Assembly: GCF_003044035.1 (NCBI RefSeq) | Contig: NZ_NVQC01000025.1 | Location: 1 to 28,106 of the forward strand | Length of the DNA: 28,106 bases | Direction: 5' to 3' | From: Candidatus Methylomirabilis limnetica | GTDB lineage: Bacteria; Methylomirabilota; Methylomirabilia; Methylomirabilales; Methylomirabilaceae | Part shown: in pieces, positions 1 to 28,106 of the stretch | Numbering within the stretch: position 1 is the stretch's first letter | How the letters are laid out: every line of letters starts with the position of its first letter | Position numbers and translations under genes: made by a program | The notes under the pieces: generated by a model | Database searches by the model: none | What the model was told of the DNA's origin: nothing | What the model saw: the letters and a program-made list of their open reading frames with translations, nothing else

Positions 1-1
1 C

Positions 2-331
2 GGATTTCGACCGCAGCATGGAAAAGCCTCCGGCTTTCCCATGCTTCCCACAGGCCCGACTATCACTGAACAGAGGTGGGTTCCTTTTGCTTTATCACGG
101 TGGGTCCCTTTTGCGTTGTCAAAACGACAAATCAATGAACACCGCGGTACCCCCAGTATTGCCGTCTGGCAACGCAATTATTACGAGCACATGGTCCGCA
201 GCGAAAAATCATTGAACCGCATCCGACAATACATTGCAGATAATCCGCTGCAATGGGCGATGGATCGTGAAAATCCCAATGCGGTGGCGGCTTGTAGGGG
301 TACGTTGCCACGTGCCCCATGGCGCATCTGA
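2..331 (+). CDS. IS200/IS605-type Y1 (RAYT-like) transposase, C-terminal part; 5' end lies outside the window or is decayed
   Basis: The frame is open from the window edge. WQRNYYEHMVRSEKSLNRIRQYIADNPLQWAMDRENP matches the conserved C-terminal signature of IS200-like/REP-associated tyrosine transposases. The last ~12 codons run into a REP copy. A 24-bp tandem duplication at 75-122 encodes RWVPFALS twice. Confidence 0.6.
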   Translation, partial: GFRPQHGKASGFPMLPTGPTITEQRWVPFALSRWVPFALSKRQINEHRGTPSIAVWQRNYYEHMVRSEKSLNRIRQYIADNPLQWAMDRENPNAVAACRGTLPRAPWRI

Positions 332-495
332 CGGATTTCGTGGTCGGACAGGCTGCCCCGTTTGGCTGGAATCGTTGGATGGGGCGATGAGGGCGGGCGA
401 CGTAGGGGCACGTGGCAACGTACAGGGGCACGTGGCAACGCACAGGGAGGGGCACGTGCAACGCACATGGATGGGCACGTGCAACGTGCCCCTAC
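294..495. repeat. REP-like array: one inverted copy (294-318) plus four tandem direct copies (402-495) of GGGGCACGTG(G)CAACG
   Basis: Read directly. GTAGGGGTACGTTGCCACGTGCCCC at 294-318 is the reverse complement of the unit repeated at 405-423, 425-443, 449-466 and 473-495. The last copy forms an 8-bp perfect hairpin (GGGCACGT gca ACGTGCCC) overlapping the stop codon of the UPF0182 gene. Confidence 0.8.
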
Positions 496-3209
496 CGACC
501 GGCGCGGGCGCGGAGCTCTTTCAGCGCTGACTCCAGACGGGCGACCTCTTCGCCGTAGCCGGCGAAGTTGCCCTGCCGAAGGAGTTCTTGCGCTCGCGTG
601 TAATGGTCGTAGGCGCGGCTCGCCAGCATCTTGAGGGAGCCGTCCATCTCTGGGAGTGCGACTGCGCCCGACGGAATCTTTCCCGCGACTGGCCCCCTCG
701 CCGCGCCGCTAAAGATTCGGGCCATGGCGGCGTCGAGGCTCTCTTCCATGGCGATCTGGTTGCCATGGGCGACGATGATCCGCTTCAGCTCCGGCAGTGA
801 CCCCTTTTCGGCCGCCAGGTAGAGCGGCTGGACGTAGAGCAGCGACCGCTCGATAGGGATGGCCAGCATGCTGCCTCGTATCACGGTGGAGCCGCGTTGG
901 CTCCAGAGCGAGAGCTGCTGCGAGATAAAAGAATCCTGGTCGATACGGGCGTTGATCTGTCGCGGGCCGTAGACCATCTTTGCCTTGGGGAAGTTGAAGG
1001 CGGTCAGCTTGCCGTAGTGCGGCGGGTCGCTGCGGGCCGCGAGCCAGGCAATCATGTTGTCTTTCTTATTGGGCGTGAACGGCAAGAGGAGAGCGAACTC
1101 CTCCTTCGTCTCGCCTGGAAGCCGCATGATGGTATAGTATGGCTCCATATCAGCGGGGATGCTCCAGAGATCTTCCTTGTTGTAAAAGACCTGGGGATCC
1201 TGCATATGGTAGGTGCTGTAGAGCTTGGCCTGGATGTTGAACATCCCTTGAGGATAGCGAATATGGGCCTTCAGATCGTCCGGCATCGCCTCGAGCGGTT
1301 TAAACAGTCCAGGGAAGGCTCGGTCGTAGGCCGTAATCACGGGATCGGTGGGATCGGCCAGGTAGAAGCTGAGGTTCCCGTTGTAGGCGTCCACCACTGC
1401 CTTGACCGAGTTACGGATATAGTTGCCTACGCCACGGATCGGTTCGGAGTACGGGTACATATCCGAGACGGTGTAGGCGTCGATGATCCAGAACAGGCGG
1501 CCGTCTCGAGCGATGACCAGATAGGGGTCCTGGTCGAAGGCTAAAAAGGGCGCCGCCTTCTTGACCCGCTCGGAGATCTGTCGGTGATACATGATCCTGC
1601 TGTCCGATGTCAGATCTTGCGAGAGGAGGATCTTGAGCGTCCCGAAGCGGCTGGCGAAGAGTAGTTTTCGTCCGAAGGACGTGAGAGGCACACCCCCCTC
1701 ACCGGTGTACGTGCTATAGACGTTCTTGTCGCCCGAGGGGTAATCCAGCTCCTGGGCTTGCGTCTTGACGATGACGTAGTCGTTGGCGGCCTCGCTGAAG
1801 TAGATCTCCGGGCGCGTGATCTTGAGCGGCGTGGTTGAGACAGGCGGGATATCCTTTATCAGAAACTCCGGTAGCCCTTCCGGAGTAATCCGGTTCACGG
1901 GCCCGAGGACCGCCCCGTAGCCGTGGGTAAAGATCAGGTGCTCATTGATCCAGCTCCGGCCGGGAAGATGTTGATGCGACATCTCTCTGGCCGAGAGCAT
2001 CACCTGTCGGTACTCGCCGTCGATCTGGTATCGGTCGTTGTCCACGTTCAGGAACTTATAGTAGGTCCGGATCTCCTGGAGCTGGCCATACGTCGTCAGC
2101 AGTGGACGGTGGTCCCAGAGCCGGATGTTCTTGATCGTAAGATCGTTACGTCGCAGATCCTCCCGGGTCAGGGTTTCCTCAGCGGGAAACTCTTGCTCGT
2201 CGATCCGGTCGAGTCCGTAAGCCTGGCGGGTGAAGTGGATGTTGTGGGTGATGTAGGGACTCTCGGCAACGATCTCATTCGGAACGACGCGGAAGCGCTG
2301 GATAAAGCCGGGATAGAGTCCCAGGCCGATGACGCTGCAGACGACCAGCAGGCCGAGGCCGACCAGGACCAACCTCCAGCCGCGCTGGAAGATTTGAGCC
2401 AGGCAGAGGACGGCGACAAAGATGGCCAGGATCGTCAGAAAATTAAGGGCCGGAAGGTTAGCGTTGATGTCGCTATAGCCGGCGCCGAAGACCATTCCGC
2501 GAGGGGAGTAGAGGAGATGGTAGGTGTCGAGCCGGAAGCCAACGGCCTTGATCAGGAACAGCAATGCGCCGAGCACAAGCAGGTGCGTCCTCGCCAGACG
2601 GGCAATGATGGGCCCCCGAGTCGTGATCTGTATGCCCCGGAAGAGGAGATAGGTTACGGCGGTCAGCAGGAGGATCAGGATGACTGAGGTGATCAGCCAA
2701 CCGTACAGGAAGGAGAGGAAAGGCAGTTGAAAGACATAGAAGCCGACGTCAGTCTGAAAGATCGGATCCTGAATTCCAAAGGGTGACGCGTTCGCAAAAC
2801 GAATGTAACGCTCCCACGTGGCGGACGCCCGGAATGCCGAAAGGACTCCGAGCCCGAGGACGACGGGGATCAAGAGCGATCGGAAGTACGGTTCGATCAT
2901 CAGGCGGCTGGGGAGCCCGAACCGATCCTCCACCTCGAGGAGGACATCGGTGGTGGTAAATCGGCTGGCCAGGTACAGGTTGACGTAAAGCAGGACCGCA
3001 AAGGTCAGGCCGAATATGACAGCGAGCGTCAGTTGTGTCGTGAGCATCGTGAGGAAGACGTTGGTGAGCTTCACCTCCTGGAACCAGAGCCAGTCGGAGT
3101 AGAGTGGAACCGTCTGACTTCCAACCGCAAAGACGACCAGTAAGATCAGCAGAAGAGCGATCTGCCTACCCTTGAGATCTGAAGAGCTTCCACTGCGCTG
3201 CGCCATCAT
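492..3209 (-). CDS. UPF0182 (COG1615) family large integral membrane protein
   Basis: 905-aa ORF. It has multiple N-terminal TM helices followed by a large soluble region with UPF0182-like blocks (FLAFDQDPYLVI..DGRLFWIIDAYT..YPYS, LYVQPLYL). Confidence 0.8.
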   Translation of the reverse strand: MMAQRSGSSSDLKGRQIALLLILLVVFAVGSQTVPLYSDWLWFQEVKLTNVFLTMLTTQLTLAVIFGLTFAVLLYVNLYLASRFTTTDVLLEVEDRFGLPSRLMIEPYFRSLLIPVVLGLGVLSAFRASATWERYIRFANASPFGIQDPIFQTDVGFYVFQLPFLSFLYGWLITSVILILLLTAVTYLLFRGIQITTRGPIIARLARTHLLVLGALLFLIKAVGFRLDTYHLLYSPRGMVFGAGYSDINANLPALNFLTILAIFVAVLCLAQIFQRGWRLVLVGLGLLVVCSVIGLGLYPGFIQRFRVVPNEIVAESPYITHNIHFTRQAYGLDRIDEQEFPAEETLTREDLRRNDLTIKNIRLWDHRPLLTTYGQLQEIRTYYKFLNVDNDRYQIDGEYRQVMLSAREMSHQHLPGRSWINEHLIFTHGYGAVLGPVNRITPEGLPEFLIKDIPPVSTTPLKITRPEIYFSEAANDYVIVKTQAQELDYPSGDKNVYSTYTGEGGVPLTSFGRKLLFASRFGTLKILLSQDLTSDSRIMYHRQISERVKKAAPFLAFDQDPYLVIARDGRLFWIIDAYTVSDMYPYSEPIRGVGNYIRNSVKAVVDAYNGNLSFYLADPTDPVITAYDRAFPGLFKPLEAMPDDLKAHIRYPQGMFNIQAKLYSTYHMQDPQVFYNKEDLWSIPADMEPYYTIMRLPGETKEEFALLLPFTPNKKDNMIAWLAARSDPPHYGKLTAFNFPKAKMVYGPRQINARIDQDSFISQQLSLWSQRGSTVIRGSMLAIPIERSLLYVQPLYLAAEKGSLPELKRIIVAHGNQIAMEESLDAAMARIFSGAARGPVAGKIPSGAVALPEMDGSLKMLASRAYDHYTRAQELLRQGNFAGYGEEVARLESALKELRARAGR

Positions 3210-3246
3210 TGCTCCCGCATTCTGCTGCTTCCTTTCGGAAGGAAAT

Positions 3247-4455
3247 CTAGATGAGTTGGAGGGCCCGCCCCGCCTCGGCCAGTGCTGTCAGTGCGGCGTC
3301 CAGATCTGCCTTGCTGTGCGAGGCTGTCACAGTGAGTCGGATCCGTTCGGTTCCACGTGGGACGGAAGGGTAACGGATCCCCTGGGCAAAGACGCCGCAG
3401 TCCAGGAGCTCCTGAGACAAGCGCATGACACGCTCAGACCCTCCTACCATCAGGGGGATGATCTGGGTCCCGCGTGGGCTCACCTCAAACCCAATCTCGC
3501 GCAGACCCACCCTCATGTGCCGGGTGTTGTCCCACAGTTGTTGTCTCCGCTCAGGTTCTTGCTCCACGATGGTGAGCGCCTCGAGTACGGTTGCCAGTAC
3601 CGCAGGCGGCAGTGCGCAGGTGAAGATGAAGGGTCTGGCCCGGTTGATCAGGTACTCGATGACCGTGCGGTTGCCTACGACATAGGCGCCAAAGCCGCCC
3701 AGCGCTTTGGCGAGACTTCCGGTCTCGATGTCGATCCGGCCCAGCACGCCTGCCGCCTCAGCGGTCCCACGCCCGGTCTCGCCCAGCACGCCGATGCCAT
3801 GGGAGTCGTCCACCATCGTCACGCAGCCGTAGCGTTTCGCCAGCTCGACGATCTCCCTCAAGGGCGCCACGTCCCCGTCCATGCTATAGAGGCCGTCGAC
3901 CACGATGAGCCGTCGCCCGGCGGAGGTCTCTTCCCTCAGGAGGTCCTCCAGGGCGGCGAGGTCGTTGTGCGGGAAGATCATGACCTTGGCTCGCGAGAGC
4001 CGACAGCCGTCAACGATGCTCGCATGGTTCAGCGCGTCGCTGAACACCACGTCCTGGAAGCCCATCAGGGCGGAGATCACGCCCAAGTTAGCCTGATACC
4101 CGGTGCTGAACAGGAGGGCAGCCTCGGCCTGTTTGAAGCGGGCAAGCCGTTCCTCTACTTGAGGATAGAGATCGTGGTTGCCAGAGATCAGACGAGCCGC
4201 CGCAGCGCCGCAGCCGTACCGCATGGTGGCCTGACAGGCAGCCTGCGTGAGGCGCGGGTGACAGGCCAGGCCAAGATAGTCGCTTCCGGCGAAGTGGATC
4301 GCCTCTTTGCCGTCTATATGAATTCGTGGGCCCTGTGGACCGTCAACCAGTCGGAGCGATCGGTACAGGCCCTCGACCTTCAGGCCGTCCAGCTCACGCT
4401 GAAGCGACTGAACCATATCTTCGTGCAGACGTGGATCATCACGGGTTAGTGGCAT
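3247..4455 (-). CDS. bioF: 8-amino-7-oxononanoate synthase (PLP-dependent alpha-oxoamine synthase)
   Basis: Motifs SDYLGL, GYQANLG, LNHASIVDG, SMDGD, DDSHG and the GSLAKALG lysine region. The start is taken at the second ATG (MPLTRDD), which has GAGGGA 7 nt upstream; the ORF-track ATG at 4479 has no RBS. Kbl cannot be fully excluded. Confidence 0.75.
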   Translation of the reverse strand: MPLTRDDPRLHEDMVQSLQRELDGLKVEGLYRSLRLVDGPQGPRIHIDGKEAIHFAGSDYLGLACHPRLTQAACQATMRYGCGAAAARLISGNHDLYPQVEERLARFKQAEAALLFSTGYQANLGVISALMGFQDVVFSDALNHASIVDGCRLSRAKVMIFPHNDLAALEDLLREETSAGRRLIVVDGLYSMDGDVAPLREIVELAKRYGCVTMVDDSHGIGVLGETGRGTAEAAGVLGRIDIETGSLAKALGGFGAYVVGNRTVIEYLINRARPFIFTCALPPAVLATVLEALTIVEQEPERRQQLWDNTRHMRVGLREIGFEVSPRGTQIIPLMVGGSERVMRLSQELLDCGVFAQGIRYPSVPRGTERIRLTVTASHSKADLDAALTALAEAGRALQLI

Positions 4456-4488
4456 CTTCGTTCCCTCAGCGGAGATCATTGTCTGGGG

Positions 4489-4644
4489 GTAACTACTCAG
4501 GTGTTTAGACTGAAGGCTGAAGGTTCTAAATTATCTCGCAAGGCACGAATCGAGCCATTCAAGACCTTTTCGGAGTTTTGTATGATCACGCATGACTTAC
4601 CCCTAAAAGGCTTCAGCCTTCAGCCTATCTACCTGAGTAGTTAC
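4489..4644. repeat. MITE-like 156-bp element with ~35-bp terminal inverted repeats
   Basis: The left arm GTAACTACTCAGGTGTTTAGACTGAAGGCTGAAGG (4489-4523) is the reverse complement of the right arm (4610-4644), except for a 7-nt central patch and one outer base. It lies between the glgP stop and the bioF start. Confidence 0.6.
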
Positions 4645-4713
4645 GTCTAGGGCATTATAGAGGAAGCAATGCCAGGCGAGCAACCGAAACCGGCGGCAGG
4701 CGGCGCCTGTCGG

Positions 4714-6417
4714 CTACCGATCTCGGTAGGCGTGCGTGACGTACTCCTGGACCATCCTCTGTGTATTGAAGAAAGAGGCGTTGAGCGCGACAGTAAATCG
4801 CATCAACTCCGCCCATCGGAGGGGATCGCCATAGTAGAGAGGCAGGATCTTTTCCTCCAGCTTGCAGTAGAGTTCCTCTGCGTCTTTATCATCCCGCCTC
4901 TCGAATACTGTCCCGCTGTCTCGGGAACCGATAGCCCAGCCCGTTACCCCCTCTACAGGTACTTCCAGCCACCAGCCGTCGAGAACGCTGAGGCTCGGCA
5001 CCCCGTTGTGTGCCGCCTTCATCCCGCTGGTGCCGGATGCTTCATACGGTGGCTGTGGTGTATTGAGCCATAGGTCCGTGCCGGAGGTGAGCAACAGTCC
5101 CAGCTCCATATTGTAATTAGACAAGTAGGCGACCTTGACGTCTGGTGCCAACTCCTTCGCCCAGCGAAATATCCGTTGAATCAAATCCTTTCCCTCTTCA
5201 TCCTTGGGATGTGCTTTTCCGGAAAAGATCACCTGCAACGGGCCGTACCGGGCTGCAATCTGCCTTAGCCGATCCGGATCGTAAAAAAGGAGATCCGGGC
5301 GCTTGTAGGACGTTGCCCTCCTTGCGAAGCCTATGGTGAAGGCGTGCCGACAAAAGGCCGCGTTTGCCGATCTGTTGATCTCCGTAATCAGCGATTGCTT
5401 TGCCTCGTCATGGGCCTGCCGAATGGCGTCGAGAGGAATGCCAAGGGCGTACCGCAGGAAGAAGCTGTCCTCTCGCCAATCCGGGGTATACCGATCATAC
5501 AGGGCGCGAAATGGCGGGGCGGTCCATGTGGCAGAATGCACGCCGTTGGTGATGGAACCGATGGCGAGGTTCGGAAACAAGGCACGTGACACCTCACTGT
5601 GCCGTTTGGTCACACCGTTCACGTAGTTGCTCAATTGGAGTGCCACAAATGTCATGTTGAGCGAGCCGTTGCAACAGCCGAGAGCCTGCAGCGCTTCCCA
5701 CTGGTCCGGGCTCAAGACGCGTTGGGCCAGATCGAGGGAAAACTGATCGTGGCCGGCGGGGATCGGCGTGTGAGTGGTGAAGACGCAGAGGCGCTTCACC
5801 AGATCGATGGCGTCCTGCCGCCGCTGCGGCATCTGCTTGAACGCCTCGGTAAATAGCTCCAGGGCCAGTAGGGCGGCATGACCTTCGTTCATGTGGAACC
5901 TGAAGATCAGGGTGTAACCCAATGCCCGCAGTATGCGCACGCCGCCCACCCCTAGAATGACCTCCTGACACAGGCGATACCGCTGGTCACCGCCATACAG
6001 GTGGTCGGTCAGCGTGCGGTCATAGGGATCGTTGCCGGGCAGATCAGTATCCAGCAGTAACACAGGAATAACGGCGCCTGACGCCCCGGTGATCAGGTAT
6101 CGCCATGCGCGTACGGTGACCTGTCGTCCCTCGACCTCCACCTGGCACGTGCCATCCGTGAGGTGGAGGAATTCGTCTACGCGCCATGGCATCGGATCCT
6201 CGGATTGGCGCCCCTCTTTATCGAGCCGTTGAGAGAAGTAGCCCTTTCGATGCAGCAGGGTCACGCCGACCATAAACAGCCCCAAGTCGGCAGCGCTACG
6301 CAGCATATCGCCCGCCAACACGCCAAGCCCGCCACTGTACGTGGGCAGAGGGCTTTCGAGCGCTATCTCCATAGAGAAGTAAGCGATTGTTCGCGTCCGA
6401 CGTCTCTCAACATTCAT
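4714..6417 (-). CDS. glgP: alpha-glucan (glycogen/maltodextrin) phosphorylase, GT35 alpha-glucan family
   Basis: IAYFSMEIAL...YSGGLGVLAGD N-terminus, the NGV..RH segment, and SGKAHPKD / EASGTSGMKA PLP-lysine region. The start is taken at MNVERRR (ATG 6417, GGAGAGG upstream); the ORF-track start 6501 is also possible. Confidence 0.85.
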   Translation of the reverse strand: MNVERRRTRTIAYFSMEIALESPLPTYSGGLGVLAGDMLRSAADLGLFMVGVTLLHRKGYFSQRLDKEGRQSEDPMPWRVDEFLHLTDGTCQVEVEGRQVTVRAWRYLITGASGAVIPVLLLDTDLPGNDPYDRTLTDHLYGGDQRYRLCQEVILGVGGVRILRALGYTLIFRFHMNEGHAALLALELFTEAFKQMPQRRQDAIDLVKRLCVFTTHTPIPAGHDQFSLDLAQRVLSPDQWEALQALGCCNGSLNMTFVALQLSNYVNGVTKRHSEVSRALFPNLAIGSITNGVHSATWTAPPFRALYDRYTPDWREDSFFLRYALGIPLDAIRQAHDEAKQSLITEINRSANAAFCRHAFTIGFARRATSYKRPDLLFYDPDRLRQIAARYGPLQVIFSGKAHPKDEEGKDLIQRIFRWAKELAPDVKVAYLSNYNMELGLLLTSGTDLWLNTPQPPYEASGTSGMKAAHNGVPSLSVLDGWWLEVPVEGVTGWAIGSRDSGTVFERRDDKDAEELYCKLEEKILPLYYGDPLRWAELMRFTVALNASFFNTQRMVQEYVTHAYRDR

Positions 6418-6632
6418 GGATTTATTGATCCTCTCCGCACCACCCAAGGGCACGACGCGGGAAGAACATCGCCTCCCATTCGAAGGATCGAGATCCGGCA
6501 ATTGTGCCAGGCCATCAAGCTGGTTAATGCTATCACAATTATCATATCGGTAGGTATATTTGCACTAATCACGTGACTGCGCAGGAAGATAGGCTGAAGG
6601 AGGAGTCCTCTCGCCTCAACCCGAACCTTCTA

Positions 6633-6778
6633 CCCCCCCCATCCTCACCTTCCCCCGCAAGGGGGGAAGGGATAACCGCAGGGAAGCGCAAAGGGGTTGA
6701 CATATTTAGTGGATCGCGTAAGTATGTAAGTGCTTACTTTAATCCCCCCTAACCCCCCTTTTGTAAAGGGGGGGATTT
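6633..6778. repeat. Two G/C-tract hairpin repeats (CCTTCCCCC-GCAA-GGGGGGAAGG at 6633-6676; CCCCCCTTT-TGTA-AAAGGGGGG at 6741-6778)
   Basis: Palindromes read directly. The first is nearly identical to 13995-14039. They sit in the glgP/tetR divergent intergenic region. Confidence 0.75.
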
Positions 6779-6785
6779 CTCCGAA

Positions 6786-6817
6786 GCTGACGGCTGAGCG
6801 CTGAGGGCTGACAGCTG
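6786..6817. repeat. Heptanucleotide tandem repeat (GCTGANN) x4.5
   Basis: gctgacg gctgagc gctgagg gctgaca gctg, ending 17 nt upstream of the TetR start codon. Confidence 0.8.
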
Positions 6818-6834
6818 TTTTCCAAGGAGCCAAG

Positions 6835-7437
6835 ATGAAAGAGCGCCTGAGTGCCGATAAGCGCCGACAGCAGATTGTCGAGGCGGCGGTGGAGCTGTTC
6901 TCGCGGAAGGGATTCAGGGGGACCAGGACGCGCGAGATTGCAGAGGCCGCCGGCATCAGCGAGGCGATGATCTACAGGCACTTCGCGACCAAGCGTGAGC
7001 TGTATTCTGCGATCATCGAGGCGAAGTCCGCGACAGAGGAGCTGCTGGCGAGCGCAGCAACAGCCGCACAAGGGAAAGATGACGCCGGCGTCCTGCGGGC
7101 GGTGGGTCTGAAGATGATCGAGCAGACGGTGCAGGATCCGAGCCTCATGCGGCTCCTCCTTTTCAGCGCGCTCGAAGGGCACGAGCTGTCCGAGATCTTC
7201 TTCGAATCCCGAGTCAAAAGGCTGCATCAGTTTCTCAGCCGCTATATTCGTAGACGGATCAAGGAGGGGCGATTCCGGTCGATGGACGCGCTGGTCGCCG
7301 CGCGTGGTTTCATCGGAATGATTGTCCATTACCTGCTGATCCATAAGCTGTTCGGGGTGAAACGCCCTCGCCGCTCCTCGCCGGAAGAGGTGGTGGAGCT
7401 TTTCGTATCCGTCTTTCTGAAGGGGATCGCGCGATGA
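6835..7437 (+). CDS. TetR/AcrR family transcriptional regulator
   Basis: N-terminal HTH signature RRQQIVEAAVELFSRKGFRGTRTREIAEAAGISEAMIYRHFATKRELY. Its stop overlaps the next start (ATGA). Confidence 0.9.
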   Translation: MKERLSADKRRQQIVEAAVELFSRKGFRGTRTREIAEAAGISEAMIYRHFATKRELYSAIIEAKSATEELLASAATAAQGKDDAGVLRAVGLKMIEQTVQDPSLMRLLLFSALEGHELSEIFFESRVKRLHQFLSRYIRRRIKEGRFRSMDALVAARGFIGMIVHYLLIHKLFGVKRPRRSSPEEVVELFVSVFLKGIAR

Positions 7438-8660
7438 GACGCTACTTCCTTCATCGATACTTTGAGTTCTCGCTGTTTCTGCTGCTGCCCCTTTTGGGCT
7501 GTTCGCGGGAGCAGGCGGCCAAAGGCGCCCCGACCGTGGCGAAGGAGCAGAGCATCGCGATTACCGTGGCCCCCGTCGAGGCGAGGGAAGTGCAGCGGCG
7601 CGTAGATGTTGTCGGCACCCTGGAAGCGGACGACGAGGTGACGGTCTACGGCCAGGTGTCAGGGTCTGTGGAGCGGATCCTGGTTGACCTGGGGGACCGG
7701 GTGATGGCAGGGCAGCCGCTGCTTCAACTCGACCAGGCGGACTTGCAGTTGCAGGTCGGCAAGGCCGAGGCGATCCTCCGCCAAACGCGAACGAGGCTCG
7801 GTGCGCTGGACGGCAGGGATATCCTGCCTGACGATCAGCAGCCGGTTGTTCGTCAGGCAAGGGCCAACTCTGATGACGCCGCCCTGTGGTATGAGCGGAT
7901 GCAGAGCCTGTATAAGGAAGGCGCTGTCTCCCGGAACGATCTGGATACCGCCTTGGCGAAGTCTCACGCCTTGAAGGCGGCGTTCGACGGCGCCATCAGT
8001 CAGGTGAGGGCGCTTGCCGATCAGCTCAGGGAGCAGCAGGCGGCGCTGGATCTGGCCCGTCGGAACCTCCAGTACACGGTGATCCGGGCTCCCATCGATG
8101 GCTCCATCAAAGAACGCAACGTGTCCACCGGCCAGTATATTGCCGGCGGCACCATGCAGAATACCAAGCTGCTGATCCTCGTCCGTGACGATCCCTTGAA
8201 GCTAAAGGCGTCGGTGCCGGAGCGGTTCCAAGGACAGATCCGGCCGGGCCAGGAGGTGAAGGTCCAGGTCGAGGCCTACCTGGGCCGCGAATTCATCGGG
8301 ACTGCGAAGCGGGTCGGCCCGGCCGTTTTCACCGACACCCGGACATTTCCGATCGAGGCACGGGTGCCAAACCACAAGGGATTGTTGAAGCCGGGATCCT
8401 TCGCCAAGGCGCGGATCCAGATTAGGGTTGACCGCGGCATTCCCTTCGTCCCGGAGGAAGCCGTCTATTACTTCGTAGGGATCACCAAGGCGTTCGTGGT
8501 CAAGGACGGTGTCGCCCAAGAGCGACAGATCACGGTTGGCGAACGCCAGGATGGGCTGGTAGAGATCGTCGAGGGACTTCAACCAGGAGAGCAGGTAGCC
8601 ACCTCGCATTTGAGTCAACTGTTCGACGGCGCGAGGGTTCAGGTGGTCGGCAATAAATAA
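7434..8660 (+). CDS. Efflux RND transporter periplasmic adaptor (MFP/HlyD family)
   Basis: Lipoprotein-like signal peptide (LLLPLLGCS), barrel-sandwich, coiled-coil and beta-barrel pattern typical of MFPs. It sits in an operon context with TetR and the RND pump. Confidence 0.85.
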   Translation: MRRYFLHRYFEFSLFLLLPLLGCSREQAAKGAPTVAKEQSIAITVAPVEAREVQRRVDVVGTLEADDEVTVYGQVSGSVERILVDLGDRVMAGQPLLQLDQADLQLQVGKAEAILRQTRTRLGALDGRDILPDDQQPVVRQARANSDDAALWYERMQSLYKEGAVSRNDLDTALAKSHALKAAFDGAISQVRALADQLREQQAALDLARRNLQYTVIRAPIDGSIKERNVSTGQYIAGGTMQNTKLLILVRDDPLKLKASVPERFQGQIRPGQEVKVQVEAYLGREFIGTAKRVGPAVFTDTRTFPIEARVPNHKGLLKPGSFAKARIQIRVDRGIPFVPEEAVYYFVGITKAFVVKDGVAQERQITVGERQDGLVEIVEGLQPGEQVATSHLSQLFDGARVQVVGNK

Positions 8661-8720
8661 CAAGACGAAGCGATGAATACTTCTCCAGTGTCATTGCGAA
8701 AGTCCCCCACCCTCTTCGGC

Positions 8721-8775
8721 GTAGGGGCGACCCTAGTGGTCGCCCAATCTGGGCAGGCACAAGGCCTGCCCCTAC
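8721..8775. repeat. Pair of REP-like hairpins (GGGCGACC-ctagt-GGTCGCCC; GGGCAGGC-acaa-GCCTGCCC) bracketed by GTAGGGG...CCCCTAC
   Basis: Perfect 8-bp stems read directly, inside the MFP-RND intergenic spacer. Confidence 0.8.
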
Positions 8776-8826
8776 AAAGGGAGGGTTAGGGAGTGCGGAG
8801 TGGAAAGTACGGTGCTGATCGCAACC

Positions 8827-8903
8827 TCAAACCTTGAACCTTGAACCTTGCACATTGAACTTTGAACTTTGAACCTCGAACGTTGAACTTTGAACCTTGA
8901 ACT
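8827..8903. repeat. Heptanucleotide tandem repeat (TTGAACY) x11
   Basis: tcaaacc ttgaacc ttgaacc ttgcaca ttgaact ttgaact ttgaacc tcgaacg ttgaact ttgaacc ttgaact. It ends 8 nt before the RND ATG. Confidence 0.9.
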
Positions 8904-8911
8904 GGTAGCCC

Positions 8912-11900
8912 ATGTCCTTAATTGAAATCTGCGTCAAGCGGCCTGTCTTTGCCACGATGCTGATCGTCTCCCTTGTCGTCATGGGGCTGGCGTCCTTCCG
9001 GGATTTGGGGCTCGATGTCTTCCCCAAGGTGGATATGCCCACCGTCACCATCACGACGAGACTCCCAGGGGCGAGCCCGGAGGAGATCGAGAGCAATATC
9101 ACGAAGCGGATCGAGGAAGCCGTAAACACGATCAACGGGATCGATGAGTTGCGATCCACCACCCTCGAGGGGCAGTCCCAGGTTTTCGTGACGTTTGTCC
9201 TGGAGCGTAAGATCGACGAGGCGGCTAACGACGTTCGGGAGAAGGTGGGAACGGTCGTCTCGGCGTTTCCCCATGGCACCGAGGCCCCGGCTATCGAGAA
9301 GTTCGACCCCGACTCTGCTCCAATCATGGCGATTGTCGTCTCCGGCAAGCGCTCGGCCCGCGAGATTACGGAGCTTGCCGACAAGAAGATCAAGCGGCAG
9401 CTCGAAACCGTCAAGGACATCGGGGCGGTCACCCTCGTCGGCGACCGGAAGCGAGAGATCCAGCTTGTCGTGGAGCCCCACCGCCTCGAGGCCTACAACC
9501 TCTCGATCCAACAGGTCAAGACGGCTGTCCAGCGCCAGAACGTTGAGGTCCCTGGAGGTAACATCACCTGGCAGACGCGGGAGCAGGGGCTCCGGACGCT
9601 GGGGCGGATCGAGCGGGCAGCCGACTGGAGCGACCTGATCGTGGCGGATTACAAGGGCGCCCCCGTCCGGATTCGAGACATCGGCTCCGCGCTGGACGGC
9701 GAAGAGGAACCGCGCACCCTTTCTCGCCTTGACGGCAAGAGCGCCGTTTCCCTCCTGGTCCAGAAGCAGTCCGGGACCAACACCGTGGCCGTGGTCGATC
9801 GGGTCAAGGCGAAGCTGCAAGAGATCAAAGCCAACCTGCCGCCTGATGTGGAGTTCCAGGTGGTGCGCGATGTATCGCGGTTCATCAAGCGCTCGATCGC
9901 GGAAGTGGAGGAGCACCTGATGCTGGGCGGGCTGCTGGCCAGCCTCATCGTGGCCTTCTTCATCGGGCGCCTCGTGCGGCGGGAGCAGGTCGTCCTGGGG
10001 GCGCTGCTTGGAGGCCTCACCCTGGCGTTCTTCCATGGCGATCCGGAGCTGTTGCGCGTCGTTGTGCTCTGGTCGATCGCTGTGACCCTGGTCCTCTTCC
10101 TCTTCATCCCGCGCCTTCGGCCCGCTTTCATCGCCGCGATCTCGATCCCGGTCTCGATCATCGCTACCTTTACCATCATGCGGGTGGCGGGCTTTACCCT
10201 GAACAATCTCACCATGCTTGGCCTCTCCCTCTCCACCGGGATCGTCATCGACGACGCCATCATTGTGCTGGAGAATATCTTCCGCCACATCGAGGAGGAA
10301 AGGCGTCTTCCGATGGAGGCGGCGGTGACCGGCGCCAAAGAGATTGTCCTGGCGGTTATGGCTACGACCCTCTCGCTAGTGGTTATCTTTCTCCCTGTTG
10401 CCTTCATGGGGGGGCTCGTCGGACGGTTCTGGAACAGCTTTGGTCTGACGGCCACCTTCGCCATCCTCGTCTCGCTACTCGTGGCGTTCACCCTGACTCC
10501 GATGCTCTCCGCTCGGATGCTGAAGCCTGTGATGAGCCCAGTCGAACCATCAGAGGACCTCGGCCAAGGCCATGGCGGACACCGACAGCACGATCAGGGA
10601 TCCAAGGCGACGCACGTCTATGCCTTTCTAGAGCGCAATTACGACGGGCTCCTCGTCTGGTGCCTGAATCACCGGGCTATTGTCCTGCTGCTGGCCGGTT
10701 CACTGTTGCTCTCAACCGTCCTCATCGGCAGGCAGATGAAGCTGGATTTCGTAGTCGATGACGACATGAGCGAATTCGAGGTTATCGTTGAGACGCCGCC
10801 CGGCTCCTCACTCGACCGGAGCGACGGGATCCTTCGGCGGCTTGAGGCCGATCTAAAGACCATCCCGGAGGTGGAGCATCTGTTCACCAGTATCGGGGTG
10901 CGAGGGAAGGACCGCGCCAACATCACCGACGCCTCGATCTATGTGGGGCTCACGCACCTGAGGGCGCGGACACGTTCGCAGCAGGCGATCATGCAGGAGG
11001 TCCGACAGATGTTCAGGGCCTACCCCGACCTGAGAATCAGCGCGCAACAGATCAGCCTGATCTCGGGGGGCGGCTTTAAGCAGACCCCATTCAATCTCGT
11101 GCTTCGTGGCCCGGATTTGCAGCAGCTAGATGGCTACGCCCAGGCCCTCATCAAGCGCCTCACTGCCATCCCTGGGTTCGTGGATGTGGACACCAGCCAG
11201 GCCCAGCGGCGGCCTGAGGTGCAGGTCCGGATCGATCGGCAGAAGGCATCGGACCTGGGGATCAGGGCGGAGGATGTCGCGCTCGCTCTCCGGACGATGG
11301 TGGGTGGGGAGAAGGTCGGTTTCTACCGGGAGGGAGGCGAGCAGTACGACGTCCGCCTGCGGCTTAAGGACGACTACCGAAAGGATGCGTCCGCCATATC
11401 GGCCCTGACGGTGCCGGCCGCTGCCAACCGGCTGGTCAAGCTGAACAATGTCGTCAGCCTGAATCCAGGACGGGCGCCGGCACAGATCGATCGCTATGCC
11501 CAGGAGCGACAGATCACGGTCCAGGCGAACCTCCACCAAATGGTGCTGGGGGAGGCGACCGCCCAGGCCGATGCGGCCATCAAAGCGGTAGGGATGTCTC
11601 CCGGCTACTCGACCGCGTACCTTGGCCGCGGCAAGTTGATGGCCGAGGCGTTCTACAACTTCGCGATCGCGTTTGTCCTCTCCATCATGTTCATCTACAT
11701 CGTCCTCGCAGCCCAGTTCGAGAGTTTCATCCACCCGATCACCATCATGGTTTCGATGTTTCTGTCGATTCCCTTCGGTCTTGTAAGCCTCCTGGCCGCA
11801 GGTCAGACCCTGAATATCTATAGCGTCATGGGGTTGTTCCTTCTCATGGGAGTCGTTAAGAAGAATGCCATCCTCCAGGTGGACTTTACGAATGTGCTCC

Positions 11901-12325
11901 GCGCGCGCGGCAAGCCCCGATACGAGGCGCAACTGGAGGCCGACCGGGCGCGGCTTCGGCCGATCCTCATGACGACGCTCGCCATCATTGCTGGAATGTT
12001 GCCGGTCGCCTTAGGCAAGGGCGACGGCTCCGCCTCCAGGGCCTCACTCGCCACCGCCGTGGTCGGCGGCCAGACCCTCTGCCTCTTAATAACGCTACTG
12101 GTGACTCCGGTCGTCTACTCGTACTTCGACGATCTCCGCGGGCTTCGGATCGTCTCGTGGTTATATGAGGTTCGCCTGTGGGCATGGTTGCGGGCGAAGC
12201 CTGCTCCTGGCCTCTCCCCTCACCCCGACCCTCTCCCCAGAGAGGAGAGGGGACTCAACCATAACCTCCTCTCCCCCGTGGGGGAGAGGATAAAGGTGAG
12301 GGGGCAACGGGACGGGTCAGGGTAG
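8912..12325 (+). CDS. RND efflux transporter permease (AcrB/HAE1-like) with an atypical TM insertion and a repeat-derived C-terminal tail
   Basis: 1137-aa ORF. AcrB-like blocks include IDDAIIVLENI, the porter-domain pattern, and a second TM bundle with GVVKKNAILQVDF. The C-terminal ~40 aa are translated from hairpin repeats. Confidence 0.9.
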   Translation: MSLIEICVKRPVFATMLIVSLVVMGLASFRDLGLDVFPKVDMPTVTITTRLPGASPEEIESNITKRIEEAVNTINGIDELRSTTLEGQSQVFVTFVLERKIDEAANDVREKVGTVVSAFPHGTEAPAIEKFDPDSAPIMAIVVSGKRSAREITELADKKIKRQLETVKDIGAVTLVGDRKREIQLVVEPHRLEAYNLSIQQVKTAVQRQNVEVPGGNITWQTREQGLRTLGRIERAADWSDLIVADYKGAPVRIRDIGSALDGEEEPRTLSRLDGKSAVSLLVQKQSGTNTVAVVDRVKAKLQEIKANLPPDVEFQVVRDVSRFIKRSIAEVEEHLMLGGLLASLIVAFFIGRLVRREQVVLGALLGGLTLAFFHGDPELLRVVVLWSIAVTLVLFLFIPRLRPAFIAAISIPVSIIATFTIMRVAGFTLNNLTMLGLSLSTGIVIDDAIIVLENIFRHIEEERRLPMEAAVTGAKEIVLAVMATTLSLVVIFLPVAFMGGLVGRFWNSFGLTATFAILVSLLVAFTLTPMLSARMLKPVMSPVEPSEDLGQGHGGHRQHDQGSKATHVYAFLERNYDGLLVWCLNHRAIVLLLAGSLLLSTVLIGRQMKLDFVVDDDMSEFEVIVETPPGSSLDRSDGILRRLEADLKTIPEVEHLFTSIGVRGKDRANITDASIYVGLTHLRARTRSQQAIMQEVRQMFRAYPDLRISAQQISLISGGGFKQTPFNLVLRGPDLQQLDGYAQALIKRLTAIPGFVDVDTSQAQRRPEVQVRIDRQKASDLGIRAEDVALALRTMVGGEKVGFYREGGEQYDVRLRLKDDYRKDASAISALTVPAAANRLVKLNNVVSLNPGRAPAQIDRYAQERQITVQANLHQMVLGEATAQADAAIKAVGMSPGYSTAYLGRGKLMAEAFYNFAIAFVLSIMFIYIVLAAQFESFIHPITIMVSMFLSIPFGLVSLLAAGQTLNIYSVMGLFLLMGVVKKNAILQVDFTNVLRARGKPRYEAQLEADRARLRPILMTTLAIIAGMLPVALGKGDGSASRASLATAVVGGQTLCLLITLLVTPVVYSYFDDLRGLRIVSWLYEVRLWAWLRAKPAPGLSPHPDPLPREERGLNHNLLSPVGERIKVRGQRDGSG
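12211..12301. repeat. Two G/C hairpin repeats (CCCTCTCC..GGAGAGGG; CCTCTCCCCC-gtg-GGGGGAGAGG)
   Basis: Palindromes read directly. They lie inside the 3' end of the RND ORF and encode LSPHPDPLPREERG..LLSPVGERIKVRG. Confidence 0.75.
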
Positions 12326-12358
12326 GGCACACGGTGAAGCTTTAGGCGAGGGCGGAAG

Positions 12359-12640
12359 ATGGAACTGACGCGGCGGCAGGAGATCATGACGATGCTCCGG
12401 GAGGGCGAGTGGACGTTGGACGAGCTGGCCATGAACTTCGTGGTGTCAAAAAAGGTGATCATCGATGACCTCGAGCATATCGCCCGCTCTGTCCCAAGGC
12501 CCTCTCGCCTCCAGATCCATCCCCCAACCTGCGAGGTGTGCGGCTATCGCTTCAAGGACCGGGCGAAGTACAACGATCCTTCCCGGTGCCCAATGTGCAA
12601 AAACGAACACCTTCGCTCCCAACGATTCCAGATCGTCTGA
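12359..12640 (+). CDS. Small transcriptional regulator: HTH domain fused to a C-terminal Zn-ribbon (COG3357-like)
   Basis: 93 aa. The N-terminal winged-helix-like segment is RRQEIMTMLREGEWTLDELA. Two CxxC pairs (CEVCG, CPMCK) form the ribbon. Confidence 0.7.
   Translation: MELTRRQEIMTMLREGEWTLDELAMNFVVSKKVIIDDLEHIARSVPRPSRLQIHPPTCEVCGYRFKDRAKYNDPSRCPMCKNEHLRSQRFQIV
12469..12583 (+). repeat. 115-bp direct repeat, copy 1 (inside the HTH/Zn-ribbon gene)
   Basis: 113 of 115 nt are identical to 23783-23897 (counted by hand). The mismatches are tac/ttc and aac/aat. Confidence 0.95.
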
Positions 12641-12709
12641 TGAGATGTACCGTAACGTCGCTTTGAATCCACTGGGGGTTCATTCCCCGCGGCTTACCAC
12701 GAGTTCGTC

Positions 12710-12768
12710 ATACCGGCGGAAGCCGGTATCCAGAGTGACCCGACTGGATTCCGTGTCAAGCACGGAAT
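12710..12768. repeat. REP-like double hairpin (ATACCGGC-ggaa-GCCGGTAT; ATTCCGTG-tcaag-CACGGAAT)
   Basis: Perfect 8-bp stems read directly, downstream of the Zn-ribbon gene. It may also act as a terminator. Confidence 0.75.
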
Positions 12769-12807
12769 GACGGGCCAGAACAGAAGACGATACCCTGCAG
12801 CTTACTG

Positions 12808-12851
12808 CGGGGTAGTTCATTCAGCCTCGCAAGAAAGTAAGACTAAGGGAG
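12808..12851 (+). ncRNA. Candidate preQ1-I riboswitch in the queF leader
   Basis: A 5-bp P1 (CGGGG 12808-12812 / CCUCG 12825-12829) encloses a 12-nt loop starting UAGU. An A-rich tail follows, then ACUAAGGGAG. ACUA can pair with the loop UAGU to form a pseudoknot, and the tail overlaps the SD 10 nt before the ATG. The tail is longer than in textbook examples. Confidence 0.35.
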
Positions 12852-12861
12852 AACAGACGTC

Positions 12862-13218
12862 ATGTCCACGCAACCGTCAAAAGAGATCGAGATCTTTCCC
12901 AACCCTGAGCCTGGGCGCGATTACGAGATCCAGATGACCTGCCCTGAGTTTACCTGCCTCTGCCCGAAGACCGGCCAGCCTGACTTCGCGATCCTGACGC
13001 TCACCTATGTTCCTGACCAGTCGTGCATCGAGTTAAAATCGTTCAAACTCTACCTCTGGTCCTTCCGGAACGAGGGCCACTTTCATGAGGCGGTCACGAA
13101 CCGGATCCTGGATGACCTCGTCAAGGCTTGCCGGCCCCGCTTCATGAAGCTGGTCGCCGACTTCTACGTCCGCGGCGGTATCCACACCATCATTACCGTC
13201 ACGCATCAGCAGTCGTAG
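12862..13218 (+). CDS. queF: NADPH-dependent 7-cyano-7-deazaguanine (preQ0) reductase, type I
   Basis: 118 aa with the catalytic-Cys motif [14 protein letters not shown], the [11 protein letters not shown] block and the EAVTNRI helix, as in YkvM-type QueF. Confidence 0.9.
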
Positions 13219-13220
13219 GG

Positions 13221-13563
13221 ACGCGCTACGGTGGACGGGTAGGGGAGGATCTCTTCTATCCGGGCTACTTCAAGTATTCTAATCGCGACAACCTGGTGAC
13301 CGCCACCGGGCCGGGAGGCCGCCGATGATTGGAGGGCATACCGGGGCGGCTTACGGCTTGACTGGGAGCCTTCCACCCGCGATACGGTGACAGTTCAGGG
13401 CGACCTCTATAAGGGCGATTTCGGCCAGACGCTCACGCTTCCCTCCCTCCTCCCCCCCTTCTCGGGCAGCTCCGACAGCCTGGGCGATTTTGCGGGGGGC
13501 AACCTCCTCACACGCTTCAGGCATAGGGCGGCTGATCGCAGGGAGACCACCCTCCAGTTTTAC
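13221..13563 (+). pseudogene. Internal fragment of a TonB-dependent-receptor-like beta-barrel gene, frameshifted
   Basis: Two frames read RYGGRVGEDLFYPGYFKYSNRDNLV..ATG and DDWRAYRGGLRLDWEPSTRDTVTVQGDLYKG...GGNLLTRFRHR...TLQFY. This resembles a TBDR barrel segment from memory. A frameshift lies near 13298-13325. The fragment has no start or plug domain and stops at the IR-like sequence. Confidence 0.4.
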
Positions 13564-13597
13564 GGGTCTTCTCCCGAGTGAGTGGGTAAAAATCAGG
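13564..13597 (+). repeat. ISL3-like terminal sequence, copy 1 (GGGTCTTCTCCCGAGTGAGTGGGTAAAAATCAGG)
   Basis: About 26 of 33 nt match 23697-23730 in the same orientation. A GGCTCTTC-type start is what I recall for ISL3-family IRs. An ISL3-like transposase fragment lies 480 bp downstream. Confidence 0.45.
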
Positions 13598-13628
13598 TAA
13601 TAAATGGCACATGGCAGGAAAGTGTGGG

Positions 13629-14051
13629 TTACAGTTTGGACCTCCTCCCCCCTTGAGGGGGAGGATTGAGGTGGGGGGTCAAGACTTGTCGGATCTCCTC
13701 CACGACCGAAACGGGATGGCGTAACAGATCGTGGTCCCAAAACCGAACGACACGATATCCATGGCTCTGCAACCAGCCGGTCCGTTCCGTATCGTAGTTG
13801 AGCTGTGCCGCATGCTGCCCTCCATCCACTTCAACGATCAGTTTGCGTTCCAAACAGGCGAAATCCACAATGTACGGGCCCATCGGGTGCTGCCGCCGAA
13901 AACGATACCCGTCAATCTGCCGTAGCCGGATGCGACGCCACAGAGCCCTTTCGGCATCCGGAGGATCCTTCCTGAGAACGCGAGCCCTTCTGCTCACCCC
14001 CCCATCCTCACCTTCCCCCTCGCAGGGGGGAAGGGACACATCCACCAACAC
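13629..14051 (-). CDS. DUF559 (Vsr-like) endonuclease domain protein
   Basis: RARVLRKDPPDAERALWRRIR...GYRFRRQHPMGPYIVDFACLERKLIVEVDGGQH...RTGWLQSHGYRVVRFW is the DUF559 signature. Both ORF ends run into G/C hairpin repeats (13641-13678 and 13995-14039), so the true start may be internal. Confidence 0.8.
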   Translation of the reverse strand: MLVDVSLPPCEGEGEDGGVSRRARVLRKDPPDAERALWRRIRLRQIDGYRFRRQHPMGPYIVDFACLERKLIVEVDGGQHAAQLNYDTERTGWLQSHGYRVVRFWDHDLLRHPVSVVEEIRQVLTPHLNPPPQGGRRSKL

Positions 14052-14074
14052 CTTCCTGCCAAGAGCCTAATGAA

Positions 14075-14260
14075 TTGTCGAAGGTGGGCTCCGGACAAGG
14101 GTTTACTGGGTTTGAGGTGATGCGAAAAAGTGGTCTGTTCTACGAATACGAAAAAGGAGAAGGCTTGACCTTTTACACGAAGCGGTTTGCCTTCTTTGTG
14201 GGACGACGCTGCCGGGCCTCCACCCTGCAGGACGTGGCCAACAAGCTGCATCTGAACTGA
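14075..14260 (+). pseudogene. ISL3-family transposase N-terminal fragment
   Basis: TKRFAFFVGRRCRASTLQDVANKLHLN resembles the HTH_Tnp_ISL3 segment (TKRF..fv...c...t..dVA..l.l.W). It is truncated at both ends. Confidence 0.45.
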
Positions 14261-14262
14261 AA

Positions 14263-14484
14263 TGTCAGGGGACGATGCGGATCATCAGTGTCATCGAGGA
14301 CCCGTCGGTGATCCGGGACCTCCTCAATCATCTGGGACTCTGGCCGGCAAGCACAAGACCACCACCAAAAGCTCACGCCACACCAATCTGGGAATACGCC
14401 GCTTGCGATCTCCAACTTCAAACACACGCTGAGACTATCTACGGCGACCCCGACTACACCTGGGATGAAGACAGACAGCCATAA
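14263..14484 (+). pseudogene. IS91-family (Y2 rolling-circle) transposase C-terminal fragment, copy A
   Basis: KCQGTMRIISVIEDPSVIRDLLNHLGLW..RPPP...DPDYTWDED resembles the Zn-finger tail and extreme C-terminus of IS91-family transposases, as I recall them. It abuts the ISL3 fragment with no intervening start. Confidence 0.55.
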
Positions 14485-14596
14485 CGCATTGTGAAACAAA
14501 GGCGTGCAGGAGAGGTCTGTCTGTATTGTGCTCACAAATGCCCTCTTGCCGGGTGACTCGACCACAAGATGAGCTGATTTCTCAAAAGAGCGGTCC
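14290..14596 (+). repeat. ~305-bp direct repeat, copy A (IS91-like 3' coding end plus ~110 nt downstream)
   Basis: Aligns colinearly with 16256-16560, at roughly four-fifths identity by eye. Confidence 0.85.
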
Positions 14597-14657
14597 CCGA
14601 TCCACCTTCCTTACCCAACCGCATCGCCAGCCCCTGTTTTTCGATGCACAATATCTG

Positions 14658-14686
14658 TTGACAAGCAACAACAGCCTTCCTATACT
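14658..14686 (+). promoter_or_regulatory. Sigma70-type promoter, module copy A: TTGACA-17 nt-TATACT
   Basis: Hexamers and spacer were counted directly. It lies 144 nt upstream of the GGDEF-PilZ ATG and is part of the triplicated module 14618-14745. Confidence 0.6.
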
Positions 14687-14829
14687 TCCAGCCATCGAAA
14701 GCAATGCCTTATCAAAATAAATAAATCAAACAAACAAACAAACAATGTTACGCTCACCAGGCTGCCCGCTTGATAGGGGCGACCGCCACCCCTTTCGTTA
14801 AACGCGCACCCGCAGGAAGCTTAGTCTTT

Positions 14830-16014
14830 ATGGAGAATTTAACCGAGTTCGAAGCTTTCAAAGATCGCGTCATCTCGCTAGTGTCAGAGGACTCGCTCAA
14901 CCGGAAATTCCTCACTGAGCAGATCAACGAAATTTTCCTCCAGCGCGTCGATGGCTGCCTCTATTCCCGGCTTCTGGCGCTCTTCGTCCACTTGGACTTT
15001 GATGAAGCCGAGGCCCAGCGCCACTGGGTGAGCATACTCGATAATTACAACTACTTTCATGAGGTACTGCGGCGCAAGGTGGGGCTGCGGGTGGCGATGT
15101 TTGACTACTTTCTCAATAGTAATCAGCTCCTCCAGAACCCGATCCTCGTCGAAATCCATCTGTTCCAGCAGGCCACCTTTATGGCCATGCAAGACCACCT
15201 CACCAATCTCTTCAACCGCCGCTATTTCGATATCGCCCTGGAAAAGGAAATCAAGCGCTCCGCGCGCTGGCAAACAGATTTCTCGTTACTGATGATCGAC
15301 CTGGATAATTTCAAACAGGTCAACGACGTGCACGGCCACCTCTTCGGGGATAAGGTGCTCAAGGATCTCGCCGCAGTGCTGAAACAGCTCAGCCGGGAAG
15401 AAGATACCGTCTGCCGCTACGGGGGCGAAGAGTTTATCGTCTTGCTGCCGGGCACCACCGCGAGCGGCGCGCTTCACTACGGGGAGCGGGTGCGGGCCGC
15501 CTTGGCAGAAAACGATTTTTTGTATCGCCATCACATCACCTTCAGTGGCGGGATCGCCACCTTTCCCGCCGATGGCAGCGAGGCGGTGACCTTGCTCAAG
15601 GGTGCCGATGTCTCGCTTTATCAAGCCAAGTTTTCCGGAAAAGATTGCATCGTCAAAAGTTCCCAGGAACGTCGCCATGGCAAACGCCATCCCCAAACCT
15701 GGCAGATCAGCTACCAGCCGCTGGAGCAGACCTTCACCACCCCTGAGATTCACGAGGCTTACGCTCAGGACGTCTCACTCGGCGGCGTCAGATTTGAAAT
15801 GGCGCAAGTGTTTTCCCTGGACGACAAATTATTGCTCCACATCAAGCTCCCCGAGCTTCAGGGCGTCATCGTTGTCGGGAAGGTCGCCTGGATCCGAAAA
15901 CTGGAGTCGAACCGCTACGAATATGGCCTGCAGTTTCACGATCTGAAAGCCGAGCAGGTGGAAAATTTTAAAAAGGCTTTACCTGGAGGCGAAGCTTCCA
16001 TTCCAGATTTTTGA
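14830..16014 (+). CDS. Diguanylate cyclase (GGDEF) with intact I-site, fused to a C-terminal PilZ domain
   Basis: GGEEF at 15421-15435, preceded by RxxD (REED, from 15394). The guanine-specifying D is present (HLFGDKVL). The PilZ motifs RRHGKR (15670-15687) and DVSLGG (15769-15786) are both present. The start is taken at MENLTEF; the track start 14770 is a TTG. Confidence 0.9.
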   Translation: MENLTEFEAFKDRVISLVSEDSLNRKFLTEQINEIFLQRVDGCLYSRLLALFVHLDFDEAEAQRHWVSILDNYNYFHEVLRRKVGLRVAMFDYFLNSNQLLQNPILVEIHLFQQATFMAMQDHLTNLFNRRYFDIALEKEIKRSARWQTDFSLLMIDLDNFKQVNDVHGHLFGDKVLKDLAAVLKQLSREEDTVCRYGGEEFIVLLPGTTASGALHYGERVRAALAENDFLYRHHITFSGGIATFPADGSEAVTLLKGADVSLYQAKFSGKDCIVKSSQERRHGKRHPQTWQISYQPLEQTFTTPEIHEAYAQDVSLGGVRFEMAQVFSLDDKLLLHIKLPELQGVIVVGKVAWIRKLESNRYEYGLQFHDLKAEQVENFKKALPGGEASIPDF

Positions 16015-16129
16015 GCTACATGCGCGGCCAACAACCGCAGTGCGTCCTCTGCTTTTTTCTAACCACTTTTCTCATTGTATATTTAATTAACTGATGCGTT
16101 CATTTCGTTAAGGGTCGATACCCCGCGGC

Positions 16130-16449
16130 TTGCCGCGTCCGTGTGATCTCGATATGGCAGAAGGTGTACTCCTGGCTTCGTATGCAACTCATCCGTCTGC
16201 CCTGAAGGTATGCGGCCAGCGCCGTTGGATACCCATCAGCTTGCCGCGGGGAGGCGTCATCAAGGACCCGTCGGTGATCCGGGTTCTCCTCACTCCTCTG
16301 GGACTTTGGCTGGCAAGCGTAAGACCGCCACCACACGCTCACGCCCCGCCATCCGGGACTACACCGCTGTCGATCGAAAGCTTCACACGCATGTGGAGAC
16401 TCTCTACGGCGACCCCGACTACACCCGGGATGAAGACATGCAGTCGTGA
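16130..16449 (+). pseudogene. IS91-family transposase C-terminal fragment, copy B (disrupted)
   Basis: ..VCGQRRW..VIKDPSVIRVLLTPLGLWLASVRPPP is followed, in a shifted frame, by ETLYGDPDYTRDEDMQS. It is homologous to copy A at the nucleotide level. Confidence 0.5.
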
Positions 16450-16560
16450 CGCATCGTGAAACACAGGCGTGCAGGAGAGGCCTGTCTGCATGGCGCTCAT
16501 AAATGCCCTCTTACCGGGTGATTAGACCACAAGATGAGCTTATTACTTAAAAGAGCAGTC
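16256..16560 (+). repeat. ~305-bp direct repeat, copy B
   Basis: Colinear with 14290-14596. Confidence 0.85.
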
Positions 16561-16633
16561 ATATACATCTATCTTAGCAAAAATCATCGTAATATACTGC
16601 GATTAGATGTATAATATCATTGCACAATGATTA

Positions 16634-16662
16634 CTGATAGAAACAAACAGCCTTACTATACC
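16634..16662 (+). promoter_or_regulatory. Module copy B, promoter-like: CTGATA-17 nt-TATACC
   Basis: This is a degenerate version of copies A and C at the homologous position. A perfect TATAAT also occurs at 16610-16615. Confidence 0.35.
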
Positions 16663-16790
16663 CTAGCCAGCAAATGTAATACATTATCAATACACCACAA
16701 TCATAAAAATCAAATCAAAGGTCAGGTTAGCTTGAGAATGTCCGCTCAATAGGGGTAGAATAAAGACCCAGTTGAGAGGAGGCAAGAGGC

Positions 16791-17215
16791 ATGGTTGAAG
16801 GCAAGAAGCGAATGACGGCAACGCGGAAGCTGGAGGTATACATAGAGATGTGCTGGAAGAACGCCAACGCGGGAGAGATCCTGCGGCGGTATTGGCTCCA
16901 CCTGAACGACCTCCGGCGGATCGAGATGTTGGTGGAGCTGGCAGCCCTTACGGCGCTCAATGGGAGCCGCCGAAGGCCTGGGGCAGATCCCCAGGCGGAC
17001 AGAGAATATGCCTAACTCGCGGCAGAGCTGGCGCAAACGGAGAATACTCTGGCCGAGTTGACCGTGGAGTACACCCTGCGCAAAAAAAGCGAGCGCTCGG
17101 GTTGGAAGGGTTCCTCGATGGCATCTACCTCCATAGCGGAGTGCGGGAGGCGCTGATCATGGCGACCAAGGACGCCATCGCGGGCGGGTTGACCGAGCGG
17201 GCGGGTAGAGGTTAT
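16791..17215 (+). pseudogene. IS3-family OrfA-like (HTH) transposase remnant with internal stop and frameshift
   Basis: GEILRRYWLHLNDLRRIEMLVELAALTAL then stop, then AELAQTENTLAELTVEYTLRKK and GVREALIMATKDAIAGGLTERAG in other frames. It is GC-rich and ends exactly where the AT-rich DNA begins. Confidence 0.5.
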
Positions 17216-17239
17216 GCCTCTGAGCTTTTACAGGAGGAA

Positions 17240-19153
17240 ATGAAATTGACCGTCGATAACCCTCTATATAATAGTAGGGTAATAGATACCTATATAAAGT
17301 TTGTTAAACAAAAATATGATTACGTAAATATCAGTGAATTATTAAGCTACGCAAAGATTGAGTCATATCAGGTTATAGACGAAGGCCACTGGTTTACTCA
17401 GAAACAGATAGACCTGTTTTATGAAAGGCTGGAAAAGCTAACTAAAAATAAAAACATAGCAAGGGAAGCTGGAAGATACGCGGCATCATCCGAGTCCCTG
17501 GGAGTAATGAGACAGTATATGTTGGGGTTTGTTGGCCCTGCAAAAGCTTATCAACTAATAGGAAAATATGCCCCTAAATTGGCCAAATCGTCAATTTATG
17601 AATCAAAAATAAAAACCTCTAATGGAATTGAAATTACTGTCACGCCGCTAAAAGGCGTCCACGAAAAACAATTTCAATGTGATAACAGAATCGGGTATTT
17701 TGAAGCCATTGCCTTAGCATTTAACTATAGTCTCCCTGAAATCAGACATCCTGAATGTGTCTTCAAGGGTGGGAAAGTTTGTCATTATATTATTTCATGG
17801 AAACAATCGTATTTCTCCTTCTGTAAAAAAATCAGAAATTATGCTGCCCTGTTTTTTCTCGCCGTAAGTCTCGGTGCTTCTTTCATGTATTCTTTGTCTA
17901 CGCTGATAACAATTGTACCATTTTCTGTTTTTGTTGTTCTTTCATTAACTCTCTATGCTGCAATTATCGAAAAAAAGGAATTAAATACAGCCATAGACAA
18001 CCTCAAGGTTTCGTCCGATGAGCTCATGGAACAGGTTGACGTAAATTATAACAATTCCCTAATGCTAAGTGAAATTGCACTATCTCTTAGCAAACAAATG
18101 GACATCGATATCATTTTATCTAATGCTATGAAAGTCTTGGAGGTCCGCCTTTGTTATGATCGTGGCGTGATTCTTTTAACAAATGAAGACAAGTCCCTGT
18201 TATTATTCCGCGCAGGTTTTGGTTATACTCCCGAGCAATTAAACGTTTTGAAGAACACTCAGTTTCACTTAAATATGACTGAGTCAAAGGGGCTGTTTGT
18301 TGTCTCTTTTCGTGAAAAGAAACCATTTTTAATAAATGATTTACAAGAGATAGAGGCCCACCTTTCATCTCACAGCCTGGAATTTGCAAAAAAAATGGGG
18401 GCATTATCCTTTATCTGTTGTCCAATAATCTACGAAGGAGAGTCCCTGGGAATTCTTGCCGTAGACAATACAAAGACAAAAAAACCGTTGGTCCAGAGTG
18501 ATATTAGTTTGCTTATGGGCGTTGCGCCTGAAATTGGGATGAGCATTCATAACTGCTTACTCCTGGAAGCCAAAGAACGACAATTTGAATCGATAATACA
18601 CGTCTTAGCGGCTAGCATTGATGCTCGAGACCCACTGACAGCAGGTCATTCCGAAAAGGTTACAGAATACGCCATGGGAATATGTCACGAATTAGACATA
18701 CCGAAGGAAGACCGAGAAATCATTCGTATTGCCTCATCACTGCATGATTATGGCAAGATAGGTATTAAAGATTCTATCTTAATGAAACCAGGCAAACTGG
18801 ATCCAGAAGAGCGTAAGGCAATAGAAACTCATGCGGACAAAACCAAGAAAATATTGGAACGGGTACACTTTGAAGGCGTTTATGGGGAGATTCCTAATAT
18901 TGCGGGATCACACCATGAAAAAATTGATGGCAGTGGTTACCCAAAGGGACAGAAGGGAGAAGATATTCCTCTGGGTGCTAGGATAATTGGTGTAGCTGAC
19001 TTTTTCGAAGCTATAACAGCAAAACGTCATTACAGGGACCCGATGCCCATCGATGTAGCGTTTCAACTACTCAATGAGGAGGTAGGAAAAAGTTATGACA
19101 AAAATATTGTTGATGCTTTTATTAGATATTATAACGGGAGGTTAAAGACTTAA
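17240..19153 (+). CDS. Membrane-anchored sensor protein: unknown N-terminal domain, 2 TM helices, GAF, HD-GYP c-di-GMP phosphodiesterase
   Basis: HD..HDYGKIGI..HHEKIDGSGYPKG motifs. The GAF-like block is SEIALSL...GILAVDN. The TM pair is YAALFFLAVSLGASF / IVPFSVFVVLSLTLYAAII. The start is taken at the ATG after AGGAGG; TTG 17246 is an alternative. The track ORF start 16850 fuses the IS3 remnant in frame. Confidence 0.85.
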   Translation: MKLTVDNPLYNSRVIDTYIKFVKQKYDYVNISELLSYAKIESYQVIDEGHWFTQKQIDLFYERLEKLTKNKNIAREAGRYAASSESLGVMRQYMLGFVGPAKAYQLIGKYAPKLAKSSIYESKIKTSNGIEITVTPLKGVHEKQFQCDNRIGYFEAIALAFNYSLPEIRHPECVFKGGKVCHYIISWKQSYFSFCKKIRNYAALFFLAVSLGASFMYSLSTLITIVPFSVFVVLSLTLYAAIIEKKELNTAIDNLKVSSDELMEQVDVNYNNSLMLSEIALSLSKQMDIDIILSNAMKVLEVRLCYDRGVILLTNEDKSLLLFRAGFGYTPEQLNVLKNTQFHLNMTESKGLFVVSFREKKPFLINDLQEIEAHLSSHSLEFAKKMGALSFICCPIIYEGESLGILAVDNTKTKKPLVQSDISLLMGVAPEIGMSIHNCLLLEAKERQFESIIHVLAASIDARDPLTAGHSEKVTEYAMGICHELDIPKEDREIIRIASSLHDYGKIGIKDSILMKPGKLDPEERKAIETHADKTKKILERVHFEGVYGEIPNIAGSHHEKIDGSGYPKGQKGEDIPLGARIIGVADFFEAITAKRHYRDPMPIDVAFQLLNEEVGKSYDKNIVDAFIRYYNGRLKT

Positions 19154-19175
19154 TCAAATAGTTGACAGATTTAAA

Positions 19176-19976
19176 TCAAGCAACAGGCTTACGTCCCCTG
19201 CAACAAATTACTGGCGTGTAAGTAAATCTTCTCGGATCGATAAAAAATCTATTAAATTCCCCTAAAAACTCTTCGTATCCTCCATCATATTCTTCAAAAT
19301 TGAAATTTACCTTCTTTGAGATAACTTCAAACTTCTTTGTCCAGTTGTAGGCATCAATGTCGTTTAATTCCCCAAATATCAGGTGATGAGCGGTAACATC
19401 CATGTTTATATCCTGATAGCCAAGATCATACAGGAAAGAATAAAGTTTTCTCCCTACATACGGATCGAAGTCTGCATTTTCCTCTAAATATTTTATAACG
19501 GCAAAAATGGTTCTTTCCAGCCTTGGTGAAATGCCAAAATGGCTTAAACAATTATGGTCTAAATCAACCAGGCACAAAATACCACCTGGCTTTATAAGCT
19601 TAGTTACATTTTTAACGATGTCAAAACTGCTAGAAAGGTAATACTCTAAAGCAAAACGCATCCAGACAAAGTCAAACATCTCCTCACCGCCAAGGGACTT
19701 TCGTATATCTCTACGCCTAAATGTTATCCCTTTATCGTTATAGCGTTCTTTAGCATATTCAATTCTCTTTTCTGAACCATCGAATCCGATTGCCACTCCA
19801 CCAGGTTGAACTAATTTATGTAATATAGAAGTTACTTTTCCTGAACCACAGCACATATCAGCAACGTGCATACCTGGCTTAATACCAGCCCAAAGAGCTT
19901 GCTGCTCAACAACTCTACTATTTGTTTTAATATCCAGACGGAAAGCCTCTTCTTCATTTTCCATTAAGTATTCCAT
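19176..19976 (-). CDS. Class I SAM-dependent methyltransferase
   Basis: Motif I VADMCCGSGKV, an acidic loop GFDGSE, and motif IV-like LIKPGGILCLVD. The substrate cannot be inferred. Confidence 0.8.
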   Translation of the reverse strand: MEYLMENEEEAFRLDIKTNSRVVEQQALWAGIKPGMHVADMCCGSGKVTSILHKLVQPGGVAIGFDGSEKRIEYAKERYNDKGITFRRRDIRKSLGGEEMFDFVWMRFALEYYLSSSFDIVKNVTKLIKPGGILCLVDLDHNCLSHFGISPRLERTIFAVIKYLEENADFDPYVGRKLYSFLYDLGYQDINMDVTAHHLIFGELNDIDAYNWTKKFEVISKKVNFNFEEYDGGYEEFLGEFNRFFIDPRRFTYTPVICCRGRKPVA

Positions 19977-20109
19977 AACCCCCCATCCTTTATGCTCTCA
20001 GGTGGTTTAGATCGATACCGGAAATATTTTTGTGATTATATCACTACTTACCATCCCCTGCTTTTCGATGTACAATATCTATACAAAATAATACCATGTA
20101 AAATAACTA

Positions 20110-20138
20110 TTGACAACTAAAAACAGCCTTACTACACT
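20110..20138 (+). promoter_or_regulatory. Sigma70-type promoter, module copy C: TTGACA-17 nt-TACACT
   Basis: Counted directly. It lies ~60 nt upstream of the ATG at 20199 and is part of the conserved module 20046-20190. Confidence 0.55.
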
Positions 20139-20198
20139 TAAAGCCATCAAAAGCAATGCCTTATCAAATAAAACAATCAACCCTGATCAGAGGTGGCA

Positions 20199-22382
20199 AT
20201 GGATAAACTCCAAAGAATTGCTAAGCTTTCCTACTATACCGACCCAGATAAGGGACTGGAAGAAAGAAAGAAGATCTCCAGAAAACGCCTAAGAAACACC
20301 CTGAACCATATTAATTTTCAAACTGGCACAATACTTATAAATTTCAAACACCTAAAGTATGATACTGTCCTATCTCTTCAAGCCAATCCACAGCCATGTC
20401 TTGAAAATAGTTTGGAATGTTTGTGGATTGAACCAGCAGGACTAAAACAGAAATTGAGTTCTTACAAATTTCTAAATTTTCTACTTACAGATGATCTAGC
20501 GCTTATTCTTGTTGAAGCTGCCTTAAAGGAAATAAGTGAGGAAGGAATTAGCTTCAGCCTCCCTGAAATTTGTTACGAGCTTAGCTATCGCAAGGTAAGA
20601 AGGCATTTATGCAAGGGTATTCAGGTTGATCTCATTCAAAACAGTGTAATATTTTACGGAACTCTTTTGAACTTTAGCGCTGTCTCGTTCTGTATAGAAG
20701 TATCAACTGAGCCATCCCAACCATTTCATTGGGTTAATCCTGAAGATACGGTATATGTTACATTCAAAAATAAACAGGATATCCTGTATTCAGGAGAATG
20801 CAGGATAATCCGACAAACGTATGGCCAAAAAAAGAGCGTCTTTATAGTAGAACCTGTAAACGATCAGATACGCAGATTTAAGACAAAAGAGTTTCGAAGC
20901 TCTCGACACAAATTATCACCCTCACCAAATATTAACTTTATACATCCTTTTACTCAGAAACTTATCAACATGGAAGTTGAAGATCTGACAGGTTCTGGTT
21001 TTTCTGTTGAGGAAGACATAGACAATGCTGTGCTTTTGGTCGGAATGATTATCCCGGAACTGTACATAGAAATAGGCTATGATTTTAAAATCAGATGCAA
21101 GTCCCAGGTTGTTAATAGAAATGTTCATACAGCCAACGATTGCAAAACTCTCGCGAAATGTGGAATGACCGTTTTAGATATGGACATCCAAGAACAAGTA
21201 AGACTTTCGAGTTATTTACAGCAGGCGGAAAATAAAAAGGCCTTTGTTTGCAACAGGGTGGACATAGATGCGCTGTGGAAGTTCTTTTTCGAGACAGGCT
21301 TTATCTATCCTAAAAAATATGCTCTTATGTCCGCTGACAAGGAAAAGTTTAAAGCAACTTATGAGAAGCTTTATGTCGAAAATCCCCATATAGCCAGACA
21401 TTTCGTATGCCAAGATAAAGGTATAATTCAAGCGCATGTATCGATAATCCGTTTTTATGAAGAGACATGGCTACTTCACAACCATGCCTCCCTCAGATCA
21501 GGACATGGCAATACCGGACTTGTTGTGATGAGGCAGGTTGAACGTTATATAAACGATTTTCACCGTCTCTATTCAGCACACATGAATTTTGTCGGTTGTT
21601 ATTTCAGACCAGATAATAAGTTTCCTATGCGTGTGTTTGGAGGGTGTGCCAGAGAAATCAATAATCCAAAGGCATGTTCCGTTGATTCCTTTGTCTATTT
21701 CTGTTTTCCAAGAGCTGGCACACAACCTGATCTACCGGAAGCATTGACATTAACTAAAACCCAGCCCGAAGACCTTTTAGAGCTGGAAACTTTTTATGAA
21801 TATGAATCCGGAGGTCTGATGCTTCAAGCCCTGGATTTAACGCCGGAAATGATTGATAATGATAATCTCAGTAAAGAATTTAACAAGCTTGGTTTCAAAA
21901 GGGAAAGGATTCTTTTTTCTTTGAAGAAAAATGATGTTCTAAGGGCAGTTATAGCGGTAAATGTCTCTGATATCGGCTTGAACCTGTCTAACCTGACGAA
22001 TTGCTTCCACGTTATTATCCTGGACGCTAAAGATCTCCCCGTTAACATAATTTATATCTGCCTCTCCATGCTATCAAAATATTATGAGCAGCAGGATGAA
22101 ATTCCTGTTTTATTGTATCCCGTTAGCTATGCGCAAAGCCACTCCGTAGCCTATGAAAAAATACATACCCTATGGATGTTGAATACACAATATGGTGATC
22201 AATACTTCAAATATATGGAGAATTTATTTCACCATAGGCATGATGATGAAGAGGCTCAATGTTCTATAGCTTACCCCGATATGGACGATACGAGAAGGCG
22301 GAGTGAGAAGCATGGGAGGTCGTTGCGCATTATCACTAAGGATGGGATTGACTCCCAACATGAAAACGAAGACGGACGCTAA
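20199..22382 (+). CDS. Large cytoplasmic protein: tandem degenerate PilZ-like domains plus an unrecognised ~390-aa C-terminal region
   Basis: Three motif pairs are visible: RKVRR(H) then NFSAVS 23 aa later (20589-20687); RSSRH then DLTGSG 26 aa later (20892-20999); and an N-terminal RKRLR with EISEEG. No TM helices or catalytic motifs were recognised. GAGG lies 5 nt before ATG 20199; the track start is GTG 20193. Confidence 0.5.
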   Translation: MDKLQRIAKLSYYTDPDKGLEERKKISRKRLRNTLNHINFQTGTILINFKHLKYDTVLSLQANPQPCLENSLECLWIEPAGLKQKLSSYKFLNFLLTDDLALILVEAALKEISEEGISFSLPEICYELSYRKVRRHLCKGIQVDLIQNSVIFYGTLLNFSAVSFCIEVSTEPSQPFHWVNPEDTVYVTFKNKQDILYSGECRIIRQTYGQKKSVFIVEPVNDQIRRFKTKEFRSSRHKLSPSPNINFIHPFTQKLINMEVEDLTGSGFSVEEDIDNAVLLVGMIIPELYIEIGYDFKIRCKSQVVNRNVHTANDCKTLAKCGMTVLDMDIQEQVRLSSYLQQAENKKAFVCNRVDIDALWKFFFETGFIYPKKYALMSADKEKFKATYEKLYVENPHIARHFVCQDKGIIQAHVSIIRFYEETWLLHNHASLRSGHGNTGLVVMRQVERYINDFHRLYSAHMNFVGCYFRPDNKFPMRVFGGCAREINNPKACSVDSFVYFCFPRAGTQPDLPEALTLTKTQPEDLLELETFYEYESGGLMLQALDLTPEMIDNDNLSKEFNKLGFKRERILFSLKKNDVLRAVIAVNVSDIGLNLSNLTNCFHVIILDAKDLPVNIIYICLSMLSKYYEQQDEIPVLLYPVSYAQSHSVAYEKIHTLWMLNTQYGDQYFKYMENLFHHRHDDEEAQCSIAYPDMDDTRRRSEKHGRSLRIITKDGIDSQHENEDGR

Positions 22383-22398
22383 GAGAGGGCGTTTTACT

Positions 22399-23697
22399 AT
22401 GAATCAAAAAGTATTATGGAGAGGAATAGCTGTTTATGTACTTATATTCTTTGTCTTTTGTACTACCTCAAATGCTTATGGCTCTGGCTTTGCAATCTTT
22501 ACACAGGGTGCATCGGCTTTAGGTCAGGCAGATGCTGTAATTGCGCACGCAGATGACCCCTCGGCGATTTTCTTCAATCCCGCATTGATTAATAAACTCG
22601 AAGGAACACAAATAGAACTAGGAACAACCCTGCTCTTCCCTTCGCAGGAATTTAAAAGTGCTGCAACGGGAAATTCATTTCGAACAGAAAGTCAGGTGTT
22701 TTACCCACCCACAGTTTTTGTTACCCATAAGTTCAATGATAAGATCAGCGCGGGTTTGGGTGTCTTTAGTCCTTTCGGACTAGGGATTAACTGGGGTAAT
22801 AGCTGGGAAGGAAGATACATAGCAACCGACTCAGAAATGATAACTTTTAATATCAATCCCGTAGTTTCATACAAGGTAACACCTGATTTTACATTTGCTG
22901 CAGGGGTGGATTTCCTTCTCCTTGACACAACGTTAAAAAAGAGTCTAAACCTGTCGGGCTTGGCGAGCGCTGTCCCTAGTCTTGGCCTTCCTGCCGGCCT
23001 TCCGGACGGTAGACAAAAATTTAAGGGTGATGGACATGGTGTTGGATATAATTTTGGAATTCTGTATGACGTCAATAAAGACATTTCGTTCGGCGCCTCA
23101 TACAGAAGCGAAATCAAAGTGGACATTGATGGTGATTCCACCTTTACTCTTCCGAGCCCCTCACTCGGAGCTCTATTTCCAAATACTTCCGGCAATTCAC
23201 ATATTACGCTTCCACGAGTAGTCCAGGCTGGCGTCGCTTACAAAGGTTTTAATCGACTGACGCTAGAAACTGGTATGAGATGGGAAGGCTGGTCATCATT
23301 CAAAGAATTAAGGATCAACCTCGATAAACCTGTTTTAGGCAGTACCACGTCCATCACAGAAAAAAACTGGCATGATACGTACTCTGCAAATCTTGGGGTA
23401 AAATATCAACTGAATGACACGGTTGCATTGCTTGCCGGATACTTATATGGAGGAAATCCAGTACCTGATAAGACATTTGACCCTATTGTCCCAGATGCGA
23501 CTACACACCTTTTCACCGTTGGAACAAATGTAAAATATAAGAACATGAGAATTGACCTATCATATGGTTATCAATTGCTGGAGGGGAGGAGTAAAAACAA
23601 TACGGTTGCTGATCCATTGAATCCTTTCAACAACGCCAACGGAAGGTATAATACAGATATTCATCTGTTCGGTATCAGTCTAACGTATAAAATATAG
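22399..23697 (+). CDS. Outer-membrane transport protein, OmpP1/FadL/TodX family
   Basis: Signal peptide [15 protein letters not shown], then [37 protein letters not shown] (the FadL-family N-terminal hatch signature) and an alternating beta-strand pattern. The start is taken at MNQKVLW, with an RBS-like AAGAGAGGG (22381-22389) 9 nt upstream. It begins 17 nt after the previous stop. Confidence 0.85.
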
Positions 23698-23730
23698 GCT
23701 CTTCTCCCAAACGAGTGGGTAGATTTTCAG
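23697..23730 (+). repeat. ISL3-like terminal sequence, copy 2 (GGCTCTTCTCCCAAACGAGTGGGTAGATTTTCAG)
   Basis: It starts on the last base of the OMP TAG stop and marks the AT-rich/GC-rich boundary. It is homologous to 13564-13597 in the same orientation. Confidence 0.45.
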
Positions 23731-24704
23731 TCTTTTTAGATCTCCGGGAGCATGCACGTAAGGATTTTCAGGCGCAGGTACTCCTCGAGCATATCGCCCG
23801 CTCTGTCCCAAGGCCCTCTCGCCTCCAGATCCATCCCCCAACCTGCGAGGTGTGCGGCTATCGCTTCAAGGACCGGGCGAAGTTCAATGATCCTTCCTAC
23901 GAGGTCTGCCGCCGCCTGAAACAGGAGCCGCCGACCCGCTTGATACCGATCGTCTTGCTCACGGCTCTAGCGGCGGAAGAAGCCCGGATCCGAGGGATCG
24001 AGGCGGGGGCTGATGACTTCATCACAAAGCCGTTCAGTCGGGCGGAGTTGAAGGCCCGCGTCCGCTCGCTGCTCAGGCTCAAGAAGTTTACCGACGAGTT
24101 GGAGCACGCCGAGGCCATGTTGCTCGCGCTGGGCCGAACCGTAGAGGCAAAGGACCCGTACACCCAGGGACACTGCGAGCGACTGGCGGCCTACTCGGTC
24201 GCCCTTGGACGGAAGCTTGGCCTGCCACCGGAGGAGCTGACAGCCCTGGACAGAGGCGGGACCCTGCACGATCTGGGGAAGATTGGGATCCCGGATGCGA
24301 TTCTGTTGAAACCCAGCGGCCTCAGCGAGGTGGAGTGGGTGATCATGCGCGAGCATACGGTGATCGGCGAGCGAATCTGCCAGTCGCTACGATCATTACA
24401 GCGAGTTCTGCCGATCATCCGCCATCACCATGAGCGATGGGACGGGAGCGGTTACCCTGATGGCCTTGCGGGCGAGGCGATCCCTCTCACGGCGAGAATC
24501 CTGCAGGTCGCTAACATCTTCGATGCGCTGAGGTCCGCGCGACCATACAAGCCTGCCTGGTCGCTACAAACCGCGTGCGATACCCTGCGGGATGAGGTGG
24601 CACGCGGCTGGCGTGATCCAGGCGTGGCTGAGCCATTCATCGAGCTGGTCGAGCTGGGCGGGCTGTCGGAGGCCCCGGAGCCTGCCGGTGGAGCAGGGGT
24701 ATAA
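23715..24704 (+). CDS. Chimeric, N-terminally decapitated response regulator-HD-GYP (RpfG-like) protein
   Basis: Residues after the repeat junction start mid-receiver ([24 protein letters not shown]), so the phospho-acceptor Asp region is missing. The HD-GYP domain is intact ([22 protein letters not shown]). The 5' ~60 codons derive from the IR-like sequence plus the Zn-ribbon gene duplicate. Confidence 0.65.
23783..23897 (+). repeat. 115-bp direct repeat, copy 2
   Basis: 113 of 115 nt are identical to 12469-12583. Confidence 0.95.
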
Positions 24705-24827
24705 TAGCTATCCGGGACTGCAGTACTCGCAGGCGCATTTTCCAGGCCAACCCGGACAACGTGCGGTTGACATTCACTGCGACGGTGGATTATTCGAATG
24801 AATATCTAGTCAAGGCGGGGCAGCGGG

Positions 24828-25370
24828 ATGGGGCTGGACGGTGCGGCGAGTCTCAAGCTGCCTCGGGAGGAGGGCGTGGTGACGGCCGCCCTCGAACAGT
24901 TTCGGGTTCAGGCGGACGCGAAGGGTGTGGCGCTTGCGCTGCGGCTGGAACAGGCGCCGGACAGCCTGGTGGCTGACCCGCTCCGCTTTAAGCAGATTCT
25001 GCACAACCTCTTAGGCAACGCCGTGAAATTCACCCCAGCGGGCGGTTCCATTACTGTCACTGCGAAGATAGTTTCGCGTTCACAACCCGAAACCCTAGAC
25101 CCTCAACCCTATACCCTCGACCCCGGTGATTTCGTAGAAATTACCGTCTCGGATACCGGCATCGGGATTAAGGCTGAGGATCTGGGTCGGCTCTTCCAAG
25201 AGTTTACACGGTTAGACAGTTCCTTCGCAAAGCCGCAGCAGGGGACTGGCCTGGGTCTTGCCATGGCCAAACGCCTGGTCGATCTCCACGGAGGGTCCGT
25301 GACCGCCACCTCTCCCGGAGAAGGTCAGGGAAGCACCTTCACTGTCACCTTGCCGCTGCGGCCGTCGTGA
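24828..25370 (+). pseudogene. Histidine kinase C-terminal fragment (HATPase_c only; H-box/DHp missing)
   Basis: N-box HNLLGNAVKFT, G1 DTGIGI and G2 GTGLGLAMAK are present. The frame is closed by a TAG at 24807, and no phospho-His region lies upstream. A 42-nt heptamer repeat sits in frame at 25082-25123. Confidence 0.7.
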
Positions 25371-25464
25371 GGCCGACCGGCCCCGCCCCAGGTCTCTCCG
25401 ATGCTGCTTGACGTCGTCGCCCGCTTGATTTCTTGAGCCCACCCAACCCTTCCAGAAGCAGGAT

Positions 25465-25917
25465 CTAATCATCACTTAACACCAGAATATCCAGCTCAGA
25501 GATCCGTTTGAGCTGACTATCGTTCCCTATAAAACCGGTAGCGCCCGCTTCGATGGAGGTTGCCACCAGGATGGCATCAGGTGTTTTCAGTTGGTATTTG
25601 GCGCGAAGCTGGGCACCCAGGTCAGCGATCCCGATCGATAATTCGATCCATTGGAGGTGAGGGTACGTTGTGAGGAGGACATAGAACTGATTGACAAGCT
25701 CGTCATTGTTCTCTCGGTAGGGTTGTACCAGGACCTCAAGAAGAGAGAGCGTGGAACAAATCCCGGTATTGCGTCCCGCTTCAATCGATCTGAGTATCTT
25801 CTCCGCTAATCGATGATACTCCGGGTGTTCCTCGATGAGGTAGATCAGGAGATTTGAGTCCAGCCCGACCCTGGGGTGCCTTCGCAGGAAGCCCTCGAGA
25901 CGCTGGGCGCTTACCAC
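25465..25917 (-). CDS. vapC: PIN-domain toxin (VapC family)
   Basis: It has the LDSN acidic start, the SxLSLLEV block and a C-terminal NDSQ acidic motif. It overlaps the upstream antitoxin gene by 7 nt. Confidence 0.8.
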   Translation of the reverse strand: MVSAQRLEGFLRRHPRVGLDSNLLIYLIEEHPEYHRLAEKILRSIEAGRNTGICSTLSLLEVLVQPYRENNDELVNQFYVLLTTYPHLQWIELSIGIADLGAQLRAKYQLKTPDAILVATSIEAGATGFIGNDSQLKRISELDILVLSDD

Positions 25918-26129
25918 GCACGGCGTTCCTTTGACAGGTAATCGGAAGAGTAGAGTCCGCGGCCCTTTCCCGCAAGAGCCTTTGTGTAACTTTTGGGTGT
26001 GGGCAACAGGATGGTAATCCCTCCTTTGACGACAACCACGAGTTCATCGCCCCCCTTGACCCCCATGGCCTCGCGCGCTTCTTTGGGAAGGACAATCTGG
26101 TTTTTTGTCGAGAGTTTGATAAAAGGCAT
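25911..26129 (-). CDS. vapB: AbrB/MazE/SpoVT-type antitoxin
   Basis: 72 aa. KNQIVLPKEAREAMGVKGGDELVVVV is a swapped-hairpin (SpoVT/AbrB) signature. Confidence 0.8.
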   Translation of the reverse strand: MPFIKLSTKNQIVLPKEAREAMGVKGGDELVVVVKGGITILLPTPKSYTKALAGKGRGLYSSDYLSKERRAW

Positions 26130-26234
26130 TGGTTCCTCCAGAGATTGATATTCGCTTTACTTTATCATAGAAGGTAAAGCGACGCAACACGGAGCCTGTC
26201 CTGCAAACCCCTTGTTGTGCTTCGACGGGCTCAT

Positions 26235-26310
26235 GCTTCGACAGGCTCAGCAGAACGGAAAACATCAATCTTTTCAATGCCTATACCGTTCGCCCTGAGC
26301 GTGTCGAAGG
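26235..26310. repeat. MITE/REP-like inverted repeat (GCTTCGACAGGCTCAGCAGAACGG ... CCGTTCGCCCTGAGCGTGTCGAAGG)
   Basis: The arms are near reverse complements separated by ~27 nt. An extra half-copy lies at 26219-26233. Confidence 0.7.
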
Positions 26311-26385
26311 GTGAACGGGAGTTTATGGGACAGGCTCCACGCTAAGCTAATCCCATTTGACACTGCACGAGCTGTGCGCATTGGA

Positions 26386-27143
<758 letters not shown>

Positions 27144-27263
27144 TCAGCGTTTTTCTGTTGAAAGCAGCATCGTTTCCGATCACCGGCCATTCCGCCGAGT
27201 TGTGCAGTCTGGTCTCTAACAGGATCTTTCTAACGATAACCGTACGAACAGAAGGGGAGACCG

Positions 27264-27428
27264 ATGCCGAGCTATGATTTCAAGTGTGTGGAGTGTAGCA
27301 AGAAATTCTCACTGACGATGGGCATCAAAGAGCGGGGGACCAAGCGATTGAAATGCCCGAAATGCGGGGCCGGCAAACCGGAGCCCATCTTCTCGACCTT
27401 TTTCGCCAAGACCTCGCGCAAAAGCTGA
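27264..27428 (+). CDS. FmdB-family small Zn-ribbon protein (54 aa; absent from the ORF track)
   Basis: MPSYDFKCVECSKKFSLTMGIKERGTKRLKCPKCGAGKPEPIFSTFFAKTSRKS. It has the YxxxC..C...CPxCG signature of the CxxC_CxxC_SSSS family, GAAGGGGAGA upstream, and a possible TTGCTT-18-TATAAT promoter at 27113-27142. Confidence 0.75.
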   Translation: MPSYDFKCVECSKKFSLTMGIKERGTKRLKCPKCGAGKPEPIFSTFFAKTSRKS

Positions 27429-27429
27429 A

Positions 27430-28106
27430 TGATTTCGCTAGAGTAAAAGGGACCCACCTAACACGGCAATGATCGAGCAAAAGGAGCCCACTCTGATACG
27501 CTCGCTGTTTCTCGTGTGTTCGAGCAAGACCACACCAGAGACAGGGAGGGAGAGGAGTGCTAGGGATGGATCAGTACGAGCTCATCAGGACGGCCGCTCG
27601 GGTGTATCAGAAGAGTATTCGTCAGATCGCGCGGGAGACTGGGCATACACGCAAAACGATCCGCAAGGTTCTAGCTGGCTGGGAGCCTAAGTACCGGAGG
27701 AGGCACGAACCGGCCTCCCGGGTGATGGACTCGGTCGCCGCCATCATCGAGGGCTGGCTCCGCACGGATCAGGAGACCCCCAAGAAGCATCGCCACACGG
27801 CGCACCGGATCTGGACCCGACTGGTCGAAGAGTATGCCTTTCCGGGTGCGGAGTCGACAGTTAGACGATGGGTGCGGGAGCAGAAGGCTCGGCTGGGATG
27901 GCCGACAGTCACAGCGGTCATCCCCTTAGACCCGGAGCTCGCGCAGGAGGCGGAAGTCGACTGGGGAGCTGCCTGGGTCCGCATGGCAGGAGAGGAGCGG
28001 CAGGTCAAGCTCTTCTGTATGCGATCGCGCTATTCGGGCATGCCCTTTGTGCGGGCCTATCCGTACGAGCGACAGGAGATGTTCTTCGATGGCCACACCC
28101 GAGCAC
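27430..28106 (+). mobile_element. IS21-family insertion sequence, left end (3'-partial at window edge)
   Basis: Subterminal direct repeats AAAAGGGACCCAC (27445-27457) and AAAAGGAGCCCAC (27479-27491) are typical of multi-repeat IS21 ends, and istA follows. The exact terminus is not determined. Confidence 0.6.
27566..28106 (+). CDS. istA: IS21-family transposase IstA, N-terminal 180 aa (runs off window)
   Basis: Hand translation gives MDQYELIRTAARVYQKSIRQIARETGHTRKTIRKVLAGWEPKYRR...PKKHRHTAHRIWTRLVEEY...AEVDWG...LFCMRSRYSGMPFVRAYPYERQEMFFDGH. No stop codon occurs before the end of the window. Confidence 0.9.
   Translation, partial: MDQYELIRTAARVYQKSIRQIARETGHTRKTIRKVLAGWEPKYRRRHEPASRVMDSVAAIIEGWLRTDQETPKKHRHTAHRIWTRLVEEYAFPGAESTVRRWVREQKARLGWPTVTAVIPLDPELAQEAEVDWGAAWVRMAGEERQVKLFCMRSRYSGMPFVRAYPYERQEMFFDGHTRA

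Follow-up and report, generated by a model that had tools for sequence, protein, structure and literature searches.

A genuine 115-bp direct repeat in Candidatus Methylomirabilis limnetica as a probable scar of genome reshuffling

Background

Amplifications in Salmonella and E. coli involve tandem duplication at short junctions without homology, and a later remodelling deletion leaves a novel join. In complex class 1 integrons, partial duplications of the 3'-CS flank ISCR1 regions. [quoted passage not shown] In SPDIR, as outlined in bioRxiv 10.1101/2023.11.22.568220, ectopic single strands anneal at microhomologies and are integrated during replication. Homology-facilitated illegitimate recombination (HFIR), for which a definition is given in PMC3240628, has been proposed for T6SS and Rhs arrays (PMC5361080).

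Candidatus Methylomirabilis limnetica is a lake methane-oxidising bacterium. The window analysed here, which is the whole stretch of 28,106 bp, contains two direct repeats of 115 nt, R1 and R2, identical at 113 of 115 positions just as the original prediction had it. They start 11,314 bp apart, 11,199 bp lying between them, and their edges are sharp on both sides, the flanks giving no alignment. Both mismatches (12571, A/T; 12575, C/T) are placed at most 13 nt from the right end, which leaves a perfect run of 102 nt. No second repeat of comparable length and similarity was found within the 28-kb window, and a match of this kind in 28 kb cannot be a product of chance. The pair is genuine and is read here as an ordinary trace of genome reshuffling, not as the attachment site of a mobile element. 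The features of the window that are needed for the argument are as follows (coordinates, strand, description).

12359-12640, +, intact gene of a PF0610-like regulator with HTH and Zn ribbon, 93 aa (Pfam)
12469-12583, +, R1, the presumed source copy, codons 38-75 of this 93-codon gene
12862-13218, +, queF (Pfam QueF, 3.7e-35), conserved neighbour of the PF0610-like gene
13213-13563, +, internal fragment of a TonB-dependent receptor gene (TonBDR), 349 bp, abutting queF, a collinear deletion remnant
13629-14051, -, DUF559 gene, Vsr-like endonuclease fold (Pfam DUF559, 1.9e-39)
14075-14595, +, putative decayed IS remnants (ISL3-like HTH piece, IS91-like C-terminal tail)
14770-19153, +, c-di-GMP genes by Pfam: GGDEF-PilZ (14770-16014) and GAF-HD-GYP (16850-19153)
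17000-23750, low-GC block by composition (36-43% against about 60% GC), with GAF-HD-GYP, a methyltransferase (19176-19976, -), a 729-aa protein (20193-22382) and FadL (22399-23697)
23698-23782, +, 85-bp spacer between the FadL stop codon and R2
23715-24704, +, chimeric ORF, 329 aa (RefSeq WP_239993213.1)
23783-23897, +, R2, which repeats PF0610 codons 38-75 as an orphan at an ectopic site and keeps the orientation and reading frame of R1
23897-24891, +, native part of the REC-HD-GYP gene, which runs collinear with the allele that close strains have intact
24828-25370, +, HATPase_c-only remnant (Pfam), 180 aa, of a 562-aa hybrid histidine kinase
24880-24891, +, point at which 1,336 bp have been deleted, at a 12-bp direct repeat with imperfect copies (position 1554 of locus L015 joins to 2890)
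25399-25436, +, 38-bp piece of the ancestral REC126/Zn_ribbon_8 intergenic stretch (92-94% identity to L030 and L032)
25465-27113, -, the toxin-antitoxin pairs PIN-MazE and PIN-PhD, an insertion ahead of Zn_ribbon_8
27200-27428, +, region of the Zn_ribbon_8 gene (27264-27428), from which the gene order is again the conserved one

Results and Discussion

R1 was said to lie inside an intact HTH/Zn-ribbon gene, and this was borne out, the 93-aa ORF scoring above both PF0610-like Pfam cut-offs (PF21476, 58 bits against 33; PF23470, 31.3 bits against 26). Its product, named by NCBI 'transcriptional regulator [Ca. M. limnetica]', has the N-terminal winged helix and the C-terminal rubredoxin-like ribbon of the class, with the CxxC pairs CEVC and CPMC, and belongs to a family of 93-94 aa with 34 members in a 90% cluster. 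R1 spans the end of the HTH domain, the linker and the first CxxC of the Zn ribbon, and R2 carries this first pair only. The PF0610-QueF pair is kept in M. oxyfera and in three other Methylomirabilis lineages. Syntenic loci had been proposed as the way to recognise the ancestral copy, and since the PF0610-like gene is conserved with queF across species, R1 is that copy.

In R2 the 115 nt are fused in frame to codon 62 of a REC-HD-GYP gene and replace positions 1-57 of the REC profile. The predicted loss of the 5' half of the receiver domain in an in-frame chimera is thus correct, and the translation is exactly the one that had been given: the Response_reg match covers positions 58-111 only of a 111-position profile and the HD-GYP domain is full. 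From its N-terminus, the chimeric ORF is made up of 23 aa from the spacer, 38 aa of PF0610, REC alpha3-to-alpha5 and then HD-GYP. The native fragment is 96.3% identical to the alleles of close strains (L013-L016) over 995 bp and 99.2% identical over 23897-24372. Because the 330-aa orthologues and the near-identical L013-L016 allele have a full REC domain, and homology to the intact gene begins exactly at the last base of R2 (23897), where the microhomology of the R2/'REC junction amounts to 1 nt (C), R2 is the derived copy.

Alignment with the 330-aa orthologues shows that receiver beta1-beta3 is replaced, which sets the chimeric ORF apart from RpfG-like REC proteins, and the residues equivalent to D10, D11 and D54 are gone, so that its product cannot be phosphorylated. 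The HD-GYP part matches HD_5 (1.8e-38) and has the HD and HHExxDGxxGYP motifs in the translation. The peptide encoded by R2 is identical to a natural PF0610 allele (P0141, F71) found in another strain, and R2 may therefore stem from the gene copy of another strain or from an older one. Dating by the divergence of R1 and R2 was rejected, as species and alleles vary at both of the differing sites.

The original prediction had also allowed for a mis-join in the assembly. Such an artefact could be a chimera produced by a k-mer that two places have in common, or could combine the sequences of two organisms. The source is a metagenome-assembled genome and the perfect repeat of 102 nt exceeds common k-mers, both of which would favour such an artefact. 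Nevertheless, the junction from FadL through the 85 bp and R2 to 'REC is identical in four other assemblies (L001, L011, L012 and the divergent L010), on contigs from ERZ4201063 (SPAdes), ERZ27249638 (MEGAHIT k119), ERZ27287891 (MEGAHIT k141) and Logan SRR6684602, which carry both junctions. L010 is a mosaic strain of 96% identity and a separate haplotype, with 104 differences in 2.75 kb and the junction unchanged. Moreover, a wrong resolution of the graph at the repeat would leave the R/'REC junction standing, the two bases specific to R2 sit 9 and 13 nt from that junction, and the flanks on both sides are Methylomirabilis DNA. A mis-join is rejected on this evidence.

The ancestral order, as read from relatives, is AcrB-PF0610-QueF-TonB receptor-DUF4154-HK-REC126-(REC-HD-GYP)-...-Zn_ribbon_8. 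The part from PF0610 to REC126 is found in L030/L031, L032 and L025, all on the + strand, and L014 has HK-REC126-REC-HD-GYP on the + strand (92.5% identity to L032). The contigs of the L014-type strain are at most 4.3 kb long and PF0610 was not seen on one of them together with the intact REC-HD-GYP, and therefore we infer the collinearity of these two genes from the synteny of other species. With PF0610 and REC-HD-GYP collinear in the ancestor, the orientation and order at the R2/'REC junction fit a simple deletion of about 6.5 kb (5,578 + 900 bp). The window has lost about 5 kb of the ancestral order and codons 1-61 of REC-HD-GYP, and the lost stretch is replaced by DUF559, the IS remnants and the low-GC block with the c-di-GMP genes and FadL. 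Compared with M. oxyfera, L032 and L028, the window has new DNA at 13564-25398 and 25444-27199; R1 is placed about 1 kb outside it and R2 within it, so the idea that the repeats bracket the island as a unit does not hold.

As predicted, queF and the c-di-GMP genes lie between the copies, all of them recognised by Pfam. The TonBDR fragment has 82-87% nucleotide identity to internal parts of genes for a 693-aa Plug/TonB receptor in L025, L030 and L032. The DUF559 gene, also present in strain L003, comes first among the genes on the DNA that is new by comparison with M. oxyfera. Of the predicted decayed IS fragments, which recur at 16256-16560 (83-85% identity), the piece at 14275-14484 resembles the C-terminal tail of a transposase of the IS91 family (Y2_Tnp/Zn_Tnp_IS91; 44.7% identity across 38 aa), and the piece at 14075-14260 gave a sub-threshold HTH_Tnp_ISL3 match (E 7e-4); searches against NCBIfam and Pfam gave no match above threshold, and the remnants stay putative. 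The low-GC block is arranged otherwise elsewhere in Methylomirabilis, being inverted or interrupted in L017, L019 and L020, where the similarity reaches no further than the FadL stop codon. A scan of metagenomes with FadL yielded four useful loci, in all of which homology ends at the FadL stop codon, and a scan of the genome collection yielded only two mis-binned Methylomirabilis-like contigs. GC rises from about 38% to about 60% across about 23750-23790, at the left end of R2, so that the position of R2 is that of the GC step separating the low-GC block from native DNA. When the 85-bp spacer was compared by blastn-short with the window and with each of the 33 loci, it gave only chance 11-12-mers, apart from the four contigs with the same junction, which do contain it. 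No match was found in an Rfam scan of the whole window at gathering thresholds, nor any tRNA or tmRNA in a scan of the window.

To the right of the chimera, the 1,336-bp deletion took a CheB' fragment and the REC-PAS-HisKA part of the hybrid kinase; the 12-bp imperfect repeat at its junction reads TGACGATCGCCC / TGACGGCCGCCC. The HATPase_c remnant has 98% nucleotide identity to the 3' end of the kinase gene of L014-L016. This deletion and the TonBDR fragment are further collinear deletion remnants in the locus. The Zn_ribbon_8 region is 83-92% identical to L028, L030 and L032, and in L028 it is found about 475 bp past queF. The stretch from queF to Zn_ribbon_8 is a rearrangement hot spot in Methylomirabilis, where low-GC c-di-GMP genes, toxin-antitoxin pairs and fragments of signalling genes are shuffled by illegitimate and homologous recombination.

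For the origin of the pair we tentatively favour illegitimate recombination that is not site-specific, R2 being a real and fairly recent ectopic piece of PF0610 placed exactly at the breakpoint where the low-GC accessory block was joined to the beheaded native REC-HD-GYP gene. We infer the order and number of events as follows. In an ancestor with AcrB-PF0610-QueF-TonBDR-DUF4154-HK-REC126-REC-HD-GYP on a single strand, the accessory block would have settled after the TonBDR fragment with a partial second copy of native DNA, from PF0610 position 12469 on, to its right; tandem duplication or a one-sided (homology-facilitated) illegitimate join could have produced that copy. All but 115 bp of it would then have been lost in a collinear deletion, about 6.5 kb long, between position 12583 in PF0610 and codon 62 of REC-HD-GYP. 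The duplication part of an earlier suggestion, that the repeats are att-like scars of integration or duplication, comes close to this path. Against it, at least two illegitimate events are needed, the R2/REC junction has only 1 nt of visible microhomology and the spacer matches nothing outside the contigs with the same junction; the duplication intermediate (FadL, 85 bp and R running into the PF0610 3' end) was not found, the PF0610-like proteins among the listed cluster representatives being all full-length. A single event would suffice, and would be most parsimonious, if a stalled or broken 3' end, with a deletion from the FadL end to REC-HD-GYP codon 62 under way, had switched to PF0610 11 kb behind, copied 115 nt and switched forward again, by long-distance template switching (MMBIR/FoSTeS) or as an oversized case of SPDIR. 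Such a templated filler agrees with a short patch that is sharp at both edges and has its source nearby and with the minimal microhomology at the right junction, and a second filler could account for the spacer, in which the GC of the latter half is native-like. However, it would then be by coincidence that the fusion is in frame and that orientation and order agree with the ancestral run from PF0610 to REC-HD-GYP, the two differences between R1 and R2 would need later mutation or a template allele that has since been replaced, and 115 nt is long for an SPDIR patch. We regard the filler as possible but rather unlikely.

A circle carrying R, queF and the accessory block, the product of illegitimate excision or of rolling-circle read-through like that of IS91/ISCR elements, could also have entered a chromosome with an existing PF0610::'REC-HD-GYP deletion fusion by a single crossover at R, leaving an insert flanked by direct copies of R, much as ISCR1 regions are flanked by partial 3'-CS duplications. 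The direct repeats do surround a segment with IS91-like remnants, an identity of 102 nt suffices for RecA and the population is highly recombinogenic (mosaic patches of about 8% between otherwise near-identical strains). Nevertheless this very unlikely course needs three events (deletion fusion, circle and homologous recombination), neither an intact transposase of the IS91 family nor a recognisable oriIS/terIS was found, the decayed tails of about 70 aa fall below family thresholds, and a search with the chimeric N-terminus found no PF0610::HD-GYP fusion or deletion product among the listed cluster representatives. IS91/ISCR capture as such was rejected, there being no Y2 HUH transposase with oriIS and only tail remnants with no Pfam or NCBIfam match. 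Near-identical direct repeats around 11.2 kb that includes foreign-looking low-GC DNA resemble the attL and attR of an integrative element, but site-specific integration is extremely improbable: no integrase, recombinase or tRNA was found within or adjoining the segment (Pfam on all sizeable ORFs of 12.3-27.5 kb and precomputed Pfam of the called genes), R comes from the inside of a gene instead of its 3' end, the DNA to the right of R1 begins with ancestral neighbours (queF and the TonBDR fragment) and so not with cargo, the repeats do not mark where the new DNA starts and stops, and next to R2 stands an unrelated gene that is truncated, in place of the displaced end of PF0610. A transposon target-site duplication was rejected as well, 2-14 bp being expected against the 115 bp found, with no adjoining inverted repeats and decayed IS tails only; so was the TR/VR pair of a diversity-generating retroelement, as the scanned ORFs have no RT domain, the differences (A/T and C/T) are not confined to adenine, and R2 is at the 5' and not the 3' end of its ORF. 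With its identical run of 102 nt, the pair could in principle, although rarely, undergo a RecA deletion.

The chimeric ORF is most likely a relic, despite its intact HD-GYP half. An adaptive domain swap that left a maintained and expressed HD-GYP phosphodiesterase, freed of phosphorylation control and served by read-through from the FadL operon, concerns function and would fit any origin, and we consider it unlikely. The ORF is open and in frame over both junctions with its HD and HHExxDGxxGYP motifs intact, starts 18 nt past the FadL stop codon, is retained in two haplotypes and adjoins other c-di-GMP genes. However, its GTG start at 23715 is supplied by the spacer and has no Shine-Dalgarno sequence upstream, the stretch 23690-23790 has no promoter-like site past the FadL stop and no terminator-like site (RNA fold z-score 0.41), and other gene callers prefer an internal start codon, which gives 254 aa. 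Moreover, half a (beta-alpha)5 receiver fold with half a Zn ribbon is unlikely to fold, the AlphaFold2 model (12-row alignment) is uninformative with a mean pLDDT of 45.9, the downstream partner kinase is truncated too, and the codon differences from the intact allele, 13 nonsynonymous and 10 synonymous, suggest relaxed constraint as far as such small numbers go. More doubtful still is a young functional gene, in which one template switch would have grafted 38 regulator codons in frame to give a phosphorylation-independent HD-GYP phosphodiesterase, together with its co-transcription with the FadL operon of the horizontally acquired c-di-GMP module and its upkeep in wild populations.

A conspicuous repeat of Ca. 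M. limnetica is thus settled as genuine and not an assembly error, and it reveals no new kind of genetic element. The protein WP_239993213.1, annotated as 'HD domain-containing phosphohydrolase', is a chimera without the phospho-acceptor half. These results are of use for the annotation of uncultured methane oxidisers and for the study of strain-level variation.

Comparison with known systems

Like RpfG-type REC-HD-GYP proteins, the chimera has intact HD-GYP motifs, and its C-terminal 268 aa are 92% identical to the 330-aa Methylomirabilis proteins. Unrelated sequence however stands in place of receiver beta1-beta3, to which the acidic pocket and the phospho-acceptor Asp belong, so that the product cannot act as a phosphorylation-controlled regulator.

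With MMBIR/FoSTeS and with the SPDIR of Acinetobacter baylyi, R2 shares a short ectopic patch of nearby origin at the junction of a deletion, where microhomology is slight or absent. It differs from SPDIR in being 115 nt long and in accompanying a replacement of several kb, and such a mechanism would be putative here. The duplication and remodelling of Salmonella and E. coli finds its likeness in the other microhomology deletions of the Methylomirabilis locus, although a full second copy would be hypothetical here, as would any selection scenario.

The 'orphaned 3' regions' of Rhs/CDI and the T6SS immunity arrays of V. cholerae differ from R2 in that R2 is an internal slice of 115 bp and not a 3' end with a partner gene, in that there is no repeated array here and the reading frame of R2 runs on into an unrelated gene, and in that natural competence is not established for Methylomirabilis. 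An HFIR product would have one end joined in homology and the other at a microhomology with no similarity beyond it; the right junction of R2 has 1 nt of microhomology, and another strain carries an allele to which the R2 peptide is identical. As in the Rhs/CDI and T6SS arrays, new DNA lies beside a conserved anchor, and one illegitimate join would have left a fragment of a resident gene orphaned downstream of the newcomer.

The repeat pair and its host gene

The segments 12469-12583 (R1) and 23783-23897 (R2) are direct copies of 115 nt that MAFFT and a repeat finder agree are identical at 113 positions, which bears out the near-perfect 115-bp direct repeat of the original prediction. Their starts are separated by 11,314 bp, and the similarity does not extend into the flanks, left or right. 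Both mismatches (12571 A/T and 12575 C/T) are close to the right end, and 102 identical bases remain uninterrupted. A repeat search of the window found no other repeat equally long and equally similar.

R1 makes up codons 38-75 of a 93-codon ORF (12359-12640, PTL35338.1) that clears the curated thresholds of the two PF0610-like models in Pfam, the winged-helix N-domain and the Zn beta-ribbon; the gene had rightly been read as an intact HTH/Zn-ribbon gene. A natural allele of this regulator, P0141, encodes the exact R2 peptide, F71 included, and thus the 2-nt divergence between R1 and R2 is unusable for dating. This identity of peptides is compatible with R2 having come from the PF0610-like gene of another strain, or from an older copy. 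Between the PF0610-like gene and queF the window also holds a 154-bp insert with short hairpins (12667-12820), which is missing in strain L003 and species L028.

Several smaller repeats were observed elsewhere in the window. The aminotransferase and phosphorylase genes are separated by a MITE-like insert of 163 bp (4487-4649) whose 34-nt terminal inverted repeats are 88% complementary and which is missing from the same site in comparison locus L025; related copies occur at 6571-6609 and in other Methylomirabilis contigs (L019, 7971-8062; L032, 51-172). The heptamer AACCTTG is repeated 10.4 times at 8830-8902, within an insert of ~250 bp between the MFP and AcrB genes, a gap of only about 4 bp in L025. 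REP-like G/C-rich hairpin repeats are found at gene ends (6627-6671, 12208-12252 and 13990-14034), and the repeat at 12208-12300 is translated as a C-terminal extension of AcrB (1137 aa vs 1100 aa in relatives).

The chimeric ORF

R2 lies in the ORF 23715-24704 (WP_239993213.1), whose earlier translation was exactly reproduced. Of the 111 positions in the receiver profile this ORF covers only 58-111, ahead of an HD-GYP domain that is complete, so R2 does stand in place of the 5' half of a receiver domain. The 8,000 homologues retrieved are REC-HD-GYP proteins of 330 aa from Candidatus Methylomirabilis; the best show 92% identity yet cover only 81% of the query. Alignment with them shows other sequence in place of receiver beta1 to beta3, the stretch that carries the DD pocket and the phospho-acceptor Asp. 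R2 is read in the same frame as in the PF0610-like gene and is also in frame with the receiver remnant.

The chimera is most likely a relic, since it joins half a receiver fold to half a Zn ribbon, no Shine-Dalgarno sequence is visible ahead of its start, gene callers disagree on that start (329 aa or 254 aa), it departs from the intact allele at 13 nonsynonymous and 10 synonymous codons, its partner kinase is truncated and its AlphaFold model is uninformative. Function is possible because the HD-GYP motifs are intact and the ORF starts 18 nt past the FadL stop; nevertheless, against those half folds, the uncertain start and the codon differences, it seems improbable that the protein would be maintained as a phosphorylation-independent phosphodiesterase.

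The junction in other assemblies

The junction running from FadL through the 85-bp spacer (23698-23782) and R2 to the receiver remnant is shared by four other contigs.

Contigs sharing the junction
ERZ4201063 (SPAdes): 100% identical to the window
ERZ27287891 (MEGAHIT k141): 2 differences in 8.4 kb
SRR6684602 (Logan): 100% identical to the window
ERZ27249638 (MEGAHIT k119): separate haplotype, 104 differences in 2.75 kb

The differences of ERZ27249638 cluster in two patches of ~8% (22139-22995 and 24373-24722), and across the spacer, R2 and both junctions this contig is identical to the window. The join of R2 to the receiver remnant is 9-13 nt away from the private bases of R2, and de Bruijn mis-resolution at the repeat could swap left flanks, not create this join. 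We therefore reject the assembly mis-join that had been offered as one origin, though the accessions may not all be independent samples. The same ~8% patches separate otherwise near-identical strains (the window, ERZ27249638 and close strain L015), which indicates that short segments are frequently imported by homologous recombination in this population.

Gene order and content

In M. oxyfera and L025 the order is MFP-AcrB-PF0610-QueF-TonB-dependent receptor-DUF4154-CHASE8 kinase-REC126 (a receiver gene), all on one strand. Contig L032 has the same order and single strand from the TonB-dependent receptor on, and both it and M. oxyfera carry Zn_ribbon_8 and then AhpC directly after REC126. In a further lineage (L028) Zn_ribbon_8 lies within ~475 bp of PF0610-QueF. 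As the PF0610-QueF pair is conserved among Methylomirabilis lineages, R1 is the ancestral copy.

Strains very near the window (L013-L016) have an intact REC-HD-GYP gene, 99.2% identical over 23897-24372, in the context partial kinase-REC126-645 bp-REC-HD-GYP-partial CheB-hybrid kinase-PIN-MazE; their kinase-REC126 part is 92.5% identical to L032. The REC-HD-GYP gene occurs at two loci in the genus (L004-L009 and L013-L016; ~90-93% nucleotide identity), one after bioD-rlpA and the other after REC126, the shared stretch taking in ~26 bp before the gene and 44 bp after it. The presence of one stretch at two different loci shows that the gene itself has been copied or relocated as a cassette.

Ancestral pieces retained and the low-GC block of the window
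AcrB-PF0610-QueF: retained ancestral genes
13213-13563: internal TonB-receptor fragment, 349 bp, retained
25399-25436: intergenic piece, 38 bp, retained
27200-27428: Zn_ribbon_8, retained
17000-23750: low-GC block (36-43% vs ~60% GC) with GAF-HD-GYP, a methyltransferase, a 729-aa protein and FadL

The window has lost the remaining receptor gene, DUF4154, the kinase, REC126 and REC-HD-GYP codons 1-61, and has in their place DUF559, weakly supported ISL3-/IS91-like remnants, GGDEF-PilZ and the low-GC block, whose 729-aa protein has no Pfam or NCBIfam match. Other Methylomirabilis lineages have this block too, at 84-93% identity but inverted or interrupted (L017, L019 and L020), and homology to it ends at the FadL stop codon in every lineage compared. 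Two Methylomirabilis-like contigs, 86-92% identical to the window, are filed under other organisms, L017 (NZ_FZMP01000132.1) as 'Ca. Methanoperedens nitroreducens Mnv1' and L018 (JAGWZR010000172.1) in a 'Planctomycetota' MAG, and are probably binning contaminants.

A segment of ~300 bp is duplicated (14290-14595 and 16256-16560, 83-85% identity) and encodes a tail similar to the C-terminal end of transposases of the IS91 family. The sequence of strain L003 parts from that of the window at 14339, within the first copy. A promoter-like element of ~80 bp (TTGACA-N17-TATACT and the conserved leader AGCCATCAAAAGCAATGCCTTATCAA), with no Rfam match, precedes GGDEF-PilZ (14644-14724), GAF-HD-GYP (16621-16700) and the 729-aa/FadL operon (20096-20176), and these three copies suggest that the genes are regulated in common.

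Origin of the second copy

At the left end of R2, over about 23750-23790, the GC content climbs from ~38% to ~60%, and the 85-bp spacer has no match elsewhere in the window or in the comparison loci other than the four contigs that share the junction. On the right, the final base of R2 already belongs to the homology with the intact allele, a 1-nt microhomology. Downstream, 1,336 bp present in L015 have been deleted at an imperfect direct repeat of 12 bp, and the hybrid kinase is left as a HATPase_c stub. The locus is therefore marked by deletions at microhomologies, with pieces from inside genes left behind.

The interpretation of the original prediction is, overall, partly supported. An att-like scar of site-specific integration is not supported: neither an integrase nor a tRNA gene was found, the repeat is an internal gene segment and the copies do not fall at the borders of the new DNA. 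For a target-site duplication the repeat is too long, and terminal inverted repeats are missing; a DGR TR/VR pair is discarded in the lack of a reverse transcriptase and of adenine-specific differences, and an ISCR-like capture in the lack of a transposase or oriIS, with decayed tails only. RecA-mediated deletion between R1 and R2 is mechanistically possible given minimal homology lengths, and would result in the loss of queF and a fusion between PF0610 and HD-GYP; a non-exhaustive search found no such product.

We consider it very probable that illegitimate recombination left the junction as a genuine scar. R2 and the receiver remnant lie in the orientation and order of PF0610 and REC-HD-GYP in the ancestral arrangement, where these are ~6.5 kb apart (5,578 + 900 bp), so their join is the expected product of a plain collinear deletion. 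Tentatively, and at somewhat less than even chances for the path as a whole, we favour a history in which the accessory block came to sit behind the receptor fragment, leaving on its right a partial second native copy beginning at 12469, which a tandem duplication would have produced, or else incoming DNA joined illegitimately on one side, as in homology-facilitated illegitimate recombination; the redundant copy would then have been removed by a deletion of ~6.5 kb. The main rival is a templated filler made in one step, by long-distance template switching or as an oversized SPDIR patch (bioRxiv 10.1101/2023.11.22.568220). It is more parsimonious, but turns the collinearity into coincidence, and we regard it as rather unlikely. 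A protein search with the chimeric N-terminus, among cluster representatives, did not find the intermediate that would decide between filler and duplication-deletion.

Homology-facilitated illegitimate recombination is defined in PMC3240628, and PMC5361080 invokes it to explain orphan gene fragments. Events of the kind seen here are well known; the present case is new but ordinary.

Follow-up and report, generated by a model that had tools for sequence, protein, structure and literature searches.

Why should Candidatus Methylomirabilis limnetica (NC10) carry, within the 28,106-nucleotide stretch of DNA analysed here (the window), a foreign block of about 9.5 kb (approximately 14199-23696), and what would its genes do? 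The original prediction described the cargo as c-di-GMP signalling plus an outer membrane (OM) channel, and domain matches bear this out, individually confirming the GGDEF-PilZ fusion, the sensor-GAF-HD-GYP protein, the SAM methyltransferase (MTase) and the FadL-type channel. The features of the region are as follows.

14075..14260, + strand: ISL3-type transposase HTH remnant, 61-aa ORF (Pfam HTH_Tnp_ISL3, E = 7e-4, under the curated cut-off)
14275..14595, + strand: remnant of a transposase C-terminal tail, the first copy of a ~300-nt IS fragment that occurs twice (direct repeats D1/D3)
14644..14724, + strand: promoter-like repeat copy 1, TTGACA-17-TATACT, upstream of GGDEF-PilZ (repeats D4/D7)
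14830..16014, + strand: GGDEF-PilZ diguanylate cyclase, 394 aa (Pfam GGDEF E = 6e-44, PilZ E = 9e-12; NCBIfam GGDEF)
16256..16560, + strand: transposase tail remnant, copy 2 (direct repeats D1/D3)
16621..16661, + strand: promoter-like repeat copy 2, degenerate (repeat D7)
16733..17230, + strand: GC-rich IS3 OrfA-like remnant adjoining the HD-GYP start (translation; homology with contig L019)
17240..19153, + strand: sensor phosphodiesterase, 637 aa (Pfam GAF, HD_5; HD and GYP motifs in the translation)
19176..19976, - strand: class I SAM-dependent small-molecule methyltransferase, 266 aa (Pfam Methyltransf_31/25/11)
20056..20176, + strand: promoter-like repeat copy 3, TTGACA-17-TACACT, upstream of protein X (D4/D7; 10/12 positions)
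20199..22382, + strand: protein X, 727 aa (AlphaFold2 model, Foldseek, family motifs)
22399..23697, + strand: FadL/TodX-type OM channel for hydrophobic compounds, 432 aa, with signal peptide (Pfam Toluene_X, E = 4e-70, full length)
23783..23897, + strand: 115-nt duplicate (98%) of a segment inside a PF0610-like gene (12469-12583; repeat D2)

The core of the block was expected to be strongly AT-rich within flanks of about 60% GC, and its GC content is indeed 0.392 (17216-23697) compared to 0.599 (1-14000) and 0.581 (23900-28106). Its individual 60-nt lines range from 0.20 to 0.70 (5th-95th percentile 0.31-0.51, mean 0.395) against a mean of 0.594 for flank lines (Mann-Whitney p = 7e-48), while a value between the two, 0.53, is found for 14.6-16.1 kb, again as described at the outset. 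The codon-usage check agrees, with GC3 of 0.32-0.38 for the four genes of the AT-rich core and 0.62-0.81 for flank genes, GGDEF-PilZ lying at 0.70. The edges of the core, placed by the prediction some 25 nt before the HD-GYP start and at the stop codon of the channel gene, are located there to within tens of bases by composition: at 17215, ~25 nt 5' of the HD-GYP ATG (17240), GC drops from 0.62 to 0.34, and at the FadL stop codon (23697) it climbs from 0.37 to 0.56. Sequence shared with the related islands L015, L019 and L100 stops exactly at 23696, and the left limit of homology with islands L101 and L102 is 14199, within the ISL3 HTH remnant.

Steps of this kind raise the suspicion of an assembly artefact, in which an AT-rich contig of another organism (a co-occurring anammox bacterium, for example) was joined to Methylomirabilis DNA; the organisms do live together, and the right junction has a 115-nt repeat close by, inside which three Logan contigs end (23812). 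Contigs L003 and L005, however, pass through this repeat into the GC-rich flank, and the islands of L015, L017, L019 and L100 likewise sit in GC-rich DNA. The junctions at 14.2, 17.2 and 23.7 kb, singled out for checking by the prediction, are crossed in seven independent assemblies (metaSPAdes, MEGAHIT, Logan; different samples) that match the window at 99.98-100% identity. ERZ4201063 (27 kb, 650x coverage), ERZ27287891, SRR6684602, SRR6684603 and SRR24858484 each span at least one junction at that identity, and a chimera, now exceedingly improbable, is effectively refuted. The genes of the window flanks are native, the RND pump, QueF and UPF0182 clustering with proteins of M. oxygeniifera, M. 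tolerans and other NC10 members at ≥90% identity, and the genes that flank the unit 14199-23696 differ between the window and related genomes: QueF/DUF559, TatD or OEP on the left, and a truncated REC-HD-GYP, a DDE-transposase-like ORF or adh_short/Lactamase_B on the right. The unit is thus a horizontally acquired genomic island, as had been proposed.

The decayed IS fragments reported between the cargo blocks are present but only weakly identifiable, through the ISL3 HTH match listed above, the IS3 OrfA-like remnant and a weak tblastn alignment (E = 7e-3; 43% over 37 aa) between the remnant at 14275..14595 and the C-terminal end of a Y2_Tnp/Zn_Tnp_IS91 (IS91-family) transposase. The two tail copies (14290-14595 and 16256-16560) are 83-85% identical. 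The IS3-like remnant is 86% identical to L019 1243-1712, a segment crossed by a 211-aa ORF with a weak match to HTH_Tnp_1, and its junction with HD-GYP is common to L015, L019, L100 and L102, with homology beginning at 17009-17137. Outside the island, the duplicate at 23783..23897 is fused in frame to a native REC-HD-GYP gene without a full receiver (to 24704) and is a scar of the insertion region. The promoter-like repeat, whose copies are compared in alignment A2, is the source of the best sigma-70-like sites, 5' of GGDEF-PilZ and X. Copy 1 contains the top site of the 14-24 kb interval (11/12 hexamer positions), and L015 has a longer copy upstream of X; the total count of promoter-like sites, 24 against 18.4 +/- 3.5 in shuffles, shows no excess over chance. 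Cassettes of Methylomirabilis occur in at least three gene orders (window/L015; L017; L019/L100), with every ORF intact. After acquisition, IS elements probably reshuffled the island, their remnants now putting similar promoter-like sequences before transcription units.

The four genes of the AT-rich core, encoding X, the HD-GYP phosphodiesterase, the methyltransferase and FadL, form a cassette that is real and conserved, yet not previously described. Relatives of X are encoded in at least 545 species-representative genomes, and the cassette is found in Brocadiaceae, Nitrospirota and Desulfobacterota, in most genomes among housekeeping genes, so that the gene-neighbourhood comparison urged by the prediction returns the same set across phyla. 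Among the 42 loci with sufficient flanking DNA, to which neighbour counts were restricted, MTase and HD-GYP each accompany X in 34, FadL in 17 and a B12-radical-SAM (B12-rSAM) enzyme in 7. The order X, HD-GYP, MTase (reverse strand), FadL is displayed by Wujingus, Kuenenia, Nitrospirota and Geobacteraceae, while Brocadia spp. carry FadL upstream of X. The closest native-looking copies are Brocadiaceae-like, with up to 90% DNA identity: contig L014, which matches the window at up to 90% (X) and 85.5% (HD-GYP), is of uniformly low GC and has the hopanoid-gene context seen in Ca. Wujingus (Brocadiaceae), whose cassette has a GC3 of 0.31-0.34, compared with 0.32-0.38 in the window. This similarity suggests a recent inter-phylum transfer, with a Brocadiaceae-like (anammox-related) planctomycete as the most likely donor, the direction and donor being read from composition and context rather than from a rooted phylogeny. 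Taken as a whole, the core is probably best explained as a four-gene cassette common in anaerobes, copied in and hardly ameliorated since.

The translation of the cyclase contains GGEEF, an RxxD I-site and, in the PilZ domain, canonical RxxxR and DxSxxG motifs. Its gene accompanies the cassette in L017, L019, L100 and L102, and the linkage holds for all Methylomirabilis-type variants. It was found beside X in none of the non-Methylomirabilis loci, its next-closest relatives are from Spirochaetota MAGs (<=54%), and its GC3 is near-native. GGDEF-PilZ is therefore outside the conserved cassette, and the self-contained writer/eraser/reader circuit once envisaged does not hold beyond the Methylomirabilis lineage. 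Nor is FadL integral to the set. The protein has a hydrophobic N-terminal segment and matches NCBIfam FadL (E = 3e-35, under the equivalog cut-off); it is an accessory present in 40% of loci, and since it is missing from the other 60%, the core does not require a hydrophobic substrate. The steadiest partner of X is the methyltransferase, usually located within 100 nt of the X/HD-GYP unit, with 3mgg, juvenile-hormone-acid O-methyltransferases and CouO/NovO as its best solved relatives.

The phosphodiesterase comprises an N-terminal sensor (1-190), a transmembrane hairpin (201-244, from hydropathy), GAF and HD-GYP. An AlphaFold2 model of residues 1-200 (pLDDT 88.6, pTM 0.84) assigns an H-NOX fold to the sensor, a detail beyond the prediction; the top 44 Foldseek matches are all H-NOX/soluble guanylate cyclase heme domains (TM 0.63-0.76, full domain length). 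An invariant Pro100 and a Y120-x-S122-x-(K/R) motif have a spacing like that of the H-NOX Pro and YxSxR motif. It would be attractive to suppose that this is a heme-binding domain responsive to NO (or O2), through which c-di-GMP and the acyltransferase would be coupled to a metabolism centred on NO in NC10 and anammox bacteria, as hosts include NO-metabolising Brocadiaceae and Methylomirabilis. Yet the proximal-ligand His is not conserved (I/L at 87, and none in helix 100-114), the domain matches PF12625 'Arabinose_bd' and, faintly, V4R rather than Pfam HNOB, and the window copy has Ile in place of K/R. A conserved C147/H170/E172/C173/C181 cluster resembles the zinc site found in V4R/XylR-type domains, which are sensors of aromatic compounds, and the host taxa are mostly Desulfobacterota, not NO specialists. 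Although H-NOX control over c-di-GMP enzymes is established (PMC8846402), an NO-responsive module is improbable here.

Protein X was initially described as a 729-aa multi-PilZ-like protein; its real start is ATG 20199, giving 727 aa, and the description stands for one half only. The window's X has no Pfam, NCBIfam or PDB sequence match and falls under the Pfam PilZ threshold, while Pfam PilZ matches 20/28 family members at about residues 256-340 and Pfam GNAT models match none of the 28. The moderately confident AlphaFold2 model (pLDDT 70, pTM 0.49) displays an N-terminal β-barrel, two PilZ-type barrels confined to the N-terminal half, a tandem GNAT fold (~350-680) in the C-terminal half and a 45-aa lineage-specific tail. 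Foldseek relates it to the PilZ proteins MrkH/YcgR/PlzA/MotI (E = 6e-9 to 3e-6) and to the tandem GNATs VipF, GlmA, MAB_4324 and NMT (E = 3e-9 to 1e-6; target-normalised TM-scores 0.4-0.54), and most of the best 150 representatives are ~680-700 aa long, with the GNAT half at residues ~350-680. Of the motifs, R131xxxR135 is kept in 27-28/28 sequences and D262xSxxG267 in 24-28/28 (DLTGSG in the window, T264 replacing the Ser); PilZ-1 carries DxSxxS and PilZ-2 carries RxxR, hence one non-canonical half-motif per PilZ domain. By its modelled fold, then, X joins a PilZ receptor to a tandem-GNAT acyltransferase fold and is not simply a multi-PilZ reader, and because of this architecture its predicted output moves from the gating of OM uptake or export to cytoplasmic acyl transfer.

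The cassette is likely to place the X acyltransferase under c-di-GMP control, as a local signalling module with an enzyme as its output. The membrane-anchored phosphodiesterase would sense a ligand through its cytoplasmic H-NOX-fold and/or GAF domain and set local c-di-GMP through HD-GYP, and c-di-GMP occupying the PilZ barrels of X would allosterically control the GNAT half. The divergently transcribed methyltransferase may act on the same substrate or product, a B12-radical-SAM enzyme could add further chemistry in some genomes, and FadL, where present, may be the route by which that hydrophobic compound, whether substrate or product, crosses the outer membrane. In Methylomirabilis, the linked cyclase, with its I-site and own PilZ domain, would be the source of c-di-GMP.

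Other readings fit this evidence less well. The originally proposed self-contained circuit, in which X is an adaptor that directly gates FadL or an envelope process, draws on the 17-nt gap between the two genes in the window, on the PilZ-type barrels and on the constant GGDEF-PilZ linkage in Methylomirabilis. It is nonetheless quite unlikely: a conserved enzyme fold, rich in invariant residues, makes up half of X, predictions place X in the cytoplasm as a soluble protein while FadL resides in the outer membrane, 25/42 cassettes lack FadL and every non-Methylomirabilis one lacks GGDEF-PilZ, and the adjacency is a derived rearrangement of a canonical order that has HD-GYP after X. Still less credible is a recently acquired, non-functional passenger heading to pseudogenisation in an IS-ridden, scrambled region, even with truncated genes (REC-HD-GYP, kinase), IS debris and toxin-antitoxin modules around it. 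The window's X does depart at a few highly conserved positions (H428N, Y404C), and its dN/dS (0.36-0.57) is the most relaxed, a possible sign that decay is beginning in this lineage; but dN/dS stays below 1 for all genes (0.18-0.57 among Methylomirabilis variants), at least four diverged variants keep all five ORFs intact although the genes have been rearranged in three different ways, promoter-like elements still stand 5' of transcription units, and X keeps all family-invariant residues, by construction of alignment A1. That the island is an anti-phage defence system signalling by cyclic nucleotide is suggested by the toxin-antitoxin modules, DUF559 endonuclease and IS debris of its setting and by a match of MTase to PADLOC mad2 (E = 5e-20). 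This match is limited to the generic SAM-binding fold (143/492 positions), X, HD-GYP, FadL and GGDEF-PilZ have no PADLOC match, and in most genomes the surroundings are housekeeping genes, making the idea scarcely tenable.

The comparison with known systems bears on the most serious competitor, a doubtful but possible one, in which X is a c-di-GMP-regulated protein acetyltransferase acting on motility, aggregation or metabolism proteins, and MTase and FadL are loosely related neighbours. The protein acetyltransferase VipF and N-myristoyltransferases among the structural matches favour it, as does the dispensability of FadL to the core, while the near-universal, tight linkage of MTase to X, the small-molecule O-/C-methyltransferases (JHAMT, CouO/NovO, fatty-acid Mtf2) among its best relatives and the recurrence of FadL and the B12-rSAM enzyme argue against it. 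This reading likens X to PixB of M. xanthus and to the mycobacterial cAMP-regulated acetyltransferase. PixB (PilZ-PilZ-GNAT) binds c-di-GMP, its AT domain is essential for function, and GNAT substrates are not readable from sequence (PMC8316039), which tempers any assignment to proteins; as a PilZ/GNAT fusion, PixB is nevertheless the precedent for the architecture of X.

The cassette, made up of the genes for protein X (727 aa; named "pilus assembly protein PilZ" by NCBI), a HD-GYP phosphodiesterase, a SAM methyltransferase (MTase) and a FadL channel, occupies the AT-rich block at 17216-23697. Together with a linked GGDEF-PilZ gene and several insertion sequence (IS) remnants, it lies in an island whose extent (14199-23696) is delimited by homology among its variants on other contigs. 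The genes and elements of this region are:

14075-14260, ISL3-like HTH remnant (E = 7e-4, under the curated cut-off)
14275-14595, transposase-tail fragment, one of two copies with 83-85% mutual identity
14644-14724, promoter-like element, copy 1, 5' of GGDEF-PilZ
14830-16014, GGDEF-PilZ
16256-16560, transposase-tail fragment, the other copy
16621-16661, promoter-like element, copy 2, 5' of the IS3 remnant/HD-GYP unit
16733-17230, GC-rich IS3 OrfA-like remnant
17240-19153, HD-GYP protein
19176-19976, minus strand, methyltransferase
20056-20176, promoter-like element, copy 3, 5' of X
20199-22382, protein X
22399-23697, FadL

What is new in the cassette is best classed, on the structural models, as a predicted PilZ-gated GNAT with a dedicated HD-GYP sensor of novel architecture. 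Protein X belongs to a family of 1,459 clusters (E <= 1e-3) of about 680-700 aa with 63% mean column identity across phyla. The copy in the window has no Pfam, NCBIfam or PDB sequence match (E <= 10 for the PDB), nor one to Pfam PilZ (PF07238) even at E <= 1, and its organization was resolved only by structure prediction and Foldseek. The AlphaFold2 model (pLDDT 70) displays three β-barrels (~25-128, 140-220 and 244-345) followed by an α/β half (350-680). The barrels, modeled with pLDDT 76-88, match MrkH (5kec, E = 6e-9), PlzA (7mie), YcgR (5y6f), PA4397 (3kyf) and MotI (5vx6), all with a probability of 1.00, and the N-terminal half is predicted to adopt the β-barrel fold of YcgR, MrkH and PlzA. 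The bipartite PilZ motif consists of RxxxR followed 20-30 residues on by (D/N)xSxxG, and each PilZ domain of X bears one canonical half of it. PilZ-1 keeps R131xxxR135 (27/28 and 28/28 orthologues), with a second half-motif, D/N158-x-S-x-x-S163, in which Ser replaces Gly in 26 of the 28. PilZ-2 bears R233-x-x-R236, one residue short of RxxxR, with R226 and K230 also present, and D262-x-S/T264-x-x-G267 (25, 24 + 3 and 28 of 28), the window copy having Thr264. Pfam PilZ matches 20 of the 28 orthologues (best E 1.9e-8) at residues ~256-340, corresponding to PilZ-2 only.

The C-terminal half of X is predicted to be a duplicated GNAT α/β fold. Its Foldseek matches include VipF (6wqb, E = 2.9e-9), the glucosamine N-acetyltransferase GlmA (5kf1), MAB_4324 (7q3a), the tandem GNAT of the clavulanate pathway (2wpw), N-myristoyltransferases and HisAT (9en3), the tandem-GNAT alignments spanning 300-410 columns each over a region modeled with pLDDT 45-90. 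Pfam, NCBIfam and PDB sequence searches with this half, the family profile included, were empty, and Pfam acetyltransferase families matched 0/28 members at E <= 1. A segment W424-x-x-H427-H-H-A430 ... R/K438-A-G440-L-V-V is conserved at the expected strand-loop-helix position, and is no literal match to the acyl-CoA loop Q/R-x-x-G-x-G/A that follows strand β4. An exhaustive search with the GNAT half alone returned 740 representatives; because most of the best 150 of these carry it at residues ~350-680 of a ~680-700-aa protein, PilZ-GNAT appears to be a dedicated fusion family. Three longer members, P0111 (1209 aa), P0287 (1220 aa) and P0275 (978 aa), bear the PilZ-tandem-GNAT unit at the C-terminus, and the Ser/Thr protein kinase domains at the N-terminus of P0111 suggest alternative inputs to this enzyme module. 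The copies of X in the window and in the related loci L015 and L019 also have a charged, low-confidence C-terminal tail of ~45 aa (residues ~683-727; 22240-22382) that is absent from the canonical ~683-aa homologues and probably arose when X moved from HD-GYP to its position before FadL.

The HD-GYP protein (637 aa) has intact HD and GYP motifs (HD_5, E = 1.8e-38; '...LHDYGKIG...' and '...HHEKIDGSGYPKG...' in the translation), a GAF domain and a single hydrophobic hairpin of ~44 residues (201-244), and is a predicted c-di-GMP phosphodiesterase. Its sensor, the N-terminal 190 residues, gave no useful match in profile searches except PF12625 'Arabinose_bd', which one orthologue matched above threshold (31.5 bits) and three weakly, along with a faint V4R match; the Pfam HNOB family (PF07700) did not match, and the sensor profile returned only chance-level matches among PDB sequences. 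A homologue search with the domain alone found only 29 proteins, all fragmentary yet sufficient for alignment, and the AlphaFold2 model built from 20 homologues reached a pLDDT of 88.6 and a pTM of 0.84. The top 44 Foldseek matches of this model are H-NOX or soluble guanylate cyclase heme domains (TM 0.63-0.76, rmsd 3.3-4.8, ~190 residues), with Bet3 and a V4R protein next in order. The sensor is predicted to adopt the H-NOX fold of seven helices and a four-stranded sheet.

The fold would be in keeping with a canonical heme-binding H-NOX, and it is the missing proximal histidine that speaks against this reading. No conserved His lies between sensor residues 84 and 116, where helix αF would supply the proximal heme ligand, and the position ~13 residues before the invariant Pro100, mapped by motif spacing and not by structural superposition, is I/L. 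The only conserved His residues are H50 and H170, the latter part of a conserved C147/H170/E172/C173/C181 cluster. Residues resembling the Y-x-S-x-R motif, which in H-NOX binds the heme propionates, recur in part (Y120 in 19/20, S122 in 16/20 and K/R124 in 15/20 homologues, with Ile124 in the window copy). Because the proximal His is absent and the Cys/His cluster present, heme and NO are both improbable as its ligand; a canonical heme-binding H-NOX is downgraded to a minor rival, and the sensor is probably an H-NOX-fold domain that binds something other than His-ligated heme.

The MTase is a class I enzyme, and its best solved relatives methylate small molecules at O or C: 3mgg, the juvenile-hormone-acid O-methyltransferases (aligned over nearly their whole length) and CouO/NovO. 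Its NCBIfam matches all fall far under the equivalog cut-offs. A defence system was considered and rejected, PADLOC having given the MTase a generic methyltransferase-fold match only. The channel is a full-length member of the Toluene_X family (residues 52-463 of a 464-aa ORF, profile 2-420/421, E = 4e-70) with an N-terminal hydrophobic segment at residues 3-28 (signal peptide). Its 121.7 bits with the NCBIfam FadL equivalog fall short of the cut-off of 585, so the channel is assigned to the family but not to the FadL orthologues. The GGDEF-PilZ protein combines GGEEF, preceded at a distance of five residues by an RxxD I-site, with a PilZ domain whose RxxxR and DxSxxG motifs are canonical. Its close relatives (83-92%) occur only in Methylomirabilis-type contigs, outside of which the gene was never seen beside the cassette; the next relatives are in Spirochaetota MAGs, at 54% or less.

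The cassette is conserved well beyond Methylomirabilis. The order X, HD-GYP, MTase (minus strand), FadL is found in Ca. Wujingus californicus and Ca. Kuenenia stuttgartiensis (both Brocadiaceae), in a Geobacteraceae MAG and in several Nitrospirota, while Brocadia spp. have FadL upstream of X instead. In species-representative genomes, at least 545 relatives of X were detected, and the 80 best of them come from Brocadiaceae, Nitrospirota/Thermodesulfovibrionales, Desulfobacterota, Nitrospinaceae, Hippea and Sulfurimonas. The MTase and HD-GYP each accompany X in 34 of the 42 loci whose flanking sequence is long enough, and FadL does so in 17. Seven of the 42 have a B12-binding radical-SAM gene co-oriented with, and usually directly upstream of, that of the MTase (L010/L011 from Kuenenia, L024, L025, L027, L040 and L049), an optional fifth member that hints at further product modification such as C-methylation; no other family recurs beside the cassette in the 42 loci beyond lineage synteny. 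No description of a PilZ, HD-GYP, FadL and methyltransferase cassette was found in the searchable literature, and nothing specific on c-di-GMP PilZ/HD-GYP proteins in anammox bacteria or on horizontal transfer between Methylomirabilis and Brocadia.

The composition of the window sets the cassette sharply apart. Sliding-window GC is 0.55-0.65 to ~14 kb, 0.47-0.59 at 14.3-17.2 kb and 0.35-0.46 at 17.25-23.7 kb, returning to 0.63 by 23.75 kb; the block at 17216-23697 has a GC of 0.392, compared to 0.599 on its left and 0.581 on its right. Both steps are sharp, from 0.62 to 0.34 at 17215, ~25 nt 5' of the HD-GYP start (17240), and from 0.37 to 0.56 at 23697, the FadL stop. At the codon level, GC3 is 0.32-0.38 in the four AT-rich genes, 0.62-0.81 in the flanking genes and 0.70 in GGDEF-PilZ. 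The AT-rich block and its sharp edges, first proposed by eye, are borne out by both measures, and the estimate of about 20% to about 50% GC per 60-nt line was accurate, since such lines span 0.20-0.70 with a 5th-95th percentile range of 0.31-0.51 (flank mean 0.594; Mann-Whitney p = 7e-48).

Steps of this kind could also come from an assembly chimera joined at 14.2, 17.2 or 23.7 kb, which is ruled out here. An exact-protein look-up of the 727-aa product led to contigs in seven independent assemblies, two from ENA (ERZ4201063, 27 kb at about 650x coverage, and ERZ27287891) and five from Logan (SRR24858484, SRR6684602, SRR6684603, ERR3856787 and SRR28254494), which are 99.98-100% identical to the window and jointly span all three junctions. 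Three Logan contigs end at 23812, within a 115-nt repeat that two other contigs pass through, and this is a normal assembler break. The host is Ca. Methylomirabilis limnetica, a member of the NC10 phylum. The flanks are native, as the RND pump, QueF and UPF0182 proteins they encode fall in clusters of at least 90% identity with proteins of M. oxygeniifera, M. tolerans and other NC10 bacteria.

The region has the features of a genomic island, namely deviant GC and GC3, IS remnants, and flanks that differ in the related contigs L015, L017, L100 and L101. No tRNA gene was found in the window as an integration site, and no intact integrase or transposase. The duplicated transposase tail bears a weak likeness (43% over 37 aa, E = 7e-3) to the C-terminal end of a Y2 transposase from the IS91 family, a tentative assignment. 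The strongest sigma-70-like sites in this region lie in the promoter-like element, TTGACA-17-TATACT at 14658 (11/12 positions) and TTGACA-17-TACACT at 20110 (10/12 positions), upstream of X. Because the total count of such sites is not above shuffled expectation, although individual sites are good, we only infer that these elements act as promoters. An Rfam scan of the whole window, which included c-di-GMP riboswitches in the conserved leaders, found no families.

The 115-nt direct repeat (12469-12583 and 23783-23897; 98% identical, 11.3 kb apart) brackets the island and could be read as the ends of an 11.3-kb element integrated by recombination. This is not favoured, as its copies (12469 / 23783) do not coincide with the island ends at 14199 and 23696, related islands share only the interval between those ends, and native NC10 QueF and DUF559 genes lie between the copies. 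The copy at 23783-23897 is a piece of the intact PF0610-like gene (12359-12640) that keeps its reading frame and runs on in frame into a REC-HD-GYP gene without the N-terminal half of its receiver domain (23715-24704), and the repeat is probably the scar of a local rearrangement. The next ORF (24828-25370) is a histidine kinase cut down to its HATPase_c domain. A DUF559 endonuclease gene to the left of the island (13629-14051) and two PIN-domain toxin/antitoxin pairs (MazE-like and PhdYeFM-like; 25465-27113) to its right provide a setting typical of a variable, recombination-prone region. Elsewhere in the window, a 7-nt unit (AACCTTG / AACTTTG; 8830-8899) is repeated in tandem about ten times directly upstream of the RND pump start (8912), which could be a slippage-prone regulatory tract. 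REP-like, GC-rich palindromic repeats (CCCC..CTCACC..CCC / GGGGGGAAGGG) occur at gene ends and intergenic sites (6627-6671, 12208-12252 and 13990-14034), one of them overlapping the RND gene at its 3' end and another the DUF559 gene at its start.

The simplest reading of the cassette's origin is a recent transfer from a Brocadiaceae-like donor, which rests on composition, identity and context. In Brocadiaceae the GC of the cassette equals that of its surroundings (0.37 vs 0.37; 0.40 vs 0.42), whereas in Methylomirabilis-type loci it is 0.38-0.40 against surroundings of 0.55-0.63. This contrast is joined by DNA identity to contig L014, whose hopanoid-gene context is that of Wujingus (90% for X and 85.5% for HD-GYP), and by a cassette GC3 close to that of Wujingus (0.31-0.34). 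Other lineages likewise have a cassette markedly richer in AT than its flanks, as in loci L012 and L036 (Geobacteraceae; 0.45 vs 0.59 in one MAG), L064 and L094 (Ca. Brocadia carolinensis), so it would move more widely, which suggests repeated horizontal transfer beyond Methylomirabilis.

At least three gene orders occur within the Methylomirabilis lineage, and the rearrangement breakpoints coincide with the IS3-like remnant and with the IS-tail/promoter repeat:

Canonical order, directly 3' of GGDEF-PilZ (contig L017)
HD-GYP, MTase (minus strand), X, FadL (the window and contig L015)
GGDEF-PilZ, HD-GYP, MTase (minus strand), FadL (minus strand), X (minus strand) (contigs L019 and L100)

The neighbours of the island vary on the left (QueF/DUF559, TatD or OEP) and on the right (truncated REC-HD-GYP, a DDE-transposase-like ORF, or adh_short/Lactamase_B), and all ORFs are intact across the variants, with pairwise dN/dS of 0.18-0.57 and X the most relaxed. 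Contig L019 (NZ_FZMP01000132.1, 10,192 bp) was deposited as the archaeon 'Candidatus Methanoperedens nitroreducens Mnv1', a label that UniRef and NCBI carry for its FadL. It holds a bacterial FadL channel and an island 86-92% identical to that of the window, including GGDEF-PilZ and the IS3-like remnant, and is almost certainly a mis-binned Methylomirabilis contig; flagging this bacterial contig in a Methanoperedens assembly is of practical use. The label of a 'Methylovulum sp.' contig (L023, 1.8 kb, 83% in X) is similarly suspect. The complete M. oxygeniifera genome, represented in the RND-pump cluster at >=90% identity, is absent among the cassette-protein cluster members listed, whereas the FadL cluster does include M. 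tolerans, so the island may be restricted to part of the genus.

The original prediction of a horizontally acquired, self-contained c-di-GMP circuit holds with respect to the island and its transfer (foreign GC and GC3, native NC10 flanks, varying neighbours), its c-di-GMP signalling, and a gene neighbourhood conserved across phyla. The 727-aa protein, there a putative reader, does have modeled PilZ-type receptor barrels and is better described as a receptor-enzyme fusion than as a pure reader. The circuit is not self-contained, its GGDEF-PilZ writer being a lineage-specific add-on that does not accompany the cassette elsewhere, and the FadL channel, itself confirmed, is accessory (17/42 loci).

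As the constant trio consists of a sensor HD-GYP, a PilZ-enzyme fusion and an MTase, the cassette points to a local c-di-GMP module with an enzymatic output. A ligand on the H-NOX-fold domain, the GAF domain or both would tune c-di-GMP hydrolysis, and c-di-GMP occupancy of the PilZ barrels would switch the acyltransferase of X. The MTase, at times with the B12-binding radical-SAM enzyme, would complete the chemistry, and FadL, where present, may carry the hydrophobic substrate or product across the outer membrane. That the substrate is a hydrophobic small molecule is suggested by the FadL channel, the relatives of the MTase, the radical-SAM enzyme and the ligand preferences of the non-heme relatives of the sensor fold; a protein substrate for X is a live alternative. 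A more elaborate proposal makes the cassette an unrecognised, widely distributed signalling-plus-biosynthesis unit, in which NO, or a hydrophobic signal entering through FadL, would be detected by the fused H-NOX-fold sensor and c-di-GMP degraded by HD-GYP, thereby switching the PilZ-gated tandem GNAT. This enzyme and the MTase (with the B12-binding radical-SAM enzyme in some genomes) would make an acylated, methylated lipid-like molecule controlling aggregation or the properties of the envelope. Horizontal transfer would spread the unit between partners of the NO/nitrite niche, anammox Brocadiaceae and NC10 Methylomirabilis, as a common behavioural switch. Taken whole, this proposal is improbable, and the c-di-GMP-controlled acyltransferase cassette is the preferred reading.

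Such a cassette is a candidate new output for c-di-GMP, whose outputs are mostly motility, exopolysaccharide and adhesins, with few enzymes gated directly through PilZ. It is a compact four-gene unit conserved across phyla, with a relative of X encoded by no fewer than 545 species genomes, and it links sensor, eraser, receptor-enzyme and accessory chemistry genetically. This linkage would bring the product of a c-di-GMP-controlled acyltransferase within experimental reach in hosts that can be cultivated, Geobacter and Kuenenia among them. Ecologically, a transfer between anammox-type planctomycetes and NC10 methanotrophs that has undergone almost no amelioration and keeps up to 90% DNA identity would document gene flow between two guilds in common anoxic nitrite/NO niches.

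The closest experimental precedent for X, by analogy, is PixB (MXAN_2604) from Myxococcus xanthus, the only studied PilZ-GNAT protein, which has two PilZ domains and a GNAT domain, binds c-di-GMP in vitro, and depends on its essential transferase domain as the functional output, acting on an unknown substrate (PMC8316039). Both proteins place two PilZ domains N-terminal to an acyl/acetyltransferase-fold domain in one polypeptide, and both bear imperfect PilZ motifs, with which PixB nevertheless binds c-di-GMP. Compared by published architecture only, X differs in having an extra N-terminal barrel, in RxxxR-type motifs ~100 residues apart (131-135 and 226-236; R121 and R331 in PixB), in a tandem (double) GNAT fold of ~330 aa unrecognised by Pfam GNAT models (0/28), and in conserved HD-GYP, MTase and FadL partner genes, none being reported for pixB. 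HfsK from Caulobacter crescentus is a GNAT N-acetyltransferase, itself a c-di-GMP effector, that acts on the holdfast polysaccharide (PMC5362036). As proposed for X, a GNAT-family transferase is there under c-di-GMP control, with an envelope-associated product as its target, although HfsK is a single GNAT in another gene context and is not known to carry a PilZ domain. The mycobacterial enzymes Mt-PatA/Rv0998 and MSMEG_5458 are cAMP-regulated protein acetyltransferases with a cyclic-nucleotide-binding domain fused to a GNAT. They follow the design predicted for X, a receptor domain for a second messenger joined to a GNAT that it controls allosterically, and differ in their cAMP messenger, cNMP-binding in place of PilZ domain, single GNAT and protein lysine substrates.

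For the sensor, the known H-NOX inputs to c-di-GMP are separate partner proteins, such as Legionella Hnox1/Lpg1057, Shewanella woodyi H-NOX/SwDGC and S. oneidensis HnoX-HnoK-HnoB (PMC8846402), and for this reason the H-NOX-HD-GYP fusion appears to be a new architecture. In both cases an H-NOX-fold sensor stands upstream of c-di-GMP turnover, whereas in the cassette protein that domain would be fused to a transmembrane hairpin, GAF and HD-GYP in one polypeptide, with a Cys/His cluster and without the proximal heme-ligating His. This undescribed arrangement may reveal a non-heme ligand for the H-NOX fold. The Cys/Glu/His cluster presumably resembles the zinc site of V4R (XylR/DmpR-type) and Bet3-type domains, which have an H-NOX-like fold and bind hydrophobic ligands (aromatic compounds, palmitate), a property that would fit the FadL partner. 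The structural match of the sensor to these domains (2oso and Bet3, TM 0.40-0.49) is far weaker than that to H-NOX (0.63-0.76), and that to Pfam V4R is faint (E = 0.11 in one orthologue).

Fatty-acid signals are tied to c-di-GMP degradation in the DSF-RpfC-RpfG system of Xanthomonas, where RpfG is an HD-GYP enzyme. The BDSF-RpfR system of Burkholderia provides a second such link (PMC8846402). Although the cassette is without their RpfF-type synthase, two-component relay and PAS sensor, it would share with these systems a lipid-like molecule linked to c-di-GMP degradation, the hydrophobic ligand being suggested here by FadL and the sensor fold.

Follow-up and report, generated by a model that had tools for sequence, protein, structure and literature searches.

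Transposases of IS91 and of the ISCR elements differ in their catalytic tyrosines, of which IS91 possesses two and ISCR elements one. According to the rolling-circle model, the DNA mobilised by such elements is that beyond the ter side, upstream of the transposase gene, and not the gene lying past the ori end. An IS terminus with a promoter into the adjacent host gene is also found in ISEcp1, ISAba1 and IS10 (pOUT), which are DDE elements with inverted repeats, and relics of this kind can outlast the transposase. Outward promoters within the 232-bp oriIS region of ISCR1 drive the expression of downstream genes (PMC6218425). For IS91, 82 bp are sufficient for ori function, and one-ended transposition of IS91 and IS1294 has been put at 1-14% (PMC13181058), while for ISCR28 a resistance gene flanked by two sequential oriIS has been described as a 'sandwich' (PMC12772301).

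The window analysed here (the whole stretch of 28,106 nucleotides) contains three relics of an IS91/ISCR-type element. We consider it likely, with a probability of roughly 0.7, that these are old intergenic insertions into a resident gene cluster, later truncated at their 5' sides, and that the neighbouring genes have not been captured. A first-pass annotation had instead proposed serial rolling-circle capture of signalling genes. The features referred to below are as follows.

13563-13587, plus strand: probable left terminal inverted repeat of the ISL3 element to which the fragment at 14075-14256 belongs, a 25-nt block (GGGTCTTCTCCCGAGTGAGTGGGTA)
14075-14256, plus strand: N-terminal fragment of an ISL3-family transposase gene, truncated and fused to copy A
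14257-14715, plus strand: IS91-family copy A, with the last ~74 transposase codons, the stop codon at 14482-14484 and the complete 231-nt oriIS-side end
14658-14686, plus strand: predicted sigma-70-like outward promoter, TTGACA-17-TATACT, inside the end of copy A
14830-16014, plus strand: GGDEF-PilZ diguanylate cyclase gene downstream of copy A (Pfam GGDEF 6e-44, PilZ 9e-12)
about 16195-16693, plus strand: IS91-family copy B, same portion of the element as copy A, more decayed and frameshifted
16791-17100, plus strand: IS3-type OrfA-like pseudogene remnant (helix-turn-helix and leucine zipper), between copy B and the GAF-HD-GYP gene
17159-19153, plus strand: GAF-HD-GYP gene, c-di-GMP phosphodiesterase-type (Pfam GAF, HD_5)
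19176-19976, minus strand: SAM-dependent methyltransferase gene (Pfam Methyltransf_31/25/11), syntenic in the related contig L104
20051-20168, plus strand: IS91-family copy C, only the terminal ~95 model positions, with a 25-nt insertion
20199-23697, plus strand: gene for a 727-aa protein and gene for a FadL/TodX-type outer-membrane transporter, downstream of copy C

The duplication of ~305 bp that had drawn attention to this locus is confirmed by a repeat search of the window and by alignment: 14290-14596 and 16256-16560 are ~84% identical, in two blocks (14290-14385/16256-16351, 85%; 14386-14595/16351-16560, 83%) offset by a 1-nt indel. The repeat comprises the final ~65 codons of an IS91-family transposase gene and the DNA downstream of it. 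Copy A translates as ..KCQGTMRIISVIEDPSVIRDLLNHLGLW..DPDYTWDEDRQP*, and copy B encodes the same peptide, interrupted by a frameshift; copy B also bears insertions, one of them, at 16241-16255, being a REP-like half palindrome. An nhmmer search with a subfamily model, based on the DNA of relatives, retrieved all three copies with E-values far beyond chance (A, 4e-143; B, 3e-82; C, 4e-8), so that two 5'-truncated copies and a third, end-only copy do lie in direct orientation, as previously noted. On the full-element model (nhmmer), copy A covers positions 1205-1670 (E 7.5e-75) and copy B positions 1199-1670 (E 1.3e-46). The three copies have one common terminus and differ at the 5' side only. 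Homology of copy B is robust from 16256 on; the segment 16195-16255 matches weakly (12/1000 shuffles reach the score, p ~0.01), extension upstream of 16195 is non-significant (160/1000 and 739/1000 shuffles), and the copy probably starts at about 16195. An apparent tblastn extension of copy A back to 14149 was discarded, the alignment upstream of 14257 being a spurious gapped extension.

Consistent with the first-pass annotation, there is no intact transposase in the window: five full-length relatives, used as tblastn queries, match nothing there beyond these C-terminal pieces. Nor is there a left (terIS-like) end, the search of the window for the left-end palindrome having yielded a single chance-level match. 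Lacking both transposase and ter end, the relics are immobile on their own. Scans of the fragment peptides against Pfam and NCBIfam gave no match, as did an Rfam scan of the whole window at gathering threshold. Since the C-terminal tail (the last ~70 codons) lies outside the family models, the fragments were identified, and their IS91-family membership derived, through their identity to the C-termini of full-length relatives, which ranges from 60 to 86%. The protein search itself returned only proteins of 58-128 aa, as a conserved small gene might; these stem from ORFs called within copies that have been truncated or have decayed, and the small-gene reading was dropped because the orthologue of copy A in L105 carries frameshifts and stops and because the dN/dS of copy A is 0.83.

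Full-length relatives of ~1.65 kb occur in Syntrophales genomes and in metagenomes, and the element is apparently an abundant, as yet unnamed IS91/ISCR-like type common in Syntrophales. Intact copies encode a ~450-aa HUH enzyme with an N-terminal zinc domain. Four full-length relatives (L001, L004, L005 and L008) match Y2_Tnp (PF04986; 6e-23 to 7e-21) and Zn_Tnp_IS91 (PF14319; 1e-19 to 5e-17), in both cases above the family cut-off, and full-length relatives score 174-178 bits on NCBIfam NF033538 (cut-off 125). With 133-142 bits against a cut-off of 925, they are not members of ISCR clade Ia (NCBIfam NF052416). The HUH motif nevertheless aligns with that of ISCR1 (NPHCHIL vs NVHYHML), as does the C-terminal motif CxxC..MRII..IED..VI..IL.HL, and the tyrosine motif, ENLARY vs ERLCRY in ISCR1, contains one tyrosine in this alignment of the relatives with ISCR1. 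The peptide shared by copies A and B is therefore the C-terminus of an IS91-family transposase, as had been proposed.

The same relatives define the extent of the element, which runs ~231 nt beyond the stop codon to the terminus ...CTTATCAA. The downstream DNA is thus part of the element, as the earlier reading required, but the unit does not end ~110 nt after the stop codon: homology continues to ...CTTATCAA in copy A (14715), copy B (about 16693) and copy C (20168). For the same reason the supposedly separate 'promoter module' (TTGACA-N17-TATACT) turns out to be the terminal, oriIS-side part of the IS. In the right end, an outward sigma-70 promoter close to the consensus lies between the arms of an inverted repeat, and the sequence terminates in ...AAAAG(C/G)AA..CTTATCAA; at the left end, a TTGACA promoter lies beside the palindrome AGAACGnnCGTTCT. 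The right-end inverted repeat was assessed sequence by sequence with a stem test (mean best stem 7.25 vs 5.77 in shuffled sequences, reached by 0/300) and not by fixed-column covariation, a count that was dropped because alignment columns do not correspond between subfamilies. The two ends are unrelated in sequence, and we infer from their positions that the right one would act as ori and the left one as ter. The first-pass annotation had suggested looking for GTTC/CTTG target tetranucleotides at the junctions; neither these nor GAAC/CAAG lie beside the ori ends, where 55 distinct right flanks vary from copy to copy. The role of target tetranucleotide may fall to TCAA, with which the element invariably ends. 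No direct repeat indicative of target duplication was found between the left and right flanks of 20 full-length copies, and no empty insertion site came to light.

Across 69 distinct copies of the right end, both promoter hexamers are among the most conserved columns, whereas the spacer is variable. In the window, the promoter of copy A matches the consensus at 11/12 positions, is the best site in 13900-20400 in a promoter scan and precedes the GGDEF-PilZ start codon by about 145 nt; that of copy C (TTGACA-17-TACACT, 20110-20138) matches at 10/12 in the same scan, and the end of this copy is located 31 nt ahead of the start of the 727-aa gene. Copies A and C thus each combine a near-consensus outward promoter with a co-oriented gene 31-115 nt downstream, and both may still be able to drive transcription into that gene, while the promoter of copy B is degenerate (CTGATA..TATACC). 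The description of the downstream genes as signalling genes applies to the GGDEF-PilZ and GAF-HD-GYP genes, but not to the pair behind copy C, for which Pfam gives nothing for the 727-aa protein and Toluene_X (4e-70) for the FadL/TodX-type porin. With crude ORF calling, the next ORF is co-oriented in 21/25 truncated copies (binomial p 0.0009) and in 8/14 full-length copies, a difference that is non-significant (Fisher p 0.12). Selection for the promoter is unsupported, since the -35-to-end segment of the copy A orthologues (77-85%) is conserved no better than the remainder of the relic.

The relics share their surroundings with other insertions. The junction between copy A and the ISL3 fragment noted in the first pass lies at 14251-14258; the fragment matches Pfam HTH_Tnp_ISL3 at E 7e-4, below the family cut-off, and over 29 aa shares 76% identity with a transposase annotated as ISL3 (tblastn, E 2e-6). 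The 25-nt block at 13563-13587 recurs at 23696-23720 with 21/25 positions identical, a score reached by 0/2000 shuffles, and we take it to be an ISL3 inverted repeat of the GGCTCTTC type. The translation of the IS3-like remnant, assigned to its family by appearance only and without a Pfam match, is interrupted by stops, and L104 keeps part of it, from 17016 onward. As ISL3, IS3-like, DUF559 and REP-like insertions are all present in the region, repeated IS traffic and decay appear to be the local norm.

Gene order in related contigs bears directly on whether the intervening genes are cargo. The capture proposal holds that one-ended rolling-circle transposition from a downstream ori end, past a missing ter end, picked up the genes in between and generated the array [ori A]-GGDEF-[dTnp-ori B]-GAF-HD-GYP/MTase-[ori C]. 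Three ori ends in direct orientation and no ter end in the window are what it would lead one to expect, the transposase motifs do resemble those of ISCR1, and the one-ended transposition and sandwich arrangement cited above provide precedents. In L104, however, the GGDEF-PilZ, GAF-HD-GYP and methyltransferase genes follow one another in the same order without copy A, with only a ~70-nt end remnant at the position of copy B; these genes are accordingly best regarded as a resident cluster. The GGDEF-PilZ gene, whose orthologues in L104-L108 are 83-92% identical, is followed by the same GAF-HD-GYP gene wherever the contig is long enough (L104 and L106), and the order of neighbours around the latter is common to the window, L104 and L106. 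In principle, L104 may have lost copy A by replacement with the IS3 remnant now found there, and the remnants at the site of copy B in L104 and L106 are only putative orthologues of that copy. A candidate ori-end remnant beside the methyltransferase gene in L104 was non-significant (Smith-Waterman with shuffles, 253/1000).

Copy A itself is orthologous in the closer relatives L105, L106 and L108, which have the same ISL3 junction. Its dN/dS contrasts with the 0.31 of the GGDEF-PilZ gene, and its transposase fragment is evolving neutrally. Its dS of 0.156 is close to that of the neighbouring gene (0.173), which argues against capture, as the copy has been stationary long enough to reach a dS of 0.16 along with its neighbours. 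Furthermore, a tblastn search of 100 other IS-bearing loci revealed no close homologue of the intervening genes beside an IS end, the only matches, in L018, L040 and L042, being 33-36% identical. In the units ending in copies B and C, neither transposase nor ter sequence separates the 'cargo' from its ori end, and capture would demand additional deletions each time. Under the rolling-circle model outlined above, moreover, a gene past an ori end is not the DNA that moves. Synteny does break at IS ends: to the left of the ISL3-copy A block, the neighbours differ among the window, L105 and L108, and the 727-aa/FadL pair adjoins the same methyltransferase gene in L104 but in inverted orientation; the left break, however, falls at the ISL3 tip and not at an IS91 end. 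Taken together, these observations make capture of the intervening genes, whether serial or of the sandwich type, highly improbable.

According to the preferred reading of old insertions that were later truncated, the copies would have inserted at different times between genes of the resident chromosomal cluster (GGDEF-PilZ, GAF-HD-GYP, methyltransferase and 727-aa/FadL), the ori end of each pointing at the downstream gene, with the site of copy B the oldest. The transposase gene and the left end would have been lost through subsequent deletions, the one in copy A joining an upstream ISL3 copy to IS position ~1205. Different ages for A and B are suggested by their identities to the subfamily consensus (89.5% and 74%; 75.6% to one another) and by their private changes from it (16 in A, 88 in B). 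Against this history stands the fact that A and B appear to be cut at the same point of the element (1205 and 1199), which independent random deletions do not predict, with the caveat that the first 60 nt of copy B match only weakly.

The apparently shared truncation point would be explained if copy B were a local copy of A, or if both derived from one already truncated copy, through segmental duplication or gene conversion. Among the 40 differences of copy A from the consensus, 24 are common to B where ~3.5 would be expected by chance, and at the site of B no more than a short end remnant is present in L104 and L106. Shared changes can, however, simply be the mark of an IS lineage specific to the host; the sequences on either side of A and B have nothing in common, the downstream genes are unrelated, and neutral copies of the same age should not have diverged as unequally as 88 and 16 changes. 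We consequently give local duplication only the slimmest of chances.

The position of the cut also raises the possibility that rolling-circle transfer from the ori end stops early at cryptic terminators, producing 5'-truncated, LINE-like insertions; A and B would then have arisen as two insertions of this kind, or else as a non-autonomous derivative of ~470 nt mobilised in trans. Breakpoints do fall within 7 nt of one another in copy A (1205), copy B (1199), L007 (1203), the right breakpoint of L027 (1202) and L099 (1201, at a contig edge), and the site at ~1200 falls inside the loop of the hairpin TCCCCTG..CAGGGGA, in the CPKC codons (bottom strand, -10.9 kcal/mol, z -2.9). Over the final 250 nt leading up to the search anchor, truncation points are ~4x denser than in sequence further upstream, and among fragments present in the fetched loci as mere bystanders ~6 retain the ori end and 0 the ter end alone. 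Solo ends of 80-100 nt recur in L019, L033, L066 and L095 as well as in copy C, those in the four loci starting at the model positions of C (1572-1592). The loci were, however, fetched through the C-terminal peptide, which biases the sample toward ori-side fragments; the truncation points have no tetranucleotide or flank motif in common, the start of copy B is uncertain, and premature termination is undescribed for IS91 in the literature examined. Moreover, the left junction of copy A lies inside the ISL3 gene, the remainder of which is absent beyond the ori end, and a deletion accounts for this more simply. Early termination is therefore, in our view, an unlikely origin of the truncated copies. 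Copies cut at model position 1043 (L035-37, L070/71) resembled a mobile truncated derivative, but the 24-nt left flank common to them seems to be the end of another element.

An extension of this idea, which we hold to be equally doubtful, is that the last ~100 nt constitute a self-contained unit of inverted repeat, enclosed promoter and nick-site terminus, spread by abortive transfer or kept preferentially as a portable promoter. Early stops at the CPKC-codon hairpin (the breaks in A, B, L007 and L027) would seed truncated copies and solo ori ends, which would be kept where they had inserted ahead of a co-oriented gene. In that case abortive transposition would be a means by which IS91-type elements alter the transcription of their hosts, a bacterial counterpart to 5'-truncated LINEs.

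Returning to insertion followed by deletion as the preferred reading, the array is better viewed as a collection of dead IS ends, lying where a Syntrophales chromosome is prone to rearrangement, than as an ISCR-style capture platform for signalling genes. The element is now defined by both of its ends, its ~1.65-kb sequence, its internal-deletion derivatives and its solo ends, a definition that should aid the annotation of many short 'hypothetical' ORFs (58-128 aa) in metagenomes. The strongly conserved outward promoter, together with the mostly co-oriented genes downstream of truncated copies, is a hint of promoter use outside the antibiotic-resistance setting.

The closest cultured relative is an element of plasmid pIAE1 of Trichlorobacter (Geobacter) lovleyi (58% amino-acid identity), annotated in its record just as 'transposase' and present at 14 places in this one plasmid. 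Its downstream layout is similar (TTGACG..TATAC, then GAAAAAGCAAATTCCTAT), but the terminal sequence is another one and the subfamily a different one. From the promoter-bearing termini of ISEcp1, ISAba1 and IS10, the present element differs in being of the rolling-circle type, its promoter-bearing end being the one with the nick site, and in that its promoter role is predicted from sequence. With IS91, IS801 and IS1294 it has in common relatives that pass the family model, two different ends, each with a subterminal palindrome, the lack of an evident target duplication and an essential ori end that is always retained (~80-100 nt in the solo ends here, compared with the 82 bp sufficient in IS91); unlike them, it possesses neither GAAC/CAAG (5'-GTTC/CTTG) beside the ori end nor orf121. 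Compared with ISCR1, amino-acid identity is only 26%, the terminus is ...GTTCTTATCAA instead of ...CTTCCTATACCC, the setting is the chromosome of an anaerobe without integron or resistance genes, and the promoter (TTGACA-17-TATACT) is near the consensus, which those of ISCR1 match only weakly. Nevertheless, the two elements resemble each other in their HUH transposase with an N-terminal zinc domain, an alignable HUH motif and a single tyrosine in an LxRY motif, in the C-terminal motif CxxC..(M/V)(R/K)(I/V)I..IE(D)P.VI..IL.HL, in a non-coding ori-side end of almost the same length (231 nt here, 232 nt in ISCR1), in the frequent loss of the ter side, and in outward promoters (POUT; PCR1-1 and PCR1-2 in ISCR1) that face a variable downstream gene.

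A repeat search of the window aligned 14290-14385 with 16256-16351 (85% identical) and 14386-14595 with 16351-16560 (83% identical, with a 1-base offset from the preceding block), and a three-way alignment confirmed the duplication, a shorter stretch in common recurring near 20100. The duplicated segment reported in the first-pass annotation is thus real, as both approaches agree, but its limits were drawn too tightly: DNA profiles extend copies A and B to the oriIS terminus, the element end downstream of the transposase gene. The three 5'-truncated element ends, all in the same orientation, and the features around them are listed below.

Element copies and neighbouring features (model positions refer to the full-element DNA profile)
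Within 12.4-24 kb: ISL3 end and ISL3 gene fragment
14257-14715: copy A, model positions 1205-1670
14830-16014: GGDEF-PilZ gene
About 16195-16693: copy B, model positions 1199-1670
17159-19153: GAF-HD-GYP gene
19176-19976, opposite strand: methyltransferase gene
20051-20168: copy C, approximately the last 95 model positions, plus a 25-nt insertion
Behind copy C: 727-aa gene (no assigned family), then FadL-type porin gene

The peptide of copy A reads ..KCQGTMRIISVIEDPSVIRDLLNHLGLW..GDPDYTWDEDRQP* (stop codon 14482-14484); in copy B, a 1-nt deletion divides the same peptide between two reading frames. As had been proposed, the window holds no intact transposase: only C-terminal pieces are present, and neither the rest of the gene nor the left end of the element occurs elsewhere in it. 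The fusion of copy A to an ISL3 fragment was also recovered, the copy joining the N-terminal part of an ISL3 transposase gene at 14251-14258. Copies A and B are 89.5% and 74% identical to the subfamily consensus, respectively, and 75.6% identical to each other over 455 nt.

Pfam and NCBIfam scans of the fragment peptides from the window returned no match, and a search of 5.8 billion proteins yielded only 17 matches, all short, some of which reach further N-terminally (..VRYYGYYSN..RGKR..WARLIQKIYEVDPLVCPKCQGTMRIIS). Reference genome and metagenome scans produced 100 loci with the peptide, every named one of which belongs to the Syntrophales (Syntrophus, Smithella, Syntrophaceae), and many of them possess an open ~450-aa gene terminating in it. 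These relatives pass the NCBIfam model 'IS91 family transposase' (174-178 bits, cut-off 125), as well as Pfam Y2_Tnp and Zn_Tnp_IS91. They are 58% identical to a Trichlorobacter lovleyi plasmid element (14 copies there) and 26% identical to ISCR1 (E 8e-37), with which their zinc motifs, HUH motif (NPHCHIL in the relatives, NVHYHML in ISCR1), single-Tyr LxRY motif and C-terminal motif CxxC..MRII..IE.P.VI..IL.HLGL align. Since full-length relatives pass the family models and align with ISCR1, the peptide was correctly assigned to the C-terminus of an IS91-family transposase.

The signalling genes between the copies had been regarded as cargo of serial, ISCR-like capture. Orthologues of the GGDEF-PilZ gene (83-92% identical proteins) were followed to their contigs, one of which, L104, retains the order GGDEF-PilZ, GAF-HD-GYP, methyltransferase. 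Copy A is absent from L104, an IS3-type remnant occupying that spot; homology to the window begins at 14766, about 65 nt upstream of the GGDEF-PilZ start codon, and at the position of copy B all that remains of an element end is a degenerate stretch of ~70 nt. Three further contigs (L105, L106 and L108) carry copy A with the identical ISL3 junction. Synonymous divergence is about the same for copy A (0.156) and for the neighbouring gene (0.173), dN/dS is 0.83 versus 0.31, and the L105 copy contains frameshifts and stops; on these grounds, copy A is an old, immobile relic decaying neutrally. Close homologues of the intervening genes were found beside an IS end in none of the 100 other loci. In the rolling-circle model, moreover, what is carried is the DNA past the ter end, on the upstream side of the transposase gene, rather than the DNA that follows the ori end. 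From the gene order in L104, the age of copy A, the lack of homologues at IS ends and the ori-side position of the genes, we conclude that the intervening genes are residents between which IS copies inserted, and serial capture is not upheld. The pair formed by the 727-aa and porin genes adjoins the same methyltransferase gene in L104, inverted (window 19977-23697 versus L104 7371-9631), and in the window the point where synteny breaks is occupied by copy C, with 31 nt separating it from the 727-aa gene downstream.

Copies A and B apparently begin at one and the same element position, within about 6 nt, as do locus L007 and one breakpoint of L027; an L099 contig also ends there. The site is a hairpin loop (bottom strand -10.9 kcal/mol, z -2.9), and these coinciding breakpoints would fit early termination of rolling-circle transfer as the origin of truncated copies. 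So would the 5' truncation points across loci, which are scattered and denser toward the ori end, the recurrence of solo ends of 80-100 nt, and the bystander fragments, which keep the ori end and are never ter-only. Nevertheless, we consider early termination unlikely: the pattern could instead stem from selection, from hot spots of deletion or from the use of a C-terminal search anchor, the first 60 nt of copy B match the element only at about p 0.01, and deletion is the simpler account of the copy A junction inside ISL3.

Scars left by mobile DNA (ISL3, DUF559, REP-like and IS3-like) crowd the region between 12.4 and 24 kb. A ~467-nt insertion (13606-14072) carrying a DUF559 gene (Vsr-like endonuclease fold; 13629-14051, minus strand) separates the ISL3 inverted repeat from the ISL3 gene fragment. 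Its position between these two ISL3 parts, its discreteness relative to L105 and L108, where its two flanks, GGTAATAAAT and TTGTCGAAGG, adjoin each other, and its imperfect direct-repeat borders (TAATAAAT/TAATGAAT) suggest a small mobile or selfish gene unit. The 25-nt block GG(G/C)TCTTCTCCC.A..GAGTGGGTA, present in the same orientation at 13563-13587 and 23696-23720 (21/25 identical, a score reached by 0/2000 shuffles), with a weaker match beside the methyltransferase gene of L104 (about 7396-7420; 18/1000 shuffles), probably represents the left inverted repeat of ISL3. Part of an intact PF0610-like gene (12359-12640), namely the 115 nt at 12469-12583, is repeated 11.3 kb away at 23783-23897 (98%); this copy cuts a second ISL3-type end (23696-23782), located after the porin gene, and is fused to a response-regulator/HD-GYP gene whose 5' truncation removes the first half of the receiver domain. 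REP-like palindrome pieces (CCCCGCGGCTTGCCGCGGGG family) occur at 12687-12701, 12797-12812, 16118-16138 and 16238-16252, including two halves that have GCTTGCCGCG in common and lie on either side of the weakly matching 5' end region of copy B; the transposase remnant is broken by one of these halves at 16241-16255. The stretch 16791-17100 looks like a pseudogene resembling the N-terminus of an IS3-type OrfA: a 74-aa ORF, which has no Pfam match, gives way to leucine-zipper-like sequence in another frame. Contigs L104 and L106 conserve the 3' part of this stretch ahead of their GAF-HD-GYP gene. Because of this sequence upstream of 17159, where gene calls start, the mechanical 767-aa ORF (16850-19153) overstates the GAF-HD-GYP gene. 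Type II toxin-antitoxin modules (25465-27113, minus strand), made up of two genes for PIN-domain toxins and one for a Phd/YefM antitoxin, lie downstream of a histidine-kinase fragment (24828-25370).

The element end was located by aligning partial as well as full-length copies over the DNA 3' of the stop codon. Conservation runs ~231 nt past the stop, through TTGACA-N17-TATACT to ...AAAAG(C/G)AA..CTTATCAA, beyond which flanks are unlike in every locus; what had been taken for a separate promoter module is therefore the end of the IS itself on the oriIS side. The whole element is 1.65-1.73 kb long. The DNA right after the terminal ...TTATCAA often repeats TCAAT/ATCAA-like units (many loci, e.g. 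L006, L015, L016, L058, L064, L092), a reiteration for which target preference or nick-site slippage may be responsible; (CAAA)n directly follows copy A (14716-14750), and some loci (L070/L071, L095) have tandem partial ori ends. Some loci (L017, L022, L026, L027, L033, L056, L083, L086) have internal-deletion derivatives that retain both IS ends; L083, for example, joins the left end to model position 1171, and L033 joins position 584 to 1586. These derivatives have the appearance of MITE-like, non-autonomous versions of an IS91-type element. At their left ends, outside the window, full-length copies possess a TTGACA promoter and the perfect palindrome AGAACGnnCGTTCT, of GAAC-N4-GTTC form, placed between the -35 and -10 of the transposase promoter TTGACA..TA(T/C)TAT (e.g. 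L001 379-440, L004 332-400). GAAC-N4-GTTC is the Gram-positive-type LexA box; judging by its form, AGAACGnnCGTTCT could be such a box or, equally, a ter hairpin with a GTTC cleavage site. LexA-controlled transposase promoters have recently been demonstrated in the terIS regions of ISCR1, ISCR2 and ISCR8 (PMC13393415).

The most conserved columns in 69 distinct ori ends are the -35 hexamer, the -10 hexamer and the last 20 nt, the spacer being variable. Sigma-70 consensus matches amount to 11/12 in copy A and 10/12 in copy C, and the promoter of copy B has decayed. By crude ORF calls over all loci, the next ORF is co-oriented downstream of 21 of the 25 truncated copies (p 0.0009) and of 8 of the 14 full-length ones, a difference that is not significant (p 0.12); among copy A orthologues, the promoter segment shows no extra conservation over the rest of the relic. 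The promoter box lies between the arms of an inverted repeat, in which subfamilies differ by some compensatory changes; this repeat is probably the equivalent of the subterminal palindrome seen at IS91-family ori ends. The layout, with oriIS downstream of the transposase gene, matches published descriptions: the last 82 bp of the IS91 right end are enough for function (PMC13181058), and the oriIS region of ISCR1, which we checked against a plasmid record, spans 232 bp with outward promoters within (PMC6218425). Given this ISCR1 precedent and the conserved hexamers, it is reasonable to infer that ori-end relics would supply a promoter to the downstream gene, as in ISCR1.

Follow-up and report, generated by a model that had tools for sequence, protein, structure and literature searches.

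Truncated right ends of an IS91-family insertion sequence, with predicted outward promoters, lie beside c-di-GMP signalling genes in Candidatus Methylomirabilis limnetica

In a stretch of 28,106 nucleotides from Candidatus Methylomirabilis limnetica (hereafter the window; GCF_003044035.1 NZ_NVQC01000025.1:1-28106), a sequence-only reading had noticed a promoter/leader module of ~130 nt in three copies (A, B and C), each in front of a different c-di-GMP unit. Is this module a portable promoter delivered with each captured gene, the shared leader of a small regulon, or the oriIS end of an IS91/ISCR-type element? Here, we consider it likely that each copy is a 5'-truncated, oriIS-side right-end fragment of an IS91-family rolling-circle insertion sequence (IS), whose predicted outward promoter probably drives the neighbouring genes. 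The features are listed in Table 1.

Table 1. Coordinates of the element fragments and neighbouring genes in the window
Feature	Position	Strand	Basis or remark
Copy A, transposase remnant, 5'-truncated 3' part, IS91-family (...KCQGTMRIISVIEDPSVIRDLLNHLGLW...)	14251..14483, stop TAA 14481-14483	+	translation, homologues P0001-P0017
Copy A, non-coding right (oriIS-side) terminal region, 233 nt	14484..14716	+	independent profile E 4.5e-20
Copy A, inverted repeat GCATCG/CGATGC	14621-14646		within right terminal region
Copy A, predicted promoter hexamers	-35 TTGACA 14658-63; -10 TATACT 14681-86	+	17-nt spacer
Copy A, CTTCCTATAC	14676-85		193-202 nt after transposase-remnant stop, overlaps -10 region
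Copy A, terminal AAAGCAATGCCTTATCAAA	14698-14716	+	element end 233 nt after remnant stop
GGDEF-PilZ gene, downstream of copy A	14830..16014	+	Pfam GGDEF 6e-44, PilZ 9e-12
Copy B, transposase remnant, frameshifted 3' part, IS91-family	16256..16450	+	repeats D1/D4; 81% identical to copy A remnant
Copy B, right terminal region, mosaic	16451..16690	+	terminus TTATCAA 16684-90
Copy B, predicted promoter hexamers	-35 CTGATA 16634-39; -10 TATACC 16657-62	+	17-nt spacer
Putative IS3-type left end (TGAGAATGTCCGCTCAATAGGGG...) and broken first-ORF remnant	16733..17230	+	between copy B and HD-GYP gene; conserved in L101
GAF-HD-GYP gene	17240..19153	+	Pfam GAF, HD_5; RBS AGGAGG 17232-37
SAM-dependent methyltransferase gene	19176..19976	-	Pfam; same neighbour in L098, L100
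Copy C, last ~118 nt of element right end, without transposase remnant	20051..20168	+	independent profile E 2.3e-11
Copy C, predicted promoter hexamers	-35 TTGACA 20110-15; -10 TACACT 20133-38	+	17-nt spacer
PilZ-family 727-aa gene, downstream of copy C	20199-22382	+	ATG 31 nt past element end
FadL/TodX gene, downstream of copy C	22303-23697	+	Pfam

The three copies are real. The core AACAGCCTTMCTAYAC occurs on the + strand at 14670, 16646 and 20122 and had no match in 100 shuffles, and all three hexamer pairs with their exact 17-nt spacer were found as described. The blocks listed in the sequence-only reading were displayed by repeat families D5, D7 and D17 and by a three-way alignment of the copies. 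However, copies A and B have ~300 nt more in common upstream of the module (14290-14595 versus 16256-16560, 83-85% identical; D1 and D4), so the repeated unit is larger than first reported. All copies share a sharp end at TTATCAA (14709-15, 16684-90 and 20161-67 in A, B and C, respectively), and AAAGCAATGCCTTATCAAA is identical in A and C (20150-20168). The ~30 nt by which copy C is longer had been taken for an insertion; the extra segment is present, but it is a local tandem duplication of ATG(T/C)A(C/A)AATA(T/A)CT, of a kind also seen elsewhere in the family. A profile built from module copies outside the window only matched copy A with E 1e-14 to 4.5e-20 and copy C with E 1e-9 to 2e-11, and copy B with only E 2.5. 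When compared by blastn with a full-length reference element from another locus (L027), the fragments had differing 5' truncation points and a single shared 3' end, the match of copy A beginning at element coordinate 1234.

Directly upstream of the module and on the same strand, copies A and B retain the last ~65-75 codons of a transposase gene. A 73-aa remnant peptide alone had no match in Pfam, and the family assignment needed longer homologues, which match the C-terminal ends of two NCBIfam models, ISCR_clade_Ia (415-506 of 509, E 1.5e-8) and IS91. A genome scan returned 80 loci, and in more than 50 of these the module profile match lay on the same strand as an IS91-family transposase gene (or a remnant of one), 167-194 nt past its stop codon; the module was always located 3' of that gene. 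Reading frames at 17 loci had 369-487 codons (at least 409 in 16 of the 17). Both Zn_Tnp_IS91 and Y2_Tnp (Pfam) were detected in all three module-upstream transposases tested (L027, L043 and L022), and the two tested against the NCBIfam IS91 equivalog (NF033538), L027 and L022, each scored 181 bits against a cut-off of 125. The hosts of the family are environmental Syntrophales, Smithella, Desulfobacterota and Methylomirabilota. In a Trichlorobacter lovleyi plasmid, a relative with a 63% identical transposase had no module downstream. A conserved mini-protein was also considered, the best 120 matches to the transposase C-terminus being all 118-175 aa long; alignment identified them as gene-call or contig-end fragments of full-length transposases, and this candidate was discarded.

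This fixed distance and orientation relative to a transposase gene bears on the suggestion that the module might be a short dispersed repeat of a generic kind (REP- or MITE-like), unrelated to gene starts. Although other short GC-rich hairpin repeats are present in the window (D6, D8 and I5), the module is sharply bounded on one side only and has no terminal inverted repeats, and a dispersed repeat of this kind is scarcely credible.

In other genomes, the intact element is ~1.7 kb long and comprises a left end of ~70-100 nt, a transposase gene of 409-487 codons and a non-coding right end of ~230-250 nt. The final ~60 nt of the right end read TTGACA-N17-TATACT-N22-TTATCAA, and there the element stops: full-length copies are homologous to one another as far as 228-257 nt after the stop codon, immediately past TTATCAA, and no further. 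In an alignment of 53 copies, TTGACA was present in 45, the 17-nt spacer in 44 and TATACT in 35, and the distance from the -10 to TTATCAA was fixed at 22 nt (41 of 44 scorable copies); the spacer sequence between the hexamers varied freely, and conservation was zero past TTATCAA. All right junctions read ...CTTATCAA, the next base being C, T, A or G, and most copies have GTTC 7 nt inward of the end. Inverted repeats in the right end are weak, namely GCATCG-N15-CGATGC in the subgroup of the window and CCACA-TCT-TGTGG in the other, with one compensatory variant (CCCCA/TGGGG). The left end (CTTGACAATAGAACGTTCGTTCTACTATG) contains a 7-bp palindrome (TAGAACG..CGTTCTA) and also CTTGACA, and the two ends are not inverted copies of each other.

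The sequence-only reading had pointed to a resemblance to the oriIS of IS91/ISCR elements; we read the ends of ISCR1 and ISCR2 directly from plasmid records. ISCR1 ends with ...GGTTTATACTTCCTATACCC (...CTTCCTATACCC), 232 nt after the stop codon, and ISCR2/ISVsa3 has ...TTCTTCCTATACG (...CTTCCTATACG) ~233 nt after its own stop codon. As in ISCR1, an IS91-family HUH transposase gene lies upstream on the same strand, the oriIS-side non-coding region is ~232-233 nt long in both, and CTTCCTATAC occurs in both, so the resemblance was borne out. The terminal motif of ISCR elements (...TTCCTATAC(C/G), ~230 nt after the stop) has its counterpart in CTTCCTATAC of copy A and in cttccTATACT of the family consensus, but it is not the terminus here: ISCR1 stops 2 nt after TATAC, whereas the present family runs ~30 nt past the TATACT -10, to TTATCAA. 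With 142.5 bits (L027) and 144 bits (L022) against a cut-off of 925 for NCBIfam ISCR_clade_Ia, the present elements are, by this score, relatives of ISCR clade Ia and not members of it. Their hosts are environmental and their neighbours are not resistance genes, in contrast to ISCR1, which is found in clinical gammaproteobacteria with resistance genes.

Likeness to IS91, IS801 and IS1294 was observed in the transposase (Zn_Tnp_IS91 plus Y2_Tnp), in the differing, non-inverted-repeat ends with one sharp right end, and in the left-end palindrome with GTTC. On the other hand, no target tetranucleotide of the GTTC or CTTG type could be recognised beside oriIS in the present family, and attempts to define a terminal tetranucleotide common to both ends gave no clear candidate; the last conserved bases are TCAA(T/C), of which TCAA may belong either to the element or to the target. 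To our knowledge, the descriptions of IS91, IS801 and IS1294 do not include a conserved outward promoter of consensus type at the oriIS end.

The sequence-only reading had offered, as an alternative, a shared cis-regulatory leader or promoter of a small c-di-GMP regulon, which would be kept by a common regulator or an RNA structure. The three copies do lie within 6 kb, upstream of GGDEF-PilZ, HD-GYP and PilZ-family genes. However, the module terminates an IS91-family element at more than 50 loci, and the genes downstream of it at 33 other loci are mutually unrelated (DcuC, molybdoenzymes, ROK, beta-lactamase fold, IstB), with none from a c-di-GMP family; this diversity argues against a c-di-GMP regulon. 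The leader was not found to be structured either: the predicted 5' UTRs fold no better than shuffles (z-scores 0.39, -0.01 and 0.78), and a search of the whole window with Rfam at gathering thresholds returned no riboswitch or other known RNA. Relatives of the PilZ-family gene that remain in their native surroundings are likewise without the module. A regulon of this kind is thus highly improbable.

Promoter calls in this study are matches to the sigma-70 consensus, which is assumed to be valid for Methylomirabilota and Syntrophales-type hosts. The hexamers match this consensus at 11 of 12 positions in copy A, 10 of 12 in copy C and 8 of 12 in copy B, and a promoter scan ranked copy A as the best promoter-like site within 14200-20400 and did not list the copy B site. 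The predicted promoters of A and C look functional. In the proposed arrangement, the two hexamers would constitute a near-consensus sigma-70 promoter directed out of the element, with its -10 region overlapping CTTCCTATAC, the motif that marks the oriIS end of ISCR1/ISCR2. The transcript would start ~15 nt before TTATCAA, ~22 nt inside the element end, and run into the rightward DNA. We infer that transcription starts at the module and that this start is important for expression of the adjoining genes. The first long ORF downstream was on the same strand in 37 cases and on the opposite strand in 14 (crude ORF calls).

A parallel is provided by ISCR1, whose 232-bp oriIS region has functional outward promoters, one of them with a -10 overlapping oriIS (PMC6218425). 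Like those promoters (PCR1-1 and PCR1-2; POUT), the one predicted here is outward and of sigma-70 type, has a -10 that overlaps the origin motif, and is adjoined by variable genes. The ISCR1 promoters are weak matches (TAAACG-N17-TAAGAT and TTCGGA-N18-TTTATA), whereas the present family has a single near-consensus TTGACA-N17-TATACT.

The promoter of copy A would transcribe the GGDEF-PilZ gene, whose ATG lies 114 nt past the element end. A ~90% identical contig (L101) has the same arrangement of module and GGDEF-PilZ gene. It was the sole close relative found, with the fragment already present, and no empty site for copy A was identified. In L101, TTGACA-17-TACAAT is kept and the TTATCAA terminus is deleted, a pattern consistent with selection for the promoter and not for mobility.

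The units behind copies B and C had been regarded as separate captures of unrelated cargo. GGDEF-PilZ, GAF-HD-GYP and FadL were verified by Pfam; the 727-aa protein, previously described as multi-PilZ, had no match of its own in Pfam, NCBIfam or PDB, and only its homologues are named PilZ proteins, some with PF07238. In other organisms, the GAF-HD-GYP, methyltransferase, PilZ-family and FadL genes form one conserved four-gene cluster. Its order is PilZ-GAF/HD-GYP-MTase-FadL in L097 and L100, and GAF/HD-GYP-MTase-copy C-PilZ-FadL in the window and in L098, where a longer version of copy C with TTGACA-17-TATACT is retained. Judged from these gene orders, the two supposed cargoes are one foreign cluster that has been circularly permuted, and copy C sits precisely at the novel joint. 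One module-less relative of the PilZ-family gene in native context (L097, 90% identical) aligns with the window only from ~20168-20173, just past the terminus and 30 nt before the ATG; this empty-site comparison shows that all sequence upstream of position -30 has been exchanged for copy C. Transcription of the PilZ-family and FadL genes would then depend on the copy C promoter in place of the native upstream region.

These comparisons also bear on the idea that the hexamers and their fixed spacing are features for oriIS function or transposase recognition, promoter activity being incidental and not the reason why fragments persist. ISCR1 and ISCR2 have TATAC as their terminal oriIS motif, CTTGACA occurs at the left end of the element too, the fixed 22 nt between the -10 and the terminus are not required by a promoter alone, and at one locus (L041) a 36-nt stretch, TATACT through TCAAT, stands in tandem triplicate, which hints that both positions are processing sites. 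On the other hand, both hexamers are near-consensus at a 17-nt spacing with a spacer sequence free to vary, the hexamers in L101 survive loss of the terminus, and copy C took the place of a native upstream region. We regard an exclusively origin-related role as unlikely. In ISCR1, the corresponding region was found experimentally to serve as origin as well as promoter (PMC6218425), and one role therefore does not rule out the other.

Somewhat less likely still is the capture model, in which each module arrived joined to its downstream gene in a single mobile unit, by rolling-circle transposition or through a circular intermediate. A permuted cluster with copy C at the joint would be the outcome if the DNA was excised as a circle and re-entered, or if it was amplified in tandem and then underwent deletions; a foreign AT-rich block begins within copy B; and a 115-bp direct repeat flanking the wider region recalls the duplicated 3'-CS around ISCR1 cargo. 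However, one-ended transposition of IS91-family elements carries DNA beyond terIS, not oriIS (PMC13181058), and profile and pattern searches found no terIS-type left end within the window. Copies B and C flank one cluster and not two independent cargoes, a copy from another metagenome (L003) is closer to both A and B than these are to each other, and at other loci the downstream genes resemble ordinary resident genes. Of the portable promoter, the near-consensus outward promoter on a mobile element stands as a prediction, and its delivery with each capture event is unlikely.

Copy B differs from the others in its state of preservation. Its right region is 86% identical to that of copy A up to 16560 and only 61% identical from 16561, where it becomes AT-rich (GC 0.30), and it is recognisable by a 16-nt core, a 41-nt match and its position behind the transposase remnant. 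The segment 16083-16732, copy B included, is absent from L101. Its hexamers are degenerate, and 550 nt of IS3 debris separate it from the HD-GYP gene; the IS3 assignment is based on the call in the sequence-only reading and on the appearance of the sequence, and the 74-aa remnant peptide of this segment had no match in Pfam. Copy B is a decayed, strain-specific fragment, probably with an inactive promoter.

Taken as right-end fragments of an IS91-family element, the three copies place the apparent portable c-di-GMP promoter module in an ordinary class, that of IS-end remnants donating a promoter by a mechanism known from ISCR1, and no new mechanism is opened by the finding. The data indicate that the c-di-GMP signalling genes of Ca. 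M. limnetica occupy a foreign segment remodelled by ISs, and that promoters borne by the element probably drive their transcription. Mobile-element fragments kept beside genes are known to supply promoters, such as truncated ISCR (delta-ISCR2), ISEcp1, ISAba1 and IS10 pOUT. Those cases concern resistance genes under antibiotic selection, whereas here signalling genes of an uncultured methanotroph are involved. A literature search found no paper joining IS91, outward promoters and Deltaproteobacteria. The present data extend the POUT idea of ISCR1 to an IS91 clade, so far uncharacterised, that occurs widely among environmental anaerobes.

It is conceivable, if doubtful, that the right-end fragments are products of abortive rolling-circle transposition, and not deletion debris, and act as mobile promoter cassettes. 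Since strand transfer begins at oriIS, a transfer that stopped too early would leave inserted 'dead-on-arrival' copies, with the terminus and promoter kept and a variable part of the 5' side lost, in the manner of LINE elements. Conservation of the consensus outward promoter in the intact element might then be explained by transcription that, with the element circular or in tandem, passes over the oriIS-terIS joint and enters the transposase gene.

For annotation, TTGACA-N17-TATACT-N22-TTATCAA provides a compact signature of such element ends. Two gene models were also corrected. Alignment with L097, L098 and L100 places the true start of the GAF-HD-GYP gene at ATG 17240, where homology to the module-less relatives begins, and a 767-aa ORF from 16850 is an artefact of read-through from the upstream remnant into this gene.

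The three forward-strand copies of the promoter/leader sequence reported by the sequence-only reading (copies A, B and C) were confirmed here. A 16-nt core is present in each of them, with 0 matches in 100 shuffles; the shared blocks were reproduced by repeat finding (families D5, D7 and D17) and by a three-way alignment, and the 17-nt spacer between the hexamers holds throughout. Further upstream, copies A and B have ~300 nt in common that had been missed previously (83-85% identical; D1 and D4). Copy B is a mosaic, which is 81-86% identical to A up to position 16560 and 61% identical thereafter, with a GC content of 0.30; its hexamers have a consensus score of 8/12 and it was not significant with an independent profile. 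Origin of A and B by local duplication was excluded, since each resembles a copy from another metagenome (locus L003; 88.6% identity for A and 85.0% for B) more than it resembles the other.

Positions of features in the window (forward-strand coordinates)
Feature	Position	Hexamers (-35/-10)	Spacer	Element terminus
Copy A	14618-14745	TTGACA/TATACT	17 nt	14715/16
Copy B	16575-16735	CTGATA/TATACC	17 nt	16690
Copy C	20046-20190	TTGACA/TACACT	17 nt	20167/68
16-nt core AACAGCCTTMCTAYAC	14670 (A), 16646 (B), 20122 (C)			
Identical 19-mer AAAGCAATGCCTTATCAAA	14698-14716 (A), 20150-20168 (C)			
CTTCCTATAC in copy A	14676-14685			
Upstream stretch common to A and B	14290-14595 (A), 16256-16560 (B)			
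Stop codon of A upstream frame	14481-14483			
Stretches matched by L101	14501-16082, 16733-18970			
Stretch absent from L101	16083-16732			
AT-rich block	16560-23700			
ISL3-family HTH fragment	14061-14240			
AAAT AAAT AAAT CAAA CAAA CAAA CAAA	14716-14746			
17-mer GCCCGCTTGATAGGGGC	14766-14782			
Putative IS3-type left inverted repeat and ORF remnant	16733-17230			
~130-nt elements (D8)	12681-12809, 16117-16248			
GC-rich repeats (D6, I5)	6627-6671, 13990-14034, 13646-13678			
7-nt tandem units	8823-8902			
115-bp direct repeat	12469-12583 (copy 1), 23783-23897 (copy 2)			
PF0610-like HTH/zinc-ribbon gene	12359-12640			
Truncated response-regulator-HD-GYP gene	23715-24704			

The additional stretch upstream of A translates to ...KCQGTMRIISVIEDPSVIRDLLNHLGLWPASTRPPPKAH... 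followed by a stop codon, and that of B to the same peptide with a frameshift. Database relatives of the A peptide are short fragments, and longer ones carry ...VRYYGYYSN...LIQKIYEIDPLVCPKCQG... Because these longer relatives match the C-terminal ends of both the NCBIfam ISCR clade Ia model (positions 415-506 of 509, E = 1.5e-8) and the NCBIfam IS91 model, A and B are each preceded, on the same strand, by the final ~65-75 codons of a transposase gene of the IS91 family.

Using the transposase C-terminus, we scanned one genome per species and obtained 80 loci, mostly in genome bins of Syntrophales, Smithella and other Desulfobacterota. In more than 50 of the 80, the module-core profile gave a hit on the same strand, at 167-194 nt past the transposase stop codon. 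Uninterrupted frames of 369-487 codons were present in 17 loci (at least 409 codons in 16 of them). Pfam domains Zn_Tnp_IS91 and Y2_Tnp were found in all three transposases tested; two of two passed the NCBIfam IS91 equivalog (181 bits vs. a cut-off of 125) and both missed the ISCR clade Ia cut-off (144 vs. 925 bits). In pairwise blastn, homology between full-length copies began ~65-101 nt before the start codon and stopped 228-257 nt past the stop codon. In an alignment of 53 copies, information content was high over CTTGACA, TATACT and AAAAG(C/G)AAGTTCTTATCAA and fell to zero directly after TTATCAA; TTGACA was present in 45, the 17-nt spacer in 44 and TATACT in 35 of these copies, and the distance from the -10 hexamer to TTATCAA was exactly 22 nt in 41/44. 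These limits of homology and conservation define an intact element of ~1.7 kb, whose last ~60-130 nt are the module. The module is therefore the right end of an IS91-family element, with the boundaries and conservation architecture of that end. A terIS-type left end was not found in the window.

The resemblance to the oriIS of ISCR elements suggested by the sequence-only reading was borne out by ISCR ends read from plasmid records. ISCR1 terminates in ...GGTGGTTTATACTTCCTATACCC 232 nt past the rcr1 stop codon, which corresponds to the "232-bp oriIS region" (PMC6218425), and in ISCR2/ISVsa3, ...GCGTTTATTCTTCCTATACG is located ~233 nt past the stop codon; in copy A, which contains CTTCCTATAC, the element end also lies 233 nt past the stop codon. 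Position and motif are homologous between the module and ISCR oriIS. However, the TATAC motif is not the element end in the present clade, because ~30 conserved nt follow the TATACT -10 hexamer. Two outward promoters have been experimentally proven in the ISCR1 oriIS region, and the -10 hexamer of one of them (TTTATA) overlaps oriIS (PMC6218425). Overall, the module is a putative ISCR1-like outward promoter (POUT) in an environmental IS91 clade. TTGACA-N17-TATACT is probably used as a promoter, with transcripts predicted to start ~22 nt inside the element end; copy A would drive the GGDEF-PilZ gene and copy C the PilZ-like and FadL genes.

Twelve independent fragments were mapped on the full-length reference element (L027). 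They all end at 1714-1728 and start at different positions (426, 627, 940, 942, 1046, 1083, 1234 (copy A), 1493, 1536, 1645, 1647 (copy C) and 1654). Varied starts with a common end can mean either that deletions spared a selected promoter or that rolling-circle transfer, starting at oriIS, was abortive. The 5' truncation point of copy A (junction ...CTGAAC|TGAAATGTCAGG) adjoins an ISL3-family transposase HTH fragment (Pfam HTH_Tnp_ISL3, E = 6.5e-4).

The suggestion that copies B and C precede unrelated cargo was not supported. In contigs L097 and L100 (Ca. Wujingus californicus), the gene order is PilZ-like, GAF-HD-GYP, methyltransferase (minus strand) and FadL, the L097 sequence stopping after the second gene, whereas in the window and two contigs with 93-95% identity (L098 and L099) it is GAF-HD-GYP, methyltransferase (minus strand), copy C, PilZ-like and FadL. 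Based on these orders, the units after B and C are a single foreign four-gene cluster, circularly permuted, with the IS91 end located at the new joint. The cluster lies in a ~7 kb AT-rich block (GC 0.35-0.46 vs. ~0.55-0.65 in the remaining window) that begins inside copy B, and anammox-type Planctomycetes (Ca. Wujingus, Kuenenia and Brocadia) are among the nearest relatives of the cluster. The 727-aa protein whose gene follows copy C has homologues annotated as PilZ proteins, some of which carry PF07238. Alignment with L097 begins only at ~20168-20173, just past the terminus of the element, leaving 30 nt to the ATG at 20199. L097 hence serves as an empty site, which sets the boundary of copy C and shows that the native upstream region of the PilZ-like gene was replaced. 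L098 holds a longer copy C fragment with a perfect TTGACA-17-TATACT; 322 nt present in L098 are absent from the window. The start codon of the GAF-HD-GYP gene is the ATG at 17240, where homology to its relatives begins; a 767-aa ORF was therefore rejected as artefactual, being caused by the IS3-type remnant upstream. This remnant, which separates copy B from the HD-GYP gene, consists of a putative left inverted repeat (TGAGAATGTCCGCTCAATAGGGG) and a broken first ORF. A 17-mer resembling TGAGAATGTCCGCTCAATAGGGG, 50 nt past copy A, may represent a solo inverted repeat or have arisen by chance.

It had also been proposed that modules were delivered together with their downstream genes. Support for such capture is weak: it is favoured by the circular permutation of the B/C cluster and by a 115-bp flanking repeat, but contradicted by the direction in which canonical one-ended IS91 transposition proceeds (PMC13181058). 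The 115-bp direct repeat (98% identical) brackets the whole IS-rich segment: copy 1 is inside the PF0610-like gene, and copy 2 is a fragment of that gene fused before the 5'-truncated response-regulator-HD-GYP gene. The pair is reminiscent of the 3'-CS duplication that flanks ISCR1 cargo, although the bracketed segment also holds queF. The alternative that the module is a regulatory leader of a small regulon was rejected, as ORFs downstream of 33 other copies span 59 Pfam families and no c-di-GMP enrichment was found among them. As for RNA structure, the predicted leaders were no more stably folded than shuffled controls and Rfam gave no match in the window. A crude ORF count placed the first long downstream ORF on the module's strand 37 times and on the other strand 14 times, an excess compatible with a bias in retention or insertion that favours promoter use.

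Strain variation was visible in a sister contig (L101), which is ~90% identical to the window. It carries the non-coding part only of copy A, with the hexamers kept (TTGACA-17-TACAAT) and the TTATCAA terminus deleted. The 650-nt stretch 16083-16732 is wholly absent from it, and copy B is thus polymorphic between strains. One of two ~130-nt elements bounded by GATACCCCGCGGCTTGCCGCG-like repeats with CCGCGG hairpins lies within this stretch; both are possibly small elements of the REP or MITE type.

Several other features were observed in the element family. Its left end carries CTTGACAATAGAACGTTCGTTCTACTATG ~75 nt before the transposase ATG (L021, L026, L041 and other loci), with CTTGACA as at the right end and a 7-bp palindrome in which GTTC occurs twice; this sequence probably comprises the transposase promoter or operator and the terIS hairpin. 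An internally deleted derivative (L004, 4571-5447) has the left end and transposase fragments of 73 and 148 aa, followed by no recognisable right-end module. In L041 (3468-3602), the element's final 36 nt (TATACTGCC...TTATCAAT) occur as three tandem copies, and TCAA(T)/CAAA-type microsatellites follow the terminus in many loci (including L042, L050, L036, L045 and L034); AAAT and CAAA units follow that of copy A. Repeated nicking and joining at the oriIS end, or slippage there, may account for both. Elsewhere in the window, GC-rich repeats (CCCCCCATCCTCACCTTCCCCC..GGGGGGAAGG), direct and inverted, look like REP-type intergenic hairpins, and imperfect 7-nt tandem units (AACCTTG/AACTTTG) lie between a membrane-fusion gene and an RND pump gene.

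Follow-up and report, generated by a model that had tools for sequence, protein, structure and literature searches.

In this study, we report a 727-aa protein in which three PilZ-type barrels precede a divergent tandem GNAT fold. It is encoded in a window of 28,106 nucleotides (the whole stretch of DNA analysed, from Candidatus Methylomirabilis limnetica, contig NZ_NVQC01000025.1). With moderate confidence, the protein is read as a cytoplasmic c-di-GMP receptor-enzyme forming the output of a conserved gene cassette, and a second-messenger signal is probably turned into an acylation step by this PilZ-tandem-GNAT protein. The folds, the conserved motifs, the linkage within the cassette and the structure of the island are what the analysis shows, while ligand binding and catalysis, as well as the substrate class and the direction of regulation, are what we infer. 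In a protein database search, a protein of Ca. M. limnetica matched at 100%, and NCBI already annotates it as PilZ-containing. The existing family annotation, 'pilus assembly protein PilZ', is a misdescription of a family that combines triple-barrel PilZ and tandem-GNAT parts.

The phylogenetic distribution of the fusion, which the preliminary description of this DNA had proposed for examination, proved to be broad. The family contains at least 1459 clusters at 90% identity and occurs in at least 447 species-level genomes. At 50% identity it forms 968 clusters, 338 of them at E<=1e-30 and nearly all of these full length, and full-length members persist down to about 32% identity. The lineages include anammox Brocadiaceae, Geobacteraceae (which supply many members), Desulfobacterales, Thermodesulfovibrionales and Nitrospinota.

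The open reading frame on the + strand ends with the TAA at 22380-22382 and is uninterrupted from either of two starts, GTG at 20193 (729 aa) or ATG at 20199 (727 aa). Translation probably begins at the ATG, because GAGGTGG is located 3-4 nt before it and homologues start with MD.L. The frame claimed earlier is thus real, and its given length of 729 aa for 20199-22382 is a trivial mismatch, fitting the GTG start rather than these positions. The features of the region are listed in Table 1.

Table 1. Positions and supporting evidence of the features in and around the PilZ-tandem-GNAT gene
Feature	Position	Strand	Evidence
Predicted GGDEF-PilZ diguanylate cyclase, behind copy A	14770..16014	+	Pfam GGDEF 6e-44, PilZ 8.9e-12
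Sensor, ~2 TM, GAF, HD-GYP protein	17162..19153	+	Pfam HD_5 1.3e-38, GAF 3.4e-11
Low-GC island with the four cassette genes	17250..23750		34-46% GC in ~60% GC contig
Class I SAM-dependent methyltransferase	19176..19976	-	Pfam Methyltransf_31/25/11
Promoter-like module copy C	20096..20176	+	~80-nt repeat; sister copies A (14644), B (16621)
Gene, 727-aa xPilZ-PilZ-PilZ-tandem-GNAT protein	20199..22382 (incl. stop)	+	ORF, homology
Module 1, PilZ-related beta-barrel (xPilZ / PilZN-like) with N-terminal helix, aa 22-128	20262..20582	+	Predicted secondary structure, fold matches
Module 2, PilZ barrel without C-terminal helix, aa 129-222	20583..20864	+	Motif conservation, fold matches
Module 3, PilZ barrel with C-terminal helix (330-344), aa 223-346	20865..21236	+	Pfam PF07238 in homologues, conservation
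GNAT-like lobe 1, aa 347-520	21237..21758	+	Tandem-GNAT fold matches over 340-370 columns, conservation
GNAT-like lobe 2, aa 521-680	21759..22238	+	Predicted structure, fold matches, conservation
Disordered C-terminal tail, aa 681-727	22239..22379	+	pLDDT 25-33
FadL/TodX-family outer-membrane channel	22399..23697	+	Pfam Toluene_X E=3.2e-70; NCBIfam FadL 3.1e-35

The full-length AlphaFold2 model (pLDDT 79.3, pTM 0.70) was matched by Foldseek to MrkH (5kec/5kgo), MotI, PlzA, YcgR and PP4397 at E 1e-8 to 5e-6, with YcgR-type PDB entries at probability 1.00 (5kec/5kgo, 5vx6, 7mie, 5y6f, 3kyf). Residues 1-225, modelled alone, still matched VCA0042/PlzD, PP4397, MrkH, YcgR and MotI (2rde, 3kyf, 5ejl, 5kgo, 5y6f and 5vx6 over 198-222 columns, E 6.5e-7 to 4e-5). 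Matches of this shorter model to single PilZ domains (BcsA, MapZ, Alg44, CeSA 4i86) had an rmsd of 3.4-4.3 A and TMt of 0.5-0.58, and c-di-GMP-bound domains were included among them. Six strands and the terminal helix are predicted in module 3, and the PilZ fold, a six-stranded barrel with a C-terminal helix, is present in the predicted structure. Module 2, modelled without a C-terminal helix, is accordingly xPilZ-like. R131xxxR135 is placed between the end of barrel 1 (128) and the start of barrel 2 (142), and in the model residues 1-225 have the two-domain YcgR-like layout, in which an xPilZ barrel leads directly into a PilZ barrel and the linker between them carries the arginine motif. The tandem PilZ-like domains suspected within residues 1-340 therefore appear as barrels in the models, with Foldseek matches to c-di-GMP receptors; their number is three, in place of the two or three loose motif pairs first described.

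The xPilZ-PilZ framework was set out by Galperin and Chou (bioRxiv 10.1101/814665). Like YcgR, MotI/DgrA, PlzD/VCA0042, PP4397, MrkH and PlzA, the window protein has a divergent, helix-less barrel followed by a PilZ barrel, with RxxxR in the linker, and it aligns with these receptors at E 6.5e-7 to 1e-4 over 200-220 columns. Those receptors, however, are stand-alone adaptors of ~210-250 aa acting via partners or DNA, whereas the window protein couples three barrels to an enzyme-like body. Its motifs deviate as well, module 2 having DxSxxS and module 3 RxxR.

Both motif pairs previously noted for their PilZ-like spacing exist, R131KVRR135-N158FSAVS163 in module 2 and R233SSRH-D262LTGSG267 in module 3. 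Module 2 has a canonical RxxxR (R131, R135) followed by N158xS160xxS163. Module 3 has R226 and K230, then R233xxR236, one residue shorter than RxxxR, and D262xT264xxG267, where the family consensus is D262xS264xxG267. The statement that all pairs deviate from the canonical form holds for the strict pattern (RxxxR + [DN]xSxxG), with 0 matches in the window protein, but not for RKVRR, which fits RxxxR. A loose pattern (R-x2-3-R, 18-32 aa, [DN]x[ST]xx[GSA]) was matched twice against 0.09-0.10 expected (2000 shuffles, P about 0.003); the motif pairs therefore exceed chance. Conservation was computed over 245 family members, down to ~32% identity. In module 2 it was 93% for R131, 95% for R135, 85% for D/N158, 70% for S160 and 67% for S163 (position 163 is A in 16% and G in 7%), and in module 3 it was 92% for R233, 98% for R236, 84% for D262, 89% for S264 and 97% for G267, the set R226, K230, R233 and R236 lying at 76-98%. 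The third, looser pair, RKRLR/EISEEG in module 1, is unconserved in the same members (S113 34%, G116 71%).

The window protein fell below every Pfam and NCBIfam threshold, and its isolated modules gave no Pfam PilZ match even at E<=10. The same profile (PF07238, gathering score 22.5 bits) matched 27 of 41 homologues at E<=0.1, best 1.9e-8, on module 3. In five of eight homologues scanned singly (P0059, P0069, P0086, P0090, P0110), module 3 scored 25.5-35 bits, above the gathering score; homologue P0130 fell slightly short of it (21.2 bits, profile positions 2-100), and P0202 gave a weak match on module 2. Profile-profile comparison of the modules with one another and with a bona fide PilZ domain gave no usable signal.

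It is unlikely, in our estimate, that the barrels are degenerate, or bind another nucleotide (such as 3'3'-cGAMP), and serve a constitutive acyltransferase as modules for protein interaction or localisation. Such a reading would fit the failure of the window protein in Pfam PilZ, the absence of any module with a complete canonical pair (module 3 has RxxR, and in module 2 the motif glycine is replaced by S) and the module-3 drift in the closest and sister clades (R233Q, S264A/T, G267D). Geobacter-type bacteria use 3'3'-cGAMP, and many family members are from Geobacteraceae. However, the motif arginines and D/S/G positions are 84-98% conserved over the 245 divergent members, which is unexpected for dead sites, and HD-GYP linkage was found in 83% of well-flanked loci. 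Moreover, PixB (MXAN_2604) of Myxococcus xanthus, a 2xPilZ+GNAT protein, binds c-di-GMP despite deviations in the second motif of both its PilZ domains (PMC8316039).

In the C-terminal half, where the preliminary description could name no motif, Pfam, NCBIfam and PDB sequence and profile searches likewise found no match. The GNAT sequence models (Acetyltransf_*, FemAB, NMT) matched neither the window protein nor any of 41 homologues, and no match to a well-characterised family was found. The suspected two-lobed GNAT flavour was supported by the fold searches, the top matches being tandem GNATs (5kf1, VipF (6wqc/7wx7), 3tt2, MAB_4324, 7q3a, 2wpw, 9en3), with N-myristoyltransferases also among the top Foldseek matches. 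These matches had probability 1.00 over 340-400 columns (E 1e-8 to 3e-5), at moderate similarity (TMt 0.44-0.51, rmsd 8-9 A). The predicted order of elements in each lobe is alpha1-alpha2-beta2-beta3-beta4-alpha3-beta5-alpha4-beta6, and residues 347-680 are modelled as a duplicated mixed alpha/beta GNAT fold in one chain. The candidate acyl-CoA-binding lobe is lobe 1, in which a beta4-loop-alpha3 element contains G440 and a further stretch reads N473xxPxxxF480GG. Its motif-A loop has the right length and, apart from G440 (97%) at the start of alpha3, is variable; the Q/RxxGxG/A motif is unrecognisable there. Lobe 2 lacks a glycine loop after beta4' and has a conserved G593xN595xS597xL599 loop. 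Polar residues conserved at >=90% are H413, R418, H428, N473, S494, D496, D525, Y533, S537, R568, N595, S597, K654 and Y656, and this dense conservation in both lobes argues for an active site. The C-terminal tail is restricted to the closest relatives in the alignment.

Known tandem-GNAT enzymes, such as the C. acetobutylicum glucosamine N-acetyltransferase (5kf1), Legionella VipF, M. abscessus MAB_4324, the clavulanate-pathway 2wpw and the N-myristoyltransferases, share with the window protein the two-lobed fold and the lobe 1 beta4-loop-alpha3 with its conserved glycine. They differ from it in sequence (7-13% identity, TMt 0.35-0.51, no GNAT HMM match for the window protein) and are without a nucleotide-receptor domain. 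The family thus defines a Pfam-invisible tandem-GNAT group together with a triple-barrel PilZ arrangement.

The body might instead be of the aminoacyl-tRNA-dependent FemABX or MprF-C-terminal type, aminoacylating a lipid or envelope precursor under c-di-GMP control, which we consider highly improbable. Those enzymes are also tandem GNATs, the c-di-GMP effector HfsK is FemX-like (PMC5362036), the missing Q/RxxGxG/A fits a non-CoA donor, and an envelope lipid would suit the context of FadL and a lipid-type methyltransferase. Against this, no Fem or MprF structure was among the top 50 fold matches, all of which were acyl-CoA enzymes, and Pfam FemAB, DUF2156 and Acetyltransf_6 matched 0 of 41 members.

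The family gene belongs to a conserved four-gene cassette. In the 36 loci flanked by >=6 kb on both sides, it is neighboured by an HD-GYP phosphodiesterase gene in 30 (83%) and a methyltransferase gene in 28 (78%), and adjoined by a FadL/TodX channel gene in 18 (50%); any other neighbour family was present in at most 9. Conservation of the cassette extends over Planctomycetota, Nitrospirota, Desulfobacterota and further lineages, a kinase-fused variant exists, and all four genes are intact in the window. The HD-GYP partner, with intact HD and GYP motifs as read from the translation, is a predicted c-di-GMP phosphodiesterase, and among 18 members its sensor matched Arabinose_bd in eight (1.4e-7) and V4R in four. 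The closest solved relatives of the methyltransferase are of the small-molecule type (3mgg, juvenile-hormone-acid O-MT, CouO). The FadL-type gene reported downstream is present, at a gap of 16 nt rather than 17 nt; this spacer, up to the ATG at 22399, contains GAGAGGG, and a terminator scan found none between the two genes.

The linkage to the methyltransferase, which ranks among the two most constant neighbours and is present in 51 of the 63 loci that extend >=3.2 kb downstream, could also mean that the GNAT body is a pseudo-enzyme or scaffold, whose c-di-GMP-dependent partner switching acts on the methyltransferase or the HD-GYP protein, as in MapZ-CheR1. The MapZ-CheR1 complexes 5xly and 5y4r are among the PilZ fold matches of the aa 1-225 model, acyl-CoA motif A is unrecognisable, and F480 occupies the usual position of the general-acid Tyr, in a motif-B-like stretch. 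We hold this to be quite unlikely: the dense polar conservation in both lobes resembles that of a catalytic or ligand pocket more than that of a scaffold, the methyltransferase is of a generic class I small-molecule type and not CheR-like, and the function of PixB is carried by its acetyltransferase domain, which is essential (PMC8316039).

In the preferred receptor-enzyme reading, c-di-GMP would bind in module 2, module 3 or both, at their arginine-rich linkers and DxSxx(G/S) strands, and binding would re-pack the barrels and the module-3 helix onto GNAT lobe 1. This re-packing would switch acyl transfer, the donor most likely being acyl-CoA in lobe 1 and the acceptor lying between the lobes. 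The membrane-anchored HD-GYP phosphodiesterase, with its V4R/Arabinose_bd-like small-molecule sensor and GAF domain, would lower c-di-GMP, the FadL/TodX channel would pass a hydrophobic compound through the outer membrane, and the small-molecule-type SAM methyltransferase would work in the same pathway. More speculatively, the cassette as a whole may be a self-contained mobile 'hydrophobic signal to c-di-GMP to acylation' pathway of an undescribed kind, a proposal to which we give only a modest chance. A lipid-like or aromatic compound would be imported via FadL/TodX and sensed by the V4R-like domain of the HD-GYP enzyme, which would reset local c-di-GMP, and the triple-PilZ tandem-GNAT protein and the methyltransferase would acylate and methylate a small hydrophobic molecule, which could be the imported compound or an envelope lipid. 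If true, this would be the first direct gating of small-molecule or lipid tailoring chemistry by c-di-GMP, in a pathway active in anammox bacteria, Geobacter relatives, sulfate reducers and Nitrospirota.

The joining of a c-di-GMP receptor to a GNAT output has precedents, and the description of the protein as a novel c-di-GMP effector has to be tempered by these and by the NCBI PilZ label. Effectors of c-di-GMP with a covalent-modification output are rare, and the precedents found were PixB and HfsK. In PixB, too, a single polypeptide carries PilZ-type modules ahead of a GNAT-superfamily transferase, and the substrate of this acetyltransferase is unknown (PMC8316039). PixB has a single GNAT domain, assigned by domain annotation, whereas the window protein has a two-lobed tandem GNAT with no Pfam match and an extra N-terminal xPilZ barrel; the RxxxR arginines are 210 residues apart in PixB (R121, R331) and the window motifs ~100 apart (R131, R233). 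PixB functions in motility and development with the Frz system, whereas the family occurs with the HD-GYP/methyltransferase/FadL cassette in mostly anaerobic non-myxobacterial lineages. Set against the published description of PixB, the motif spacing and the single versus Pfam-invisible tandem GNAT argue against orthology. HfsK (CC3689) of Caulobacter crescentus is a two-lobed GNAT N-acyltransferase whose activity and localisation are under c-di-GMP control, and its substrate is unknown (PMC5362036). Unlike the window protein, HfsK is without PilZ, binds c-di-GMP through a surface arginine together with arginines in its 25-residue C-terminal extension, and is linked to holdfast polysaccharide genes (PMC5362036); Fem-type structures were also outside the top 50 fold matches of the window protein. 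The triple-barrel tandem-GNAT form and the cassette differ from both precedents, and the family is a larger, phylogenetically broad and syntenic system. The flanking phosphodiesterase with its ligand sensor, the methyltransferase and the hydrophobic channel narrow the search for substrate and signal, and through this context the role of c-di-GMP-controlled acylation becomes experimentally approachable.

The four cassette genes lie in an island of 38% GC, against ~60% in the surrounding DNA. In blastn, the island was 90% and 86% identical in nucleotide sequence to contig L087, which is uniformly 39% GC with a Brocadiaceae-type neighbourhood, and the homology to this donor-like contig stops at 22283. 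A second related genome, L007, has the same island in rearranged form, with homologous high-GC flanks. From these comparisons, the island is a horizontal acquisition by Methylomirabilis from a Brocadiaceae-like (anammox-like planctomycete) donor. Neither the conserved four-gene cassette nor the horizontal-transfer island had figured in the preliminary description.

The repeat module named copy C in that description, upstream of the gene, is real. It contains TTGACA (20110-20115), a 17-nt spacer and TACACT (20133-20138) ~60 nt upstream of the ATG, and is the best sigma-70-like site in 19900-23900, with 10/12 matches. The module was seen only in the window, being absent from L007, L087 and every other locus compared. 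The GGDEF-PilZ cyclase behind copy A has GGEEF, an RxxD I-site, RxxxR and DxSxxG in its translation and is the predicted host-side source of c-di-GMP, outside the conserved cassette; the cassette is thus predicted to be wired to a host promoter module common to this cyclase. On this evidence the island documents an inter-phylum move of a complete second-messenger module into an NC10 methanotroph, with later re-wiring to host promoters.

The window copy itself may be functionally altered, because it carries H428N, found in this copy only among close relatives, and Y656H, both at positions 96-97% conserved, and because dN/dS against the closest relatives is 0.35-0.50, as compared with 0.25 between two planctomycete copies. 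A stronger form of this view, that the gene in M. limnetica is a decaying passenger of a recent island and has lost its ancestral function, appears very unlikely to us. It would draw on the same values, on S264T (the three substitutions lying at 89-97% conserved positions), on the un-ameliorated GC content and on the fragmented host genes nearby, a truncated REC-HD-GYP chimera and a HATPase-only fragment. However, the ORF is intact over 727 codons, as are all four cassette genes, dN/dS is well below 1, and L007 retains the island. The window copy also keeps 101 of 106 highly conserved columns, and a host-type promoter module has been placed before the gene.

The PilZ-GNAT gene encodes three PilZ-type modules followed by a tandem-GNAT half. 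The preliminary description gave a product of 729 aa; the ORF is real, and translation most likely starts at the ATG codon to give 727 aa, since a GAGGTGG Shine-Dalgarno-like element precedes this codon and homologues start with MD.L. The window is a contig of 28,106 bp from Candidatus Methylomirabilis limnetica (phylum Methylomirabilota), and a database entry from this organism is 100% identical to the window protein and carries the NCBI name 'pilus assembly protein PilZ'. The adjacent gene, described as encoding a FadL-type outer-membrane protein, was confirmed as such (Pfam Toluene_X, E=3.2e-70), but the spacer, which contains GAGAGGG, is 16 nt and not 17 nt. A terminator scan revealed no terminator-like site at the junction.

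Positions of features in the window (nt) and in the PilZ-GNAT protein (aa); percentages give conservation among 245 near-full-length members
Feature	Position	Strand	Remarks
45-nt C-rich element	6627-6671, 12208-12252, 13990-14034		three copies
CxxC...CxxC ORF	12359-12640		small
115-nt direct repeat	12469-12583, 23783-23897		98% identity
Second direct-repeat pair	14290-14595, 16256-16560		83-85% identical, about 300 nt
Promoter-like module, copies A, B, C	14644-14724, 16621-16700, 20096-20176		about 80-110 nt
GGDEF-PilZ diguanylate cyclase	14770-16014		
Segment shared with L007	15469-16132		L007 9535-10192
Sensor of HD-GYP partner	17162-17850		N-terminal, about 230 aa
Low-GC island	about 17250-23750		
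PilZ-GNAT ORF	GTG 20193 or ATG 20199 to TAA 22380-22382	+	
Module 1	aa 22-128		basic cluster, moderate conservation; 'EISEEG' poor conservation
Module 2	aa 129-222		R131 93%, R135 95% (canonical RxxxR); D/N158 85%, S160 70%, S163 67%
Module 3	aa 223-346		R226 90%, K230 76%, R233 92%, R236 98% (RxxR); D262 84%, S264 89%, G267 97%
GNAT lobe 1	aa 347-520		
GNAT lobe 2	aa 521-680		
FadL/TodX gene	from ATG 22399		
Chimeric ORF	23715-24704		
HATPase_c ORF	24828-25370		

Pfam and NCBIfam searches returned nothing for the window protein, whole or module by module, up to E<=10, and PDB sequence searches were empty with both the single protein and a 41-sequence profile, in keeping with the earlier remark that the C-terminal half carries no nameable motif. 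A loose pattern picked out two arginine/DxSxxG-type pairs in the protein, where shuffled sequence gives about 0.1 (P about 0.003); both pairs originally noted for their PilZ-like spacing are thus present. The strict canonical PilZ pattern gave zero matches. All pairs had been said to deviate from RxxxR/DxSxxG, which holds for the strict full pattern, whereas the arginines of module 2 form a canonical RxxxR. The third proposed pair, RKRLR/EISEEG in module 1, is poorly conserved across the family and was rejected as a binding site.

An AlphaFold2 model built from a 41-sequence alignment (mean pLDDT 79.3, pTM 0.70) displayed three beta-rich modules in residues 22-346. Foldseek comparison of the full-length model with the PDB matched the two-domain c-di-GMP receptors MrkH, MotI/DgrA, PlzA, YcgR and PP4397 with probability 1.00. 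In order to tell which modules are PilZ-like, residues 1-225 were modelled separately, leaving out module 3 (pLDDT 78.7); this model matched VCA0042/PlzD (E=6.5e-7, 211 columns), PP4397, MrkH, YcgR and MotI, as well as the isolated PilZ domains of BcsA, MapZ, Alg44 and CeSA (90-105 columns, 3.4-4.3 A). On these matches, modules 1 and 2 resemble an xPilZ-PilZ unit as Galperin and Chou use the term (bioRxiv 10.1101/814665). Module 3 is modelled as six strands with a C-terminal helix (residues 330-344), and is matched by Pfam PilZ in 27 of 41 homologues (best E=1.9e-8), above the gathering threshold in five of eight members scanned singly; in one kinase-fused homologue, P0130, nearly the whole profile is covered at 21.2 bits, just under that threshold. 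Structure prediction therefore bears out the PilZ beta-barrels proposed for residues 1-340, with Foldseek matches to YcgR-type receptors and to single PilZ domains. Profile-profile comparison with hhalign covered the three modules against one another, the two lobes against each other, and each module against the canonical PilZ domain of the neighbouring GGDEF-PilZ protein. No probability reached 15%, and alignment was confined to the DxSxxG-like strands of modules 2 and 3 (13 columns), so that neither homology among the modules nor internal duplication was demonstrable by this method. The PilZ assignment of modules 1 and 2 rests on the predicted fold and on motif conservation.

In the C-terminal half, for which only a vague two-lobed GNAT flavour had been suggested, each lobe of the model follows the GNAT order of secondary-structure elements, and the best fold matches are tandem-GNAT enzymes. 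The top match was the glucosamine N-acetyltransferase of C. acetobutylicum (5kf1, E=1.3e-8), and others included Legionella VipF, Sphaerobacter 3tt2, M. abscessus MAB_4324 and the clavulanate-pathway tandem GNAT 2wpw, besides a histidine acetyltransferase and many N-myristoyltransferases. The tandem-GNAT alignments span 340-400 columns with moderate TM-scores (0.35-0.51) and identities of 7-13%; GNAT-type HMMs matched none of the 41 members. Lobe 1 contains a beta4-loop-alpha3 element with G440 (97% conserved) and an N473xxPxxxF480GG stretch; set beside motifs A and B of GNAT enzymes, both resemble degenerate CoA-binding elements. In lobe 2 the glycine loop is missing, and a highly conserved G593xN595xS597xL599 loop is present. 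Many polar residues of this half are conserved at >=90%, which favours a real active site.

The PilZ-GNAT family is large and has no earlier name. It comprises at least 1459 clusters at 90% identity and 968 at 50% identity (E<=1e-30 in 338), and relatives are encoded in at least 447 of 500 pattern-matched stretches from GTDB species representatives. The best 80 relatives belong to Planctomycetota (Brocadia and relatives), Nitrospirota (Thermodesulfovibrionales, Nitrospira-like), Desulfobacterota (Geobacteraceae, Desulfobacterales, Syntrophobacter), Nitrospinaceae, Sulfurimonas and Hippea bins, and others. Members are almost all 660-720 aa long and align over residues ~20-680 at identities down to about 32%; the window protein ends in ~45 residues that it shares with its nearest relatives only and that are predicted to be disordered. 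Such a wide, full-length family argues that the fusion of the two halves is old and stable. A variant of about 1210 aa, bearing an N-terminal NERD domain and a Ser/Thr protein kinase, has two independent representatives (P0111, encoded at 7001-10630 of locus L089, and P0130) and keeps the whole HD-GYP, methyltransferase and FadL cassette downstream.

The canonical gene order, observed in Kuenenia, Ca. Wujingus (Brocadiaceae), Geobacteraceae and many others, is PilZ-GNAT, GAF-HD-GYP phosphodiesterase, methyltransferase (opposite strand) and FadL/TodX. Of the 36 loci flanked by 6 kb or more on both sides, 30 have the HD-GYP gene, 28 the methyltransferase and 18 FadL, and other ORF families each occurred in nine or fewer; clustering of ORFs from 86 loci and the window gave no family beyond the four in more than 14 loci. 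In 11 loci, from Kuenenia and some Desulfobacterota (14087-15454 in L001, 15481-16848 in L002), a B12-binding radical SAM gene lies between the methyltransferase and FadL genes, as an optional fifth member of the cassette that hints at small-molecule chemistry. The closest solved relatives of the methyltransferase are small-molecule methyltransferases (3mgg, juvenile-hormone-acid O-MT and CouO). The HD-GYP partner has intact HD and GYP motifs, a GAF domain and about two predicted membrane segments. Its N-terminal sensor has no Pfam match in the window copy, and among 18 homologues Arabinose_bd was matched in eight (1.4e-7) and V4R in four, both being small-molecule-binding sensor folds. C174, H197, E199, C200 and C208 are invariant in this sensor, and the spacing C-x22-H-x2-C-x7-C resembles the zinc site of phenol-sensing MopR/DmpR-type domains; PDB searches with the single sensor sequence and with a profile gave only a spurious coiled-coil match, and MopR, DmpR and PoxR were not recovered.

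The best-supported reading is that PilZ-GNAT would be a c-di-GMP-gated acyltransferase, the output of a mobile cassette. The FadL/TodX channel and the V4R-like sensor carried by the phosphodiesterase suggest a hydrophobic small molecule as the probable input of this cassette. We infer this function from folds, motifs and context, which support the proposed c-di-GMP effector; its novelty is limited, since the logic was anticipated by two known proteins and is not a new principle. PixB of M. xanthus, with two PilZ domains and a GNAT, is able to bind c-di-GMP although its motifs are non-canonical, and it depends on its acetyltransferase domain (PMC8316039). Caulobacter HfsK, a FemX-like tandem GNAT with no PilZ domain, is switched off by c-di-GMP (PMC5362036). 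The PilZ-GNAT family differs from both in having a triple PilZ-type array together with a tandem GNAT that Pfam does not detect, in a conserved gene neighbourhood; no description of this combination was found in the literature searched, nor of the family or cassette in the anammox and PilZ literature searched. This large uncharacterised effector family, with its rich gene context, is of real use to the c-di-GMP field.

In the window, the four cassette genes lie in a low-GC island (34-46% versus about 60% around it) in the permuted order HD-GYP, methyltransferase, PilZ-GNAT, FadL. A chimeric assembly could produce such a GC jump; this was rejected, and the island is considered real, because high-GC DNA lies on both sides and the island recurs with homologous high-GC flanks in an independent contig, L007 (NZ_FZMP01000132.1), at 87-92% identity and with a different internal arrangement. 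L007 is binned as 'Methanoperedens', and the archaeon Ca. Methanoperedens was rejected as a host of the gene, as the Methylomirabilis-like flanks make mis-binning likelier; L007 is probably a Methylomirabilis-like contig. A 1.8 kb Methylovulum-binned locus (L011, 83%) may be another such case. Locus L087, uniformly 39% GC and with a Brocadiaceae-type neighbourhood, shows nucleotide identities of 90% to the PilZ-GNAT gene and 86% to the HD-GYP gene, which points to recent acquisition of the island from a Brocadiaceae-like planctomycete.

Homology with L087 begins at 20165, leaving almost entirely outside it the ~80-nt repeat, module copy C, which lies directly upstream of the PilZ-GNAT gene as had been reported, has two sister copies in the window and carries TTGACA-17-TACACT, the best promoter-like site of the region. 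The three copies, of the form TTGACA-N17-TAtACT followed by a conserved AGCCATCAAAAGCAATGCCTTATCAA stretch, stand in front of the genes for the GGDEF-PilZ cyclase, the GAF-HD-GYP phosphodiesterase and the PilZ-GNAT protein, so that in this genome a single promoter module appears to serve the writer, the eraser and the reader of c-di-GMP. It was found in the window only, with no copy seen in L007, L087 or the other loci searched, and its conserved transcribed part could act as a 5' leader common to the three genes or as a regulatory RNA. In the cyclase GGEEF is intact, an RxxD I-site precedes it by five residues, and the PilZ domain is fully canonical (RxxxR, DxSxxG); its 3' part also adjoins the island in L007. 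A second direct-repeat pair lies directly upstream of copies A and B, indicating that the duplicated unit exceeds the module itself.

The dN/dS of the window copy was 0.35 versus L007, 0.50 versus L087 and 0.31 versus Wujingus, compared with 0.25 between two planctomycete copies. It departs at five of 106 columns conserved at >=85% (S264T, H428N, L444M, Y561F and Y656H), of which H428N is unique among close relatives and S264T and Y656H are common to the clade. The window copy is intact and constrained, though its function may have shifted. Module 3 has also drifted in the neighbouring planctomycete clade (R233Q, S264A, G267D), where the module 2 motifs are intact; of the two, module 2 may matter more in this lineage.

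The 115-nt direct repeat brackets about 11.3 kb including the whole c-di-GMP locus. Its right copy forms the 5' end of a chimeric ORF, derived from a copy of the small CxxC...CxxC ORF; the remainder encodes an N-terminally truncated receiver (Response_reg profile positions 58-111 only) and HD-GYP. This looks like the scar of an insertion or rearrangement. The next ORF encodes HATPase_c only, a histidine-kinase fragment without sensor and DHp, and together with the REC-HD-GYP chimera looks like the remnant of a disrupted host two-component locus. The C-rich element, with a GGGGG/CCCCC hairpin (CCCCC..GCAAGGGGGG), looks like a REP-like intergenic repeat of the host genome.
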